From contig JALDRA010000001.1 of assembly GCA_031316235.1 (NCBI GenBank), positions 1,020,001-1,052,000 on the forward strand: a stretch of 32,000 nucleotides of DNA. Direction: 5' to 3'. The stretch is from Candidatus Scalindua sp. (GTDB taxonomy: Bacteria > Planctomycetota > Brocadiia > Brocadiales > Scalinduaceae). The notes beneath the pieces are model-generated. The model was not told where the DNA came from. It did not search any database and saw only the letters and a program-made list of their open reading frames with translations. This document shows, in pieces, positions 1 to 32,000 of this stretch; within the stretch, counting starts at the first letter, position 1, and each line of letters opens with the position of its first letter. The translations under genes were made by a program, and so were the position numbers.

Positions 1-563
1 AGGCAGACGTGGCAGATTTTGAAGCAGCAAAGAATATGGTGACTGAAGTTAAGGAAGAATTCGGGCAGATTGATTTTTTGATCAACAATGCCGGTGTGAC
101 CAGGGACAAGCTCCTGGCATTAATGAAAGAGAGCGACTGGGATGATGTGATCAACACCAACCTGAAAAGTGTCTACAACTTTTCCAAGGCAGTAATTATG
201 ACCATGGTCAAACAGAAGAGCGGGAGCATACTCAACATTACGTCAGTAAGTGGAATTGCCGGAGTGGCGGGACAGACTAACTACTCCGCATCAAAGGCTG
301 GCGTCATCGGCTTTACTAAGGCCCTGGCCAAGGAAGTTGGAAAGGCAAAAATAAATGTAAATGCTATTGCGTGTGGATTCATTGAGACCGATATGACAGC
401 TTCACTCCCGGAAGAGTATAAGAATAAGATGATAGATATGACGTCTCTCAAACGATTTGGGAACCCTGAAGAGATAGCCAGGATTGCTTCATTCATGCTC
501 TCAGAAGACGCAAAATATATTACCGGACATGTTCTCACCGTTGATGGTGGATTGGCATTATAA
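1..563 (+). CDS. fabG: 3-oxoacyl-[acyl-carrier-protein] reductase (SDR family), 5' end cut by window edge
   Basis: The frame is open from nt 3, and the listed start at 9 is an internal GTG. SDR/FabG hallmarks are present: INNAGVTRD, catalytic S...YSASK (NYSASKAG) and C-terminal ITGHVLTVDGG. Stop TAA at 561-563. Confidence 0.85.
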   Translation, partial: ADVADFEAAKNMVTEVKEEFGQIDFLINNAGVTRDKLLALMKESDWDDVINTNLKSVYNFSKAVIMTMVKQKSGSILNITSVSGIAGVAGQTNYSASKAGVIGFTKALAKEVGKAKINVNAIACGFIETDMTASLPEEYKNKMIDMTSLKRFGNPEEIARIASFMLSEDAKYITGHVLTVDGGLAL

Positions 564-589
564 ATCTGTTCCTTTAACCCGCAGTAATG

Positions 590-696
590 AAACAGTCTGG
601 CTGGTTGCTGGTATCACCGGACAAAAAAACGCCGAGGACTTTACCTGCTCCGTTTTTTGCCGGATTTTACCCGAAATCCAGTATGAGATGAGTATA
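590..696 (+). repeat. Copy A of the ~140-bp structured intergenic repeat family (5' arm missing)
   Basis: It shares CTGGTTGCTGGTATC-CCGGACAAAAAAC-CCGAGGACTTTAC...CGGATTTTACCCGAAATCCAGTATGAGATGAGTATA with copies at 3663, 6314, 7426 and 31261. It starts about 25 nt after the fabG stop. Confidence 0.8.
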
Positions 697-802
697 ATTA
701 GAGAAAATTGTTCATGGTTCAGATGTACCGGTCTCTGTAATACGTGACTTCCAATCTCATCAGCCTGGTACATCTGGTAAAAATAAAAGGAGCGAATCTA
801 GA

Positions 803-1114
803 ATGATTTTTTTATTAAAGGTACAAATAAAAAAAATACCAGATGTCCCCGTTAAAGATTTTCTGGGCATCGTGGTCAAGGAGTGGGAATATTTCTTGAG
901 GATGAAGAGAAGGGGCAAGATCCTTGCCGGTGGTAAATTGGCCGGTGGAAGAGGGGCCGCCGCCATTATTGAGGCTGACTCTAATGAGGAGCTGGACCAG
1001 ATCGTTGCAAACCTGCCGCTTTTTCCTTTTTTTACCGATATTGAAATCACCCCCCTGGTTTCTACGGAAAAAGCCCTGACCGACGTTAAACGGGTTCATT
1101 CGCTCATGAAGTGA
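803..1114 (+). CDS. Muconolactone delta-isomerase-like small protein
   Basis: 103 aa, with AAGGAG 9 nt upstream of the ATG. The N-terminal MIFLLKVQIKKIP and the C-terminal LPLFPFFTDIEITPL follow the MLFxVKMxV...LPLFPYMDIEV pattern I remember for muconolactone isomerase. Confidence 0.65.
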   Translation: MIFLLKVQIKKIPDVPVKDFLGIVVKEWEYFLRMKRRGKILAGGKLAGGRGAAAIIEADSNEELDQIVANLPLFPFFTDIEITPLVSTEKALTDVKRVHSLMK

Positions 1115-1529
1115 ATATTATACTGAAGCTGATTATCAACAGAGAGAACACAGAGAGATGCGAAAAAACAGGCATGATGGTTCGAGCCATTTATCCATAG
1201 ATCAAGTTTGATCCAGATAACAATAATTTATATTATTAGTGACGCACTTGTCCTTTGTTGGTATACTGGTAAACAGTAATTGATGTGATGTGATCTTTTC
1301 CCATGGGTTACTCCGCAAGGGAATCTTTATGAGTCGGTTTATCAGTATGATTGTAAGATATCATGAACTTGCTCTGAGTGGGGAATCGGGCACTAGCACA
1401 CGTGACCTGCACATGGTGTGGCACGTGAAATAAAGAATAAGCCGACAGTCGGCTTTCGCTATCTAAAAATTTGTGTGCTTGGTTTTCTATAGCGTAATCT
1501 CAATCAACACTCATAAAAAAGGAAGATGA

Positions 1530-1802
1530 ATGAATATTTATGTGGGAAACCTGCCATACAGCGTAACTGAAGCCGATTTGAAAGAGACGTTTTCAGCGTT
1601 TGGTGAAGTAGCGAGTGCGTCTCTTGTCAGTGACAAGTTTTCAGGGCAATCCAAAGGTTTTGGGTTTGTTGAAATGCCAAACAACTCGGAAGCAGACGCT
1701 GCGATCAAGGCTCTGAATGAAAGCGACTTGCAAGGAAGAAATATCAAGGTAAATCAGGCTAAACCAAAAGGTGATAGCCCCCAGCGCAGGCCAAGATATT
1801 AA
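1530..1802 (+). CDS. RRM-type RNA-binding protein
   Basis: 90 aa with RNP-2 IYVGNL and RNP-1 KGFGFVEM. AAGGAAG lies upstream of the ATG. It is preceded by a roughly 400-nt gene-free, hairpin-rich leader. Confidence 0.9.
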   Translation: MNIYVGNLPYSVTEADLKETFSAFGEVASASLVSDKFSGQSKGFGFVEMPNNSEADAAIKALNESDLQGRNIKVNQAKPKGDSPQRRPRY

Positions 1803-2298
1803 AAGCTTATAATACAATGCACCGGAAGCCAATGATCACTGTTCGCTTTAGCCACAATTTTTTTATCCTCCGATGGGCTGCTAACACCGGTAGAAAGTGA
1901 AGAGACGTTGAATGTGGGGTGCAAGAGCTGGTTACACAGACTCGCAACATAGAAAATTGAATGACGTGAGAAACCCCTCATGAGAGGCTCCAGCTTTCAG
2001 CTCTCCCCCGATGATTTGAGGAGAGCTGAAAGGCTGAGGAGTTTCATGATTTACCGAAGAGAATCTTTCAAAGATCCGTATTTGCCGGGGATTACCGAGG
2101 CTTTGCTCAGTTCCTTTTGAGCAAAAGTTTCCGGGGCGATTTCTGGTCAAACGCGCCACTTCAGCCAGCCAATTGACACCATGTATGGTGGGTCAACCGG
2201 GACTTGGATGACCTTCGAATTTTTATGCTCACCGATGACCCGGTTCTGAAAAACAGACTCAAACAACCGGCTTACTTTTATGAATAGGATTAAAATAT

Positions 2299-3630
2299 AT
2301 GAAAACCTTTGCCAAACTTGGCTTATCTGAAAATGTTCTACGTGCCGTTAAGGATAAAGGCTACCAGGCACCTTCTCCCATTCAGGAACTCGCCATTCCT
2401 GCCATACTGACCGGCAACGATATACTGGCTGCGGCACAGACGGGTACGGGTAAAACAGCAGGTTTCACTCTACCGATGGTACAGATCCTTGATCAGGCAG
2501 TATCGACAAGAAACCATCCGATCCGGGCACTTGTTTTGACACCGACCCGGGAGCTGGCGGCGCAGGTCCAGGACAGCATAAAGACTTACGGCAAATACCT
2601 GAAACTCAAAAGCATGGTTGTTTTTGGTGGCGTGAATATCAAACCGCAGATTGATCAACTGAAAAAAGGTGTGGATATTCTGGTTGCCACACCTGGCAGA
2701 TTACTGGATCTCTGTAACCAGCGGGCATGCAGATTGAACGAGGTCAACATCCTTGTCCTCGATGAAGCAGACCGTATGCTGGACATGGGTTTTATTCATG
2801 ACATCCGCAGGATTATCAAACTTTTACCACCAAAACGTCAAAATCTACTGTTTTCAGCCACATTTTCAAAGGAAATTCGCACCTTGACACACGAATTTCT
2901 TGTCAAACCAATAACGATTGAAGTTACCCCTGAAAAAACTGCGGCACAGACCGTCTCCCAAAGAGCTTATCGATGTGATGCCAAGGCAAAGACCCGCCTT
3001 GCAATCCATCTGATTAAAGAAGGCAAATGGGAACAGGTGTTGATTTTCACACGAACCAAACATGGTGCCAATCGCCTGTGCAGTAAATTTTCAGAGGCAG
3101 GTATTCAATCAAGTACCATTCATGGCAACAAGACTCAGACCGCTCGCATCAAGGCTCTGGAGGATTTAAAAAGACGCAAGATTCGTGTACTTGTGGCTAC
3201 CGATATTGCCGCACGTGGTCTGGATATAGTCCAGTTACCGCATGTTGTCAATTATGAATTATCCAATGTTCCCGAAGATTATGTCCACCGCATTGGCAGG
3301 ACTGGTCGTGCCGGCATGGAAGGAGAGGCCATCTCCCTGGTTTGCAATGACGAACGCCCTTTTCTACGCAGTATCGAAAAACTTATTGGTCATTCGATTG
3401 ATCTATCGGATGTACCCGGCTTTGAGCCTTCCATCTGGCCAAAAAAAGCCCCCTCTGCAGGCGAAGTACAGAAAGCCGCTGCTGTACGTAAAGAAGCCGC
3501 GCGCCTGACACGTGGACCTCGCAGGCAACCTGCCTCAGCGAGAACTTCAACCAGAGAGCGAAATTCTGCGGGCAATAAACCCGGCAGGAGGCTCAATCAA
3601 AAAAGGAAACTTTCCGGCGAGAAAGGCTGA
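2299..3630 (+). CDS. rhlE: DEAD-box ATP-dependent RNA helicase (RhlE-like) with basic C-terminal tail
   Basis: 443 aa with Q-motif region GYQAPSPIQ, motif I AQTGTGKT, motif [13 protein letters not shown], and motif [12 protein letters not shown]. The C-terminus is Arg/Lys-rich. Confidence 0.95.
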
Positions 3631-3662
3631 ACCACCCCACTGACCCTGTGATGTTTTGAATA

Positions 3663-3802
3663 TATACTGAAACCGCTTTGGTTTTTGATTTTTCTAAAAA
3701 CCAAAGCCTGGTTGCTGGTATCCCCTGACAAAAAACACCGAGGACTTTACTCTCTAAGTTTTTTCTTGGATTTTATCCGAAAACCATTATAAGATACGTA
3801 TA
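3663..3802 (+). repeat. Copy B of the structured intergenic repeat family (full length)
   Basis: TATAC...GTATA ends. Hairpin 1 is GCTTTGGTTTTT/AAAAACCAAAGC, followed by the central CCGAGGACTTTAC box and hairpin 2 TTGGAT-TTT-ATCCGA. It lies 32 nt after the helicase stop. Confidence 0.85.
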
Positions 3803-3897
3803 GAATCATTTTGAAGCCTTAAAGCCTTTTTTTTAAATGATCCGTCAAGGCCTCCAGATAACAATCCGCACCAGAAACAGGCAGAAAACAACACGAT

Positions 3898-4176
3898 ATG
3901 ATAGCCGAGAAAAAACAGAAAAAGAGATCACTTCTCAAAATAGGATTCATGCTGGTTTTAGTCAGCTATATGCTCTGGGCCCCAACGTTTTTGTTTGTTG
4001 TAATGTCCTTTTCCGGCAAAGCCTGGCTGTGGTGCCTTCTCGCAACCGTATCATACACCTTAAGCTGGATCTTGTTGGTCGCAGGTTTCCTGCTGGCCGG
4101 ACCCGATGCCGCACGGTCAGGCCGTCGTTGGATTGCCAGGCTTCTCGGACAAAAAACCATATCAAAGCCAATCTAG
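3898..4176 (+). CDS. Hypothetical small membrane protein
   Basis: 92 aa with a basic N-terminus (KKQKKR) followed by two to three hydrophobic helices. There is no clear SD, and it overlaps an alternative-frame ORF (3837-4205) that looks non-protein-like. Confidence 0.4.
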   Translation: MIAEKKQKKRSLLKIGFMLVLVSYMLWAPTFLFVVMSFSGKAWLWCLLATVSYTLSWILLVAGFLLAGPDAARSGRRWIARLLGQKTISKPI

Positions 4177-4229
4177 ACGCCCCACAAAGGGATGGGAAAG
4201 AATAAAGAAACAGAAAATATCTCTGGAGT

Positions 4230-4396
4230 CAGTAGTGTCCGGTTAGGAATTTGCACGTGCGGCTTTTGTCATACCCGAGTGCTTTTATCGGGTATACAGA
4301 GAGTCTCATTCATCCTGGATTCCCGCTAAAAACATGCGGGAATGACATCTTTTGAACAATAAATTAAATACGCAAAAACCTAACCGGACACTACTG
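4230..4396. mobile_element. Non-autonomous MITE, 167 bp, perfect 18-bp terminal inverted repeats, 9-bp target-site duplication
   Basis: The left TIR CAGTAGTGTCCGGTTAGG (4230-4247) is the exact reverse complement of the right TIR CCTAACCGGACACTACTG (4379-4396). It is flanked by the identical direct repeat CTCTGGAGT at 4221-4229 and 4397-4405. No ORF. Internal hairpins are ATACCCGA-N9-TCGGGTAT and ATTCCCGC-N9-GCGGGAAT. Confidence 0.85.
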
Positions 4397-4452
4397 CTCT
4401 GGAGTAAGAGTATAAAGTGAAGTAAACAAGACAGCGTTACGTATAAGCATTA

Positions 4453-4563
4453 TATACTAAAATCGATTTGGTTTTCGGTTTTCTGGAAACCAAATCATGG
4501 TGAAGGTATACTCGCTCCATTTTATCTCGAATTTTATTCGAAAACCATTATGAGATGAGTATA
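4453..4563 (+). repeat. Copy C of the structured repeat family (central ~30 bp deleted)
   Basis: TATACTAAAATCGATTTGGTTTTCGGTTTTCTGGAAACCAAATC...TCGAATTTTATTCGAAAACCATTATGAGATGAGTATA. It lacks the CCCCGGACAAAAAAC-CCGAGGACTTTA core. Confidence 0.8.
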
Positions 4564-4686
4564 CGATGAACATATATTGAAGGAATATGAAAATTAGTTT
4601 TAGCTTTTTTATGCAATGTTACTCATAGAACCCACTACCAGTCTGCCACCGTCCGGTTGTTTTCTATAATCAGCGTTTTATCTGTA

Positions 4687-5160
4687 TTAATGCTGCAGCT
4701 TATTATCCCAATCTTGTTTATCTTCCCCGTCCGCCCCTGCCACCACTATATCCCCCTTTACCACCACCATATCCCCTTTTTTGCTGCCGCTGTATCCACC
4801 CTTGCCTCCACCACCACCATATCCCCCTTTGCCGCCACTGTATCCACCCTTACCTCCTCCTCCGCCATATCCCCCTTTACCGCCGCTGAATCCTCCGGTA
4901 CCACCTCCAAAATTTCCGGTGCGAGGACGAGCTTCATTCACGTTAAGCGATCTACCCTTTAATTCCTTACCATTCAATCCATCAATTGCTGCCTGTCCCT
5001 CAGCTTTTGCTGGCATCTCGACGAATGCAAACCCTTTAGGCTGACCACTAAATTTGTCTTTTATGATATTGACGGATTCAACCTTGCCAAAAGCTTCACA
5101 AGCAAGCCGCAAATCCTCTTCGGTAGTCTCGTAAGACAAATTTCCCACATAAATATTCAT
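4687..5160 (-). CDS. Glycine-rich RRM RNA-binding protein (C-terminal tail probably frame-shifted)
   Basis: RNP-2 IYVGNL and RNP-1 KGFAFVEM, then GGKGGYGGGGGKGGYSG repeats. After the A6G4 run (4773-4782 on the plus strand) the frame gives an atypical tail, GDMVVVKGDIVV.... The +1 frame continues GGYGGGKGGYSGGRGGRGR and stops at 4718-4720. Confidence 0.9.
   Translation of the reverse strand: MNIYVGNLSYETTEEDLRLACEAFGKVESVNIIKDKFSGQPKGFAFVEMPAKAEGQAAIDGLNGKELKGRSLNVNEARPRTGNFGGGTGGFSGGKGGYGGGGGKGGYSGGKGGYGGGGGKGGYSGSKKGDMVVVKGDIVVAGADGEDKQDWDNKLQH
4790..4885. repeat. 2 x 48-bp tandem repeat inside the Gly-rich tail coding region
   Basis: CTGTATCCACCCTTGCCTCCACCACCACCATATCCCCCTTTGCCGCCA is followed by a near-identical unit. 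Each unit encodes a GGKGGYGGGGGKGGYS block on the minus strand. Confidence 0.8.
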
Positions 5161-5778
5161 TCTGTATTCCTTTCTAATAATTAAGTTGCAATTAAACTGA
5201 CATTATACTTTCATGTCTCCTAACAGCTCTCTTTCCAAGCTATTGTATTCTCAAATATCTTAGAGATGTTAACCGGAAATATGTTTGATTCAATTTTATT
5301 TCTTGAGATGAGAAGCAGTAATTATACACCGTGATTCCGCTGTTGTTAATAATCTTTCAACAATAGGTATTGTAAGATCTCTTTTCATACCAAACTCTTC
5401 CGGGTTTTCTTGTACAAGATTCAAATAGATTAATACAAATGCCTCCATGGCATCAATACCCTTTACCAGGGTGGGATCTGCCTGCTAACAGGTTTGAAAG
5501 GACTTGAACCGGCCTTTTCTCTCCCTGTTTTCATCCGTATAAAGTTCAATAACCGTATAAATGCCTTTTACACACTTTAATAAAACTCCCAGCAGCTCTC
5601 TGTTTATTTTTAATTCTGGCTATTGCTGGCTGATCATCCGCAGGTATTTTCAGCTGCTGCTGCATATGCCTGCCTGGTATCGGTCGTAAACAGTGACAAG
5701 AGAGAGCCTGTCGGAGTGATCGCAAAGACGAGTGCAATAAGAGTGACATAAATTGTTTTCTTTATTCTCTGCATATAT

Positions 5779-5821
5779 AAAAAAGCCCCCGATACCCTTT
5801 CATGGATATTGGGGGGCTTTT
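5779..5821 (-). terminator. Rho-independent terminator downstream of the csp gene
   Basis: The minus-strand RNA forms AAGCCCCCCAATA...TATCGGGGGCTT followed by TTTTTT. It lies about 110 nt after the csp stop. Confidence 0.7.
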
Positions 5822-5931
5822 ACGTTATCATTACAATAATATTTTACAACTACTCCATATTAATTATGATATACAACTCTCTTTCGATAGATTATACAGG
5901 ATAAAATATATGAGTATGCTTTACAATATAT

Positions 5932-6132
5932 TTATATTTTGACAACATTTGAGGCCTTACTGCCCTTTTGGCCCTGTTCGACTTCAAACTCCACCCGGTC
6001 ACCTTCTGAAAGGCTTTTAAAACCATCAGACTGGATTGCGGTATGGTGAACAAAGACATCTTCTCCATTCTCCGGAGTAATAAAACCAAACCCCTTTGAG
6101 TCGCTAAACCACTTTACTGTTCCATTCTGCAT
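5932..6132 (-). CDS. csp: Cold-shock protein, CspA family
   Basis: 66 aa with [15 protein letters not shown] (RNP-1-like) and VFVHHTAI (RNP-2-like). AAGGGGGT lies 10 nt upstream of the ATG. Confidence 0.95.
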
Positions 6133-6161
6133 ACTGAAAATTACCCCCTTTACATAGTAAT

Positions 6162-6206
6162 AATAAAATAAAAAGAGGCTACAAGCTTGGAAACCTTGTA
6201 GCCTCT
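6162..6206 (-). promoter_or_regulatory. Terminator-like hairpin in the csp upstream/leader region
   Basis: A perfect 12-bp stem, AGAGGCTACAAG (6174-6185) / CTTGTAGCCTCT (6195-6206). On the minus strand it is followed by TTTTTATTTTATT. It lies only about 30-70 nt upstream of the csp ATG. Confidence 0.4.
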
Positions 6207-6313
6207 ATATAAGTATATATCAAACGATACAACTACCAACATAGTCAAAGATTATCACACATGAATCATTAATGCAAGAGAAAATAATATTTTGTCAAGC
6301 AAAAAGAGAAATG

Positions 6314-6425
6314 TATACTCACCTCATAATGGTTTTCGGATGAAATCCGAGAAAAAACGGAGCGAGTAAAGTCCTCGGTGCCTTTTGTCCGGGGATACCT
6401 GCAACCAAGATTTGGTTTTAGTATA
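6314..6425 (-). repeat. Copy D of the structured repeat family (hairpin 1 deleted)
   Basis: The reverse complement reads TATACTAAAACCAAATCTTGGTTGCAGGTATCCCCGGACAAAAGGCACCGAGGACTTTACTCGCTC...CTCGGATTTCATCCGAAAACCATTATGAGGTGAGTATA. Confidence 0.8.
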
Positions 6426-6527
6426 CAAGAATTATTTCACATACTATAAGATTCAGAGTAATACCTAAATTTATTCCCCTCATCTTTTGAATTTAACAAT
6501 TTACAAAATAATAATAAATGGTACTAT

Positions 6528-7004
6528 TTGCACATCAAACGGAATTTCGACTATAAAATAGGAATTATTTCTGATACTCATGGCCTTATCCGCCAACCTA
6601 TTGTGCAATTATTCGCAGACGTTGACTTAATAATACATGCTGGCGACATAGGAAACCCAATGGTGCTTGAAACTTTGCAAACCATTGCTAAAGTTTATGC
6701 CGTCCGTGGGAATGTTGACGTTGGTGAATTGGCTGCAAATTTACCGAAAACCGATCTGGTAAAAGTAGGTGAGTTCTTTTTTTATGTTCTTCACGATATC
6801 AATGAACTCAATCTGGATCCCGCTGCAGCAGGATTACATGGCGTTATTAGCGGTCATTCGCACAGAGCTAAGATCGAAAAAAGAGATGGTGTTCTCTTTC
6901 TCAACCCAGGAAGCGCGGGTCCCAAACGTTTTCAGCTTCCTGCTACTCTTGCATTTATATATGTGAAGGGCGTTACTCTAGATGCTGAGGTTATTGAGAT
7001 TTAG
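6528..7004 (+). CDS. Metallophosphoesterase, YfcE/MJ0936-like
   Basis: 158 aa with the calcineurin-like motif series IGIISDTHG, HAGDIG, VRGNVD, SGHSH and LNPGS. The only in-frame start before the first motif is TTG at 6528, so the start is uncertain. Confidence 0.85.
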   Translation: MHIKRNFDYKIGIISDTHGLIRQPIVQLFADVDLIIHAGDIGNPMVLETLQTIAKVYAVRGNVDVGELAANLPKTDLVKVGEFFFYVLHDINELNLDPAAAGLHGVISGHSHRAKIEKRDGVLFLNPGSAGPKRFQLPATLAFIYVKGVTLDAEVIEI

Positions 7005-7018
7005 GAGATAAACCAGGA

Positions 7019-7357
7019 TTATGCTTCTGAATCCACGTTTGAGGTGCCACCTATCGCAAAAAAAGGGAGAAGAGCAGCTTTTTGTTCCTCTTTAACGGCA
7101 TTTATCAACTCTTTCATGCCATAAATGCTCTTTAACTCTTCTATGATCTCTTCCGTAATCATTTTTTCTTCATAATAACCATGCATACCAAATGCAAGAG
7201 CATGTGCAATACATCTTGCACATTCACACGTACCAATTGTATAAAATGAGAATTGCTTAAAAGATCCAGTACCATGAGTCTCTTTGGAATAATGGCTATT
7301 GAAGTAACCATCGTCAGGCATGTGATGCAGTTTATCGACAATGTCTTTGTATTTCAT
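7019..7357 (-). CDS. Hypothetical protein
   Basis: 112 aa with a strong SD (GGGGAAGGAAGA) directly upstream of the ATG. The composition is protein-like. I recognise no motif. Confidence 0.55.
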   Translation of the reverse strand: MKYKDIVDKLHHMPDDGYFNSHYSKETHGTGSFKQFSFYTIGTCECARCIAHALAFGMHGYYEEKMITEEIIEELKSIYGMKELINAVKEEQKAALLPFFAIGGTSNVDSEA

Positions 7358-7425
7358 TCTTCCTTCCCCTGAGAGTAACTACGCTATAAAACTGTTTGCT
7401 TTGTTTTAACAGGATTGTAACGTTT

Positions 7426-7562
7426 TATACTCATCTTACAATGGTTTTCGGATAAAATCCGAGATAAAATTGAGTGAGTAAAGTCCTCGGTGCCTGGTCC
7501 GGGGATACCTTCACCAAGATTTGGTTGCCGGTAAAACCGAAAACCAAATCGGTTTTAGTATA
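7426..7562 (-). repeat. Copy E of the structured repeat family (full length)
   Basis: The reverse complement reads TATACTAAAACCGATTTGGTTTTCGGTTTTACCGGCAACCAAATCTTGGTGAAGGTATCCCCGGACCAGGCACCGAGGACTTTACTCACTCAATTTTATCTCGGATTTTATCCGAAAACCATTGTAAGATGAGTATA. The listed ORF 7474-7692 is just its translation. Confidence 0.85.
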
Positions 7563-7838
7563 TAAAAGCCCTGATCATTTTAAGAAAATCAGACATGCCA
7601 TCCCACTGATGCTTTTAAGAAATATGCTGCTTATAACCTTAGAGATATGTATACGTACTGAGGGAGTAGCAAAGATATCGATAACCAGATAAGTATGGAC
7701 GTGCAAACCGCAGTTACTGAATACTAACATATTGAAACCATTGCTGCAATGCTATATTTGCTCTTTCAAGAAATTAAAAATAGAGGACTCTTTGGTGTAT
7801 TGCCTGTGCAGACAATGTCAAGACCTTCAGTTAACAAT

Positions 7839-8342
7839 TCACTCCGGCTCTTCCTTTAATGCGGATTCACTTCGTAAACTCTGGATAAACAAGATCAGTT
7901 TATCCATCTCATCCCTTCCTATCTCCTCCTTGAATGACGGCATCGTGTTGTACCTGCCGAAATACTTCTCCTGCCCGGCATCTTCTATCATACCCCTTAA
8001 CCATTCATCTGACGCAAAGCCGTCCAGGGTAGGCGCAAATTTTCCCCCTTCCCCCTTATACGTATGGCAGTTGTAACACCCCTCCTGCTCCAGAATCGTC
8101 TCTCCTATCTCCCTCAATATCGGATCCACCGCCGTTTCGGGCTCTGACTGCGCCAGCAGAAAGTCTATCAGATAGGACAAATCTTCTTCCCCCATGACGC
8201 TTTCCGGCATCTCCCGGAAATGGGTATTTCCATAATATCTGACCGCATTCGGGTTCCGGAAGAAACCCCTCAACCATGATCGCGAATTATACCCCGTCAT
8301 ATCAGGGGCTGAATTACCCCCTCCTCCCGGTAACCGTGACAC
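7839..8342 (-). CDS. c-type cytochrome domain (second haem site), C-terminal fragment of a frame-broken cytochrome b / dihaem c fusion
   Basis: It contains CYNCH. Its N-terminal GGGGNSAPDMTGY continues the upstream frame (...CITCHGYREEG) if one G is added to the G5 run at 8317-8321. Confidence 0.7.
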   Translation of the reverse strand: MSRLPGGGGNSAPDMTGYNSRSWLRGFFRNPNAVRYYGNTHFREMPESVMGEEDLSYLIDFLLAQSEPETAVDPILREIGETILEQEGCYNCHTYKGEGGKFAPTLDGFASDEWLRGMIEDAGQEKYFGRYNTMPSFKEEIGRDEMDKLILFIQSLRSESALKEEPE

Positions 8343-8583
8343 GTTATACAGTGCTCACGGAACACCCCCTCGCCCACATACAACGGGTCGTTCGTAAACA
8401 CCGATGCTCCGCCCTGGGGGAATTCCAAGTACCGCCAACTCGATCGCCCTGTCCGCCATCACTTCAGACTCCTCCTTCTGCGCTAATAACCGCTCATCCC
8501 GCGAATCACTCACCATTGACATGATCGTCAGGCAGACCACACCGCCATCGCCGCCACGAACCCCCCGATAAAGGGTAACCGTT
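8343..8583 (-). pseudogene. Frame-disrupted middle segment of the cytochrome b / dihaem c fusion (linker TM helix + first CxxCH)
   Basis: Three different frames carry sensible pieces: ESRSPVKRLPFIGGFVAAMAV (TM-like), LTIMSMVSDSRDERLLAQKEESEVMADRAIELAVLGIP, and GGASVFTNDPLYVGEGVFREHCITCHGY (CITCH at 8336-8350). The frame changes lie at or near the runs at 8602-8606 and 8416-8420, plus one more near 8530-8550. Confidence 0.6.
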
Positions 8584-9036
8584 TTACCGGTGAGCGGCTC
8601 TCCCCCTGTCAAGAAATGGTATTGCAAGCATTAACAGCGCTGCAATGGTCGGAAGGATAATGGCGCCGACAACCTCCATATCGGCTTCAAAATATTTTAA
8701 CAGTTGAAACAGGAAGAGGAAATACCACTCGGGGCGCGCCATATACTGCGAACTCGGATCCGCCGGAGACTGTAACTCTGCTCCGTGCCGGTACCAGACG
8801 ACTGCCGCCATGATGGCAAATACAACCACGGCTGCCACCACATCCTTGAATATCTGGTCCGGCCAAAAGGGCTGTGTCTTCCTCTTGAGCTCTGACTCAT
8901 CCGGCTTCCAGTGCGGAGTCACCCCGTGTCTTCTGAATAAATAGAGGTGGATGGCCATAAACGTCATCAGGCCGGCAGGAAGAAAGAAAACGTGAAAACT
9001 ATAAAACCGTGTCAGCGTCAGGTTGCCATAATCATT
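8584..9036 (-). CDS. Cytochrome b C-terminal part (subunit-IV-like), fragment
   Basis: The frame reads NDYGNLTLTRFYSFHVFFLPAGLMTFMAIHLYLFRRHGV...PEWYFLFLFQ (Qo-site PEWY)...LAIPFLDRG. It is contiguous with the upstream fragment except for a 1-nt frame change at the C5 run 9037-9041. Confidence 0.75.
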   Translation of the reverse strand, partial: NDYGNLTLTRFYSFHVFFLPAGLMTFMAIHLYLFRRHGVTPHWKPDESELKRKTQPFWPDQIFKDVVAAVVVFAIMAAVVWYRHGAELQSPADPSSQYMARPEWYFLFLFQLLKYFEADMEVVGAIILPTIAALLMLAIPFLDRGRAAHR

Positions 9037-9538
9037 CCCCCTGGACCACTCCCTTTACAAAGTCTCCAAGCTCGGGGATCAGCCCGAGGATGCTCGTCGC
9101 CACCTGCGTAGCCCAGTACCCCTTCTGGTCCCACGGAAGCAGGTAACCGGTAAGTCCGAAGGCAAGGATGATAAAGAGCATAAAGACCCCGGATATCCAA
9201 TTTAACTCACGAGGCTTCTTGTAGGCCCCGAAGATGACCGTTTGCGTGATATGGAGTATCGCAAGCACCATCATCGCGCTGGAACCTACGTTATGCATCC
9301 CCCGCACAAACCACCCGGACAGGGTTTGTTCCTGGATATAATGGACGCTCCCCCACGCATCCGTCGCTGATGCGGAGTATCCTGTCGACAGGATTACGCC
9401 TGAGACAATCTGCATCATGAAGACGATTACCAGGGCACTGCCGAAAACATACGACCACTTCGCACCCCCTTCTACGGGCTCATCCAGAAACTTCTTCACA
9501 AGATCTTTCAGGCCTGTTCTCTCTTCCAACCACTTCAT
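9032..9538 (-). CDS. Cytochrome b N-terminal part (b6-like), fragment
   Basis: 168 aa. Helix-B haem ligands have H-x13-H spacing (GMHNVGSSAMMVLAILH). The LPWDQKGYWAT motif is present. It ends at a premature TGA created at the homopolymer 9037-9041. Confidence 0.8.
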   Translation of the reverse strand: MKWLEERTGLKDLVKKFLDEPVEGGAKWSYVFGSALVIVFMMQIVSGVILSTGYSASATDAWGSVHYIQEQTLSGWFVRGMHNVGSSAMMVLAILHITQTVIFGAYKKPRELNWISGVFMLFIILAFGLTGYLLPWDQKGYWATQVATSILGLIPELGDFVKGVVQGE

Positions 9539-9589
9539 AATATAATGGATCCCGCAATAAGGTGATATGTTCTGCAGATGCAGATATTT

Positions 9590-10144
9590 TCAAGCAGGTA
9601 TTTTTTTTGCAATACCCAGTTTCATCTTCTGATAACGGACAAACAGTTTCCCCTGCTTAATATCTGTTTCAAGGGTATCCATTCTGCGCGGAGATGGCCC
9701 CGAGATAATCTCGCCCTTGATATCAAAATAACTATCGTGGCAGGGACAGACAAATCTCCCCGAATCCTTATCCCAGTCTATCCCGCAACCGAGGTGAGGA
9801 CATATTACCGAAAAGGCCGTAACTGTTTCATCCTCTCCTCGAACCAGCCAGACTGCCCCAATTACCGTTTCCGGGTATTTGGTCCATGCATCCCTGCGCG
9901 AATCCCTGACCGCCACTTTCCTGGGCACGTTGATCTGGCACCCCCGTATGTCTCCAACCTCCACCAGACCCGATGAACTAATCACCGTCTTCTTCAGTGC
10001 GGGACTTATAAAGGCCCGTATGAGCGGTATGCTGTACGCAATACCGATCAGCGACGCAAGAAAGACAGAACAGACCTTGAGAAAGGCCCGCCGGCCGCTT
10101 CCACTCCCGTTTAACTCTTCCTTCCTGCCAGATTCCTCTTTCAT
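9590..10144 (-). CDS. Rieske [2Fe-2S] protein of a cytochrome bc-type complex
   Basis: 184 aa with a twin-arginine signal (SGRRAFLK), then a TM helix. Cluster-binding boxes are CPHLGC and CPCHDS. Confidence 0.9.
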   Translation of the reverse strand: MKEESGRKEELNGSGSGRRAFLKVCSVFLASLIGIAYSIPLIRAFISPALKKTVISSSGLVEVGDIRGCQINVPRKVAVRDSRRDAWTKYPETVIGAVWLVRGEDETVTAFSVICPHLGCGIDWDKDSGRFVCPCHDSYFDIKGEIISGPSPRRMDTLETDIKQGKLFVRYQKMKLGIAKKIPA

Positions 10145-10243
10145 ACTTCAAACCCCCTGCAAGTCAGTGCTTCCCCCGGAAAAATAACTGCACTCTTGTC
10201 AATTGGAAATATACCGTTCAAACTCACGATTTCCGTTTAACCG

Positions 10244-10534
10244 CTATTTAATCACCTTCAGCGAATTGGTATACTCGCCTACTTTCCAGAAATCGTACGA
10301 CTCGTACTTGATCCCCGCCTTATCTTCCAGCGTCTTTAAACGTCTCAGCTTACTGGCTTCGGATTTTATCCGTGCCAGCGATTGATCCTGCTTGAAGGCC
10401 CCCAGCTCGTATGTCTGGAAGTTTGGAGACATATGAAAGGCTGCTTTGTAGACTGTCGTTCCATGGTAGACGAGCATGTCAAAGAATTCCCGCTCTATCG
10501 CGGTAACATTGTACATACGCCCCCCAGGTTCCAC
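10244..10534 (-). CDS. C-terminal fragment of the octahaem HAO-like protein (frame-shifted)
   Basis: RMYNVTAIEREFFDMLVYHGTTVYKAAFH...IKSEASKLRRLKTLEDKAGIKYESYDFWKVGEYT is colinear with the C-terminus of the paralogue at 14262-15842 (RFYNVSDIERMAIEMIVYQVTAVYKAAFH...IKSEASKLRRISTIEKEVGIEHKAYDFWKHGEYT). Confidence 0.8.
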   Translation of the reverse strand: MEPGGRMYNVTAIEREFFDMLVYHGTTVYKAAFHMSPNFQTYELGAFKQDQSLARIKSEASKLRRLKTLEDKAGIKYESYDFWKVGEYTNSLKVIK

Positions 10535-11586
10535 TTGTGCCCCTGGTCAAGGTGCGGCGCAAGATCCTTGGGCATCGCGTCAAGAAGACCCTCTTCATGC
10601 AGATCTTCAATAACAGCCCTCGCCTCTCTTACTTTTGTATGGCTCACTTTTACCGTCTCGTCAGCGCCTCGTAAATATGCGGCCGCAAACCGGGCTGAAT
10701 GACAGTCATTACAGATATTCGTCCACGCTTTCCTTTTCTCTGCAAAATCTTCGGCCCCACGATCAACTTCTTCAACCCCCATATGGGAGTACACCGCATT
10801 TTCAACGGCATTATGTGTCCCATTATACATGTGGCAGTAAGCGCACGTCGGCGCACGGTAGTTACCCACCTTCAGCGGTTTGTCCCAATCCCACCTGTCT
10901 CCGTCAATCGCCGTAATAACTCCGTGTGCCGATGTGTTATAACACTCGGTATCACGATGGTCAGGGCCATTATGGCAGTAGGAACAGGCCTCTGGACGCC
11001 TCGCTTCGGCTGCCTTGAAGCGGTGTCTGAAATGGCAGGAATCACATTTGTTTTCAATCGAATGGCACTGTGCACAGCCGGCGACCTCTGGTTGAGGCTT
11101 GCTGATCTGCCACTCCGATTCAACTACGTCCGGATGAAATGCCCTGGCATGTGAAGGATGACCCGTTTCCCTCTCAGATTTAAAATCTTCAACTTGCTCA
11201 GGGTGGCATTTCGCGCAGATGTCCGGGGTTGGCATCTGGATCTTCTGATGATCAGAGCCATGGCATTTATCACAGGTAACATCTGCTGCGCTATGGGCAC
11301 TCTCTTTCCAGTCAATCGCAATCCTCGGTGTAGTCAGGGAATGACAATTAACACATTTCTCCCCTTCAAAGACACCTTCTATTTTGTTGTCAGGCTCAAA
11401 ATAGTGCCCCGGATCCCACCAGCGGAACATCTCAATCGGTTTCCAGTGTTTGCCCCATTTCCCTTCACCTTTTGTCAACTTTCCAAGTAATCCTTCCGCT
11501 TGAAGAGAGACAGGACAGAAAAACTGGCAGGAAGTCATCATGCAGATAAAAAAGAACAAAAATATTTTCTTTACAGGTGAATTCAT
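10495..11586 (-). CDS. Octahaem hydroxylamine-oxidoreductase-like cytochrome c, N-terminal major fragment (frame-shifted at 10520-10525)
   Basis: Eight CxxCH motifs: CVNCH, CDKCH, CAKCH, CAQCH, CDSCH, CSYCH, CAYCH, CNDCH. The likely true start is ATG 11586, with GGGGAGGG 6 nt upstream and signal peptide MNSPVKKIFLFFFICMM.... Adding one G to the G6 run restores ...HKWNLGGRMYNVTAIE.... Confidence 0.85.
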   Translation of the reverse strand: MNSPVKKIFLFFFICMMTSCQFFCPVSLQAEGLLGKLTKGEGKWGKHWKPIEMFRWWDPGHYFEPDNKIEGVFEGEKCVNCHSLTTPRIAIDWKESAHSAADVTCDKCHGSDHQKIQMPTPDICAKCHPEQVEDFKSERETGHPSHARAFHPDVVESEWQISKPQPEVAGCAQCHSIENKCDSCHFRHRFKAAEARRPEACSYCHNGPDHRDTECYNTSAHGVITAIDGDRWDWDKPLKVGNYRAPTCAYCHMYNGTHNAVENAVYSHMGVEEVDRGAEDFAEKRKAWTNICNDCHSARFAAAYLRGADETVKVSHTKVREARAVIEDLHEEGLLDAMPKDLAPHLDQGHKWNLGGVCTMLPR

Positions 11587-11944
11587 TAACAACCCTCCCC
11601 TTTTTTTCGTGTTGGTTTTAAGTATCAACAATATAATAAGCTCGTTGTTACCACTGTAATAATGATAACCCGAAATCAATAAAAAAACATATCAGCTTGG
11701 TCCATCGAGGTAAATTTATTCTACCCGTTCCAATGAGAGACTCTCTCAAAATTGTCAGGTTTTCGACCCGCATGCGATATTCAGGCGGAAAGGCACGAGT
11801 GGCAGGCAGTCACTGATTGACCGGGTAACGGTATCCAGCTTGTCACTTAACCCTATTTTTTGAACCTGTCCTCCCGGAAGACTCCGCTGGGACGGGTCCG
11901 ACTATTCCGTTCAGGTGGCTACGCAGACACACAAATAAAGACGG

Positions 11945-12001
11945 TACACTAAAACCAATTTCGTTTTAGATTTTTCTCAAAACCATTATAAACGGAACAT
12001 A
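11945..12001 (+). repeat. Copy F of the structured repeat family (miniature, ~57 bp)
   Basis: TACACTAAAACCAATTTCGTTTT...CTCAAAACCATTATAAACGGAACATA retains only the two terminal segments of the family. Confidence 0.55.
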
Positions 12002-12109
12002 GAGTCCCAGCAGTGATCCAAGTACAAGCAATACAACTTTTTTTACGCCTTCAACTTATTTTTAAGAAATGAGTTGAAGGAATAAAAAAGCTATTATTTA
12101 AACCTGAAT

Positions 12110-12943
12110 TCAAACTCTCCCTTTCGAACTTTCCACCAGGTTCTTCAAAAACATCCCAACATTTTGAACCAGCATATGGCTTTCATCTTTTGCATGCCTT
12201 TCAATCTCTCTCATAATAGCACTTCCAACAATAACACCATCAGCCATTTTCCCTGCCATTCTGGCTTGTTCAGGAGTTGAGATCCCAAAACCCAAAGCTA
12301 CAGGCAGGTCTGTCCTACTTTTTATTTTACGAATATTATCTAAAAGATCATCAGACAGTGAATTTCTCGCCCCAGTAATTCCCACAACAGATATATAGTA
12401 AATAAACCCACCTGATTTTGCCACTATACGTTCTATTCGGCTATCAGTTGTTGTCGGTGCAATAAAGCAAACTACCTTAAAATCTACCTGATTACCAACA
12501 TCAATTACACTATCTGCCTCTTCAATTGGAAGGTCAGGAATGGTAGCACCATCCATTCCCGCTTCAGCGGCTTCTCTCAGGAATTTCTCAGAGCCATACC
12601 TATACAATAAACTGTATGAAATCATCGATACTATCGGAATTTCTGACTTTTCCCGTACACCTTTTATCAATTTCAAAACATCAGCAATTTTGACGCCACC
12701 TTGAAGTGCTCGGTAATACGATGATTGTATTACCGGACCATCCGCAATTGGATCAGAAAAAGGAATACCCAATTCTATCAAATCAGCACCTCTTTTGTCA
12801 AATTCCAGAATTAACGACTTAGTCACTTCTAAACTTGGATCACCTGCCGTAATAAAGGGGATAAATGCCGTCTCACCCCTCTCTTTCAATTGTTGAAATT
12901 TTTTATCAATTCTATTCACATTTTTTGATTGTATCACAAACAC
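12110..12943 (-). CDS. trpA: Tryptophan synthase alpha chain
   Basis: Motifs [28 protein letters not shown] and ALGFGIS. The GTG at 12943 overlaps the trpB stop. An alternative GTG at 12919 ([12 protein letters not shown]) fits the canonical TrpA N-terminus better. Confidence 0.9.
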
Positions 12944-14175
12944 ATTCCCAACTTTTTAGCTACTTCCGTAGAATCCTTATCTCCGCTTCCCGAAAGATTG
13001 ATGACTATAATTTTATTCTTATCTACCGAAGGAGCAAATTTCATGGTATAAGCAATCGCATGAGCAGACTCAAGCGCCGGAATTATACCTTCTAATCGTG
13101 CACAGACGTTAAAGGCCTGAACCGCCTCATCATCAGTAACTGAAACATATTCTGCCCTCTTCATATCCTTTAAATAACTATGTTCCGGGCCTACTCCCGG
13201 ATAATCCAGGCCTGCTGAGATCGAATGTACTTTTGATGTTTGACCATCACTATCCTGCAAAACATAGCTCAAACTTCCGTGAAGTATTCCCTTTTCACCC
13301 TTAGAAAGAGAAGCGGCATGTTGCCCGACATCAAAACCAACACCTCCTGCCTCAACTCCGATCAGCTTTACTTCTTTATCCCCGATAAATGGATAAAAAA
13401 TACCTATAGCATTACTACCACCACCGACACAGGCAATTATCCAGTCTGGTAATCTGTTTTCCATTGCAAGAATCTGTTCTTTAGTTTCCCTGCCAATAAT
13501 TGTCTGAAAGTCCCTCACTATCAATGGATATGGATGCGGCCCTACTACCGAACCAATTATGTAATGTGTTTCCCTTACCGAGGACATCCAATCACGAAGT
13601 GCCTCATTTGTGGCATCTTTAAGAGTTCTGGAACCACTATTGACAGGAATAACGTTTGCACCCAGCAACCTCATTTTGAACAAATTCAAGGCCTGTCGCC
13701 GCATATCTTCTTCACCCATATAAACGTCGCATTTAAGGCCAAACATAGCCGCTGCAGTTGCGGTAGCAACACCATGCTGGCCAGCTCCAGTTTCAGCAAT
13801 GATGCGTTTCTTGCCCATTCGCATTGCAAGCAGTACCTGGCCCATTGTATTGTTGATCTTGTGTGCTCCGGTATGATTAAGATCTTCCCTTTTTAAATAG
13901 ATTTTCGGTCCGTTTAACTTTTCACTGAGTCTTCTTGCATGATAAAGAGGTGAAGGTCTTCCAACATACTCTTTCAGGTAATATTGCAAATCCGCATTAA
14001 ATTCAGTATCATTTTTGGCCTGAAGATACTCTCTTTCCAGCTGTTCTAAAGCCGGCATAAGCGTTTCTGGTATAAACTTACCACCGTATTTACCGAAGTG
14101 CCCGCTCCTGTCAGGAACAGTTCGATCATATTTCAAATCTTGCTGTTCTGTTTTATTGTTTATTCCTGCTCTCAC
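12934..14175 (-). CDS. trpB: Tryptophan synthase beta chain
   Basis: Motifs [14 protein letters not shown]-lysine [11 protein letters not shown], and GGGSNAIG. The preferred start is GTG 14175, with AAGGAGAA 5-6 nt upstream, giving 413 aa. The longer ORF from TTG 14253 runs through a terminator hairpin. Confidence 0.9.
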
Positions 14176-14190
14176 TTTAATTCTCCTTAT

Positions 14191-14232
14191 AAAAAAAGGG
14201 CAGCACAGATACTTATCATCCATGCTACCCTT
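14191..14232 (-). terminator. Rho-independent terminator after the HAO-like gene, T-tract abutting the trpB SD
   Basis: The minus-strand RNA forms AAGGGUAGCA-N17-UGCUGCCCUU (10 bp, one G-U) followed by UUUUUUU and then AAGGAGA. Confidence 0.65.
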
Positions 14233-14261
14233 CATATAACTCTTACATTGCAATCAACAAA

Positions 14262-15842
14262 TCAATGCGCTGGTTCATCAAAGCAAGGATGATCTCCATG
14301 CCTACACTCACTCTTAGGAAGAACGTCACCTTCTTTTCTCTTCCAACCAGTCAGCAAGTCAGTGTACTCACCATGTTTCCAGAAATCATAAGCCTTATGC
14401 TCTATACCAACCTCTTTCTCGATGGTTGATATCCTTCTGAGCTTAGAAGCCTCTGATTTAATCTCAATGAGTTTTCTATCCATTGGGAACGCACCTGCGT
14501 TATAAGAAACATCATCAATTGCAAAATGGAATGCAGCCTTATAAACAGCAGTTACCTGATAAACAATCATCTCAATTGCCATTCTCTCAATGTCCGACAC
14601 ATTATAGAACCTTGGTGAACCACCCGGTAACAAACTGAGTGTATGCCCACCGGTCCAGTCAGGTGCCAAATCAGCTGGCATTGGATCAAGCAATCCTTCA
14701 AGATACAAGCCTACAATGATGTTAACAGCTTCACGCCACTTAGTAAAACTGATATGAATCTGTTCGTCAGCAGCACTTAATTGCTCTTCAGCAAAACGTG
14801 GAGAGTGACACCCTTGACATCTCTTTATCCAGGCGTCTCTCTTAGATTTATATCTCGGAGCACCTTTATCTACCTGGAACATACCCATGTGATTATACAC
14901 AGTGGAAACAGCCTGGGTATTGTGATTACCCTCTTCACCCATGTGACAATATGCACAGGTAGGAACACGGTAATTTTTCGGAGTCATCTTCTGTTCCCAA
15001 TCCCATGTATCACCTTCCATCATCAGAATTTTACCATGATATGAGTTGTAATAAAACTCATATTCAGCATGGTCTACACCCATATGGCAAACACCACATG
15101 TTTCAGGCTTCCTGGCTTCTGACTGTTTGAACTGGTGCCTTGTGTGACATCCATCACATCTGTTTGATACAATACCGTGACACTGTGCACAGCTGGCAAC
15201 CTCTTCACCAGGTTTTCCAATCTGCCATGCAAACTCATTTACCTCAATATGCCAAGCATGAGCATGTGAACCCAAGCCACCGGTAATATGATCAGCTCTC
15301 TGCTGTACATGACATTTTCCACAGACACCATGATCAGGCATAACTAATTGCTGATGATTATTTCCATGACAGGCATCACAACCAACAACCTGCTCTTTAT
15401 CCATGTCTGAAGTCTTTCCACCTTTGAAATGCTTACTTGCTTTCCAATCAACTACTATCCTAGGAGTTTGAATAGTGTGACACAATACACACTCTTCCGT
15501 CTTAAACTCACCCTCAACCTTTTGAGTTGAAACATAGTAATGGGCTGGGTCGTAGTACATTGCAGTTACGGGTAAGAAATAGAATATATTTTTGAACTTA
15601 CCTTCACCTGGCATCACTTCATCAGGTCCAGTGTATTTCGCGGTAAGACCGAAAACATAAACTTCACCGCTGTCATCTGGCCCGACTGCCTGGCCAAAAA
15701 TGGAAGATGCAACATCCTGAAATGTTGGTGCAGCTTCATCTGCGTTTGCTTTTGAACTGAATCCGGCCGTTACAACCGTGCAGGTGGCAACTAAAGCAAA
15801 AATGGCCGTACATATTGCGTATCTCCGTGCAAATTGAATCAT
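14262..15842 (-). CDS. Octahaem hydroxylamine-oxidoreductase-like cytochrome c (HAO family paralogue)
   Basis: 526 aa with signal peptide MIQFARRYAICTAIFALVATCTVVTAGFSSKANA. Eight canonical CxxCH motifs: CVLCH, CDACH, CGKCH, CAQCH, CDGCH, CGVCH, CAYCH, CQGCH. AAAGGAGAA lies 7 nt upstream of the ATG. Confidence 0.9.
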   Translation of the reverse strand: MIQFARRYAICTAIFALVATCTVVTAGFSSKANADEAAPTFQDVASSIFGQAVGPDDSGEVYVFGLTAKYTGPDEVMPGEGKFKNIFYFLPVTAMYYDPAHYYVSTQKVEGEFKTEECVLCHTIQTPRIVVDWKASKHFKGGKTSDMDKEQVVGCDACHGNNHQQLVMPDHGVCGKCHVQQRADHITGGLGSHAHAWHIEVNEFAWQIGKPGEEVASCAQCHGIVSNRCDGCHTRHQFKQSEARKPETCGVCHMGVDHAEYEFYYNSYHGKILMMEGDTWDWEQKMTPKNYRVPTCAYCHMGEEGNHNTQAVSTVYNHMGMFQVDKGAPRYKSKRDAWIKRCQGCHSPRFAEEQLSAADEQIHISFTKWREAVNIIVGLYLEGLLDPMPADLAPDWTGGHTLSLLPGGSPRFYNVSDIERMAIEMIVYQVTAVYKAAFHFAIDDVSYNAGAFPMDRKLIEIKSEASKLRRISTIEKEVGIEHKAYDFWKHGEYTDLLTGWKRKEGDVLPKSECRHGDHPCFDEPAH

Positions 15843-16055
15843 ACTTTACTTCTCCTTTCTTTACGCTCTTACGTCACTTGTCTAAAACTATTGATTACGC
15901 ACTAAAAATAAAATTCTAACTAATGGCTTAATTGCTGTGAAAACAGGCTAATTGACATTCAAACAAAAAGTCACTCATGTATATCTATTATAATACTTAC
16001 TCAACGTTTCCACCTTTACAATTAAAAACACATCACCTCCCTTCCTTAATGGAAA

Positions 16056-16083
16056 ATTATACAATCAGCCTTATACTTGTCAA
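16056..16083 (-). promoter_or_regulatory. Sigma70-type promoter for the HAO-like gene
   Basis: On the minus strand: TTGACA (16083-16078), 16 nt, TATAAT (16061-16056). Both hexamers are perfect consensus. It lies between the hzsA terminator and the HAO-like start and implies a roughly 200-nt leader. Confidence 0.5.
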
Positions 16084-16103
16084 GTTTAATTTAATCAGTA
16101 ACC

Positions 16104-16139
16104 AAAAAAAAAGCTGGCATAGTATGATCTATGCCAGCT
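16104..16139 (-). terminator. Rho-independent terminator after hzsA
   Basis: The minus-strand RNA forms a perfect 11-bp stem AGCUGGCAUAG-AUCAUA-CUAUGCCAGCU followed by U9. It lies 40 nt after the hzsA stop. Confidence 0.8.
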
Positions 16140-16179
16140 TACGTACTACACTGATTCAGAAAATCGCCTTAAGGCTGAT

Positions 16180-18597
16180 TTATCTCCTTGAATATCCAGG
16201 ATATGGATCTGGTCCCTGAATATTATCCCACTGTGCACCCAAATCTACCCACTCAACAAACAGGTATCTTTCTTCAGGAGTCAGGATTTTGTTATGCATT
16301 ACCCTGCCTTCTAGTGGGAAGGTGTTATCACTTGTTGCAAACTGTGATAATGGTTCCTCATAGAGCCTCCAGATAAGAGGGCTATTGATAGCAGCACTTG
16401 GATTCACGTATCTACCACCAATGTTCTTATCCTTACCCTGCAGAGGTGCCAGCAAGCTGTTGTAAGAACTGCTGAAGGCAGCAATCCCATCAACAGAAAC
16501 CAGCTTTGTGCTACCGGCGAGATTAGGTGCCTGCCCAGAGCTATGGCAGCTGGCACATTTTGCATCAATTAATGGCTGAATGTCTCTTCTGAAATCGACT
16601 GTTCTGAGTTTGTCAATATTCAAACCTTCAACCTTCTGTGATGTCGTACCAGAAGCACCACCGTAGTAAACGTCAGCTGGTACAACAACGTCTTCACCAT
16701 GCTTTACCCCGGCGTATTTACCATTCTTATCAATTCTGACATTCGCCCACATAAATGGCGAATCGTAATGGCTTAAATCACTATACCACCAGTTGTAAAG
16801 AGCTTTCGAATGGATATTCTTATACCCCCTCTTGTCATATGAACCCCAGTGGCATCCAGTACAGATTCTCCCACCATAAGGCCTTACATATGCCCATGAA
16901 AGCTGCGTCTGAACTGCCATGCCATTCTCATCAAGGATCTGAGCACAGTATGGCTCATCTCCGGGATGTGAGCTTACAACAGAACCATCATCTTCAACGT
17001 ACTGATAACCAAACATACGTCTCTGAGTAAACATGGTACCTGAGTTACTACTTGTTCTTTCACCACCAAGCAGGTGCCTACCTGCACCAACGATAAACCT
17101 GGAAGAATCCGGTTCTTTTGTCTCGATAGCGTTCAGCGTTCGAATCGCTTTCACATCACCATGCTTCATCTCCTTGGCCCTCTGATGCGGATATGGACCA
17201 ATTGGAAGATTAGTCAAGGTAGTATCAAAACAGATAGTAGTACTCCAGGAGTGCGGATATCCTTCGACGTTCACCTGATCAAAAGGCTGGTACGTCACCG
17301 TGGTAACACCAAATTCTTTACCAGCAGTAAAAGAGTTAATCCATCTTGGTTTATAACGAGGATATACTGGCTGTGGCTGATGATCGTTCCACTCAGGATC
17401 ATCATAAACCTTCTCACCGACGGTTCCCTTGCTTGCATCAAACCAAAACAGGCCGAAATCCTGTCTCTCTGAAGATGAAACCATCAACCTTCCATCTGGC
17501 ACAGGGAATGGACTCCTGTAAAGCCTCCCATCATTATTAAGTCTTGATTGAGTCTTGGCATGAGGAGTCGTCCAGCTAACCCTTGCAAGATTTCCAACAC
17601 CTGAATTGTAATCCAAGGCCTCAATATAATACAGATATCCGTCCACAGCTTCCCTTGCCTGAATTTTAGCAGTGTGTGGCTGCTCAGAACACTCATTACC
17701 ATAAATATGCCTTGGATATGATCCATCCCAGTTATCAACTATGAGACAGACACTTCCTTTACCCCCAGCCCGTGGCCCATTTGCCTGTGTACTGCTGAAC
17801 ATAATATTTCCGTCACGAGTTAAAGCTGGATCAAAATCAGAACTTACATTATAGGTAATCCTGTCAGCAACAGAATTTGTGCTCGGCATATCGATACCCA
17901 TAAGTTTGTGACCACAGATTCTGTCCATCATGTTTCCACCCTGCGGATCAAGCCTGTAGAGGCTGTACGAGTAATTATTATAATACTCATCCATAGCGTC
18001 TGCAGGTGAGTATGTGATGATCAAGAAGCCAGTTTTCTCAACTTCTCCTCTCACTTTCCAGTCACCTTCAAAATACCTGTCTCGTGAGATAACCCTGCCT
18101 TTACCAGACTCTATGGCACCGGCCGCATAATAGATCGGGCTCCTTGCTGTACCAGGCAAATCAGTCAACTGCCTTACACCGGAACCATCAATATTCATTT
18201 CCCAGATTTGACATCCACCACCGTTTTTATGAACACCGGCAAATGCAACTCTTGAGCAATCCCAATTTAGGCAGGGATCAAAAGCGCTCTGAAAATCATT
18301 TGTTAAAACCTGCACACTTCTTGTTTTCATATTATATGAAACTATCCTGCTATTATTGGAAACATAGTTCGGATATTGATGATACGGATCACCAGCACTT
18401 GTAGGCTTCGACTGAGTGAAGATAACAGAGTCAATATTCCCCTGTATCTCCTTTGACATACCCCAATAGTCACCCCAAATAGCCTTACCCGGCTGGTGAC
18501 CACCTACCATTACCTGTGCCTGGCAAGTTGAACCTAAAAGTCCACTTATTGCCACAGCACCAGCTAACGCCATTGTCGCAAAAAATCCCTTTTTCAT
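16180..18597 (-). CDS. hzsA: Hydrazine synthase alpha subunit
   Basis: 805 aa from ATG 18597 (GGAAAGGAGA upstream), with signal peptide MKKGFFATMALAGAVAISGLLGSTCQAQV. A long haem-free N-terminal region is followed by two CxxCH motifs (CTGCH, CASCH) in the C-terminal third. It is the last gene after hzsB-hzsC. Size, haem layout and synteny match my recollection of kuste2861. Confidence 0.9.
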   Translation of the reverse strand: MKKGFFATMALAGAVAISGLLGSTCQAQVMVGGHQPGKAIWGDYWGMSKEIQGNIDSVIFTQSKPTSAGDPYHQYPNYVSNNSRIVSYNMKTRSVQVLTNDFQSAFDPCLNWDCSRVAFAGVHKNGGGCQIWEMNIDGSGVRQLTDLPGTARSPIYYAAGAIESGKGRVISRDRYFEGDWKVRGEVEKTGFLIITYSPADAMDEYYNNYSYSLYRLDPQGGNMMDRICGHKLMGIDMPSTNSVADRITYNVSSDFDPALTRDGNIMFSSTQANGPRAGGKGSVCLIVDNWDGSYPRHIYGNECSEQPHTAKIQAREAVDGYLYYIEALDYNSGVGNLARVSWTTPHAKTQSRLNNDGRLYRSPFPVPDGRLMVSSSERQDFGLFWFDASKGTVGEKVYDDPEWNDHQPQPVYPRYKPRWINSFTAGKEFGVTTVTYQPFDQVNVEGYPHSWSTTICFDTTLTNLPIGPYPHQRAKEMKHGDVKAIRTLNAIETKEPDSSRFIVGAGRHLLGGERTSSNSGTMFTQRRMFGYQYVEDDGSVVSSHPGDEPYCAQILDENGMAVQTQLSWAYVRPYGGRICTGCHWGSYDKRGYKNIHSKALYNWWYSDLSHYDSPFMWANVRIDKNGKYAGVKHGEDVVVPADVYYGGASGTTSQKVEGLNIDKLRTVDFRRDIQPLIDAKCASCHSSGQAPNLAGSTKLVSVDGIAAFSSSYNSLLAPLQGKDKNIGGRYVNPSAAINSPLIWRLYEEPLSQFATSDNTFPLEGRVMHNKILTPEERYLFVEWVDLGAQWDNIQGPDPYPGYSRR

Positions 18598-18710
18598 AAG
18601 TTGGGAGTCTCCTTTCCTCTCGTATATAAAATTACACAATTTAATAATTTCTCAATTATTTCTGAAATCCATAGCCCCTATTTTGGAGGCTATCTGATCA
18701 GTAAAACACC

Positions 18711-19736
18711 TTAAAGAGCCTTCATAAACTCAACAAGGTCCTGTAATTCCTGATTACTCAGATGCGATGTAACACCATGCATATCCTTTGTTGTAACGGA
18801 GTTATCAATCGTATCCATCAGAGTCTCAGCACTGCCATCATGGAAATAGGTACCGGACGCATAGATATCCCTCAATGTCGGGGTATCAAATTCCTTTACC
18901 AGATCCAATCCGATAATCGGCACATCATAATCCTCACCATATGGATCAACTCCTTTTTCCAACGCTGCGGTATTGAATACCTCACCTGGTGTCGTCCTGA
19001 ATCCATCCCTTCCTACCCTTCCGGTTCCAACGTCATGAGTCTGAGCATCACTGAACAGTGCCCTTGGGTTGTTAGGATCTCCCGGATGGCACTCAATGCA
19101 TCCCACCTTCGGATCACTGAAAACCTTCCAGCCTCTCTTTTGAGCCTCGGTCATCGATCCATCTGCATTGCGGAAAGGACTACCCGTAAACTCTAAAGAA
19201 CGGATGTAAGCAACCAATGCCTCCAGTCTTTCAGGCGAGAAGTTCTCACTTCTGAACACAAATCCAGGGTCTCGTCCGCATACCCTGTCGATTGATGATG
19301 TAGCACCTACGATCTCATCAGGATGACCCGTAAATCCTTCATGCCTGAATGGAGGGAGGTACCTTCCGCCACGGATGTACTTCGTATTCTTCCAGCTGCC
19401 CCAGCCTTCATCACCAAGATCCCAGATCAGACCTGTTGTCTGACCTCTCTCATAGTGACAGCTTGCACATGAGTACTCACCCTGTAAAGTCCATGAATTC
19501 TCATTAAACTGAAATTGTCCATACCTTACCAGTTCGCTCTTGTAAGGTGAATGCTTCACCCTGTAATGCACCTCAGGGACAGTCAACGGCTCTCCTCTTT
19601 CCAATGGAGCCCATTCCGGCCCTGTCTGTATAGTCGCTATAACCTGAGCCTCTCCTGCATCAGCAAACTTCACAGTTGCAGTCAGGCAAAAAAGACACAG
19701 GGTAGCAATTAAGCTCAACACAAACATCTTCCTCAT
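18711..19736 (-). CDS. hzsC: Hydrazine synthase gamma subunit (dihaem, cytochrome c peroxidase/MauG-like)
   Basis: 341 aa from ATG 19736, with a perfect AGGAGG 6 nt upstream and signal peptide MRKMFVLSLIATLCLFCLTATVKFADA. Two CxxCH motifs (CASCH, CIECH). The longer listed ORF, which overlaps hzsB, is an upstream extension without an SD. Confidence 0.9.
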   Translation of the reverse strand: MRKMFVLSLIATLCLFCLTATVKFADAGEAQVIATIQTGPEWAPLERGEPLTVPEVHYRVKHSPYKSELVRYGQFQFNENSWTLQGEYSCASCHYERGQTTGLIWDLGDEGWGSWKNTKYIRGGRYLPPFRHEGFTGHPDEIVGATSSIDRVCGRDPGFVFRSENFSPERLEALVAYIRSLEFTGSPFRNADGSMTEAQKRGWKVFSDPKVGCIECHPGDPNNPRALFSDAQTHDVGTGRVGRDGFRTTPGEVFNTAALEKGVDPYGEDYDVPIIGLDLVKEFDTPTLRDIYASGTYFHDGSAETLMDTIDNSVTTKDMHGVTSHLSNQELQDLVEFMKAL

Positions 19737-19798
19737 TACCAACCTCCTAAAAAAAACAGTTAAAGTTAAATACTCAAAAAACCCCAGCCATACAATAA

Positions 19799-20935
19799 TC
19801 AATCAAGCGGAGTCCTGATTACGGATACATTATTCGAAAAATAGTTCGCAGCATAACATATCTTACCATCCGGAGACAGCGCAACTGAACTTGGCCCGAG
19901 TCCTACATTCACCCTCTTCACCAGGTAGTCTACCATAATCGTAAGATCATCCTTCATCTCATCCAGCTCATCCTGTGAGCTGGTCTGGATGATCTCTGTC
20001 ATCTTACCCAGATCAAGAATAGTAACCCTGTGCATACCCCTTACACCGATGTACACATATTTACCCTCTGGACAGATTGCGATTCCATAGGGATTACCAT
20101 CGTAATTGTTGTGCTCATCGAGTGGAAACTGTGCAACTTTACCGCCAGCCCTCGTCTCAACCATTGCAACATTGTTTGAGAAAATCTGGGCATTTTCAGC
20201 CTCGCAGACAGGCAGCCAGTTCTTTGGCTGTTCCATCGTAAAGAGAACGTACTTACCATCAGGAGTATACTCAACGCCCCTGAAGTTGGCGCTACCGGGT
20301 ACTACCCTTGTCTCAGTAACCCTGCCTGTTGCAAGGTCAATGAAATCAACGCACCTGTTTATTTTGCCCGTCGTATCAAGAACAACCGCGGCTTTCTTCC
20401 CGTCAGGAGATATCGCTATATCCCTTGGACCATAGTCAGATGTCCTGATCTCACCGATTTTGTTGTTCATTGCTGTATCAATGATATCAACAGTGTTCCA
20501 CATACTTCCTGAGCAGCACACATATGCCTTCGAACCATCCTTAGACAGCTTTATGCTGCATGGCCAGTCGCCAACTTTGATGGTCTTTATTACTGCCTTG
20601 GTGCCCACATCAATGATGGAAACTGAATCACTTTCAGCGTTACATACATACAGCGTTCTCCCATCTTGAGTACATACCGTTGCTTCCGGCTGTACCTGAA
20701 CAGGCACTTCACCGGTAACTTTCCTTGTTCTCGTATCAACAAAAGTCACACTGTGGCCTGACTGATTTGCAAGAAACAACGTACCGCCATCAGGAGAAAC
20801 CGATACGTGAAACGGGGAAGGATGTTCAGTCCTCACCCTTGTACCCTGAATAAAACCGGCACTGGCACTTTGAGATATCGCCAGAGATACCAAGCCGGCC
20901 CCGAGGATACTCCAAAATAAACTCCCTTTTTTCAT
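19799..20935 (-). CDS. hzsB: Hydrazine synthase beta subunit (haem-free beta-propeller)
   Basis: 378 aa with signal peptide MKKGSLFWSILGAGLVSLAISQSASA and no CxxCH. It has repeated YVTN-type blades (DGGTLFLANQSGHSVTFVD, DGRTLYVCNAESDSVSIID, DGSKAYVCCSG..VDIID, DGKICYAANYFSNNVSVI). AGGAGGTG lies upstream of the ATG. Confidence 0.9.
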   Translation of the reverse strand: MKKGSLFWSILGAGLVSLAISQSASAGFIQGTRVRTEHPSPFHVSVSPDGGTLFLANQSGHSVTFVDTRTRKVTGEVPVQVQPEATVCTQDGRTLYVCNAESDSVSIIDVGTKAVIKTIKVGDWPCSIKLSKDGSKAYVCCSGSMWNTVDIIDTAMNNKIGEIRTSDYGPRDIAISPDGKKAAVVLDTTGKINRCVDFIDLATGRVTETRVVPGSANFRGVEYTPDGKYVLFTMEQPKNWLPVCEAENAQIFSNNVAMVETRAGGKVAQFPLDEHNNYDGNPYGIAICPEGKYVYIGVRGMHRVTILDLGKMTEIIQTSSQDELDEMKDDLTIMVDYLVKRVNVGLGPSSVALSPDGKICYAANYFSNNVSVIRTPLD

Positions 20936-20971
20936 TCTTCACCTCCTAAAAGTTAACAAAAAACACTAAAA

Positions 20972-21559
20972 TTAGAAACTCGGAACATGTGGACACTCAC
21001 CCGACTTCTTGCAAACAGTCTCCAGTGGTTTCCCACACTCCTCACAACTGCCAGGGTCTACCAACGTAGGGATATACTCGACCTTTTCATCAAGTTTATG
21101 CCCTCTCCCTGGATGCTCAAAGGTCTTACCACAACCCGTACATTTAAAATCAATCTTAGACCAGACTTTCTTACTGTCTATATCGCCCATGCATACTTCA
21201 CAACCACCCGGATTAGGCATACACTTTTCATATGCCTCACACTCCTTCTCGATACAGCTGAATTTGATCCTTTCACAGCCCCAGGCCTCAGGAAGATCCT
21301 GATGTTTTTTCGCTTCATCATACTCCTCAGAACCAGATTCATATTTCTTAAAGTCCCAGATGTAATTAATATTTTTACAGTCTTTAAACTCGTTAATTTC
21401 CTTACATATCGGACAATAATAATGCAACTGAATCTTTTTTTTCGGACATTCACCCTCAGCATATACCGAGCTCACCTGACCAACTGCCAGATTTACCAAA
21501 AACATGCAAGCAAATATTGCAATGACAAGACGTCCCATCCTTCTTTTTACTGTAAACAC
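20972..21559 (-). CDS. Secreted cysteine-rich protein (multiple CxxC knuckles), first gene of the hzs transcription unit
   Basis: The mature part has 16 Cys, including CPIC, CEVC, CTGC and CEEC pairs, and no CxxCH. The signal peptide is (MFTVKRR)MGRLVIAIFACMFLVNLAVGQVSSVYA. The start is either GTG 21559 (AGGGGGTGA 4 nt upstream) or ATG 21538. The ORF-track start at 21661 lies upstream of the promoter. Confidence 0.7.
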   Translation of the reverse strand: MFTVKRRMGRLVIAIFACMFLVNLAVGQVSSVYAEGECPKKKIQLHYYCPICKEINEFKDCKNINYIWDFKKYESGSEEYDEAKKHQDLPEAWGCERIKFSCIEKECEAYEKCMPNPGGCEVCMGDIDSKKVWSKIDFKCTGCGKTFEHPGRGHKLDEKVEYIPTLVDPGSCEECGKPLETVCKKSGECPHVPSF

Positions 21560-21635
21560 TTCTTCACCCCCTTTCACAACAAAAAAACGTTCTCGAATTA
21601 AAACCAAAATCAATTCAGACATTTTCTCAAGAGTT

Positions 21636-21651
21636 AGCAGAAAGCATGCCA
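21636..21651 (-). promoter_or_regulatory. Sigma54 (-24/-12) promoter upstream of the Cys-rich gene and hzsBCA
   Basis: The minus strand reads TGGCATGCTTTCTGCT, against the consensus TGGCACG-N4-TTGCW. The GG-N10-GC spacing is exact. It lies about 75-100 nt upstream of the first start codon and 180 nt downstream of the stop of a sigma54 activator gene. Confidence 0.6.
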
Positions 21652-21832
21652 AAAGCGGCATCTAATTTTTTGTACTCTAAACCTAAACATACTAAAATCT
21701 TACAAAATTTTCTTTCTATCGTAAACATCAGTATTAAAAGAATGTCGCGGCGCAAATAAGCCATAGCATTCGATAAACCGCCAGCACACCAAACCTACCA
21801 GAAGCCCTGCATATTGTCAATAGTTTTATAAA

Positions 21833-23224
21833 TTAATTGCTACCATATTTTTCCAACCGATACCTCAGTGTCCCACGTGTCAAACCCAGCATTTTCGCAG
21901 CTTTTGTTTTATTATTATTACTTTTTTTCAGGGCCTGTAATACAATCGTTTTCTCAACTTCTTCAAGGCAAATACCCTCCGGAGGTATTTCAAAATCAAT
22001 CGAAACCTCCTTTTTTCCCTTATCACCACACTTACCATTCGAATTACCCTGCTTCGTAAGGTTTAAAGGCAGATGCTCTTCATGTATCGTATCCCCCTTA
22101 CACAAAATCACCGCCCTCTCTATACAATTCTTTAACTCCCTAATGTTACCTTCCCAGACATTTGAGATGAGCAGCTTTTCAGCATTCCTTGAGATTTTCA
22201 TGAGGCATTTACCCATTTTGACTGAGTAGCGCTCGATGAAGGTATTTACCAGAGAAATAATATCCTCTGATCTTTCACGAAGAGGTGGTATTTGGATTGG
22301 AAATACGTTGATTCGGTAAAAGAGGTCCTCTCTGAAGTCCCCTTCTTTTACAAGCTGTCCAAGGTCTTTATTGCTTGCACAGATAATTCTCACATCTACC
22401 TTCACTGTTTCTGAACCCCCGAGCCTTTCCAGCTCCCTTTCTTCAACGACCCTCAATACCTTTGCCTGGATAACAGGATTCATCTCAGAAATTTCATCTA
22501 GAAAAAGAGTCCCCCCATTAGCTAATTCAAATCGACCTTTTTTGCTCTTTTCAGCACCAGTAAAAGCCCCTTTTTCATAACCAAACAATTCACTCTCTAA
22601 CAGATTTTCCGGCAGGGCTGCGCAATTTATCGTAACCAACGGTCCACTCTTTCGAAGACTATTGAAATGAATAGCCTTGGCAACCAACTCCTTCCCGGTT
22701 CCACTTTCACCATAAATCGAAACAGTAGAGTCTGTCCTTGATACATCGCCTGCCAACAAAAGAACTTCAAGCATTTTGGGAGAGTTGGTAATGATAGTCC
22801 CAAAATTGTAATGCGACTCTAATTCGTTGCGCAGGTATCTATTTTCAATTGTAAGAGATCTAATCTTAATAGCCTTTTTAATCGCAACAGCCAGAGCATC
22901 CCCCTCAAAAGGTCTGGGGATATAGTCAAATGCCCCCTCCTTCATCGCCTTAACCGCTATTTCCACGGAGTCATCTCCGGTAATAATAATGACCGGCAGT
23001 TCCGGATCCTTCGATTTTAAACGCCTCAAGAATTCAAGACGACCAATCCTGGGTGACCTCAGATCGGTTATAACCAAATGCACTCTTTCGCAGTTGATAA
23101 AATCTAATATTGACAATTCACTCTGCACTTTAACAAGTTCTACACCTGCCACTTCTTCAAGAATAACCCCAATATTTCGGATCATCCGCTCTTCATCATC
23201 AGCTACCAGTACCCTACTTTTCAT
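21833..23224 (-). CDS. Sigma54-dependent response regulator (NtrC family enhancer-binding protein)
   Basis: 463 aa. The receiver domain has VLVADDEE...VITDL. The AAA+ domain has Walker A GESGTGKE and the sigma54-contact loop GAFTGA. The C-terminal Fis-type HTH is KTKAAKMLGLTRGTLRYRLEKYG. Confidence 0.95.
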   Translation of the reverse strand: MKSRVLVADDEERMIRNIGVILEEVAGVELVKVQSELSILDFINCERVHLVITDLRSPRIGRLEFLRRLKSKDPELPVIIITGDDSVEIAVKAMKEGAFDYIPRPFEGDALAVAIKKAIKIRSLTIENRYLRNELESHYNFGTIITNSPKMLEVLLLAGDVSRTDSTVSIYGESGTGKELVAKAIHFNSLRKSGPLVTINCAALPENLLESELFGYEKGAFTGAEKSKKGRFELANGGTLFLDEISEMNPVIQAKVLRVVEERELERLGGSETVKVDVRIICASNKDLGQLVKEGDFREDLFYRINVFPIQIPPLRERSEDIISLVNTFIERYSVKMGKCLMKISRNAEKLLISNVWEGNIRELKNCIERAVILCKGDTIHEEHLPLNLTKQGNSNGKCGDKGKKEVSIDFEIPPEGICLEEVEKTIVLQALKKSNNNKTKAAKMLGLTRGTLRYRLEKYGSN

Positions 23225-23279
23225 TTAAGTTACAAACTCCCAATAGTACTAAACCGTAAAGAACAGAACCTAAAGCAAA

Positions 23280-24164
23280 TCAGCAACAAAGTGTTACCAG
23301 AGAACAAATCAGCGAAGCGAGCATAAATCCAACAATGAGCAGACCGACAACAAGAAACGGCAGCCCCATTATTTTTGAAACAAGGCTCCCGCCACAACCC
23401 GCTGGCCTGACTCTCAGAGCTTCCAACTCACCATTTTCCTTCAGCCTCTCATAATAAGCACCTCTCTCGTGAGACATATGCTCTTCAGAAATCCGTCCCG
23501 TAAACATCGCCTCGTCAACCGGCATATTTTCCGGGAGCAAATGGGTGTGAAAAAAATGGATCGTAAAGATAAAACCTGCCGCCAGCAAAGCCTCGTACCT
23601 GTGTGCCACCAGGGCCAAACTTGGCAGATCAATGATACTGGCAAGATTAACCGGCACCAGGCTGGTTGCCTGCACCGGAAACCAGAGGACAAAACCTGTA
23701 GTTGCCATGACAAATGTGCCCCACATAAGCGACAGATACTCCATTTTTTCCCAGTAAATCCACCTATCATAATTAGGACGGCTTCCCAAACGGAAAAACC
23801 ATAAAACATCACCCAAAATATTAAGCAAATCTTTCGGCTGGATCAACAGGGAATCAGGCCCCCAGAAAATGCCCCTGTCCTTCTTAACCAGTGTCTGCAC
23901 CGAAAGGAAAGCAAAATGTAAAAAGGCAGCAAAAAATGTAATCAACGCACAGATTCTATGTATTATACCAGCAGTTGGATACCCACCCATAACTCCATAT
24001 AACCAGTGCGCCCAGCCATAATCCTTAAAGACGAGAGGCATACCCGTTAAAACCAAGCCAAAAAAACTGATAATAACGAGAAAATGACTAAACCTGTGAA
24101 ACAAGCTAAACCTTAAAAAATGACTATCACTTGCCATGTTTTGATTCCTTTCCCTTACGCTCAT
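23280..24164 (-). CDS. Cytochrome-b-like integral membrane protein (FdnI / Ni-hydrogenase cyt b type), putative quinol-oxidising subunit
   Basis: 294 aa with 5-6 hydrophobic helices carrying conserved His (FHRFSHF, IIHRICALITFFAAFLHF, VAHRYE, IHFFHTH). It overlaps the upstream haem gene by 38 nt; the alternative start ATG 24137 overlaps by 11 nt. Confidence 0.75.
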   Translation of the reverse strand: MSVRERNQNMASDSHFLRFSLFHRFSHFLVIISFFGLVLTGMPLVFKDYGWAHWLYGVMGGYPTAGIIHRICALITFFAAFLHFAFLSVQTLVKKDRGIFWGPDSLLIQPKDLLNILGDVLWFFRLGSRPNYDRWIYWEKMEYLSLMWGTFVMATTGFVLWFPVQATSLVPVNLASIIDLPSLALVAHRYEALLAAGFIFTIHFFHTHLLPENMPVDEAMFTGRISEEHMSHERGAYYERLKENGELEALRVRPAGCGGSLVSKIMGLPFLVVGLLIVGFMLASLICSLVTLCC

Positions 24165-25122
24165 CTAATATAGTAGCCAGCCATGTAAGGACTGAATGCA
24201 TACCAAAACCAGAAAATGTCATTACCAAAATACCCACATACATCACAAATAAAATCGTAATAAGCGTCTGAGGACTCTTCACAAGCCCTGCTACCTTCTC
24301 CCGATCACTACGAATATCTTTAACTGCCCCAACGATCGTCTTATAATAATTTATATTCTTATATTGCGGATGCGCAACATGTTTTACAAAAGTGCTGTTT
24401 GCACCTGGATGGCAAGTACCGCATGTCTCTATAAGATTCTCAGAACCCACTGTTGACTCAGGGTCAGATGAATTTAAAATCTTGTGCTGACCATGACAAT
24501 CAACACAGGTCGCTATATCTGTGCCGACATACCCCAGTGCTGTAACCTGACCGTGCAGATTATTACGGTACGAATTAAAAAACTCCTCATGACACCCACC
24601 ACACTTATCGATCGTATCTTTTCTATGTGACAGATCGTCAGCTCTCGGGACATCACGTTTTGATTTAAGTCCGGCATGGCAGTACTTACAAGTCGGAGGC
24701 TGAATATCATTTTCCTTCATCAGCGCCACATGGCTACTTTCAAGAAATTCCTCAGCCGGATCATCATGGCAAAATGTTATGCAATCAACTGGTTGTAAAT
24801 TTGGATAATGCTCCCCCTCCGACTCCTCAAGATCCGCATGACAATCAATACAATAGAAATCTTCACCTCCATGAGCAGAAGCGTGAAAGGCCTCTTCGTC
24901 AACCAGCATGGATACTATTTCAACCTCGCCTGTTACATGGTCCACCCTCACCTTAACATCAACTTTAGAGGGATCAGTATGGCAATCCAAGCAATCATTA
25001 TTTTCTTGAGCATGAAGACAGTATGAAGAAACAGCGGAAATGAGAACAGCAAGGAACGCTACAAAAAGAAACCTCACCGCTTTATTATTGACAGCTCCAC
25101 AAGTGCTGAGAATGGATGCCAC
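24127..25122 (-). CDS. Heptahaem cytochrome c with C-terminal membrane anchor
   Basis: 331 aa from a GTG start, with AAGGAGGGA 8 nt upstream. Six CxxCH motifs (CLDCH, CIDCH, CKYCH, CGGCH, CVDCH, CGTCH) plus one CxxxCH (CITFCH, 24766-24783). It has an N-terminal signal and the C-terminal helix LITILFVMYVGILVMTFSGFGM. Confidence 0.85.
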   Translation of the reverse strand: MASILSTCGAVNNKAVRFLFVAFLAVLISAVSSYCLHAQENNDCLDCHTDPSKVDVKVRVDHVTGEVEIVSMLVDEEAFHASAHGGEDFYCIDCHADLEESEGEHYPNLQPVDCITFCHDDPAEEFLESSHVALMKENDIQPPTCKYCHAGLKSKRDVPRADDLSHRKDTIDKCGGCHEEFFNSYRNNLHGQVTALGYVGTDIATCVDCHGQHKILNSSDPESTVGSENLIETCGTCHPGANSTFVKHVAHPQYKNINYYKTIVGAVKDIRSDREKVAGLVKSPQTLITILFVMYVGILVMTFSGFGMHSVLTWLATILDERKGKESKHGK

Positions 25123-25424
25123 TGTATAATTCCCTCCTTTTGCTAAAAAGGTTGTACCTAGCTAACCTAAATGGGCATACTTTTCTAACGACAACCGGCC
25201 AATAAATCATAGCAACATCCGCCACACTACGAATCAATCTTCCTGTTTGCCGGGCATGTCCAATAAATACTTCAAATCACTACAAGGTAATCCTAATGAC
25301 TCATAATAAAAAAATTCATTGGGTGGTGAGCCAGTCTCACCAAGACCTCTCTCCCACCCAATCAACCCTAACACCCCTACAACTATTCAGCTCCAAACTA
25401 ACGAATCACATCAAACCAACAGCA

Positions 25425-26171
25425 TCAATGCTTCGCATTACTTGGTTTTGTCTGAAACAGTGGATCTTTCTCAATATACCCTTTCCACTTATTCTTATCC
25501 ACCGTCGGCAATACATCATCGATAGGATCGTGGTCTCTATGATCGTCAAGTTTAAAATATTTTTTAAAGTCCATGACTATAGGCTTGCCAGTCTCCTTGT
25601 CATTGCCAGCCTTTGGACACTTATTTTTATCATTTGCGTCTTCCCAATGACACTCCAGACACTGCTCTCTAATAGTGTCATATTTGTTAATACCAGCCAC
25701 AATCAGCCCGGCATCAAACTGTACCTTCCTCGCCATCATCGGGTCTTCTTTCAGAAGATTCTTAAAAGCATCTTTTCCCTTTTTGTTGTAATTCTTTTTT
25801 ACATCAACATATGCTTCCCCTGGACCGTGACACGCTTCACAGGTAACATTCTCCAGAAAATCACCATATTTGGATTTCCCTTTTTTAATCTTCATACCAT
25901 ACGCCGTTGCATGACACCTCAAACACTCTGGATTTGTCTTCTCTTCATCGGTCACCAACCTCTTATTAAATGTTTTCGAATGCAATCTCGCCTTATACTC
26001 TTCACCCTCAAAACACCCCTTCGACAAATGGCACTTACAGCCAGAATTACTCATATACTTGTATTTCTGCTTATCAGCCCCAAAACTTTGAGACCCCTGA
26101 AAAACAAAGACCGACGATACGACCACTACAGCAAAAACTATCAAAAACGCTCTCAAGCTGCGACTCAACAT
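25425..26171 (-). CDS. Trihaem cytochrome c (cytochrome c554-like multihaem family)
   Basis: 248 aa with signal/anchor MLSRSLRAFLIVFAVVVVSSVFVF. CxxCH motifs are CLRCH, CEACH and CLECH, plus an odd CKCH at 26028-26039. The antisense 301-aa ORF (25296-26201) is rejected. Confidence 0.85.
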   Translation of the reverse strand: MLSRSLRAFLIVFAVVVVSSVFVFQGSQSFGADKQKYKYMSNSGCKCHLSKGCFEGEEYKARLHSKTFNKRLVTDEEKTNPECLRCHATAYGMKIKKGKSKYGDFLENVTCEACHGPGEAYVDVKKNYNKKGKDAFKNLLKEDPMMARKVQFDAGLIVAGINKYDTIREQCLECHWEDANDKNKCPKAGNDKETGKPIVMDFKKYFKLDDHRDHDPIDDVLPTVDKNKWKGYIEKDPLFQTKPSNAKH

Positions 26172-26354
26172 GGTTCACCTAACTCCTTTCTCCGATTTTA
26201 ACTTAATAGACTTTCAATTAAAAACCACAAATATCCCAACAAACTGCAAAGACTCTACGACCGCACAACTACCTACAACCAATTGCTGATTCTTCTCACC
26301 ACCGGTAGCTTCACAAACAGAAGCCACCTCAAACAGCCCTACATAAACGTTGAA

Positions 26355-26383
26355 ATTTTATCAAGAGGAAAATATCATGTCAA
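26355..26383 (-). promoter_or_regulatory. Sigma70-type promoter for the trihaem/heptahaem/cyt b/regulator operon
   Basis: On the minus strand: TTGACA (26383-26378), 17 nt, TAAAAT (26360-26355). It lies about 180 nt upstream of the trihaem ATG, just after the accC stop and a T6 tract. Confidence 0.5.
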
Positions 26384-26433
26384 GAAAAAACTAAGCACCC
26401 CTCAGCCCGGAAACCCAGTCCATATCCATACTG

Positions 26434-27783
26434 TCACTCCTTCTCATTTAAGAGTTTTTCAACAAAAAGTGTGTCAATATCACCACTTAAAAACCGTGAA
26501 TCGGATATAATTTTCATATGAAGAGGTATTGTCGTCTTTACCCCCTCAATCTTATATTCACTTAACGCCCTTTTCATGCAGGCAATTGCCTCTTCTCTCG
26601 TTTTTTGAAAGACAATCAATTTACCTAAAAGCGAGTCGTAGTACGGAGGAATCTCATAACCTGAATAAATATGAGAATCCAACCGTACACCCAAACCACC
26701 CGGAGGGGAGCACATTGAAATCCTCCCAATTGATGGACGAAAATCGTTATCAGGATCTTCCGCATTAATTCTGCACTCAATTGAAACACCCTCTCTTTTC
26801 ACTTTTTTCTGTCGCAGATTAAGCCTCTCCCCATATGCAATCCTCAACTGCTCCTTTACAAGGTCAATACCTGTCACCATCTCTGTTACCGGATGCTCAA
26901 CCTGAAGCCGTGTGTTCATTTCAATAAAGTAGTAGTTCTCATCCCTATCTACCAGAAATTCAACAGTTCCGACACTTGCATATTTAACCGCTTTTGCCAG
27001 TCGTGTTGCCGCTTTACAGATTTCTTCACGTAATTGATTTGAAATATTCGGTGACGGAGCCTCTTCCAGGAGTTTCTGATGCCTCCTCTGGATGGTACAG
27101 TCCCGCTCTCCCAGATGCAGAACATTTCCATATTTGTCTGCGACGATCTGTACTTCAATATGCCGCGAATGCTCCACATATTTTTCCAAATAGATCGAAG
27201 AGTCCTTAAATGCAACCTCTGCCTCACGTTGTGCAATCGCAAACGAATTAACCAAACTGATATCATTATGAGCAACCCTCATCCCCCTTCCACCTCCCCC
27301 GAAAGAGGCCTTTAATAAAACGGGATAGCCCAACTCATGTGCAACTTCCACCGCGTGCTGCTGATTCCTTAATGCCGAATCGCTACCAGGGATAATGGGA
27401 ATCTTATTCTCACTTGCTATCTTCTTCGCTATAGTCTTATCACCCATTTTTTTCATGACATCCGAAGGTGGTCCAACAAAAACGATATTGGAAGATTCGC
27501 AAACTTCAGCAAAATGGCTATCTTCTGCTAAAAAACCGTACCCCGGATGGATAGCTTCTATATCCGTAATCTCAGCCGCGCTTATAATGCTTGGAATGTT
27601 CAAATAACTTTCCGTGGCATCAGCAGGGCCAACACAAACCTGAGCATCTGCAAATTTTAAATAGAGTGCTTTTTCATCAGCCTTAGAGCATATAGCAACC
27701 GTTTCAATACCCAATTCTTTACAGGCACGAATAATGCGCAATGCTATCTCACCTCTATTTGCAATTAAAATCCGCGAAAACAT
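26434..27783 (-). CDS. accC: Acetyl-CoA carboxylase, biotin carboxylase subunit
   Basis: 449 aa with MFSRILIANRGEIALRIIRACKELGI, GGGGRGMRV, and EMNTRLQVEHPVTE. Confidence 0.95.
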   Translation of the reverse strand: MFSRILIANRGEIALRIIRACKELGIETVAICSKADEKALYLKFADAQVCVGPADATESYLNIPSIISAAEITDIEAIHPGYGFLAEDSHFAEVCESSNIVFVGPPSDVMKKMGDKTIAKKIASENKIPIIPGSDSALRNQQHAVEVAHELGYPVLLKASFGGGGRGMRVAHNDISLVNSFAIAQREAEVAFKDSSIYLEKYVEHSRHIEVQIVADKYGNVLHLGERDCTIQRRHQKLLEEAPSPNISNQLREEICKAATRLAKAVKYASVGTVEFLVDRDENYYFIEMNTRLQVEHPVTEMVTGIDLVKEQLRIAYGERLNLRQKKVKREGVSIECRINAEDPDNDFRPSIGRISMCSPPGGLGVRLDSHIYSGYEIPPYYDSLLGKLIVFQKTREEAIACMKRALSEYKIEGVKTTIPLHMKIISDSRFLSGDIDTLFVEKLLNEKE

Positions 27784-28058
27784 TCTCCCCTTGCTTTCCT
27801 ATTTTTTACCCGTTCCACAGGAAGTCTACAAGACTCGCCCATTTATATTAGAATAAATAAGAGACCCCACAACACAAGAAATGATTACAAACAGGATTTG
27901 TTTGACAGACTGACATGAAAAGCAGAATGGAAAAAACCTATCACAAAGCATTACAACTTTAACCTGTTAACCTCTGCAATACAAGCGAAGTCCGCCTCAC
28001 ACCTAAATGGGCTGCATTACCAGGCACAAGGAGTCCTGCCTGGATACTCAGCATAAAC

Positions 28059-28514
28059 TCAACCATCCGCATGCAAATCAATAATAAAAAGCGGTTGCCC
28101 GAACTCAACAGCATCTCCATTTTCAACCAGAGTCTCGATAACTTTTCCCTTAGCCTCAGCCTTAATCTCATTCATAATCTTCATCGCTTCAATAATGCAA
28201 ACAACAGTTTCACCATCAACCATATCCCCTACTCCTACATACGGTTCCGCCCCCGGAGCGCTACTGTAATAGGTACCTACCATGGGAGCAACAATTTCTG
28301 AAAAACTGTCACTTTTTTTCGCAGGAAGATATTTTGTAGTCCCCTCCTGCAGTGGAACATGAAGAGCAGTAGACATATGAACGTTAGCAGGCGTGGAGTT
28401 TATATCACTTTTTTTAAGACGGATCTTCGTGGCTTCTTCCTCTATCTCAATCTCAGCAAGATTGTTCTCGTTCATCAAAGATATTAGATTTTCTACTTTT
28501 TCTATGAGGTCCAT
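28059..28514 (-). CDS. accB: Acetyl-CoA carboxylase, biotin carboxyl carrier protein
   Basis: 151 aa with a C-terminal biotinyl domain carrying EAMKIMNEI. AGGTGGGA lies upstream of the ATG. Confidence 0.9.
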   Translation of the reverse strand: MDLIEKVENLISLMNENNLAEIEIEEEATKIRLKKSDINSTPANVHMSTALHVPLQEGTTKYLPAKKSDSFSEIVAPMVGTYYSSAPGAEPYVGVGDMVDGETVVCIIEAMKIMNEIKAEAKGKVIETLVENGDAVEFGQPLFIIDLHADG

Positions 28515-28930
28515 TTTCCCACCTGCTATTTTAGTAATCCTTATTGTATTTGAGATTTAAGGTTGTGATGACGTTTCATGTGACAATGCTTAGAGGCCTA
28601 ACAAACTGATGCACGATTGCATCAATGGCAACATTTTAGCATTTACGTCAATCCTGTCAAGTCTAGAATCAAATTATTTCACCATTTGATAAAATGTTTT
28701 TTTGCTGTGGGAATGGTGTGTACTTTACTATTTTTGTAAAAATTTAATCTGTCGGGTGCTTATGCAGAAACCCTATAACTGAACAAAAACCACCCAGACA
28801 GAAGTCTCGTAATAATTTATACCCGGAGCATAGTAATGTACCCGAGGATTACTGAATCTATTACAGCTGCGCAGCGGATGGGCCTCCTCCTTCAACTACT
28901 ATGAGAAATCCACCACAGAAAAAGCCCTTT

Positions 28931-29503
28931 TTACGACTCAGAATTGAAAAGTAGAGACTTGTCACGAATCAGCATAAACGCTTTGCTGACTGCCTCTTTA
29001 GCATTTGTACATTGTATCACACTCTTACCATAGTCCTTTGGACACTGGTACTGTTGCCCTGAAGAAATCTTGTCAGAATATCGCTGATGTGCCAACTCAT
29101 TTAAATCCCAGGTACCAATACCAATTATGGGTTTCTCTTTCATGAGTGCAAAACTAATTTCAGAAAGCGTACCCAGACTTCCGCTTATAGCGATTACGGC
29201 ATCTCCGGAATAAGCAACTAAAACATTTCTTGCATGCCCCAGCCCTGTTGGCAAGGAAATATCTATATAAGGATTTGCGCTATCAGGATTTTCTCCCGGC
29301 ACCAAACCAACCGTTATGCCACCCCCATCTTTGGCACCTTTTGCTGCTGCCAGCATAACACCGCCCAATCCGCCACATACCAACACAGCGCCTCGCAGTG
29401 CAATTTCCCTCCCCACCTCTTTTGCAATTCCCAGCACCTCTTCATCCAAATCCCCCTCATGGCTGCCACTACCAATGACCGATATACAGATTTTTCTGGT
29501 CAT
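28931..29503 (-). CDS. LOG / TIGR00725-family Rossmann-fold protein (lysine-decarboxylase-like)
   Basis: 190 aa with VCGGLGGVMLAAAKGA and AISGSLGTLSEI, which correspond to the GGGxGxM and PGGxGTxxE boxes of the family. Confidence 0.7.
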   Translation of the reverse strand: MTRKICISVIGSGSHEGDLDEEVLGIAKEVGREIALRGAVLVCGGLGGVMLAAAKGAKDGGGITVGLVPGENPDSANPYIDISLPTGLGHARNVLVAYSGDAVIAISGSLGTLSEISFALMKEKPIIGIGTWDLNELAHQRYSDKISSGQQYQCPKDYGKSVIQCTNAKEAVSKAFMLIRDKSLLFNSES

Positions 29504-29558
29504 ACACTCTCTTTTCTTATACGGACAAACAATTCAGCCAGTGTCGAAACGGAAACTA

Positions 29559-29741
29559 TCAGCTTTTTCCACCTTCAACCAAATCAGTAAGCTCTATAAA
29601 ATCAAGACATGTAAGGACTTCGAGGCCAAACAGAATACTCACATTATTTTCCTTAAGCACTTTTGCAAGTTTGGCGGCTTCCTTTTTTGTCAAACCAATG
29701 GTTACGTCAGGCAGCAACCTCCTCTTGTTTATCACCTGCAT
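29559..29741 (-). CDS. Hypothetical small protein
   Basis: 60 aa with a good SD (AAGGGGGAGAA) directly upstream of the ATG. It fits tightly between the ALDH and the LOG-like gene. I recognise no motif. Confidence 0.45.
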   Translation of the reverse strand: MQVINKRRLLPDVTIGLTKKEAAKLAKVLKENNVSILFGLEVLTCLDFIELTDLVEGGKS

Positions 29742-29774
29742 TTCTCCCCCTTATAAGTAAACTGCCACATTTCT

Positions 29775-31238
29775 TTATGTGCCAAGATTTATCCAGACAC
29801 TTTTCACCTGTGTATACAACTCGAGCGAATGCATCCCCAATTCTCTACCAAAACCACTCTGCTTGTATCCACCAAAGGGTGAAGCAGCATCAAACATATT
29901 ATACGTATTCACCCATATGGTACCGGCCTTTAACTCTCTTGCAAGTCTGTGAGCTTTGCTTATATCTCGAGTCCATACTGCTGCAGCCAAACCATAAGGA
30001 GATGCATTGCCCTGCTGTACCACCTCATCCATATCATCAAAGGTTATAGCAGACACAACGGGACCAAAGATCTCTTCTTTTGCAATCTTCATGGTGTTAT
30101 CTACCTCATCAAATATTGTAGGCTTAACGAAATACCCTGTCTTACCACACCTTTCGCCACCTGCTACAACCTTCGCGCCCTCTTTTTTCCCACTTTCAAT
30201 ATAGTGTAAGATCTTCTCAAATTGCTCTTTTGATACCTGTGCACCCATTTGAGTATCAGGGTCTTCCGGATCTCCAACACATAAACGGTTAGCCCTGTCA
30301 GTCAACTTTTCCAAAAATTCGTCATGAATCTTCTTCTCAAGGAACAAGCGAGAACCGGCGCAACACACCTCCCCCTGATTAAAAAAGATACCAGTCATAG
30401 CACCATTCACTGCGCTGTCAATATCAGAATCTGCAAACACGATATTAGGAGATTTCCCTCCCAGCTCCAACGATATACGTTTTAAATTACCCGCTGCAGC
30501 CTTCATGACAAGACGCCCTGTTGTATGTTCCCCCGTAAAGGCAACCTTGTCAACATCCATATGTTCAGCGAGTGCCGCCCCTGCTGTCGGACCGTAACCA
30601 GGGACAATATTCAGCACCCCATCCGGCAAACCCGCTTCCTGGCAAATTTCACCAAGCTTTAATGCCGACAATGGTGTCTGTTCCGCAGGTTTCAGGACAA
30701 TCGTATTACCACAGGCTATTGCAGGTGCAATCTTCCATACCGCCATTAATAACGGAAAATTCCATGGTATTATCTGCCCAACAACCCCCACCGGCTCCCT
30801 GATAGTATAGTTAAAAAACTCTCCTCTTACGGGAATAGTTTCACCATGAATCTTGTCTGCCCACCCTGCATAATAGAGCAAGCAGTCAATTGCGAGTGGA
30901 AGATCTACGTTTGTTGTTTCACTTATCGGCTTCCCATTATCCAAGGTGTCTAACCAGGCGAGCTCATCTCTGTTTTTCTCAACCAGTTCCATTATCTTCA
31001 ATAACATCAAGCCCCTGTCCCGAGCATCAATCTTTCGCCATGGCCCATTTTCAAATGCTTTGCGAGCAGCTGCCACGGCAAGGTCTATATCCTCCTTATC
31101 TCCCTCCGCTACCGTCGTAATCTCCTCTTCAGTTGCTGGATTTATGGTACGAAAAAGTTTTCCTGAAACAGAATCAACCCATTTTCCGCCTATCAGCAAC
31201 TTTTTCGATTTTATCTCTCTTTCCTTTTTTTTAATCAT
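29775..31238 (-). CDS. NAD(P)-dependent aldehyde dehydrogenase
   Basis: Motifs [11 protein letters not shown], catalytic [13 protein letters not shown], and EEIFGPV. The start is corrected to ATG 31238, with GGAG 8 nt upstream. The 30 extra N-terminal codons of the listed ORF are a translation of repeat copy G. Confidence 0.9.
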
Positions 31239-31260
31239 ACTGACAGCTCCATTTCCCTTG

Positions 31261-31401
31261 TATACTAAAATCGATCTGGTTTTCGGTTTTACCGGAAACC
31301 AGATCCTGGTGAAGGTATCCCCGGACAAAAAACTCTGAGGACTTTACTCGCTCAAATTTATCTCGGATTTTAACCGAAATCCAGTATGAGATGAGTTTAT
31401 A
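31261..31401 (+). repeat. Copy G of the structured repeat family (full length)
   Basis: TATACTAAAATCGATCTGGTTTTCGGTTTTACCGGAAACCAGATCCTGGTGAAGGTATCCCCGGACAAAAAACTCTGAGGACTTTACTCGCTCAAATTTATCTCGGATTTTAACCGAAATCCAGTATGAGATGAGTTTATA. It sits 7 nt from the greA stop. Confidence 0.85.
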
Positions 31402-31407
31402 CAATAT

Positions 31408-31878
31408 TCAATATTCAATCTTTAATACTTTATAACGCAACTTCCCCATAGGAACATCAACTTCCAGGACTTCATCTATTTTTCCTCCCAGTAATGCTTT
31501 TGCTACGGGAGAACTCACCAGAATTTTTCCGTTCTTTGGGTCATCATCACCTGCCCCGACCAATTGATAGTTTTCAATATCACCCGTCTCCAGGTCTTCA
31601 AGCTCAACTTTTGCTCCAAAACAGATTGTATCTTTGGGAATTTTGGAAGAATCTACAATCTCCGCTCTTGCAAGATCATCCTCAAGCTTTCGAATTTTTG
31701 CCTCAAGTAATCCTTGTGCTTCCCTTGCGGCATCATATTCTGCATTTTCACGAAGATCTCCATGTGCCCTCGCTTTTCCAATTGCAGACTGAACTTCCAT
31801 CCTTTTTTCAGTCTTTAAATAATCCAATTCTTTTTTCAGTTTCTCATAACTATCTTGTACCATATATACCTTTTCCAC
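31408..31878 (-). CDS. greA: Transcription elongation factor GreA
   Basis: 156 aa with an N-terminal coiled coil carrying HGDLRENAEYDAAREAQ, then a C-terminal globular domain. The start is GTG with GGAG 6 nt upstream. Confidence 0.9.
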   Translation of the reverse strand: MEKVYMVQDSYEKLKKELDYLKTEKRMEVQSAIGKARAHGDLRENAEYDAAREAQGLLEAKIRKLEDDLARAEIVDSSKIPKDTICFGAKVELEDLETGDIENYQLVGAGDDDPKNGKILVSSPVAKALLGGKIDEVLEVDVPMGKLRYKVLKIEY

Positions 31879-32000
31879 AACGAACTCCTCTCTAAAAACA
31901 TATTAACCAATTGCGCTTCTCAATTAAGACTGAAAAATCAGGAGACGACAACTAACCGACAATGCAGTACCAAAATCTCCACCAAACCATTTACCGAATC

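Follow-up and report, generated by a model that had tools for sequence, protein, structure and literature searches.

The seven structured repeats in the window analysed here, 32,000 nt of Candidatus Scalindua sp. (GCA_031316235.1, contig JALDRA010000001.1, 1,020,001-1,052,000), very probably belong to a non-autonomous IS630/Tc1-mariner-type MITE of Scalindua that is mobilised in trans; we give this reading a probability of about 0.85. The repeats are a new instance of an element type that is already well known and represent neither a novel RNA nor a novel system. When a covariance model was run over the whole window with the filters off, exactly seven elements were found (Table 1). Six copies had E values between 1e-27 and 1e-7, and the mini copy F had 0.0068. 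The family was also recovered by repeat search and alignment. No eighth copy was observed in the window, where the other weak matches were reverse-strand echoes of the same seven or had E values of at least 0.96. This agrees with the first-pass annotation, which had listed seven intergenic copies at these places with TATAC...GTATA ends in the full copies, three of them (A, B and G) just past the stop codons of fabG, a helicase and greA, and a core GGTATCCCCGGAC-N-CCGAGGACTTTAC, which is present in copies A, B, D, E and G.

Copy A starts 27 nt past the stop of the SDR/FabG ORF (9-563) and extends over 602-696 by nhmmer and 583-696 by the covariance model. Copy B, which starts 33 nt past the DEAD-box helicase stop at 3630, is a member of the AGATTTTTCTAA apical-loop subfamily. 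Copy G is separated by 9 nt from the GreA stop codon, which occupies 31408-31410 on the minus strand (gap 7-9 nt), and the right boundary of the copy may be 31399 rather than the 31401 given earlier.

Table 1. Copies of the repeat family in the window, with covariance-model E values and folding z-scores.
Copy	Coordinates	Strand	Form	E value	Folding z
A	590..696	+	5' end truncated or degenerate; core module, hairpin 2 and 3' TIR retained	1e-7	
B	3663..3802	+	full, 140 nt including both flanking TA, core module	9e-23	
C	4453..4563	+	core-less form, 111 nt	1e-27	
D	6314..6425	-	core present; 28-nt deletion	8e-15	
E	7426..7562	-	full, 137 nt, with core; three back-to-back hairpins	1e-26	-4.2
F	11945..12001	+	degenerate 57-nt minimal form: 5' TIR, TTTTT loop, 3' TIR	0.0068	
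G	31261..31399	+	full, 139 nt, with core	7e-25	-5.9

At its two ends the family carries an imperfect terminal inverted repeat (TIR) of 26 nt, TATACT-N10-TGGTTTTCGG when written with the flanking TA, a feature that had been missed in the first reading. The pattern was matched by 10 element ends on opposite strands in the window, with 0 expected, and by 278 ends in the further loci collected. Both TIRs of copy E match it exactly (5', 7537-7562; 3', 7426-7451), the 3' TIR of copy A (671-696) has one mismatch, and copy G carries a variant 3' TIR (AAATCCAG).

A TA target duplication had been left as a possibility in the first-pass annotation and is now demonstrated by filled and empty sites. Two copies (L017:7587-7698 and L028:6937-7049) are inserted within another repeat family, whose nine uninterrupted copies read '...ccttg TA cctggg...', whereas the filled sites read '...ccttg TA[TAC...GTG]TA cctggg...'. 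Between species, orthologous sites were filled in L051 and empty in L087, and filled in L090 and empty in L055. TA flanks were present on both sides in 83 of 89 copies, and no direct repeat extended beyond the TA. The outermost TAs are the target-site duplication and lie outside the element, so that the element proper is TAC...GTA.

These ends bear on the mode of transposition. The repeats might have been REP/REPIN elements moved by a RAYT, or PATE-type IS200/IS605 derivatives moved by a Y1 transposase that reads subterminal hairpins; the two subterminal hairpins with compensatory changes, the asymmetry between the left and right hairpin sequences and the GC-rich palindromic modules, found in hairpin loops and in other repeat families, would be in keeping with this. 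However, the ends are mutually inverted over 26 nt, TA is duplicated on insertion and the ends match DDE-type IS630 elements. To our knowledge, neither IS200/IS605 elements nor REPINs have TIRs or duplicate their target. No Y1 transposase turned up incidentally among the loci inspected. The TIRs together with the target duplication thus contradict both options, and such an origin is extremely improbable.

The other option of the first-pass annotation, an IS630-style element if TA is the target, fits the duplication and also the ends, which match those of IS630-family elements of the same genomes. These elements are about 1.12 kb long, encode a DDE_3 transposase and have the ends TATAC...GGTTTTAGG. 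DDE_3 (PF13358) ORFs, named 'IS630 family transposase' in their source, stop within a terminal repeat CCTAAAACCATTTCGTAATGAGTATA, in which 21 of 26 positions are identical to the 3' end of the MITE; ORFs ending in such repeats come from Scalinduaceae (L119) and Scalindua SCAELEC01 (L019). Complete 1.12-kb IS copies, which comprise orfA, orfB and the slippery site A-AAA-AAG, were found in L123 and L127. Among 80 metagenomic relatives, GTATA followed right after the ORF in 57 of the 68 assessable loci, and 46 complete elements measured 1.10-1.16 kb (one 0.82, one 1.39) with TATAC(C/T) at both ends. Both MITE ends are nearer to the right end of the IS (19/26 and 21/26 positions) than to the left end of the Scalindua-type IS, which equals the MITE 5' end at only 13/26. 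No perfectly matching parent was found among the IS, the best ends reaching 21/26, and no transposase gene lies within the 32-kb window. It is improbable that the MITE family arose by simple deletion.

Elements of the IS630/Tc1-mariner group insert only at TA, which they duplicate, and their own transposase is sufficient (PMC2170065). On this model, an IS of the IS630/Tc1-mariner family resident in the same genomes would supply the DDE transposase that moves the copies in trans. The helix-turn-helix domain of this enzyme would bind the inverted repeats, the element would be excised by double-strand breaks, the 3' ends would be joined to staggered positions at a TA dinucleotide and gap repair would duplicate the TA. 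We infer that the mobilising transposase is of the IS630 family. Like the elements IS630 and ISY100, which use TA exclusively with a 2-bp duplication, have imperfect TIRs bound by an N-terminal helix-turn-helix domain and move by cut-and-paste with their DDE transposase alone (PMC2170065), the family is inserted at TA with TA duplication and has imperfect TIRs, for which binding is proposed, and a proposed cut-and-paste in trans. The repeats here, however, have no coding content and only about one tenth of the length of the Scalindua-clade IS (1.10-1.16 kb, TATAC(C/T)...GGTTTT(A/C)GG ends). TA duplication, short TIRs and high copy number are also known from the Stowaway-type MITEs, which are mobilised by Tc1/mariner elements and cross-mobilised by related, non-identical transposases, but these live in eukaryotic hosts and are unrelated in sequence.

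The bacterial precedent for this type of MITE is RUP with IS630-Spn1 in Streptococcus pneumoniae (PMC2229807). RUP (about 107 bp, about 100 copies) is likewise non-coding and intergenic, has TIRs resembling an IS630-family element of the same genome, inserts at TA with TA duplication and enters other mobile elements (PMC2229807), as do the two copies here that lie within another repeat family. Unlike RUP, with which there is no sequence similarity, the family is hosted by Planctomycetota (anammox), has a TIR of 26 nt compared with the 9 contiguous base pairs listed for RUP and a body that is highly modular (57 to 237 nt), and each TIR pairs with an internal inverted copy of itself instead of contributing to one long stem. 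The Correia/NEMIS elements (CREE) of Neisseria resemble the family in their TA-flanked ends starting with TATA, the TA duplication, TIRs of about 24-26 bp, internal-block size classes (107 and 155 bp; here 113 and 139 bp), very high copy number and mostly intergenic location (PMC2229807). They differ in that a candidate transposase family was identified here. The TIR sequences are unrelated beyond TATA, that of Correia being TATAG(C/T)GGATTAA.... Effects on transcripts are documented for the Correia elements, in which IHF sites, promoters and RNase III targets occur; no such feature was noted in the family here.

The first-pass annotation had expected a very abundant family that is not a described element. 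In 748 kb of examined DNA there were 120 covariance-model matches; three or more Ca. Scalindua/Scalinduaceae genomes are rich in the family, and in two Scalindua genomes at least 41 and at least 36 eight-kb blocks carry it. The literature search found no paper describing it. Insertion sites differ between related genomes not only at the orthologous sites above. The orthologous region L026 is 82-89% identical to the window, but the segment 3628-4718 with copies B and C is missing and replaced by 28 nt, for copies A and D no counterpart was found at the corresponding positions, and L026 has its own copy at a site that is empty in the window. Since identical copies occur at different loci within one genome (L003/L043 and L040/L092), which points to recent activity, the family appears to be still active. 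The Logan contigs L001 and L002 terminate within copy B.

The body of the element is modular and non-coding, with a size of 53-233 nt (TAC...GTA) or 57-237 nt with the flanking TAs. The modules comprise a 57-nt minimal form, a 113-nt core-less form, an optional 27-nt core and optional GC-rich hairpin inserts. The hairpins have their origin in the terminal repeats, each of which is followed, in inverted orientation, by a diverged copy, so that the 113-nt form corresponds to two TIR-loop-TIR palindromes set back to back. Between these palindromes or in their loops sit the optional modules, the 27-nt core and GC-rich hairpins. The copies A, C, D and F had been taken for deletion derivatives. This holds for D, which lost the inner 5' TIR and the loop of hairpin 1 through a deletion of 28 nt between two direct repeats of AAACC, but not for C, as the core-less form of 111-113 nt is the most frequent class, with 30 of the 89 copies collected. 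Copy F is a mini version of 57 nt, as proposed, and is a degenerate copy of the minimal TIR-loop-TIR form that also occurs beyond the window (L003:2557-2613; 39 of 57 positions equal, counted by eye). GC-rich palindromic modules were observed in hairpin loops and in other repeat families as well.

The compensatory changes quoted in the first-pass annotation are present in both hairpins, among them the T>C/A>G compensation that copy G shows in hairpin 1, and they are statistically significant. Over 120 family members, double-sided changes occurred in 11 of 20 stem pairs, and 19 compensatory cells were observed compared with 3.6+-1.8 in shuffles, none of 500 shuffles reaching the observed value. 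This excess, the folding far beyond shuffles (z -4 to -8) and the fact that stop codons lie within 7-33 nt of copies A, B and G, which follow them, would suit a structured RNA, in which the hairpins are selected for transcript termination, stabilisation or processing as in Correia- or REP-like 3'-UTR elements and mobility is secondary; MITE transcripts downstream of genes can join mRNA regulation (Delihas review, PMC2229807). Yet G.U and A.C mismatches were equally frequent (62 vs 54, p=0.52), both strands folded equally well, and the non-TIR arm of hairpin 1 was as variable as the unpaired spacer (10.1% vs 10.7%). By rough gene calls, for which the longest ATG ORFs from 110 aa upwards were taken, the orientation in tandem spacers was random (20 same, 21 opposite), and tandem, divergent and convergent spacers held 41/16/12 copies compared with about 39/18/12 expected from spacer length, with no enrichment at 3' ends. 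No copy had a terminator-like stem with a T-run, and no Rfam family matched at gathering thresholds. The lack of strand asymmetry, orientation bias, 3'-end preference and terminator features argues against an RNA or terminator role, and the suggested effect on transcript ends or stability is improbable.

The claim that the structure and not just the sequence is under selection was thus upheld for the compensatory change, but it is opposed by the absence of strand asymmetry and by the unconserved non-TIR arm. Because neither mismatches nor folding distinguish the strands and this arm is variable, we infer that palindromy is maintained at the DNA level without sign of a strand-specific RNA. With somewhat less than even odds, the covariation of an otherwise ordinary MITE is a mutational by-product, in which imperfect palindromes are 'corrected' by intra-strand template switching without selection; quasipalindrome mutagenesis is the general basis of this proposal. 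In line with it, the compensation is strand-symmetric, a mismatched A.G intermediate at pair 14/44 persists in L064, L067, L109, L013 and L022, and the C-G pair is restored at these positions in copy B and in L021. One change, A14>C, alters the otherwise conserved TIR to match its internal partner. The exchange of modules and arms between repeat families would also fit. By sequence alone, however, template switching is inseparable from weak selection for DNA palindromy, for instance by a transposase that binds inverted sites. The significant compensatory enrichment in the stems leaves room for some selected hairpin function, which is not predicted by the MITE model alone. An example of arms and modules swapped between repeat families is the Z/MITE chimera in L019.

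A covariance model (CM) built from 50 family members was searched against the whole window with the filters off, and it recovered exactly seven elements, the copies A to G; the other weak matches were opposite-strand echoes of these copies or had E values of 0.96 or more. The repeat search joined direct and inverted families at 611-696, 3660-3802, 4450-4563, 6314-6419, 7426-7565, 11942-11991 and 31258-31399, and the seven copies aligned as a single family in one orientation. The seven-copy family described in the first-pass annotation is therefore real, and the neighbouring genes that it named as fabG, helicase and greA were located as an SDR/FabG-like ORF, a DEAD-box helicase and GreA. The window contains no transposase gene, and a tRNA scan of it found no tRNA gene. 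The aldehyde dehydrogenase ORF, as listed, begins at a TTG within copy G. Its Pfam domain starts only at residue 50, which makes a start codon further downstream probable, and copy G is intergenic as originally described.

The 5' end of the family is TATACTAAAAYCGATYTGGTTTTCGG and the 3' end, read as reverse complement, is TATACTCAYCTYAYAATGGTTTTCGG. Common to both are TATACT, ten variable positions and then TGGTTTTCGG at the same offset. A 26-nt pattern, TATACTNANNYYRNWNTGGTTTTCGG, fits both ends in inverted orientation and matched 10 ends in the window with up to two mismatches, against 0.00 expected from shuffles. The family ends are terminal inverted repeats (TIRs), which had been overlooked. 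The copies are 57-237 nt long, share no conserved ORF and have internal modules whose lengths differ by non-multiples of 3.

Outside TATAC...GTATA no direct repeat was common to the flanks, so uninterrupted versions were sought by joining the flanks of each copy. Another repeat family, of about 150 nt, was found to be interrupted by two copies (L017:7587-7698 and L028:6937-7049). Nine empty copies of the host repeat read '...cgcgccttg TA cctgggcag...', and the two filled ones '...ccttg TA TAC...GTG TA cctggg...'. Two orthologous sites also differed between species, one filled in L051 and empty in L087 ('...ttctctga TA tct...'), the other filled in L090 and empty in L055. This difference between filled and empty sites shows that insertion duplicates TA, which leaves TAC...GTA as the element itself. 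TA was present on both sides of 83 of the 89 collected copies; at L003, the right flank of one copy opens with a further end-like TATACTCATC, with one TA in common. The IS630-style option with a TA target duplication was thus borne out by the filled and empty sites, the TA-flanked copies and the IS630-like ends. The host repeat, TAGTGTTTGAACGAAAACTACCCATC...GGGTTTTCGTTCACGCACTA with inverted ends, is a third family of Scalindua SCAELEC01, and it is the source of the empty sites since it hosts both insertions.

The region 1-6310 is 82-89% identical to the orthologous SCAELEC01 block L026, and the window therefore comes from a different Scalindua species. Copies differ in presence or absence between the two regions. 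L026 offered no exact empty site for any of the window's own copies, since the intergenic DNA has diverged too far or synteny stops at copy D; family members at other loci were accordingly used to demonstrate the duplication. Identical copies were found at separate loci of one genome (L003/L043 and L040/L092). The family is small (below about 300 bp) and non-coding, has TIRs and a target duplication and occurs as dispersed, polymorphic copies, which are all the testable hallmarks of a MITE. It explains presence/absence differences where two species are otherwise syntenic.

Between the convergent helicase and RRM genes, 1.09 kb of the window (3628-4718) holding copy B, a 92-aa ORF with no Pfam match, an element with a 9-bp duplication and copy C corresponds to 28 nt in SCAELEC01 (L026 5627-5655). 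For this reason the whole spacer looks like accumulated mobile DNA. The element between copies B and C is MITE-like and different from the studied family. Its 25-nt TIRs, CAGTAGTGTCCGGTTAGGAATTTGC, are 92% complementary, and the perfect 9-bp direct repeat CTCTGGAGT at its flanks points to recent insertion by a transposase with a 9-bp duplication. A relative with 65% identity lies downstream of fabG in L026 (2783-2993), where the window carries copy A. The RRM-domain gene that borders the spacer encodes a glycine-rich C-terminal tail from imperfect 21/27/48-nt tandem repeats (4733-4914), and a 53-nt inverted match joins its 5' end to that of a second RRM gene.

A candidate mobiliser was found in the IS630 family. 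An ORF fragment in L119 (Scalinduaceae), '...YSPNLNLIERLW...', terminates within CCTAAAACCATTTCGTAATGAGTATA, the same end with which the SCAELEC01 contig L019 opens. Relatives of this ORF carry the Pfam domain DDE_3 (PF13358) and are annotated in their sources as IS630 family transposases. The complete elements in L123 and L127 have an orfA with helix-turn-helix domains and an orfB with a DDE domain, separated by an A-AAA-AAG slippery site, and are bounded by the left end TATACCAGTCACGAAAAATAATTAGG and the right end ...CCTAAAACCATTTCGATATGGGTATA. The IS right end (L119, L019) matches the MITE 3' end at 21/26 positions and the MITE 5' end at 19/26, and the IS left end matches the MITE 5' end at 13/26. 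When 80 metagenomic relatives with 40-82% amino-acid identity were examined, GTATA directly followed the ORF in 57 of the 68 assessable loci. Complete elements were present at 46 loci, nearly all of 1.10-1.16 kb and with TATAC(C/T) at both ends, and many carry GGTTTT(A/C)GG at positions 18-26 (e.g. L205, TATACTAAAGTGAATTAGGTTTTCGG, 21/26). Judged from these loci, TATAC(C/T)...GGTTTT(A/C)GG is a clade-wide IS630 end signature. A parent IS with ends identical to those of the MITE (TATACTAAAACCGATTTGG... and ...CCGAAAACCATTATGAGATGAGTATA) was not among the 7 fetched and 80 metagenome loci, where the best match was 21/26; the proposed search for an IS630 transposase sharing the termini thus yielded similar ends, none identical.

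Other candidates were rejected. Lone ends paired over a long range were considered as autonomous or cargo-carrying elements. One such pair, L119 1291-3608, which encloses a 620-aa regulator-like ORF, consists of two separate copies, one with a 1-nt TIR deletion and the other truncated against another repeat. A further pair, L058 474-3736 (Saprospiraceae), has two ordinary-looking ORFs and no transposase. None of the TATACCCATCAC-type ends flanks a transposase; their source is a second IS630-like MITE family with the ends TATACCCATYRCRAAWTGGTTTT(A/T/C)GG. The ends of this second family appear to resemble the Scalindua IS630 right end more closely than the studied family does (about 23/26 by eye in L073).

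IS630/Tc1-mariner elements insert only at TA, which is duplicated, and require the transposase alone (PMC2170065), and RUP with IS630-Spn1 is a bacterial precedent for an IS630-type MITE (PMC2229807). By analogy with this established biochemistry, an IS630-family transposase encoded elsewhere in the genome would bind the 26-nt ends, excise the element and insert it at a TA, which would then be doubled by gap repair. The inverted repeats, the TA duplication, the polymorphism between species and the matching IS ends were observed here directly. With its filled and empty sites and a candidate transposase clade, the family is a clear bacterial IS630-type MITE beyond the usual pathogens.

The first-pass annotation had also considered a hairpin-recognised mobile unit of the RAYT or IS200/IS605 style. 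REP/REPIN elements are 20-40-nt palindromes associated with a RAYT gene and are not known to have TIRs or a target duplication; IS200/IS605-derived PATEs are not known to have them either and insert on the 3' side of a fixed target of four or five nucleotides. The 26-nt TIRs and the TA duplication conflict with both identities, and no RAYT gene was seen among the loci inspected. In its way of working, the studied family resembles the RUP, Correia and Stowaway-type MITEs. It lies outside the RUP sequence family and probably outside that of Correia, which is marked by the Correia inverted repeat and an internal IHF site; the Correia inverted repeat presumably has the leading TATA alone in common with it. 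Correia/NEMIS belongs to Neisseria, whereas the host phylum here is a different one, and we treat it as an analogue and not as the same family. Literature searches on MITEs of Scalindua or other anammox bacteria gave nothing relevant and no description of the studied family, which agrees with the first impression that it is not a described element, and a 2024 review of prokaryotic MITEs had no match to IS630, mariner, TA dinucleotide, hairpin or planctomycetes.

The abundance of the family was determined by scanning one genome per species for the 26-nt end pattern in eight-kb blocks. The pattern was present in at least 119 blocks overall: at least 41 in Ca. Scalindua sp. SCAELEC01, at least 36 in Scalindua sp. 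RBC_AMX3, at least 13 in a Scalinduaceae MAG, at least 1 in a Planctomycetota MAG and, with variant ends, at least 28 in other phyla (Caldithrix, Saprospiraceae, Leptospiraceae, Melioribacteraceae and others). Over the fetched loci, pattern matching gave 278 ends and 98 end pairs of 57-237 bp, nhmmer gave 140 matches, and the CM gave 120 matches in 748 kb of Scalindua DNA. The family is very abundant, as had been predicted. Such a dense family (7 copies in 32 kb) fragments short-read assemblies: two Logan contigs with the window helicase stop 86 nt past its stop codon within copy B, an effect of the abundant repeat. The chief value of the family lies in anammox genome annotation and assembly, alongside its use as a neat illustration of how MITEs grow by modules.

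Elements of 100-520 bp with the ends TATACTSAARCCRAARTGGTTTTCGG were found in several other phyla, and the end signature TATAC...GGTTTTNGG recurs among MITE-like elements there. The fetched blocks holding the TATACTSAARCCRAARTGGTTTTCGG-ended elements of other phyla contained no transposase. Because such elements occur across several phyla, the IS630-clade end signature seems to have given rise to MITE-like families repeatedly.

Location and description of the repeat copies, neighbouring genes and related elements (bare coordinates refer to the window)
Feature	Location	Strand	Description
Copy A	583-696	+	CM E 1e-7
Copy B	3663-3802	+	CM E 9e-23
Copy C	4453-4563	+	CM E 1e-27
Copy D	6314-6425	-	CM E 8e-15
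Copy E	7426-7562	-	CM E 1e-26
Copy F (mini)	11945-12001	+	CM E 0.0068
Copy G	31261-31399	+	CM E 7e-25
SDR/FabG-like ORF	ends 563		neighbour gene
DEAD-box helicase	2299-3630		neighbour gene
GreA	31408-31878	-	neighbour gene
Aldehyde dehydrogenase ORF, as listed	29775-31328	-	
RRM-domain gene	4687-5160	-	
Second RRM gene	1530-1802		
92-aa ORF	3898-4176		
Different MITE-like element	4221-4405		TIRs 4230-4254, 4372-4396; direct repeats 4221-4229, 4397-4405
Promoter-like matches using element TATACT	3640-3668; 6292-6319; 4484-4512		
57-nt minimal form	L003:2557		5' TIR, TTTTA, 3' TIR; copy F is a degenerate version
91-nt form			minimal form with 34-nt GC-rich hairpin in loop
111-113-nt form			without core; commonest class, 30 copies including copy C
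131-141-nt form			with 27-nt block CCCCGGACAAAAGGCGCCGAGGACTTT between GGTAT and ACTCG
142-237-nt form			with GC-rich modules that adjoin TTTTAC on its 3' side in one or both of the hairpin loops
Complete IS630-family element	L123 2475-3597		1123 bp
Complete IS630-family element	L127		
Second IS630-like MITE family	L073:2295-2476		lone ends in L016, L028, L061, L077, L089, L095, L109, L114
Third repeat family	L003 ~250-480; L109 ~4400-4600; L067; L043, L042, L102, L107, L019		two copies in L067
Family Z	L016, L019, L033, L077, L080		
TATACTSAARCCRAARTGGTTTTCGG-ended elements	L006, L008, L009, L045, L071, L111, L118		Caldithrix
TATACTSAARCCRAARTGGTTTTCGG-ended elements	L015, L058, L069, L076, L078, L094, L116		Saprospiraceae
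TATACTSAARCCRAARTGGTTTTCGG-ended elements	L018, L065, L093, L115		Leptospiraceae
TATACTSAARCCRAARTGGTTTTCGG-ended elements	L031, L057, L099, L105		Melioribacteraceae
TATACTSAARCCRAARTGGTTTTCGG-ended elements	L027, L029, L034, L037, L088		further loci

The anatomy was derived from 89 oriented Scalindua copies, which fall into size classes from the 57-nt minimal form upwards (table). In hairpin 1, the inner half of the 5' TIR pairs with an inverted copy of the same TIR that has diverged, and hairpin 2 is the same arrangement built on the 3' TIR. Since each TIR pairs with its own inverted copy, the 113-mer represents two back-to-back TIR-loop-TIR palindromes that meet at GGTATAC. RNA folding gave the same layout, and the two strands folded equally well (copy E: z -4.2 and -4.8). 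Two tandem 27-nt core blocks are present in L120 and L051, and in copy D the 28 nt separating a pair of AAACC direct repeats are missing. This modular build, from the 57-nt palindrome through back-to-back palindromes and the 27-nt core to GC-rich loop inserts, makes the family a handy case for MITE growth.

The GC-rich modules CCTGTCTGCGTGC...GCACAGGCAGG and CCGTCCGAACGGCTGACAGGCCGGGCGGGC always follow TTTTAC immediately, within the loop of either hairpin 1 or hairpin 2, and such modules are also present in other, unrelated Scalindua repeat families. The CCTGTCTGCGTGC...GCACAGGCAGG module occurs outside the studied family at L114 5301 and in L030, and the hairpin-1 module CCTGTCCGAATGGCTGGTAGGCCGGGCGGGC is common to the MITE and an unrelated longer repeat, family Z (GGGCCCAGGAAAGAATAACTTGTTGTTCTCG...). 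On the reverse strand of L019, at about position 1506, a family Z/MITE chimera has its junction at the GC-rich module. The common modules and the chimera make an exchange between repeat families by recombination likely.

It had been proposed from covarying hairpins that the structure is under selection. In 50 simple copies 93.7% of the stem cells pair, with double changes in just 6 cells at 4 pairs, and 3 of the 4 double-change events fall in the window's own copies. In 120 CM-aligned copies, a double change was observed in 11/20 pairs, against 3-7 pairs in slid controls. Double-change cells numbered 19 (shuffles: 3.6+-1.8) and further pair types 35 (shuffles: 23.8), and for both 0/500 shuffles were as high; the alignment was fitted to the structure, to which the analysis tool rated these pair counts robust. 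Since the counts exceed all 500 shuffles, the compensatory change in the stems is real. This part of the proposal stood, but signs of selection at the RNA level were not observed. G.U and A.C mismatches were equally frequent (62 vs 54, p=0.52; 24 vs 19 in the smaller set), and the non-TIR arm of hairpin 1 was as variable as the unpaired spacer (10.1% vs 10.7% non-consensus), the TIR values in this comparison carrying a bias from the way of gathering the copies. We infer that palindromy is maintained at the DNA level, which could be caused by weak transposition-linked selection or by template-switch correction of imperfect palindromes.

We consider it improbable that the family exceeds a plain MITE, be it by self-mobile or recombining GC-rich modules or by a selected DNA-level function behind the stem compensation. 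In the first case the modules would move or recombine on their own and home to the MITE hairpin loops, a parasite of a parasite. A selected stem function could consist in paired inverted transposase-binding sites or in a cruciform required for transposition in this IS630 clade.

A role in transcript ends or stability, also suggested in the first-pass annotation, found no support in the data, and all tests for an RNA function were negative. In tandem intergenic spacers the element lies along the genes in 20 cases and against them in 21. Tandem, divergent and convergent spacers were occupied 41/16/12 times, where the intergenic length predicts about 39/18/12; both tests rest on crude ORF calls. 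An intrinsic terminator would need a GC-rich stem with a T-run behind it, in line with the upstream gene; of the 7 terminator-like sites at 400-7800, none falls within a copy. Rfam gave 0 matches at the gathering threshold on either strand of the whole window. The family is no new RNA class and has no new mechanism; it is a MITE of a familiar type. The TATACT of the element, terminal or internal, forms the -10 hexamer of several promoter-like matches with 9-10/12 positions, and overall 26 promoter-like sites were counted versus 16.8+-3.8 in shuffles, a modest excess.

Follow-up and report, generated by a model that had tools for sequence, protein, structure and literature searches.

Frame breaks in a Scalindua HAO-like, Rieske and cytochrome b/dihaem c module are very probably consensus errors in G/C runs, not gene decay

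When neighbouring respiratory genes appear broken in several places, is the organism losing them, or were they misread when the genome was assembled? The question is raised by a stretch of 32,000 nucleotides from Candidatus Scalindua sp. (GCA_031316235.1 JALDRA010000001.1:1020001-1052000; hereafter the window). In it an HAO-like gene, a Rieske gene and a gene for cytochrome b fused to a dihaem c domain follow one another, and the outer two are interrupted (Table 1). The original prediction had recognized this order, with the Rieske gene intact, and the ORFs on the minus strand agree; it left open systematic homopolymer indel errors in the assembly on the one hand and a decaying pseudogene cluster on the other. 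Because independent contigs from the same population carry the genes intact, the breaks are very probably errors of the assembly consensus, in which G/C runs were undercalled: a data-quality artefact rather than decay, with all three genes intact and functional in the organism.

Table 1. Features of the module and the six frame breaks, in window coordinates
Feature	Coordinates	Strand	Basis and details
HAO-like octahaem cytochrome c gene	10244-11586	minus	ORFs; PF13447; window pieces 363 aa and 90-96 aa
Rieske 2Fe-2S subunit gene	9590-10144	minus	intact ORF, 184 aa; PF00355
Cytochrome b/dihaem c fusion gene	7839-9538	minus	three-frame trace; PF00033, PF13631, PF00032, PF13442, PF00034
Break 1	10520-10525	minus	HAO-like; G6 in window, G7 in L087 and L088; 1-nt undercall
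Break 2	9037-9041	minus	cytochrome b/c; G5 in window, G7 in L087 and L088; 2-nt undercall
Break 3	8602-8606	minus	cytochrome b/c; G5 in window, G6 in L087
Break 4	8542-8543	minus	cytochrome b/c; GG in window, GGG in L087; only break in a short run
Break 5	8416-8420	minus	cytochrome b/c; C5 in window, C7 in L087; 2-nt undercall
Break 6	8317-8321	minus	cytochrome b/c; G5 in window, G6 in L087
3.47 kb error-rich segment	7862-11332	minus	extent of Logan contig L087
GC-rich island	7839-11586	minus	GC 0.49-0.53, GC3 about 0.50-0.55

Only these three genes lie between trpA and a gene of 112 aa. The HAO-like product, repaired by patching the window with the independent contig L087, is 447 aa long (orthologues, 447-449 aa), with a Sec-type signal peptide and eight CxxCH motifs. 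Its solved homologues include 4n4j (E = 2e-111), 6hif (2.5e-92) and 4fas (1e-57); together with the motifs and the PF13447 match they place the predicted protein in the HAO family of octahaem cytochromes c. The Rieske protein has a twin-arginine motif (SGRRAFLK) and the cluster boxes CPHLGC and CPCHDS. After a gap of 51 nt comes the start of the cytochrome b gene, which the three-frame trace follows through six frame segments in the window. Its repaired product is a single chain of 568 aa, matched by all five Pfam families listed for the gene, in which a transmembrane linker joins cytochrome b, with its PEWY Qo motif, to a dihaem c domain with two CxxCH motifs (CITCH and CYNCH); it aligns end to end with Scalindua orthologues of 562-568 aa.

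The breaks total six, one in the HAO-like gene and five in the cytochrome b/c gene, all in G/C runs. Five had been predicted, and the ORFs and frame trace find them exactly where they had been placed; another, suspected near 8530-8550, proved real. The comparison sequences were contigs of two Logan assemblies, L087 (SRR28338161) and L088 (SRR28338162), from runs that we infer to be accurate short reads. They are 99.65% identical to the window over 11332-7862. L087 spans the 3.47 kb segment exactly, and differs from the window at precisely the six break sites and at four substitutions, two of which are homopolymer-boundary shifts (C2T3 for C1T4; G5A2 for G4A3). At every indel the Logan contigs have the longer G/C run; that is, the window carries a deletion. 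L087 is in frame at all six break sites and L088 at the two of six that it covers, the two contigs agreeing where they overlap, so that the disabling mutations are not reproduced in independent sequence. Once patched from L087, the window yields three unbroken ORFs (447, 184 and 568 aa), whose sizes are the orthologue lengths in Scalindua sp. AMX11, GCA_024449855 and other Scalindua; the comparison with orthologous loci thus comes out in favour of systematic homopolymer error.

As had been proposed, one extra G mends the HAO-like gene: with G7 it gives back ...HKWNLGGRMYNVTAIEREFF..., matching all orthologues. The peptides proposed across the other junctions joined the right pieces, but two of the breaks are 2-nt deficits, and one residue was missing from each of the corresponding proposals. 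Corrected, these junctions read VVQGGNDYGN, as in all relatives, and GIPPQGG, where relatives have GIPPQGG or GIPPSGG. At break 4 a Gly is present in relatives (AAMAGVV / AALAGIV).

The discrepancy is confined to the module. Over 8,426 bp of flanking sequence the window matches contigs from these sequencing runs (L090, 7,342 bp; L091, 1,084 bp) at 100.000% identity, so that the population is the same and the disagreement local. The module shows 10 differences (six indels, four substitutions) in 3,479 bp, the flanks none in 8,426 bp (p = 4.5e-6 by Fisher's test, or 6e-4 when only indels are counted), and the clustering that had been called notable is indeed so. It arises largely because long G/C runs are almost confined to the module. 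This is a GC-rich and G-skewed island beside flanking genes of GC 0.37-0.44 and GC3 0.29-0.39; it makes up 12% of the window yet holds 18 of its 48 G/C runs of at least 5 nt, about 4.5 times the density. The same module is GC-enriched in AMX11 too. The module's hold on nearly all the long G/C runs is therefore one cause of the clustering. Sorted by true length, the runs mis-called were three of three at G/C7, two of three at G/C6, none of 11 at G/C5, none of 20 at G/C4 and one of 57 at G/C3; hence true G/C runs of at least 6 nt are wrong in five cases of six, and 5-nt runs, the module's included, never. On this count the C5 in hzsA (about 17762), offered earlier as an intact-run control, is uninformative, true 5-nt runs never being mis-called; the C6 near 22511 is the one valid control.

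Genuine pseudogenisation would mean that six slipped-strand deletions occurred in the assembled strain, and that the Logan contigs come from a co-occurring sister strain whose module is intact. The breaks are truly present in the deposited sequence; the four substitutions separate the window from L087, which are then not strictly the same molecule; and the 544-aa multihaem gene that neighbours the module in AMX11 is missing here. That gene, however, is absent also from GCA_024449855, where the module is intact, so its absence does not signify decay. Moreover, six frameshifts stand against only four substitutions, two of them boundary shifts, and no stop codons; the indels are all deletions, and run-length dependent; with flanks 100% identical over 8.4 kb, any separate strain would need to be different at this one place; and where the true run is G7, a second version of the module, taken up below, reads G6, a further length of the kind that noise would produce. 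Once repaired, the genes align colinearly with their orthologues and show purifying selection. Their dN/dS against two other Scalindua is 0.05-0.14, a value averaged over the whole divergence that by itself leaves room for very recent relaxation; no nonsense mutations occur within the frames of the module genes, the haem, Rieske and PEWY motifs are all kept, and every residue invariant across eight relatives is retained. Decay, the other reading left open at the outset, is thus very improbable.

Phase variation or programmed slippage is more improbable still. Here the poly-G/C tracts would be contingency sites, or would be read through by transcriptional or translational slippage; it suits this idea that all the breaks fall in G/C runs, which are sites of slipped-strand mispairing, and that the module is unusually rich in them. 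But six tracts would be 'off' together, with a shortfall of 2 nt in two of them and a run of just 3 nt in another; the phase-variable loci that are known depend on a single long tract and do not resemble this. The in-frame length is found in two independent runs at the sites each covers, and the tracts are not kept as runs in AMX11 or in L089 (module DNA 74-84% identical to the window).

If consensus error is accepted, its cause within this one segment is a further question. The proteins of the window all belong to one contig, 4,149,782 bp long; such contiguity suggests that the metagenome was assembled from long reads. NCBI annotates a second version of the module proteins ('B': P0144, P0125, P0139 and P0267), likewise on a 4.15 Mb contig; judged solely by the identical reported size, B and the window version ('A') appear to share one contig. 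The two are essentially identical inside the 3.47 kb segment and diverge at both of its ends, and the points of divergence coincide with the start and end of L087. Their mis-calls differ: at 9037, where P0139 ends ...VVQGGMIMAT, B has G6 instead of G5, and in the Rieske gene it has AA for AAA. Position 10113 (Rieske residue 11) also differs, Leu in the window and Ser in L087, L088 and P0125; this may be an error left uncorrected or a variant specific to one copy.

The 3.47 kb segment probably occurs as a repeat in two copies; alternatively, two haplotypes share it. A sequence of events can then be proposed: with two copies in the 4.15 Mb contig, or with the segment present in two haplotypes assembled together, short reads would not map to it uniquely, and the raw long-read consensus would survive polishing, its G/C runs too short by 1-2 nt almost exclusively at true lengths of 6-7 nt. 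We infer the repeat to be the cause of the failed polishing. Could a uniform bias of the technology suffice instead, with all true G/C runs of at least 6 nt mis-called and no repeat or polishing failure? The errors do lie almost wholly at true runs of 6-7 nt, the module is far denser in G/C runs, and the validated flanks hold no G/C run of at least 6 nt, so that such an error could not show itself there. A uniform genome-wide process nevertheless does not account for the whole pattern: the two checkable G/C6 runs outside the module (1050-1055 and 22511-22516) both sit within intact ORFs, and in validated sequence each of the 17 A/T runs of 6-9 nt is correct. Five of the module's differences, moreover, fall outside long runs (G3 to G2 and the four substitutions), as against none in 8.4 kb of flanks (p = 0.002), and the second version, with its other errors, diverges just at the ends of the error-rich segment. 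Uniform bias alone is the less likely cause. The repeat-based account recalls nanopore-type homopolymer undercalls that survive in repeats after short-read polishing: deletions only, mostly in runs of at least 6 nt; 'substitutions' that are boundary shifts; fragmented ORFs in a highly contiguous (4.15 Mb) metagenome-assembled genome; and perfect unique flanks. It differs in that A/T runs of up to 9 nt are all correct here, an unusual feature in a nanopore consensus that has had no polishing at all.

What, then, would the intact genes encode? The organism would carry genes for an octahaem cytochrome c of the HOX-like kind (447 aa), a Rieske protein (184 aa) and the cytochrome b/dihaem c fusion (568 aa), the last two forming a simple bc1-type quinol:cytochrome c oxidoreductase. 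The original prediction assigned the module to the kuste4569-4574 type. That complex of Kuenenia (R/b-3) has a b6-like cytochrome with a separate subunit-IV-like protein, a hexa-/octahaem c replacing cytochrome f, an NAD(P) oxidoreductase and an octahaem protein that is HAOr-like; kuste3096-3097 (R/b-1), the simplest of the three Kuenenia complexes, has a Rieske protein and an unsplit cytochrome b fused to a dihaem c (10.1101/2025.06.25.661457). By this described architecture the predicted complex is of the kuste3096-3097 type: a Rieske subunit is encoded beside a single cytochrome b-dihaem c polypeptide, and an NAD(P) oxidoreductase subunit is lacking, as in R/b-1 (10.1101/2025.06.25.661457). 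The assignment to kuste4569-4574 is therefore wrong for the Rieske/cytochrome b part. The one 568-aa chain is no split b6 and subunit IV; neither an NAD(P) oxidoreductase nor a hexa-/octahaem c subunit replacing cytochrome f is encoded from trpA to the 112-aa gene, and the gene list for the AMX11 locus includes no oxidoreductase. The likeness to R/b-3 lies in the linkage, in an anammox bacterium, of an HAO-family octahaem gene to a Rieske/cytochrome b complex.

The HAO-like protein fits the kuste4569-4574 assignment no better. The HAOr/kuste4574 group is described as without the Tyr-haem cross-link; here Tyr393 falls, in the alignment, at the position of Tyr467, the cross-linking residue of Nitrosomonas europaea HAO (4fas), and among solved structures the best match is KsHOX (kustc1061, 4n4j), an oxidising enzyme. 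Tyr393 is an aligned residue only, and its presence does not prove that a cross-link would form.

Full-length homologues of the cytochrome b/c protein, 48-52% identical and with a Rieske gene upstream, occur at Brocadia, Jettenia, Loosdrechtia and Anammoxibacter loci; a 'Candidatus Kuenenia sp.' protein (P0036, 630 aa) is 49% identical over its full length, and homologues at 39-46% are found in Myxococcota and other Planctomycetota. Unlike R/b-1, this Scalindua lineage has an octahaem HAO-like gene directly upstream, and AMX11 the extra 544-aa multihaem gene downstream; neither lies beside the freshwater anammox homologues in the loci fetched.

That one Scalindua genome contains two such loci, with 3.47 kb copies at least 99.8% identical through recent duplication or gene conversion, stands at about even chances. 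If true, it would be a lineage-specific doubling of a bc1-type complex coupled genetically to a tyrosine-bearing, probably oxidising octahaem enzyme, an arrangement without a described counterpart in the freshwater model anammox species. The copies would then differ at their 5' and 3' ends, in the first 85 HAO-like codons and the last 7 of cytochrome b/c, which lie outside the shared segment.

The frame breaks in the HAO-like and cytochrome b/dihaem c genes exist in the deposited sequence, yet they are no feature of the organism, a marine anammox Candidatus Scalindua, judging from comparison of sequences. Every break of the original prediction is borne out, including the suspected sixth at the short GG site; in three-frame translation the cytochrome b/c reading passes through frames 2, 0, 2, 1, 2, 1, and all six break sites in the two genes fall within G/C runs (see table). 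The gene order from hzsA to the metallophosphoesterase gene is identical in Scalindua sp. AMX11. Repaired, the cytochrome b/c protein has uninterrupted full-length relatives (562-568 aa) in other Scalindua, the nearest being 89% and 86% identical.

Genes, break sites and repeat copies in the window, with run lengths at break sites
Feature	Position	Strand	Run in window	Run in Logan contigs
hzsA	16180-18639	-		
HAO/HDH-type octahaem gene, 526 aa	14262-15842	-		
trpB, trpA	between 526-aa octahaem gene and HAO-like gene	-		
HAO-like gene	10244-11586	-		
Break in HAO-like gene	10520-10525		G6	G7
Rieske gene	9590-10144	-		
Cytochrome b/dihaem c gene	7839-9538	-		
Frame change in cytochrome b/c	9037-9041		G5	G7
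Frame change in cytochrome b/c	8602-8606		G5	G6
Frame change in cytochrome b/c	8542-8543		GG	GGG
Frame change in cytochrome b/c	8416-8420		C5	C7
Frame change in cytochrome b/c	8317-8321		G5	G6
112-aa gene	next after cytochrome b/dihaem c gene	-		
Metallophosphoesterase gene	after 112-aa gene	opposite to module		
~140-nt element, four copies	611-696, 3683-3805, 4467-4564, 31258-31399	+		
~140-nt element, two copies	6313-6419, 7423-7565	-		
RRM gene	1530-1802			
DEAD-box helicase gene	2299-3630			
RRM gene with Gly-rich tail	4687-5160	-		
CSD gene	5932-6132			

The 90% cluster of the window's Rieske protein has a representative from Logan assemblies of two public runs, and these led to two contigs covering the module: L087 (SRR28338161, 3,479 bp) and L088 (SRR28338162, 2,473 bp). 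In both, no interruption occurs in the HAO-like, Rieske or cytochrome b/c gene as far as each contig extends, L087 carrying 561 aa of cytochrome b/c. The contigs' partial proteins matched no cluster. Against window positions 11332-7862, L087 is 99.65% identical, with exactly six indels; every one is a base or bases absent from the window at a break site, and L088 independently agrees at both sites within its reach. When the window segment is exchanged for L087, clean ORFs of 447, 184 and 568 aa result, the lengths of the orthologues. Two further Logan contigs cover the flanks: L090, from the same run as L087, matches 18733-11392 at 100.000% identity over 7,342 bp, and L091 matches 7453-6370 at 100.000% over 1,084 bp. 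Logan data and assembly therefore come from one population, and the discrepancy is local: 10 differences in the 3,479 bp of the module versus none in 8,426 bp of flank (p = 4.5e-6).

The original prediction left two readings side by side, homopolymer errors of the assembly and a decaying pseudogene cluster; the Logan run lengths support the former. With L087 taken as truth, the window is wrong at 3 of 3 G/C7 runs, 2 of 3 G/C6 runs, 0 of 11 G/C5 runs, 0 of 20 G/C4 runs and 1 of 57 G/C3 runs, and its indels are deletions only. Two of the four substitutions are themselves boundary shifts of adjoining runs (C2T3 for C1T4 at 10013; G5A2 for G4A3 at 8051); that at 8051 turns Lys into Glu, where the two closest relatives have Lys or Arg. 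Decay would account for the broken frames in the deposited genes, but a module that had truly acquired six frameshifts should show far more than four substitutions; the module genes contain no in-frame stop codons, all residues invariant in eight relatives are kept, and dN/dS for the three genes is 0.05-0.14 (versus AMX11 and GCA_024449855). With in-frame runs in the Logan contigs, differences that look like errors and this dN/dS, the pseudogene reading is rejected as very improbable. Phase variation would likewise place the changes at the module's runs; it is rejected too, at a slightly lower probability still. Nor can the absence of the 544-aa multihaem gene found in AMX11 be taken as a sign of decay, as this gene is also absent from a relative whose module is intact.

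Why the errors should gather in one operon is partly a matter of base composition. The module has a GC content of 0.49-0.53 (GC3 about 0.50-0.55) versus 0.37-0.44 (GC3 0.29-0.39) in neighboring genes; its coding strand is G-rich, and of the window's 48 G/C runs of at least 5 nt, 18 fall in the module, which makes up 12% of the sequence. The longest G/C run in the validated flanks is 5. The intact C5 run in hzsA, offered in the original prediction as a control, was thus never at risk, G/C5 runs being miscalled in none of 11 cases; the C6 control at 22511 does lie in an intact ORF but is one case only. Composition is nevertheless probably not the sole cause: the two G/C6 runs that can be verified outside the module, that at 22511 among them, sit in intact ORFs, no error falls in any of the 17 A/T runs (6-9 nt) of the validated sequence, and outside long runs there are five differences in the module versus none in the flanks (p = 0.002). 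The jump in GC also raised the possibility of a chimeric assembly, which is rejected: the gene order is shared with AMX11 and GCA_024449855, and the module of AMX11 is GC-enriched as well. Divergence from AMX11 is alike inside and outside the module, which marks it as an old compositional island rather than a recent transfer. The AMX11 enrichment (L001, 7330-11707) is the weaker of the two, with GC3 of 0.46-0.54 versus 0.32-0.40.

The module also exists in a second version, which may be a further element of the explanation. By cluster look-up, the window's protein fragments belong to a contig of 4,149,782 bp; a different set of NCBI-annotated fragments (P0144, P0125, P0139 and P0267; records MDR4505686/88 and MEZ6156708/10/11), here version ‘B’ as against the window's ‘A’, is reported on an equally long contig, also 4,149,782 bp. 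The HAO-like fragment P0144 (locus tag MRK01_13015) differs from the window in roughly 20% of the initial 85 residues and is identical thereafter, G6 break included; in the Rieske protein P0125, residue 11 is Ser and AA in place of AAA shifts the frame; the cytochrome b N-terminal fragment P0139 has G6, not G5, at 9037; the cytochrome c end P0267 has Lys, not Glu, at 8051 and ends in DLVLPE where the window has ALKEEPE. The two versions diverge precisely where L087 and L088 start (11332) and where L087 ends (7862), and at 11282-11288 L087 is of the window type, L088 of the other. A de Bruijn contig that ends at both edges of a shared segment is the expected outcome of a repeat; two haplotypes sharing the segment would give it too. 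Should one contig carry both versions, short reads would not be placed uniquely within the 3.47 kb, and the raw consensus would survive ordinary polishing in either copy, with separate mis-calls in each. Two copies on one contig with failed polishing is the likeliest cause, somewhat better than an even bet, its sole basis being the equal contig size; a long-read origin of the assembly we infer solely from the size of the contig. Used as a query, a ‘B’-type HAO-like protein brought up no separate cluster that had genomic context. One mildly novel option remains as a possibility, namely that the entire module was recently duplicated or gene-converted. In Brocadiaceae bacterium STL-AMX1 (L015), Rieske and cytochrome b/c pairs lie in tandem (6633-8853 and 9471-11695), and with the AMX11 (L001) cytochrome b/c as query the two cytochrome b/c genes show 39% and 51% identity; the simple complex does, then, get duplicated in anammox bacteria.

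The module itself is a known kind of complex (R/b-1 type), biologically ordinary, with a lineage-specific HAO-family neighbor. A twin-arginine signal and the two cluster boxes are present in its Rieske protein; its cytochrome b has both domains, the PEWY motif and a fusion to two c-type haem domains. By analogy with its family, the Rieske/cytochrome b core would oxidize menaquinol at the Qo site. One electron would then travel by way of the Rieske cluster to the dihaem c fused to cytochrome b, on the positive side, and the octahaem enzyme would exchange electrons with this c-type domain. The original prediction had assigned the module to the kuste4569-4574 type of Kuenenia; in that complex, however, b6/subunit IV is split, and a multihaem c is present together with an NAD(P) oxidoreductase; the architecture instead matches kuste3096-3097, the simplest of three Kuenenia complexes (10.1101/2025.06.25.661457). 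Pairs of Rieske and fused cytochrome b/c genes occur in freshwater anammox genera, where the loci fetched have no adjoining HAO-family gene, and in Myxococcota and other Planctomycetota too. A promoter and terminator scan of the module gave matches no commoner than in shuffles.

The HAO-like protein has eight CxxCH motifs, and its nearest solved relative is the Kuenenia hydroxylamine oxidase KsHOX. It retains a tyrosine aligned to the cross-linking Tyr467 of Nitrosomonas HAO, and by that criterion is unlike the HAOr/kuste4574 group (PMC12485887; PMC8042395, title). The gene adjoins the complex in some Scalindua only (L007, L009 and L010 are without it), and the 544-aa multihaem gene downstream of cytochrome b/c is confined, among loci examined, to AMX11; the multihaem partners of the bc1-type complex thus differ among species. 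In AMX11 the 544-aa gene (L001, 11759-13393) directly follows cytochrome b/c, the counterpart region of the window being 7358-7838; in the window and in GCA_024449855 a 112- or 114-aa gene follows directly. The AMX11 HAO-like orthologue (L001, 7330-8676) is an intact ORF that lacks the fourth haem motif (CAQCH to FALRN), a Cys in TECYNT and the cross-link-aligned tyrosine (QTYELG to QTNEFG); it is 68% identical to the window's, versus 83-86% for Rieske and cytochrome b/c. If any copy of this gene degenerates or shifts function, it is that of AMX11, not the window's. The possible duplication and the HOX-like neighbor are modest leads only.

The practical consequence concerns annotation, as the respiratory module is fragmented in the public record under the names ‘hypothetical protein’, ‘cytochrome c’ and ‘cytochrome b N-terminal domain-containing protein’, to which version ‘B’ adds ‘Rieske 2Fe-2S domain-containing protein’. 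A comparative study could mis-score this Scalindua as lacking the simple bc1-type complex or as carrying pseudogenes. Frameshifts clustered in one operon are not evidence of decay where no other stretch in the vicinity is GC-rich, rich in poly-G and possibly repeated.

A conserved element of ~140 nt, always intergenic, has six copies in the window and is shared with Scalindua sp. AMX11 (L001, 20395-20591). It has inverted ends (TATACT...AGTATA) and internal hairpins, e.g. TGGTTTTCGGTTTTACCGGAAACCA and TCGGATTTTATCCGA; no Rfam family scored above threshold in the window, the element included. A MITE-like repeat is one candidate reading, a shared regulatory or UTR element another. One copy lies just 3' of cytochrome b/c, at the site of AMX11's extra multihaem gene, and several adjoin cold-shock-type genes (CSD, RRM, DEAD-box helicase). 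Among such neighbors lies an RRM-domain protein with a long Gly-rich tail of GGYGGGGGKGGYSGGKGG repeats, whose coding DNA is made up of tandem repeats of 21-27 nt and 48 nt.

Follow-up and report, generated by a model that had tools for sequence, protein, structure and literature searches.

In Kuenenia stuttgartiensis, the kuste2854-2861 cluster (gene table in PMC6423088, description in PMC12053348) encodes successively a tetra(tri)haem cytochrome, a heptahaem cytochrome, an FdoI-like cytochrome b, a sigma54 response regulator, an unknown protein, and the beta, gamma, and alpha subunits of hydrazine synthase (HZS). The first product, Kuste2854, is tetrahaem by experiment (PMC8388095) and exchanges electrons with HZS (PMC8388095, PMC12607021). 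Distant relatives of the enzyme, the 'HZS_alpha domain' proteins with fused beta-gamma homologues, exist outside anammox bacteria (PMC12758564). Within Scalinduaceae, split hzsB and hzsC genes were already stated in PMC9723696; the GTDB genus SCAELEC01 of this family is the proposed 'Ca. Actiscalindua' (naming per PMC11104535 and PMC13597103).

Eight same-direction genes were found at positions 16180-26171 of the window, that is, the whole analyzed DNA stretch of 32,000 nucleotides. They lie on the minus strand, as do all features described below, their ORFs are uninterrupted, and their order and limits are those given by an earlier note on this DNA. The note's comparison with kuste2854-2861 is upheld, since composition and order are identical (PMC6423088, PMC12053348), and its reading of the region as a complete hydrazine synthase cluster with an electron-transfer module (ETM) is borne out by this order, by matches to the crystal structure 5C2V, and by NCBIfam equivalogs. 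The synteny extends further: the order accB-accC-TH-7haem-cytb-s54-CysR-hzsBCA-hox-trpBA is repeated in many Scalinduaceae and Brocadiaceae loci. The system is thus a known one, an intact copy of the anammox cluster forming hydrazine from nitric oxide and ammonium. The region very probably represents the main HZS locus in an anammox bacterium of the family Scalinduaceae (SCAELEC01 group) that is uncultured and belongs to a species other than the database representatives. Elsewhere in the window, an HAO-like gene has a frameshift at about 10520, and another cytochrome b gene appears split.

The last three genes had been assigned to the beta, gamma, and alpha subunits, and all three assignments hold. 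HzsB (19799-20935), HzsC (18711-19736), and HzsA (16180-18597, 805 aa from ATG) align over nearly the full mature length with chains B, C, and A of PDB 5C2V (E = 1.3e-163, 9e-189, and 0, the last with 1199 bits) and score above the cut-offs of the equivalogs NF052340 (695.8, cut-off 560), NF052341 (726.4, cut-off 625), and NF052339 (1581, cut-off 800), respectively. HzsA also matches PF18582, and the beta-gamma fusion model NF052342 gives 733 and 726 bits, below its cut-off of 1250. In each of the three proteins, the N-terminus of the mature 5C2V chain aligns immediately behind the predicted signal peptide. HzsB is a haem-free seven-bladed YVTN propeller with the conserved PKNWLPVCEAEN loop (the beta loop). 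HzsC is a dihaem MauG/CcP-like protein with two CXXCH motifs, CASCH for haem gamma-I and CIECH for haem gamma-II, and its VCGRD motif keeps the third Cys and the Asp of gamma-I (Kuenenia gamma Cys165 and Asp168). The two CXXCH motifs of HzsA are CTGCH for haem alpha-I, with the Tyr ligand (Kuenenia alpha Tyr591) kept at +4, and CASCH for haem alpha-II; the roles of the catalytic residues are taken from PMC12758564 and 10.1101/2023.01.22.525020. Glu stands at the position of the Kuenenia zinc ligand alpha-Cys303, and the next residue is a Cys; this Glu is typical of Scalinduaceae, and details of the alpha-I site may thus differ. Judged by their sequences, all three subunits are intact and orthologous to those of the crystallised Kuenenia enzyme.

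The ETM is encoded by the first three genes. The soluble cytochrome c at 25425-26171 (248 aa, the kuste2854 or 'TH' orthologue) had been described as trihaem; three CXXCH motifs are indeed present, but this count missed a contracted CKCH at aa 45-48, which is invariant (33 of 33 sequences), and the Kuenenia orthologue is tetrahaem (PMC8388095). The protein has a signal-like hydrophobic segment at the N-terminus and is proposed, by analogy with Kuenenia, to be the direct electron donor to haem gamma-II of HZS. The membrane-anchored cytochrome c at 24127-25122 (331 aa, kuste2855 orthologue) was rightly called heptahaem, with the refinement that six motifs are CXXCH and one is CX3CH (CITFCH); all seven are kept in 35 orthologues. 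It has a hydrophobic N-terminal segment and a C-terminal transmembrane helix at 287-305, and its GTG start is preceded by an invariant Shine-Dalgarno (SD) sequence. This gene has a 38-nt overlap, kept across loci, with that of the FdnI/cytochrome b556-like membrane subunit (23280-24164, 294 aa, kuste2856 orthologue). The latter has 4-5 hydrophobic helices and 12 His, of which nine are kept in 97% or more of the sequences; its match to TIGR01583 (E = 6e-9) is below cut-off, and that to PF01292 (FdnI/cytochrome b561) is weak. Again by analogy, it is proposed to oxidise quinol within the ETM, none of whose components has a solved structure.

The kuste2857 orthologue (21833-23224, 463 aa) is an NtrC-type sigma54 enhancer-binding response regulator with receiver, Sigma54_activat, and HTH_8 domains. 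Its AAA+ motifs are intact (GAFTGA at 219, Walker A at 172), and the receiver has D9, D10, and D55, with the conserved Lys replaced by Arg. The rpoN gene is located outside the window. The kuste2858 orthologue lies in an ORF at 20972-21661 containing 18 Cys; translation most likely begins at the GTG at 21559, which follows a conserved SD, and this gives a gene at 20972-21559 and a product of 195 aa. In this anammox-restricted secreted protein, a signal peptide is present, 12 Cys and one His are invariant, and CXXC pairs are similar to zinc-ribbon knuckles. It had zero matches in Pfam, and neither a usable structure model nor a structural match was found. Outside the limits of the earlier note, hzsA is followed by an orthologue of the octahaem hydroxylamine oxidase (HOX, kustc1061-type; 14262-15842), which occupies the same place in Scalinduaceae and Brocadiaceae loci. 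It has eight CXXCH motifs and matches PDB 4N4J (E = 1e-190) and 6T5E (9e-192); HDH was ruled out as its identity (NF052343 score 404.7, cut-off 900). By analogy, HOX would turn leaked NH2OH back into NO.

Promoter-like and terminator-like elements occur along the region, though in the overall scans sigma70 and terminator sites were no more numerous than in shuffled sequence. A sigma70-like promoter of presumed function (26355-26383; TTGACA-17-TAAAAT with TG, 11/12 consensus matches) lies about 185 nt 5' of the tetrahaem gene. Between the tetrahaem and heptahaem genes, a long hairpin rich in GC, with a U7 run after it (25308-25362), resembles a terminator or attenuator (centroid -28.9 kcal/mol, z = -3.45; 0 of 200 shuffles fold as well). 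A candidate sigma54 -24/-12 promoter, TGGCATGCTTTCTGCT, is situated at 21636-21651, about 75 nt 5' of the Cys-rich gene start. The intrinsic terminator at 16111-16140, with a 12-bp stem and a T9 run, is 40 nt past the hzsA stop (-29.4 kcal/mol, z = -4.74; none of 200 shuffles folds as well), and a perfect sigma70 consensus promoter (16056-16083; TTGACA-16-TATAAT, 12/12 matches) stands in front of the HOX gene. From this arrangement we infer three or more transcription units. One would be the tetrahaem gene, read from its sigma70-like promoter and followed by the hairpin and U-run; a second, the Cys-rich gene with hzsBCA, would be read from the sigma54 promoter, switched on by the cluster-encoded activator, up to the strong terminator; and the HOX gene would be read from its perfect sigma70 promoter.

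The same sites could be read otherwise: the eight genes, or nine with HOX, would make up one constitutive sigma70 operon, the TGGCA-N7-TGC element 5' of the Cys-rich gene would be fortuitous or serve another purpose, and the activator would have unrelated targets. The genes are co-oriented and closely packed, and strong constitutive expression would suit HZS, one of the most abundant proteins of anammox bacteria (PMC6423088); furthermore, the activator gene is missing from the cluster in some anammox lineages, and the candidate element of the window matches only 9 of 12 consensus positions. We nevertheless consider a single operon rather unlikely. Together with the SD, the sigma54 element forms the sole two conserved islands in an alignment of 11 intergenic sequences that are otherwise 50% identical, and it is present in 16 of the 17 Scalinduaceae loci scanned. 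The strict pattern has a background frequency of 0.035 per kb (55 times in 1.59 Mb), and roughly 19 of the listed sites upstream of hzs fit it. The element and an activator gene co-occur in both cluster types, the full locus and the second hzs copies with a paralogous activator, and in none of the eight checked loci without the cluster activator gene was an intergenic element found. The hairpin with its U-run behind the tetrahaem gene and the strong terminator behind hzsA also argue for separate units.

Two further alternatives concern the origin and the activity of the cluster. The earlier note had ascribed it to a Kuenenia/Brocadia/Jettenia-type organism, that is, to Brocadiaceae, as hzsB and hzsC are separate. 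They truly are, as the note had described: the hzsB stop TGA (19801-19799) and the hzsC ATG (19736) leave a spacer of exactly 62 nt, hzsC has its own AGGAGG SD 6 nt 5' of the ATG, and the genes are split in all Brocadiaceae loci examined. However, every gene is much nearer to Scalinduaceae: all 13 proteins tested have their nearest counterparts in this family, in CBDCUS010000013.1 and SCAELEC01 of the SCAELEC01 group (76-96% aa identity to the group; 50-82% to Brocadia and Kuenenia), for instance HzsB (91-94% in Scalinduaceae, 63-68% in Brocadia, Jettenia, and Kuenenia), HzsA (91-95% against 59-66% in Brocadia/Kuenenia), and AccC (93-95% against 68-74% in Brocadia/Kuenenia). The HzsA signature is the Scalinduaceae-type YGNE rather than the Brocadiaceae YGNC. 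The fused gene that the note mentions for Scalindua is real in canonical marine Scalindua, to which, among the loci fetched, the 690-aa HzsBC fusion is confined; S. rubra, S. sediminis, the SCAELEC01 group, and other Scalinduaceae have split genes (PMC9723696), and the split is normal in the deep-branching members of the family. A Brocadiaceae origin is therefore refuted by protein identities, synteny, and the split Scalinduaceae loci, and the chance that it is correct is negligible. Assignment to Scalinduaceae being preferred, nucleotide identity of about 82% over roughly 20 kb to the SCAELEC01-group loci indicates a species different from their representatives; the exact HzsB sequence was found in one short public contig only, from run SRR28338162. 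That the cluster is an HZS-like paralogue not forming hydrazine, or an inactive or degenerating copy, might be suggested by the distant homologues outside anammox bacteria (PMC12758564) and by the frameshifted HAO-like gene and the apparently split cytochrome b gene elsewhere in the window. This is very improbable, as the subunits score at equivalog level and are 64-82% identical to those of Kuenenia hertensis (L052), the alpha Ser-Tyr deleted in non-anammox homologues is kept (CTGCHWGSY), as is the alpha-II haem site, none of the eight ORFs is interrupted, and the full ETM and HOX surroundings are retained.

For an intact cluster, the following scheme can be proposed, all steps of which are transferred from the Kuenenia literature. 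The cytochrome b and heptahaem pair would oxidise menaquinol in the anammoxosome membrane, and the soluble tetrahaem protein would bring the electrons to haem gamma-II and then gamma-I, where NO would be reduced to hydroxylamine. Hydroxylamine would then reach haem alpha-I by an internal tunnel, whose gate is the beta loop, and condense there with ammonia to form hydrazine, while escaped hydroxylamine would be re-oxidised to NO by HOX.

The closest loci are those of CBDCUS010000013.1 (L002), Scalindua sp. SCAELEC01 (SHMT01000008.1, L003), and RBC_AMX3 (L060), the nearest relatives of every gene tested. Their gene order is identical from accB to the HAO-like/Rieske cluster, with split hzsB and hzsC, a single Cys-rich gene, the sigma54 element in the same position, and an equivalent hairpin behind the tetrahaem gene, although its inner sequence is different; their nucleotide identity to the window is only about 82%. 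Canonical marine Scalindua (S. profunda, S. brodae, S. japonica, S. arabica, and ODZ MAGs) share the family, the flanking genes, the ETM/sigma54/Cys-rich order, and the sigma54 element, but their beta and gamma subunits form one polypeptide (PMC11104535, PMC9723696) rather than the products of two genes. Kuenenia HZS (PDB 5C2V/5C2W) shares the haem motifs, Tyr591, Cys165, Asp168, and the beta loop, and differs in its identity level (only about 63-82%, as judged by the Kuenenia hertensis locus L052) and in the alpha-Cys303 zinc ligand; in the draft Kuenenia genome HOX has a locus tag from another contig (kustc1061), whereas in the window it is directly downstream. Finally, several anammox genomes have second, 'short' hzs copies (e.g., L004, L038, L039, L047, and L057), in which a sigma54-type activator paralogue and a TGGTAY-N5-TTGC element lie upstream of hzsBCA but the ETM and Cys-rich genes are missing, whereas the window has the full version.

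The hydrazine synthase (HZS) cluster occupies eight consecutive ORFs on the minus strand of the window, at 16180-26171, and the ORF list bears out the lengths and order of these genes as first described. The last three genes encode HZS and the five upstream genes are counterparts of kuste2854-2858 of Kuenenia stuttgartiensis, and therefore the main interpretation of the earlier note, a complete HZS cluster with its electron-transfer module, is correct; it is upheld by matches to the solved Kuenenia enzyme (5C2V), equivalog scores, catalytic residues, and the one-to-one correspondence with kuste2854-2858. The latter are tabulated as triheme, heptaheme, FdoI-like cytochrome b556, sigma54 response regulator, and unknown protein (PMC6423088), and genes of this type form an electron-transfer module with its regulator (PMC12053348). 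Every HZS and electron-transfer component is present as an intact orthologue with export signals, conserved cofactor or catalytic residues, and conserved synteny. Rfam and tRNA scans of the window yielded no matches, and an exact-sequence look-up of HzsB matched only one 1.6-kb Logan contig, without context.

HzsA (16180-18597, minus strand, 805 aa, two CXXCH motifs) aligns with 5C2V chain A over residues 3-779 of 782 (E = 0, 1199 bits), scores 1581 bits against the NF052339 equivalog cut-off of 800, and contains the HZS_alpha middle domain PF18582 (E = 5.6e-22). HzsB (19799-20935, minus, 378 aa), a seven-bladed propeller that lacks a haem motif, and the MauG/CcP-like HzsC (18711-19736, minus, 341 aa, two CXXCH motifs) match essentially the whole mature chains B (E = 1.3e-163) and C (E = 9.1e-189), with 695.8 bits versus the cut-off of 560 for NF052340 and 726.4 versus 625 for NF052341, respectively. 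In all three subunits, alignment to the mature chains of the crystal structure starts, from their first residues, directly behind the predicted signal peptide. The haem alpha-I site of HzsA, CTGCHWGSY at residues 579-587, is aligned with Kuenenia CSGCHYGSY and retains the tyrosine four residues past the histidine; this proximal tyrosine (Kuenenia His587/Tyr591) is missing in non-anammox homologues (PMC12758564, 10.1101/2023.01.22.525020), and the catalytic roles of HZS residues are assigned in the same two works. The bis-His haem alpha-II site, CASCH at residues 681-685, lies in the C-terminal cytochrome c domain, and its cysteines are invariant in 32 sequences. The beta gating loop of HzsB with its glutamate, PKNWLPVCEAEN, is invariant or nearly so among 16 sequences. 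In HzsC, the dihaem motifs are CASCH (gamma-I) and CIECH (gamma-II), and the third covalent cysteine of gamma-I (Cys165) together with Asp168 falls in a VCGRD segment identical to that of Kuenenia in the 5C2V chain C alignment. All five sequence criteria tested assign the genes at 16180-20935 to HZS alpha, beta, and gamma, with catalysis predicted by analogy.

One ligand position differs. In the column of the Kuenenia zinc ligand alpha-Cys303 (YGNC), HzsA reads YGNEC at residues 299-303, with glutamate in place of the cysteine and a cysteine one residue on. Because glutamate replaces Cys303, any zinc site by haem alpha-I must be constructed otherwise than in Kuenenia; the zinc site is a sub-feature and does not define the HZS family. 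YGNE was found in 16 of 16 Scalinduaceae HzsA proteins, including that of the window, and YGNC in all Brocadiaceae compared, the same lineage pattern, with the ligand absent in Scalinduaceae, as reported in PMC12758564. The extra cysteine next to the glutamate occurs only in the window and in L002, a Scalinduaceae MAG locus (CBDCUS010000013.1) from a set of 60 numbered hzs loci obtained by scanning a single genome for each GTDB species.

The phylogenetic position of the host was reconsidered, since the earlier note had taken the separate hzsB and hzsC genes as an argument for a Kuenenia/Brocadia/Jettenia-type organism and against Scalindua. The genes are indeed separate: the 62-nt spacer and the Shine-Dalgarno (SD) sequence of hzsC described there were found again, with the hzsB stop at 19801-19799, the hzsC ATG at 19736, and AGGAGG 6 nt before it. 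A Scalindua-type fused HzsBC is rejected for the window by the TGA stop, the spacer, and the new SD and ATG, and also by scores of 733 and 726 bits versus 1250 for the fusion model NF052342. What fails is the phylogenetic argument. When the hzsB reading frame was followed through in 24 loci, a fused 690-aa ORF with two CXXCH motifs was seen in L007, L008 (S. arabica), L010-L015, and L018-L020 (678 aa in L018, which is cut at the contig start), and a 378-aa hzsB ORF followed by a stop was seen in the window, L002-L005, L016, L039 (S. sediminis), and L055 (S. rubra). Split genes thus occur among Scalinduaceae, as already published for non-canonical members of the family, and are no argument against this placement; the split or fused state alone is insufficient for lineage assignment.

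The closest relatives of the window are Scalinduaceae. Scalindua and Scalinduaceae entries head the HzsB protein search (91% identity), with Jettenia, Brocadia, and Kuenenia at 63-68%, and the best HzsB loci among the 60 are L002 (94%), L003 from Ca. Scalindua sp. SCAELEC01 (SHMT01000008.1, 94%), and L004 from RBC_AMX3 (91%). By tblastn against all loci, the 13 window proteins used as queries, including AccB/AccC and TrpA/TrpB, are all closest to L002 and L003 (76-96%). Nucleotide identity to these two loci is about 82% over roughly 20 kb, and the window therefore represents a different species of the same group. The YGNE signature of HzsA provides independent sequence support for placement in Scalinduaceae. 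SCAELEC01 constitutes its own GTDB genus, proposed as 'Ca. Actiscalindua', a deep-branching member of the family (PMC11104535, PMC13597103). The gene order accB-accC-TH-7haem-cytb-s54-CysR-hzsB-hzsC-hzsA-hox-trpB-trpA is common to Scalinduaceae and Brocadiaceae. In another locus of Scalindua sp. RBC_AMX3 (L060, 10001-11123), a stop closes the hzsB frame at 18 aa and hzsC matches at just 41% in an otherwise complete cluster, and an intact hzsB-hzsC pair of the same MAG lies on another contig (L004); the L060 defect may be a mis-assembly or a disrupted copy.

The first gene of the electron-transfer module encodes the soluble cytochrome c TH (25425-26171, minus, 248 aa), with an N-terminal signal-like segment by motif and hydropathy count. 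It was initially called trihaem, which accounts for its three CXXCH motifs (CLRCH, CEACH, and CLECH) and omits a contracted CKCH at residues 45-48, which is found unchanged in all 33 TH sequences compared, from four anammox families. By the criterion of three CXXCH and one CXCH motif, the window TH is predicted to be a tetrahaem cytochrome. Kuste2854 is described as a tetraheme protein exchanging electrons with HZS in PMC8388095 and is named TH, the putative electron donor, in PMC12607021. The second gene (24127-25122, minus, 331 aa) encodes a cytochrome c with an N-terminal hydrophobic segment and a C-terminal transmembrane helix at residues 287-305. Its designation as heptahaem stands, with seven conserved haem motifs, and can be refined: six are CXXCH, and the seventh is a CX3CH motif (CITFCH) kept in 34 of 35 sequences. 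The cytochrome b subunit (23280-24164, minus, 294 aa) follows directly, an order kept in more than 30 loci; it contains 12 histidines, nine of them conserved, 4-5 hydrophobic transmembrane helices, and no haem c motif, and matches FdnI models only below the cut-off (TIGR01583, 36 bits versus 115.85). The heptahaem and cytochrome b genes share 38 nt (24127-24164) and most loci show a similar overlap, which suggests translational coupling. PDB sequence searches with the three proteins yielded no meaningful match, with cytochrome c554 (E = 0.009) as the sole entry for TH and background noise for the heptahaem and cytochrome b proteins. The literature proposes that this module oxidises quinol and delivers electrons to HZS (PMC12053348).

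The functional unit extends beyond the eight genes. The next gene after hzsA (14262-15842) encodes an octahaem protein that shares about 70% identity with the hydroxylamine oxidases (HOX) 4N4J and 6T5E (E about 1e-190). Its identification as a hydrazine dehydrogenase was considered and rejected: it scores 404.7 against the NF052343 cut-off of 900 and matches the hydrazine dehydrogenase 6HIF only at 1.5e-109. Given the missed cut-off and the best PDB matches, 6T5E and 4N4J, the protein is therefore assigned to the HOX type. An orthologue occupies the same position behind hzsA in many Scalinduaceae and Brocadiaceae loci. The re-oxidation of hydroxylamine leaking from HZS is assigned to HOX in PMC8388095, and in view of this recycling role the functional unit reaches past the boundaries first given. 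A 12-bp GC-rich hairpin with a T-run 40 nt past the hzsA stop (16140-16111, minus; -29.4 kcal/mol, z = -4.74) is a candidate intrinsic terminator, after which a perfect TTGACA-16-TATAAT at 16083-16056 (minus) is the predicted promoter of the HOX gene. Upstream of the TH gene, a promoter TTGACA-17-TAAAAT is predicted at 26383-26355 (minus), and the gene is followed by a long hairpin and U7 (25362-25308, minus; z = -3.45); structurally equivalent hairpins with different inner sequences follow TH in L002, L003, and L060.

Immediately downstream of trpBA comes another respiratory cluster (7839-11679, minus), with a GC content of 0.50-0.54 versus about 0.42 elsewhere. Its genes, all on the minus strand, encode an HAO-like octahaem protein (10495-11679), a Rieske protein (9590-10144), a cytochrome b seemingly divided between two ORFs (9032-9538 and 8584-8967), and one cytochrome c (7839-8342). 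An HAO-like gene has the same position after trpA in L002, L003, L008, L037, L047, and L057. The window copy is frameshifted at a G6 run (10520-10525, CTGGGGGGC on the coding strand), with the other frame going on to about 10244; in L002 the orthologous gene is a single uninterrupted ORF (at least 444 aa). A homopolymer assembly error or genuine decay would account for the frameshift and the split cytochrome b. Elsewhere in the window, an RRM-type RNA-binding protein (4687-5160, minus) has a Gly-rich C-terminal tail (GGYGGG/KGG) encoded by 21- and 48-nt tandem repeats at 4738-4908, and a DEAD-box helicase gene (2299-3630) is located near it.

The regulator of the cluster (21833-23224, minus, 463 aa), a sigma54 enhancer-binding response regulator of the NtrC/AtoC class, combines receiver, Sigma54_activat, AAA lid, and HTH_8 domains; PF00072, PF00158 (E = 7e-70), and PF02954 all match, and no NCBIfam equivalog model scores above its cut-off. 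The GAFTGA motif at residue 219, the Walker A motif GESGTGKE at 172, and the receiver aspartates are intact. The receiver lysine of the KPF motif is replaced by arginine at residue 104. This position is R, K, N, or T among the orthologues in hzs clusters, and the paralogues beside second hzs copies retain lysine. No histidine kinase gene is found within the cluster, which together with the lysine variation suggests an atypical activation mode.

A candidate sigma54-dependent -24/-12 element, TGGCATGCTTTCTGCT, was identified upstream of the Cys-rich gene at 21651-21636 (minus), matching 9 of 12 consensus positions with correctly spaced GG and GC cores. Of 17 Scalinduaceae loci scanned, 16 have a -24/-12 element at the equivalent place, as does Ca. 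Subterrananammoxibius, and weaker variants were observed in Brocadia loci with the activator gene. In an 11-sequence intergenic alignment with a mean identity of 50%, TGGCA and TGC are invariant and form the sole conserved island besides that of the SD GAAAGGGGGTGAAGA and start codon of the Cys-rich gene. The strict pattern TGG[CT]A[CT]-N5-NTGC was counted 55 times on the two strands of 1.59 Mb of locus sequence (0.035 per kb), and about 19 of the sites identified before the Cys-rich gene or hzsB conform to it. Among eight checked loci without the cluster activator gene, no intergenic element was found, and matches fall only inside the Cys-rich coding sequence. Eleven loci (L004, L007, L031, L033, L034, L038, L039, L041, L047, L050, and L057) contain a second hzsBCA copy without the electron-transfer module or Cys-rich gene, preceded by a paralogue of the sigma54 activator (42-45% identical). 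Before hzsB of the second copies, TGGTAY-N5-TTGC is located at a distance of 180-300 nt in 9 of 11 loci, with weaker variants in the other two. The sequence TTGGACATGCCCGGC, located between the TH and heptahaem genes, resembles a sigma54 site but was discarded, its GG-to-GC spacing being off by one. From these sequence patterns, we consider it probable that the Cys-rich gene is transcribed with hzsBCA as a sigma54-dependent operon, which the adjacent activator would switch on.

The first gene of this putative operon is a Cys-rich ORF (20972-21661, minus) with 18 cysteines, an internal signal peptide, and no Pfam match. Its start is most likely the GTG at 21559; the upstream ATG at 21661 falls within the candidate sigma54 promoter element. 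The gene is located directly upstream of hzsB in every hzs cluster with an electron-transfer module that was examined (about 60 loci compared). A word-indexed search returned 17 relatives, all unnamed and without Pfam domains, and an exhaustive profile search of 1.84 billion proteins found 27 representatives at E <= 1e-3. The family thus appears to be anammox-restricted, with almost no relatives outside such clusters. Twelve cysteines and one histidine are invariant among 39 sequences. The CXXC pairs, together with distant relatives (P0153 is one), point to possible zinc-ribbon-like knuckles. The AlphaFold model, built from an 18-sequence alignment, is poor (mean pLDDT 52.5), and its best Foldseek match in PDB is not below E = 0.69. 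A single copy is present in the window, L002, and L003, and two tandem copies precede hzsB in L005 (4406-5783), L009 (8746-9963), L016 (8704-9960), and L055 (8691-9961). In P0144, an 824-aa metagenomic protein, residues 714-818 resemble the C-terminal half of the Cys-rich protein behind an 'SPQINxxGQVVW' repeat array; it is the only multi-domain context found for the family and was judged uninformative. The table in PMC6423088 puts kuste2858 about 100-fold lower than the HZS subunits in Kuenenia proteomes, which fits an accessory rather than stoichiometric role. The open-access literature searched contains no report of sigma54 control of hzs or of the Cys-rich protein as an HZS factor. Taken together, the proposal that HZS expression in anammox bacteria is under direct sigma54 control, through an activator lacking the receiver lysine and a -24/-12 promoter, and that the Cys-rich protein is a dedicated sub-stoichiometric HZS accessory or maturation factor is tentative, and we rate its chances as somewhat below even.

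A mechanism for the locus can be carried over from the Kuenenia literature (PMC12053348, 10.1101/2023.01.22.525020, PMC8388095, PMC12607021). By this analogy, menaquinol would be oxidised by the cytochrome b and heptahaem pair, and electrons would be shuttled by the tetrahaem TH to haem gamma-II and on to gamma-I, where NO would be reduced to NH2OH. The latter would pass via a tunnel to haem alpha-I and condense with NH3 to N2H4, the overall reaction being NO + NH4+ + 3 e- -> N2H4. Leaked NH2OH would be converted back to NO by HOX and so recycled.

No enzyme other than HZS is known to make hydrazine in biology. It is the diagnostic marker of anammox, a process that accounts for a large share of marine nitrogen loss. 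The window is a species-level newcomer to this known system: HZS is textbook anammox biochemistry, and the window contributes nothing new on its chemistry. It provides a complete intact locus, from electron-transfer module and regulator to HZS and HOX, for a deep-branching Scalinduaceae lineage that has been little studied. To what is established for the system, the comparison of about 60 loci adds two modest leads that can be tested: the pairing of a conserved sigma54 promoter and activator before hzs, and the Cys-rich family with its restricted distribution.

Follow-up and report, generated by a model that had tools for sequence, protein, structure and literature searches.

Immediately upstream of the hydrazine synthase (HZS) genes of a Candidatus Scalindua genome lies a gene for a secreted, cysteine-rich protein which profile comparison places, as a diverged branch, in a rare group of secreted proteins with three zinc ribbons. 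The main explanation that we propose, with a confidence slightly short of even, is that this protein assists HZS as an accessory factor that is stabilised by zinc and present in substoichiometric amounts, and we infer that its function is tied to this enzyme because of its invariant adjacency to the HZS genes, its anammox-specific inserts, the strong constraint on its sequence, and its co-regulation with them. HZS is the defining enzyme of anammox, a process behind much of the nitrogen lost globally, and the cysteine-rich protein is an obvious candidate for an accessory factor since it is encoded next to hzs, is under strong purifying selection, has close relatives in anammox bacteria only, is highly transcribed and responds to ammonium limitation in Kuenenia, and is uncharacterised. 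The gene itself is already known: published tables include it in the hydrazine synthase cluster, with its product given as unknown. The family had not gone unnoticed, for it already appears as kuste2858 and, by position, as scal02636. An earlier, sequence-only reading of this DNA was right, as far as the searchable literature goes, in regarding the function as uncharacterised, and our own literature searches, which covered cysteine-rich proteins, genes upstream of hzs and the core genome, turned up no description of one. What is new relative to this literature is the universal conservation of the gene, its zinc-ribbon ancestry, its paralogues, and its linkage to a promoter.

The window, that is, the whole stretch of 32,000 nucleotides that was analysed, contains the following features around this gene:

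25425-26171, minus strand: trihaem cytochrome, c554-like, of the electron-transfer module (Pfam and motif counts)
24127-25122, minus strand: membrane-anchored hexa/heptahaem cytochrome of the electron-transfer module (Pfam and motif counts)
23280-24164, minus strand: cytochrome b-like membrane protein of the electron-transfer module (Pfam and motif counts)
21833-23224, minus strand: NtrC-type sigma54-dependent response regulator with Response_reg, Sigma54_activat and HTH_8 domains, counterpart of kuste2857
21636-21651, minus strand: putative sigma54-type -24/-12 element TGGCATgctttCTGCT, some 77 nt ahead of the GTG start codon
21565-21571, minus strand: Shine-Dalgarno-like GGGGGTG, read from the sequence, with the GTG start seven bases on
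20972-21559, minus strand: coding sequence of the cysteine-rich protein, 195 aa plus a TAA stop, positional counterpart of kuste2858 / KSMBR1_3600
21458-21559, minus strand: predicted Sec-type signal peptide, residues 1-34, with predicted cleavage between VYA and EGE
20975-21457, minus strand: mature 161-aa domain, with three probable zinc-ribbon-derived modules, 16 cysteines and two anammox-specific inserts
20936-20971, minus strand: spacer of 36 nt holding AGGAGGTGA, a strong ribosome-binding site for HZS beta
19799-20935, minus strand: gene for the HZS beta-propeller subunit (Pfam beta-propeller matches), counterpart of kuste2859, called hzsB in the earlier reading
18711-19802, minus strand: gene for HZS gamma, dihaem (two CxxCH; CCP_MauG and cytochrome c matches)
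16180-18639, minus strand: gene for HZS alpha, given by its ORF bounds (PF18582 HZS_alpha, E 5.6e-22)
16111-16140, minus strand: intrinsic terminator, a 12-bp stem plus T-run, which would close the unit formed by the cysteine-rich gene and the HZS beta, gamma and alpha genes

The cysteine-rich reading frame is a real gene under purifying selection. Values of dN/dS between the window gene and three orthologues range from 0.035 to 0.06, and an alignment of 18 Scalinduaceae sequences (the window protein and 17 homologues from a word-indexed search) shows 15 of the 16 mature cysteines to be invariant, the exception being C175, which is an Asp in one member, as well as about 40 invariant positions other than Cys. 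It is because of this invariance of the cysteines and these dN/dS values that we discard a chance reading frame. The window belongs to a Scalindua of the AMX11/SCAELEC01 type, with which the protein is 88% identical, and the product of the HZS beta gene is 94% identical to that of the AMX11-type locus. Translation starts with a GTG codon, and the homologues have either ATG or GTG at the same alignment column. A longer ORF starting from the ATG at 21661, as in some database entries (e.g. P0001, 218 aa), was rejected as a mis-called start, since this longer frame runs over the sigma54 promoter element.

The architecture agrees with the sequence-only reading, which had described a signal peptide followed by about 160 residues: the frame encodes a leader of 34 residues and a mature part of 161. 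The leader has a basic n-region and a 17-residue hydrophobic core, followed by the predicted cleavage site, after which the mature chain would begin with EGECP..., the corresponding prediction for Kuenenia and Brocadia being AWDKPC..., and a hydrophobic N-terminal leader is present in every family member; the view of an exported protein is thereby borne out, the Sec-type leader being kept across the family. No twin-arginine RRxFLK motif is conserved in the alignments of homologues, and a lipoprotein was ruled out, with the leader residue C18 being variable and the lipobox poor. Export via Sec would most likely take the protein to the anammoxosome, the compartment of HZS. A direct count returned the same cysteines as had been reported, that is, exactly 16 in the mature part, with four CxxC pairs (CPIC, CEVC, CTGC, and CEEC) and no CxxCH haem-attachment motif; by its sequence, the protein is not a c-type cytochrome. 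The only element left unstated in the earlier description was the minus strand on which the frame lies.

The gap between the cysteine-rich gene and the HZS beta gene measures exactly the 36 nt given previously, and it contains no terminator, the first one downstream of the cysteine-rich gene being that at 16111-16140. It is from this spacing and terminator position that we infer the co-transcription of the gene with hzs. The proposal that it would be the first gene of the hzs transcription unit stands with respect to its head position behind a conserved sigma54 promoter, and may also hold with respect to the shared transcript. HZS gamma, which is separate from HZS beta in this genome, has its probable start at 19736 (MRKMFVL...), its homologues being 341 aa long. 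Past the terminator, a perfect sigma70 promoter is found ahead of an octahaem HAO gene.

The sigma54 promoter, presumably under the control of the adjacent NtrC-type regulator, would drive the cysteine-rich gene, which heads the unit that also comprises HZS beta, gamma and alpha. The element had been placed upstream of the gene by the sequence-only reading, and it is indeed there, with its equivalent conserved in related loci. The window element has 2 mismatches to TGGCAC-N5-TTGCW and, taken alone, is not significant. What argues most strongly for a real promoter, dependent on the neighbouring activator, is instead the co-occurrence of element and regulator: all 41 single-copy loci with a sigma54 regulator have a TGG[CT]A[CT]-N5-xTGC element 51-121 nt upstream of the cysteine-rich gene, and none of the 7 loci without a regulator, or with only a remnant of it (L034), has one. 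Sites in the relatives were scored by a GG-N10-GC scan, a strict regular expression having found almost none of them. Of the 5 loci with two copies of the gene, 4 have the element ahead of the first copy. A gene for a sensor kinase is absent from the hzs cluster of the window.

Whether the gene precedes the HZS genes in all anammox genera had been suggested as a check by the sequence-only reading, and tblastn searches with the proteins of the window cluster gave a uniform answer. In 63 of 63 loci, coming from the 51 species genomes, all anammox, in which the gene was found, a homologue stands immediately upstream of the HZS genes. The order is invariant, beginning with the genes for the multihaem and cytochrome b proteins and continuing, in loci that have one, with the sigma54 regulator, followed by the cysteine-rich gene and by HZS beta, gamma, and alpha. 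These loci represent every anammox family sampled and cover Scalindua, Kuenenia, Brocadia, Jettenia, Loosdrechtia, Anammoxibacter, Subterrananammoxibius, and the Bathyanammoxibius/Avalokitesvara-type. Even loci free of the regulator (L007, L010, L011, and L060-L063) still keep the cysteine-rich gene directly upstream of HZS beta, and in the sampled genomes, one per GTDB species, the gene was never found away from hzs. The complete genome of B. pituitae has one locus, and many Brocadia contigs end just after the cysteine-rich gene. When 1.84 billion representative proteins were searched exhaustively with a profile, only 27 matches came back, including proteins from Brocadia, Anammoxibacter, and Brocadiales, and the family was extended by a second profile search and by a scan of one genome per GTDB species. 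According to these searches and the species scan, close relatives are limited to anammox bacteria, and the database annotation of all members is hypothetical.

In Kuenenia stuttgartiensis, the cluster kuste2854-2861 has the same gene order, the sigma54 regulator being kuste2857, and an "unknown protein", kuste2858, coming between it and the first HZS gene. The window gene likewise lies between the genes for the electron-transfer module and sigma54 regulator and the first HZS gene; by position it corresponds to kuste2858 / KSMBR1_3600 / KsCSTR_28180, and it belongs to the same gene family, the sequence match being made through the loci of Kuenenia hertensis (L023) and Kuenenia sp. (L024), whose proteins are 45-47% identical to that of the window (tblastn E 6e-48 and 1e-47, respectively). 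For S. profunda, the counterpart by position and size is scal02636, which comes after the regulator scal02635 and has a listed mass of 18 kDa; scal00024 and scal00026 were considered for this role and rejected, since the assembly breaks inside the HZS gene.

The data published for these counterparts show an mRNA that is very abundant in Kuenenia and a protein that is scarce. KSMBR1_3600 reaches 17,052 RPKM under ammonium limitation versus 4,897 under nitrite limitation, a log2 change of 2.18 that ranks it 15th among the genes up-regulated by ammonium limitation, and hzsC stands at about 20,300 and 12,300 per copy, respectively (PMC7438415 supplement). Upon hydrazine exposure, kuste2858 goes down together with hzs (PMC12053348). 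In the Kuenenia proteome, the intensity of kuste2858 is 1.4e5 versus 1.6-2.7e7 for the HZS subunits, that is, about 1% (PMC6423088), so that the protein is clearly substoichiometric to HZS. Kuenenia has two or three copies of hzsBCA and a single copy of kuste2858, the extra hzsBCA copies lacking it. The transcript coverage of scal02636 in S. profunda is 0.62 versus 68 for hzsBC, and the protein is represented by one peptide; this difference of about 100-fold would mean either that simple co-transcription is not general or that the mRNA is processed.

Searches of Pfam, NCBIfam, and PDB sequences with the window protein gave no significant match, the best Pfam hits being zf-C2H2 (E 0.14) and Zn_ribbon_8 (E 0.15; 12.5 bits versus a cut-off of 34.4). 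The weakest matches of the exhaustive search, however, were secreted proteins of 140-190 aa from MAGs of non-anammox Planctomycetota, with three CxxC...CxxC modules and a CxxSGTFPH end. Two of these distant relatives (P0033 and P0040) pass the Pfam gathering threshold of Zn_ribbon_6, PF07191 (29.6 and 29.4 versus 25), and one of them also that of HMBD, PF19335 (25.5 versus 23.6). Comparison of the anammox family with this triple zinc-ribbon family in hhalign gave a probability of 99.4% (E 2.3e-21) over 133 columns. Like the window protein, the non-anammox relatives have a signal peptide and three [C]xxC...CxxC modules set between single cysteines, and both families have in common the single-Cys motifs CxKK[IV], CxKxG[YF], and CxxSGTxPH. 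The anammox branch differs in that the second knuckle of module 1 is swapped for a helical segment, YIWDF...HQDLPEAW, in that module 3 has an insert of about 20 residues, GxGHKLDExxEYIPTL, and in that cysteines have been gained at C113 and C189; the non-anammox relatives, in turn, have no link to HZS genes. The mature part would have descended from a secreted triple zinc-ribbon protein. The sequence-only reading had likened the cysteine spacing to zinc-ribbon or rubredoxin knuckles, of which the zinc-ribbon likeness is upheld by the profile comparison, even though no Pfam threshold is reached by the window protein, while rubredoxin found no match. It had also regarded an exported zinc ribbon as odd, which it is less so because the whole wider family is secreted.

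The structure of the mature domain, predicted by AF2 with an alignment of 45 diverse sequences, has a pLDDT of 83.8 and a pTM of 0.72, and is mainly beta with two short helices; this model was used in place of one of the full-length protein with 18 close sequences, whose pLDDT was 51. Foldseek against the PDB gave no whole-fold match (best E 0.6, with TM no higher than 0.2) and local matches to zinc ribbons only, including the heavy-metal-binding domain of the CopA ATPase. The fold had no structural match hinting at a function.

Exported cysteine-rich proteins are usually disulfide-bonded, and the alternative of a small binding or structural protein knotted by eight disulfides, with no metal, is in line with the Sec export and with the even number of cysteines of the window protein; the AF2 model, for its part, cannot separate metal sites from disulfides. 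We nevertheless hold this alternative to be improbable. Whole clades have an odd number of cysteines: the Anammoxibacter/Subterrananammoxibius clade has an Asp for C175 (CPDDG) and 15 Cys, the Bathyanammoxibius-type clade has lost C143 (CPDGH), with a His nearby, and also has 15, and the Brocadia proteins have 17. Both C143 and C175 belong to one predicted site (C140, C143, C172, and C175), and all the other cysteines are kept. Substitutions of this kind in a knuckle are tolerated by metal sites and not by disulfide pairs, so these odd counts and the replacements of Cys by Asp or His within a knuckle favour metal sites over disulfides, as do the homology to families matching zinc-ribbon and HMBD models and the CxxC...CxxCG spacing typical of metal knuckles. 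The likely compartment of the protein, moreover, contains hydrazine and hydroxylamine, which would also count against disulfides. Two further proteins with an apparent loss of cysteines (P0103 and P0097) look like artefacts of a frameshift or deletion and were left out of the comparison. Given the cysteine variants and the homology to the zinc-ribbon family, metal binding is likely, and the earlier proposal of a metal-binding (Zn or Fe) protein would hold on the strength of these sequence variants, with Zn as the metal favoured for a chain exported via Sec. The 16 cysteines would coordinate metal tetrahedrally at some three or four sites, for which Zn(Cys)4 or Cys3X is the likeliest form, and these sites may cross-link a fold unable to rely on disulfides in a reducing compartment containing hydrazine. 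If this zinc-ribbon reading is true, the protein would be a clear case of such modules working in a non-cytoplasmic setting, namely a reducing organelle in which disulfide bonds may not be an option.

As an accessory factor, the protein could take part in the assembly, maturation, metal handling, or docking of HZS. Three candidate roles had been put forward from the sequence, namely an assembly or metal-delivery chaperone, a small redox carrier, and a structural partner. Of these, a stoichiometric structural partner is disfavoured, considering that the protein amounts to about 1% of HZS, that no chain in the PDB is related to the family, and that extra hzsBCA copies exist without the gene; HZS is described in the literature as having three subunits. 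The low protein abundance, the absence of the protein from solved structures, and its single-copy status argue, in the same way, against a role as an HZS subunit. The idea of metal delivery is weakened by the reluctance of tight Cys4 zinc sites to give up their metal. Most likely, the protein is neither a subunit, nor a haem protein, nor a bulk electron carrier. A role as carrier would require a rubredoxin-like protein with several Fe(Cys)4 sites, which would supply HZS with electrons from the upstream-encoded module that oxidises quinol. Such a carrier would fit a cluster encoding both the electron-transfer module and HZS, Cys4 knuckles with CxxCG that recall rubredoxin, and an abundant mRNA in Kuenenia, but we regard it as quite unlikely: neither Pfam nor NCBIfam gave a rubredoxin match even with E values as lenient as 5, the cluster has a soluble trihaem cytochrome that has already been proposed for this task, the protein amounts to about 1% of HZS, and the ligand set differs between clades. 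Following the Irving-Williams order, the Sec export of an unfolded chain would also favour Zn over Fe.

The non-anammox relatives that adjoin sigma54 activators without HZS genes raise another alternative, since the linkage to hzs could then be a matter of regulatory history. The gene would in this case be the target of an ancestral pair of sigma54 activator and secreted metal-binding protein, acting in envelope or metal stress much as ZraSR and ZraP do and devoted to a general buffering of metals or stress rather than to HZS in particular, downstream of which hzs was placed. Sigma54 activators do adjoin the non-anammox relatives in 2 of the 3 contexts examined (L064 and L068), and HMBD-type modules occur in some of these relatives. 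However, the gene is kept beside hzs in lineages that have lost both regulator and promoter, was never found elsewhere in the sampled genomes, acquired its two conserved inserts in the anammox branch, and responds to ammonium limitation along with hzs, all of which makes us consider such a history unlikely. A non-functional protein, whose frame would be an upstream ORF or leader modulating hzs expression by its translation only, could be suggested by its position as the first ORF behind the promoter, its GTG start, and its low protein abundance. Its probability is nevertheless negligible, and the conservation pattern effectively refutes it: to the dN/dS of 0.035-0.06 and the invariance of the cysteines and some 40 other positions, a confident predicted fold can be added, together with peptides in Kuenenia and the one for the S. 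profunda counterpart.

The zinc-stabilised accessory factor that we prefer would have some known parallels. One of them is kustc1130, reportedly described by Akram et al. in 2019 as a small exported assembly factor of hydrazine dehydrogenase, anammox-specific and non-catalytic. By analogy, the binding of kustc1130 to a key enzyme complex of the anammoxosome may illustrate the role proposed here for the cysteine-rich protein on HZS, although kustc1130, unlike the cysteine-rich gene, is encoded away from its enzyme. In E. coli, the sigma54-dependent two-component system ZraSR controls ZraP, a periplasmic zinc-binding chaperone. The likeness to this system lies in the gene for an NtrC-type sigma54 activator standing beside that for a small exported, presumably zinc-binding protein. 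ZraP, however, belongs to the CpxP/Spy type, folds entirely into helices and uses His and Asp as ligands, whereas the model of the cysteine-rich protein is mainly beta, and Pfam gives the latter no match to the ZraP/CpxP/Spy (helical LTxxQ) family. Rubredoxin and the cysteine-rich protein both have CxxC...CxxCG knuckles able to bind a tetrahedral metal, but the former is cytoplasmic, with a single site and about 50 aa, and the latter is exported, with 161 aa and several sites. Metallothioneins have about 30% Cys, few aromatic residues, and no regular secondary structure; the cysteine-rich protein, with 10% Cys, 16 aromatic residues, and a confidently predicted, beta-rich fold, differs in all three respects.

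A more specific version of the accessory factor would be that of a missing fourth HZS component, an anammox-specific zinc-ribbon factor lost on purification and serving either the maturation or activation of the enzyme or its coupling to the supply of electrons or NO. We see this as a speculative and rather doubtful possibility. Purified HZS is very slow, and whether purification costs activity is unclear (PMC7438415); if the fourth component were real, its loss on purification would explain why the isolated enzyme is far slower than HZS in cells.

The family has a further layer of diversity in Scalinduaceae. The gene of the Scalindua clade with fused hzsBC is very divergent, at 37-42% identity versus 79% for HZS beta, and its interpretation as a fast-evolving orthologue was rejected, as the tandem copies found in S. 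rubra, S. sediminis, and three other Scalinduaceae MAGs reveal an old, differentially retained paralogue. Its type, the upstream copy in these tandems, is here called type 2 and has an insertion of 11 residues between C102 and C107. The fused beta-gamma clade of Scalindua has retained type 2 only, S. profunda belonging to the type-2-only clade, whereas the clade of the window has type 1 only.

Regulation of the hzs genes differs between anammox families, since in Anammoxibacter-type and Bathyanammoxibius-type lineages the hzs cluster has neither the sigma54 response regulator nor the sigma54 promoter element (the loci lacking an intact regulator and the element are L007, L010, L011/L061, L060, L062, L063, and L034, the last with the regulator reduced to a remnant). 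Outside the anammox bacteria, the distant relatives of the Cys-rich protein are secreted triple zinc-ribbon proteins with the C-terminal end SGTFPH. Sigma54 activator genes adjoin them in two of the three contexts examined, and HZS-like genes were found near none of the three:

L064, 5860-8474, non-anammox relative context
L068, 5151-7558, non-anammox relative context
L067, 7001-7564, non-anammox relative context

In S. profunda, the transcript of the sigma54 regulator scal02635 is among the organism's highest (rank 14, coverage 21.5), and that of the adjacent scal02636, the Cys-rich counterpart by position and size, is low (coverage 0.62; PMC3655542 supplement, file 9). Kuenenia shows the reverse pattern.

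Database gene calls add 15-25 residues upstream of the Cys-rich protein start, spanning the sigma54 promoter, and these extensions (P0001, P0004, P0008, P0011, P0014, and P0016) are probably annotation errors. Another database protein, P0024 (824 aa, JGI), carries a copy of the Cys-rich domain at its C-terminus and a long repeat-containing region at its N-terminus, with a domain junction resembling a signal-peptide cleavage region; instead of being a genuine fusion, it may stem from an error in gene calling or assembly.

Window 21560-21661 (-), probably over-extended N-terminal region

Some Scalinduaceae have two tandem Cys-rich paralogues (L006 and L019, also L016, L018, and L020). The upstream copy, type 2, is marked by 11 inserted residues between C102 and C107, and is the sole copy in the Scalindua clade with a fused beta-gamma HZS gene, type 1 being the sole copy in the window's clade. 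S. profunda, S. arabica, and related MAGs have the fusion (L028 and L029 are among the loci where it is in-frame), whereas in the window the two ORFs are separate, with a 4-nt overlap and a signal peptide of its own on gamma.

L006, 7369-7998 and 7956-8642, tandem Cys-rich copies
L019, 5335-5949 and 5995-6585, tandem Cys-rich copies
Window 18711-20935 (-), HZS beta and gamma genes

In Brocadiaceae, many contigs stop no more than about 150 nt past the Cys-rich gene (L023, L027, L030, L031, L036-L039, L043, L044, L046-L049, L052-L055, and L058), a pattern consistent with hzsBCA repeated in multiple near-identical copies, alongside one copy each of the Cys-rich gene, the regulator gene, and the electron-transfer-module genes.

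At the other end of the window's hzs unit, the octahaem HAO gene forms a sigma70 unit of its own, because the hzsA terminator is directly followed by a perfect promoter:

Window 16111-16140 (-), strong intrinsic terminator 3' of hzsA
Window 16056-16083 (-), TTGACA-16-TATAAT promoter of the HAO gene

Follow-up and report, generated by a model that had tools for sequence, protein, structure and literature searches.

By comparing the regions upstream of the hydrazine synthase genes in anammox bacteria, we propose that the element TGGCATGCTTTCTGCT, located in a marine, Scalindua-type anammox gene cluster at positions 21651-21636 on the minus strand of the window (the whole stretch of 32,000 nucleotides that was analysed), very probably functions as the sigma-54 promoter of an operon comprised of a gene for a Cys-rich protein followed by hzsB, hzsC and hzsA, with the NtrC-family protein EBP1, encoded upstream, as its dedicated activator. 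The first-pass annotation of this DNA had put forward such a wiring, in which a sigma-70 operon encodes a sigma-54 activator that acts on a -24/-12 promoter of hzsBCA. It is supported by the comparative evidence, as the -24/-12 element, a candidate activator-binding dyad and the sigma-70 promoter of the electron-transfer-module (ETM) operon that contains the activator gene are all conserved.

The -24/-12 element and the hydrazine synthase operon

The predicted promoter and the downstream unit include the following features:

21651-21636, minus strand: predicted sigma-54 (-24/-12) promoter TGGCATGCTTTCTGCT, with GG at 21650-21649 and GC at 21638-21637
21575-21562, minus strand: Shine-Dalgarno region GAAAGGGGGTGAAG ahead of the Cys-rich gene, almost unchanged across all loci
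20972-21559, minus strand: gene for a Cys-rich secreted protein (195 aa, GTG as start codon), in the position of kuste2858, first gene of the unit
19799-20935, minus strand: hzsB, hydrazine synthase beta (NCBIfam hydrazine_beta, 695.8 against a cut-off of 560), 36 nt after the Cys-rich gene
18711-19802, minus strand: hzsC, hydrazine synthase gamma (NCBIfam hydrazine_gamma, 726.4 against a cut-off of 625), with a 4-nt overlap with hzsB
16180-18639, minus strand: hzsA, hydrazine synthase alpha (Pfam HZS_alpha)

The element TGGCATGCTTTCTGCT is intergenic, has the orientation of the coding strand and shows the exact GG-N10-GC spacing. It agrees with the consensus TGGCACG-N4-TTGCW at 10 of the 12 specified positions, the -12 region being CTGCT rather than TTGCW. 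The motif and its spacing described in the first-pass annotation are thus confirmed, whereas its score of 14 of 16 counted the four N positions as matches. Judged from the window alone, the element is statistically unremarkable and stays at the level of chance: a scan of both strands of the 32 kb found three matches to the full consensus with at most two mismatches versus 4.0 expected, and a single match to the core TGGCA-N7-TGC, namely TGGCATGCTTTCTGCT itself, versus 0.96 expected.

The Cys-rich protein has a signal-peptide-like N-terminus and four CxxC pairs, and matches no family in Pfam or NCBIfam; Scalinduaceae have homologues of it, and those of other anammox lineages are 34-45% identical. 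Its start is assigned to the GTG codon at 21559, because this codon is preceded by the Shine-Dalgarno region and because the GTG or TTG start codons of 18 Scalinduaceae loci share one alignment column. The mechanically called start at ATG 21661, which gives a longer reading frame extending over the motif, was rejected on the evidence of the homologues and the aligned start codons. The distance from the 3' end of the element to the GTG codon is 76 nt, within the range of 75-100 nt estimated previously. Transcription, which at sigma-54 promoters is expected to begin 11-13 nt past the GC, is predicted to start near 21625, which would give a 5' UTR of ~66 nt.

Conservation of the element and of a candidate activator-binding dyad

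The compared set includes 24 clusters of the EBP1 type, 13 clusters of the EBP2 type, which are second hzs copies associated with a paralogous activator, and 11 spacers that lack an adjacent activator gene (EBP-less). A spacer was considered to carry the element when GG-N10-GC was found with at least 8 of the 12 consensus positions, and the expected numbers were obtained from shuffles. The -24/-12 element is present in 23/24 EBP1-type spacers (1.28 expected), where it lies 50-82 nt before the start codon, in 13/13 EBP2-type spacers (1.0 expected) and in 1/11 EBP-less spacers (0.5 expected), although these counts overstate the number of independent events, as the compared loci are related. The conservation of GG and GC in orthologous hzs clusters, which the first-pass annotation had named as a check on its model, is therefore observed at all but one of the loci with an adjacent EBP1 gene, the exception being S. 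sediminis L015 with a disrupted GG. When 18 Scalinduaceae spacers are aligned, conservation is concentrated in islands, namely the GG, the TGC of the -12 region, the two arms of the dyad described below, a candidate second promoter (P1) and the Shine-Dalgarno region, and the remainder is diverged.

The near-consensus sigma-70 motif TTGAYN-N16-17-TATAAT precedes the Cys-rich gene in 8/11 EBP-less spacers versus 1/24 EBP1 and 0/13 EBP2 spacers, and the EBP-less clusters fall into at least two separate HzsB clades. In these comparisons the predicted -24/-12 element tracks the presence of the activator gene, and the clusters without an activator mostly have a putative sigma-70 promoter instead.

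The first-pass annotation had also suggested searching for an inverted repeat in 21652-21832. Such a repeat is present:

21763-21748, minus strand: candidate upstream activator sequence (EBP1 dyad) TGGCTTATTTGCGCCG, 16 bp, TGGY-N8-RCCR

The dyad is centred 105 nt before the -24 GG and at about -130 from the predicted transcription start, a placement that would be expected (~80-150 bp upstream) for a candidate site of an NtrC-family activator. A TGGY-N8-RCCR dyad is located 104-108 nt upstream of the GG in 20/24 EBP1 loci and in none of the 11 EBP-less loci. Loci of the K. stuttgartiensis type also have both the dyad and the dyad-to-GG spacing seen in the window. The composite of the dyad, a gap of ~105 nt and the -24/-12 element occurs only in this spacer in the 673 kb searched on both strands; the same search revealed no second EBP1 target outside the spacer between EBP1 and the Cys-rich gene, for instance an autoregulatory site in front of the ETM operon. 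Directly observed are the elements in the sequence, the degree to which they are conserved, the constant distances between them and the fact that they occur together with the activator gene. The paralogue EBP2 serves as an internal control: its loci have another dyad, TGACCA-N4-TrGTCw, mostly in tandem, and the recognition helix of the EBP2 HTH domain differs from that of EBP1. The -24/-12 element recurs independently at these loci amid unrelated flanking sequence.

The ETM operon and possible sigma-70-dependent transcription of hzs

The region upstream of the hzs unit contains the ETM operon and, past its last gene, the candidate promoter P1:

26383-26355, minus strand: sigma-70 promoter of the ETM operon (TTGACA at 26383-26378, 17-nt spacer, TG extended -10, TAAAAT at 26360-26355)
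25425-26171, minus strand: trihaem cytochrome c, ETM subunit in the position of kuste2854 (Pfam Cytochrome_C554; synteny in related loci)
24127-25122, minus strand: heptahaem cytochrome c, ETM subunit in the position of kuste2855 (Pfam multihaem c7/c3; synteny)
23280-24164, minus strand: membrane cytochrome b, FdnI-like, in the position of kuste2856 (weak NCBIfam match to formate dehydrogenase gamma; synteny)
21833-23224, minus strand: EBP1, NtrC-family sigma-54 activator with REC, AAA+, AAA lid and HTH_8 domains (PF00072, PF00158, PF25601, PF02954)
21820-21792, minus strand: candidate promoter P1, sigma-70-like with an extended -10 (TTGACA at 21820-21815, 17-nt spacer ending in TGG, TAGGTT at 21797-21792)

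EBP1 is the final gene of the ETM operon and begins 55 nt past the cytochrome b gene. The TTGACA-17-TAAAAT promoter assigned to this operon in the first pass (26355-26383) is confirmed, with 11/12 consensus positions in addition to the TG of the extended -10, and nearly every anammox lineage examined has the motif TTGACA-N14-TGnTAAAAT ahead of its trihaem gene. The unusually abundant EBP1 mRNA takes rank 14 in the S. profunda transcriptome, between ETM genes at ranks 4 and 18, which fits the earlier suggestion that the regulator is co-expressed with the electron-supply module. Scanning and folding found no convincing terminator after EBP1, and read-through from the ETM operon into the hzs unit is possible.

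P1 begins 12 nt past the EBP1 stop codon, upstream of the dyad. Its motif, TTGACN-N13-15-TGnTAnnnT, is conserved in 15/18 Scalinduaceae spacers and absent from all Brocadiaceae, EBP-less and EBP2 spacers compared. The -10 hexamer TAGGTT has only 3/6 consensus positions, and for this reason P1 was missed by the generic promoter scan. P1 probably supplies activator-independent transcription, and its conservation in Scalinduaceae suggests that hzs expression is probably not exclusively sigma-54-dependent. Most likely, sigma-54 modulates the expression of hzs rather than being its sole source.

A tentative, less likely alternative is that sigma-70 provides most of the hzs mRNA, through P1, ETM read-through or both, and that sigma-54 only adds a conditional boost, or that the main effect of EBP1 at the dyad is to block the passage of transcripts from P1. 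Such a layout would be similar to the tandem glnAp1/glnAp2 promoters. This possibility is consistent with the frequency of P1 in Scalinduaceae, with the dyad lying at about +22 to +37 relative to the start predicted for P1 and with the lack of a convincing terminator after EBP1. In the lineages without an activator the same operon is driven by a sigma-70 promoter, and sigma-54 would therefore be unnecessary in principle for high hzs expression; moreover, the hzs mRNAs belong to the most abundant group of the published S. profunda transcriptome. However, the P1 -10 hexamer is weak, the EBP1 loci of Brocadiaceae and Kuenenia retain the dyad and the -24/-12 element without P1, and it would not be clear why GG/GC and the dyad spacing are so strictly conserved. 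A main role of sigma-70 complements the proposed sigma-54 promoter and does not exclude it.

The activator EBP1 and its receiver domain

The first-pass annotation described EBP1 as a complete NtrC-type activator with GAFTGA and an intact receiver Asp, and the domain analysis bears this out. The protein has the full REC-AAA+-HTH architecture, with E-values of 6.9e-70 for PF00158 and 2.6e-15 for the C-terminal Fis-type HTH (PF02954), and contains GAFTGA, Walker A (GESGTGKE), Walker B (LFLDEI), FREDLFYR and the R-finger. Among 21 orthologous sequences Walker A is intact in 21 and GAFTGA in 18. Over its full length EBP1 matches the Aquifex activators of the NtrC family in the PDB (4l4u and 1ny5), and DctD and NtrC1 can be aligned with it in the receiver and the ENRxLRxE linker. 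The best NCBIfam model is AtoC (464.9 versus a cut-off of 714), the NtrC model scores 396.6 versus a cut-off of 558.6, and NorR and NifA are likewise under their cut-offs; since the scores for the AtoC, NtrC, ZraR, NorR and NifA equivalogs are all below cut-off, EBP1 is assigned to the family with no named orthologue.

The receiver of EBP1 contains the acidic pair DD, the phospho-acceptor Asp54 and Thr82, and it has Arg104 at the position of the invariant Lys. All 21 EBP1 sequences retain the DD, Asp54 and the Thr/Ser position, whereas at the Lys position 6 of them have K, 8 have R, 3 have N and 4 have T, compared with K in 11/11 EBP2 paralogues. The domain is a receiver according to Pfam and yet not a fully canonical one. 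A Pfam scan of 28 ORFs of the window, 26 of which have a length of 100 aa or more, detected no histidine kinase (HisKA, HATPase_c), as the first-pass annotation had stated for the neighbourhood, and the conserved flanks of related loci show none either. Control of EBP1 by a remote histidine kinase is possible but uncertain. Of the earlier proposal that hzs expression is gated by phosphorylation, the presence of Asp54 stands, and the replacement of the invariant Lys by Arg makes the gating itself uncertain.

It is conceivable, although we lean against it, that EBP1 is not controlled by phosphorylation at all. The degenerate receiver could be constitutive or respond to another input (a partner protein, redox state or a ligand), and the amount of EBP1 delivered by the ETM promoter would then set hzs transcription. 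The variable Lys position, the window without a histidine kinase gene and the high rank of the EBP1 mRNA in S. profunda all point in this direction. They have to be weighed against the invariance of the DD, Asp54 and Thr/Ser positions, the fact that orphan response regulators with distant kinases are common, and a linker similar to that of the DctD/NtrC1 class. In this class the unphosphorylated receiver represses ring assembly.

RNA structure, other binding sites and chance

A small inverted repeat, ATGCC-N6-GGCAT (21661-21646), overlaps the -24 element and was flagged as terminator-like by the scan. It was rejected as a terminator or hairpin, as its folding energy of -7.7 kcal/mol is no better than that of shuffled sequences (z = -0.16) and the repeat is missing in the closest relatives. 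This repeat, and the fact that an active P1 would transcribe through the element, could be taken as indications that TGGCA...TGC is not a promoter and represents a site of another factor, or a 5' UTR structure or terminator of a transcript started upstream. We consider such a role highly improbable. Apart from the failure of the hairpin, the search of the window against Rfam revealed no known RNA family, and the conserved positions are exactly those contacted by sigma-54, i.e. GG and GC separated by 10 nt in the contexts TGGCAY and TGC. The element is also tied to an adjacent gene for a GAFTGA activator and recurs independently at the EBP2 loci. A functionless chance match, which the numbers expected for 32 kb would by themselves allow, can practically be dismissed, because the position is kept in 23/24 diverged orthologous spacers, the distance to the dyad is fixed and the element is gone where the activator is gone.

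Proposed mechanism and comparison with known systems

For the preferred reading, in which EBP1 serves the sigma-54 promoter at TGGCATGCTTTCTGCT, we infer the binding of EBP1, the looping, the start site and the existence of an activating signal from the arrangement of the sequence elements. The extended -10 sigma-70 promoter of the ETM operon would produce one transcript covering the trihaem, heptahaem, cytochrome b and EBP1 genes. Dimers of EBP1 would use their Fis-type HTH to occupy the dyad TGGCTTATTTGCGCCG, whose centre lies ~130 bp before the predicted start. Upon activation, EBP1 is expected to form an AAA+ ring and, by DNA looping, to contact the sigma-54 holoenzyme held in the closed complex at -24/-12. 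ATP hydrolysis transmitted through the GAFTGA loop would then open the promoter, with initiation near 21625.

The enteric glnAp2 promoter is activated by NtrC and has the tandem sigma-70 promoter glnAp1 upstream. The hzs arrangement resembles it in having a candidate dyad site ~100-140 bp before -24/-12 and, adjacent to this site, a candidate sigma-70 promoter upstream (here P1). In contrast to glnAp2, the target is the catabolic hydrazine synthase rather than nitrogen assimilation, there is mostly one dyad per locus and not a cluster of sites, no kinase equivalent to ntrB is co-encoded with EBP1, EBP1 scores under the NtrC equivalog cut-off, and P1 is restricted to Scalinduaceae. DctD and the Aquifex proteins NtrC1 and NtrC4 share with EBP1 the REC-AAA+-HTH architecture, the alignment of the linker and the best structural matches (4l4u, 1ny5), but EBP1 has Arg104 in place of the invariant Lys, at a position that varies among its orthologues, and the TGGY-N8-RCCR dyad is particular to the EBP1 group. 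In the NorR-norVW and NifA-nif systems a sigma-54 activator is likewise encoded beside a nitrogen-cycle operon and senses its signal via GAF domains. EBP1 is similar to NorR and NifA as a proposed dedicated activator adjoining its nitrogen-cycle target operon, and is distinguished by a receiver domain in place of GAF and by scores under the respective cut-offs.

The closest counterpart is kuste2857, the "sigma 54 response regulator" of K. stuttgartiensis (cluster kuste2854-2861), an orthologous gene in the same position. The Kuenenia locus encodes at this position a protein of 463 aa with the same flanks, including the upstream accB/accC, and the spacer between kuste2857 and kuste2858 measures 257 bp. 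In the accessible parts of the papers on this cluster kuste2857 is only named as a cluster member, with no description of a promoter, site or target (PMC12053348, PMC6423088). The membership of a sigma-54 regulator in the hzs cluster is thus already published, also in a supplement (PMC3655542). The hzs promoter, the candidate binding site and the cross-lineage pattern were found nowhere in the literature searched, which includes the accessible parts of these papers.

Published expression data and implications

The sigma factor required by the model is available in both reference organisms. In K. stuttgartiensis rpoN (kuste3730) is present and expressed (supplement of PMC7438415), and in S. profunda both the transcript and the protein of rpoN (scal02754) were detected (supplement of PMC3655542). 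In K. stuttgartiensis kuste2858 and all hzs copies have higher expression under ammonium than under nitrite limitation, with kuste2858 increasing from 4,897 RPKM (nitrite-limited) to 17,052 RPKM (ammonium-limited) (PMC7438415). These shifts with the limiting substrate indicate that the unit is transcriptionally regulated and that its first gene is expressed at hzs-like levels. The literature searched contained no published mechanism for the response of hzs to substrate limitation, and no anammox hzs promoter, start-site mapping, binding, rpoN dependence or RpoN regulon. A paper on the Kuenenia ammonium-sensor kinase was considered as a source on sigma-54 and discarded, as sigma-54 appears there merely in a citation.

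Anammox, which has hydrazine synthase as its signature enzyme, is said to be responsible for as much as about half of the nitrogen lost from the oceans (PMC7438415), and the process is also used in wastewater treatment. The present analysis turns a gene annotated as a "sigma-54 regulator" into a testable model with a base-level promoter, a 16-bp candidate site and a predicted start, and the activator-less lineages with a sigma-70 promoter provide a natural control group. Since anammox bacteria are genetically intractable, such precisely defined DNA elements are valuable, being open to tests in vitro or in E. coli. The predicted 5' end also allows public RNA-seq data to be re-examined.

A more speculative extension, which we regard as rather unlikely in its full form, is that two sigma-54 inputs, EBP1 and EBP2, act on near-identical copies of hzsBCA in the same genome, that EBP1 reports a non-kinase signal, e.g. 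electron supply or nitric oxide/ammonium status, and that whole lineages have independently swapped to constitutive sigma-70 control. As EBP1 is made in step with the ETM and has a Lys-less receiver, it may report something besides a kinase signal. If the two-input reading is true, the response of the Kuenenia hzs genes to ammonium limitation would be an output of this circuit.

Gene content of the hydrazine synthase supercluster

The hydrazine synthase supercluster of a Scalindua-type anammox bacterium lies complete on the minus strand of the window, and the nearest loci (HzsB 94% identical) come from Scalinduaceae MAGs. Its genes were assigned by domain and family searches.

Genes of the supercluster (window coordinates)
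26171-25425, minus strand, trihaem cytochrome c
25122-24127, minus strand, heptahaem cytochrome c
24164-23280, minus strand, FdnI-like cytochrome b
23224-21833, minus strand, NtrC-family activator (EBP1)
21559-20972, minus strand, Cys-rich secreted protein, 195 aa (GTG start)
20935-19799, minus strand, hzsB
19802-18711, minus strand, hzsC
18639-16180, minus strand, hzsA

The same arrangement is known in Kuenenia (kuste2854-2861; PMC12053348), and the Kuenenia locus fetched for comparison, L058, has an identical gene order that includes accB and accC upstream. These genes for biotin carboxyl carrier protein and biotin carboxylase directly precede the electron-transfer operon formed by the trihaem, heptahaem, cytochrome b and EBP1 genes (window 26434-28514; L058 736-2594), so that synteny between the Scalindua-type window and Kuenenia reaches past the hzs supercluster and across families.

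The N-terminus of the Cys-rich protein resembles a signal peptide; the protein contains four CxxC pairs (CPIC, CEVC, CTGC, CEEC) and matches no family in Pfam or NCBIfam. Its positional counterpart in Kuenenia, kuste2858, is ~100-fold below the HZS subunits in a published table (PMC6423088), with hzs-like mRNA. Downstream of hzsA on the minus strand (7839-11679 and 14262-15842) are two genes for HAO-like multihaem cytochromes (15842-14262 and 11679-10495), along with Rieske protein, cytochrome b and c-type cytochrome genes; the cytochrome b gene is apparently split (ORFs 9538-9032 and 8967-8584), and trpA/trpB-like genes are interposed. This group looks like a Rieske/cytochrome b module beside the hzs cluster. 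In the 1.3 kb between genes for an RRM-domain protein and a metallophosphoesterase (5160-6528), ORFs on both strands are at most 67 aa long, and Rfam gives no match.

Conservation of a probable sigma-54 promoter upstream of hzsBCA

The first-pass annotation had proposed that hzsBCA is driven by a sigma-54 promoter whose activator is encoded immediately upstream. The -24/-12 element, TGGCATGCTTTCTGCT, is indeed found at 21651-21636 (minus strand) with the claimed GG-N10-GC spacing; its reported match to 14 of 16 consensus positions had counted N positions, and 10 of the 12 specified positions agree. By itself the motif is not significant, as ~1 core match and ~4 full-consensus matches with at most two mismatches are expected per window. 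The element ends 76 nt upstream of the Cys-rich gene because this gene begins at GTG 21559, which follows the Shine-Dalgarno sequence GAAAGGGGGTGAAG and aligns with the orthologous start codons (n = 18 Scalinduaceae). The same evidence rules out ATG 21661, the start in a mechanical listing.

An HzsB alignment was used to collect 57 hzs loci from one-genome-per-species bacterial genomes, Kuenenia loci were added, and mapping of the window proteins onto them yielded three architectures. Type A (trihaem-heptahaem-cytochrome b-EBP1-Cys-rich-hzsBCA) occurs in Scalinduaceae, Brocadia, Subterrananammoxibius, Kuenenia and the window. Type B, the same order without the activator gene, is the layout of Anammoxibacter and of several Brocadiales lineages that are deep-branching or from groundwater. 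Type C is a second hzsBCA copy that lacks the Cys-rich gene and has a paralogous activator, EBP2, directly in front. The criterion, fixed in advance, called for GG-N10-GC on the coding strand of the spacer and agreement with the consensus at 8 or more of 12 positions.

Spacers with a -24/-12 element (locus counts are not phylogenetically independent)
Type A (EBP1): 23/24; 1.28 expected from shuffles
Type C (EBP2): 13/13; 1.0 expected from shuffles
Type B (no activator): 1/11; 0.5 expected from shuffles

The GG and GC doublets are therefore conserved in orthologous spacers of activator-bearing clusters, and every type A element is 50-82 nt away from the start codon. The sole type B match sits within a sigma-70 promoter spacer. 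The pattern TTGAYN-N16-17-TATAAT precedes the Cys-rich gene in 8/11 type B, 1/24 type A and 0/13 type C spacers. Since type B loci fall into at least two separate HzsB clades of a rough tree, the association between element and activator does not reflect one inherited event. Taken together, the comparative evidence makes it probable that the Cys-rich gene and hzsBCA have a functional EBP1-dependent sigma-54 promoter.

Near-consensus sigma-70 promoters were located in the cytochrome b/Cys-rich spacer of the activator-less loci L020, L022, L023, L024, L027, L028, L035 and L041. A 5' UTR motif, ACTGCCWG (typically AAACTGCCTGG), is common to the activator-less lineages 12-59 nt before the estimated gene start and occurs in none of the EBP1-type spacers.

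Two loci depart from the general pattern. In L034 the activator gene is cut down to an in-frame C-terminal HTH remnant (...KNNKTKSAKLLGLTRGTFRYRLQKYGLLN*, 5821-6370), the -24 element is kept (TGGTAC) and the -12 GC is now GT; activator and promoter appear to have decayed together, and the same genome has an intact type C copy (L056). Among EBP1-type loci, L015 of S. sediminis (~5630-5650) alone lacks a valid GG and reads TGTGCCATAATATGCT versus TGGCACATAATATGCT in its relative L016, perhaps through decay of the promoter or through an assembly error. The S. sediminis genome also has an EBP2-type locus, L038, with two hzsB matches in tandem.

Candidate activator-binding sites and second hzs copies

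An inverted repeat had been predicted within 21652-21832, and we found there a TGGY-N8-RCCR dyad, TGGCTTATTTGCGCCG, at 21763-21748. It is the commonest dyad with 4-mer arms in type A spacers (perfect form 7 times, null maximum 5) and is absent from all type B spacers. A degenerate form precedes the -24 GG by 104-108 nt in 20 of the 24 type A loci; of the remaining four, one has the dyad at 95 nt and the other three carry near-miss variants. The Kuenenia locus has it as well (TGGCTGATAACTGCCG, 104 nt upstream of TGGTATGAATTGTGCT). A composite search of both strands of 673 kb (dyad, 98-113 nt, then the -24/-12 element) gave 27 matches, 25 at the EBP1/Cys-rich-gene spacer and two within coding sequence that look like chance. 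Between dyad and element, a partly conserved block aligned in Scalinduaceae loci (window 21700-21665, minus strand; AAGGCTTTCGTGCTAAATGGCTTACGTCAAATGTAT in several species, weaker in the window) might be a DNA-bending, IHF-like site.

EBP2-type loci (L003, L006, L013, L030, L032, L033, L037, L038, L040, L046, L049, L050 and L056) have their spacer upstream of hzsB at ~6500-7000 in most cases; in L013 and L050 no EBP2 gene was detected within the locus stretch covered. Their element, TGGTAYR-N4-TTGCK, lies 170-300 nt upstream of hzsB, and their dyad differs from that of EBP1 loci (TGACCA-N4-TrGTCw, mostly tandem, ~97 and ~176 nt from the GG). EBP2 is ~43% identical to EBP1 and differs from it in the HTH recognition helix. 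Dyad and helix differ together, as would be expected if the two paralogues recognised separate candidate sites. In three within-genome pairs (L036/L037, L045/L046, L034/L056) the EBP1-type and EBP2-type HzsB are almost identical in the rough tree and the upstream regulatory regions are unrelated, which suggests that enzyme genes under two different controls were recently duplicated or underwent gene conversion.

The activator and its receiver domain

EBP1 is an NtrC-family enhancer-binding protein. The first-pass annotation described it as complete, with GAFTGA and an intact receiver Asp; it has REC, sigma-54-interaction AAA+, lid and HTH_8 domains (Pfam), GAFTGA, Walker A and B, R-finger and Asp54. 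Aquifex NtrC-family structures match it over the full length, and none of the 28 window ORFs scanned has a histidine-kinase domain (Pfam). Scores for AtoC, NtrC, ZraR, NorR and NifA are all below the NCBIfam cut-offs, leaving EBP1 with no named equivalog.

Gating by phosphorylation is less certain than proposed. EBP1 receivers conserve Asp54, the acidic pair and Thr/Ser, but Arg104 aligns with the invariant receiver Lys of DctD and NtrC1, and this position varies among EBP1 sequences (n = 21: R 8, K 6, T 4, N 3). In contrast to this not fully canonical receiver, that of EBP2 is fully canonical, with the Lys kept in 11/11 sequences. Judged from these residues, phosphorylation control of EBP1 would be feasible, not secure, and our confidence in it is far below that in promoter function.

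Sigma-70 promoters and published expression data

The TTGACA-17-TAAAAT promoter assigned to the electron-transfer operon (26383-26355) proved real, matching 11/12 positions with a TG extended -10, and is conserved. A second promoter-like element, TTGACA-N14-TGnTAnnTT, begins ~12 nt after the EBP1 stop codon (21820-21792), is conserved in Scalinduaceae only, and no convincing terminator was found after EBP1 in the window. Sigma-70 transcription probably contributes. The layout recalls the tandem promoters glnAp1/glnAp2.

The original observation is confirmed as a whole; its interpretation is supported by strong comparative evidence and consistent with published expression, with two corrections, the not fully canonical receiver and the putative second, sigma-70-like promoter. 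A sigma-54 regulator has already been published as an hzs cluster member (PMC12053348, PMC6423088, supplement of PMC3655542). In open-access papers and bioRxiv we found no description of the promoter, the candidate binding site, the EBP2-controlled copy or the sigma-54/sigma-70 exchange between lineages. The mechanism is classical, and the target and the defined elements are new; a specialist would hardly be surprised, and regulation of hydrazine synthase becomes a directly testable question.

K. stuttgartiensis has an rpoN gene and expresses it (kuste3730; supplement of PMC7438415), and S. profunda has one for which transcript as well as protein was detected (scal02754; supplement of PMC3655542). 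In the S. profunda transcriptome the trihaem gene ranks 4th, EBP1 14th and the heptahaem gene 18th (PMC3655542), as would fit transcription of these genes together from the conserved sigma-70 promoter. The mRNA of kuste2858 in K. stuttgartiensis stands at 4,897 RPKM when nitrite is limiting and at 17,052 RPKM when ammonium is limiting, and all hzs copies are ~2-fold up in the same comparison; the study proposes no mechanism and contains no mention of sigma factors (PMC7438415). The unit is therefore regulated, and transcription of its first gene reaches hzs-like levels.
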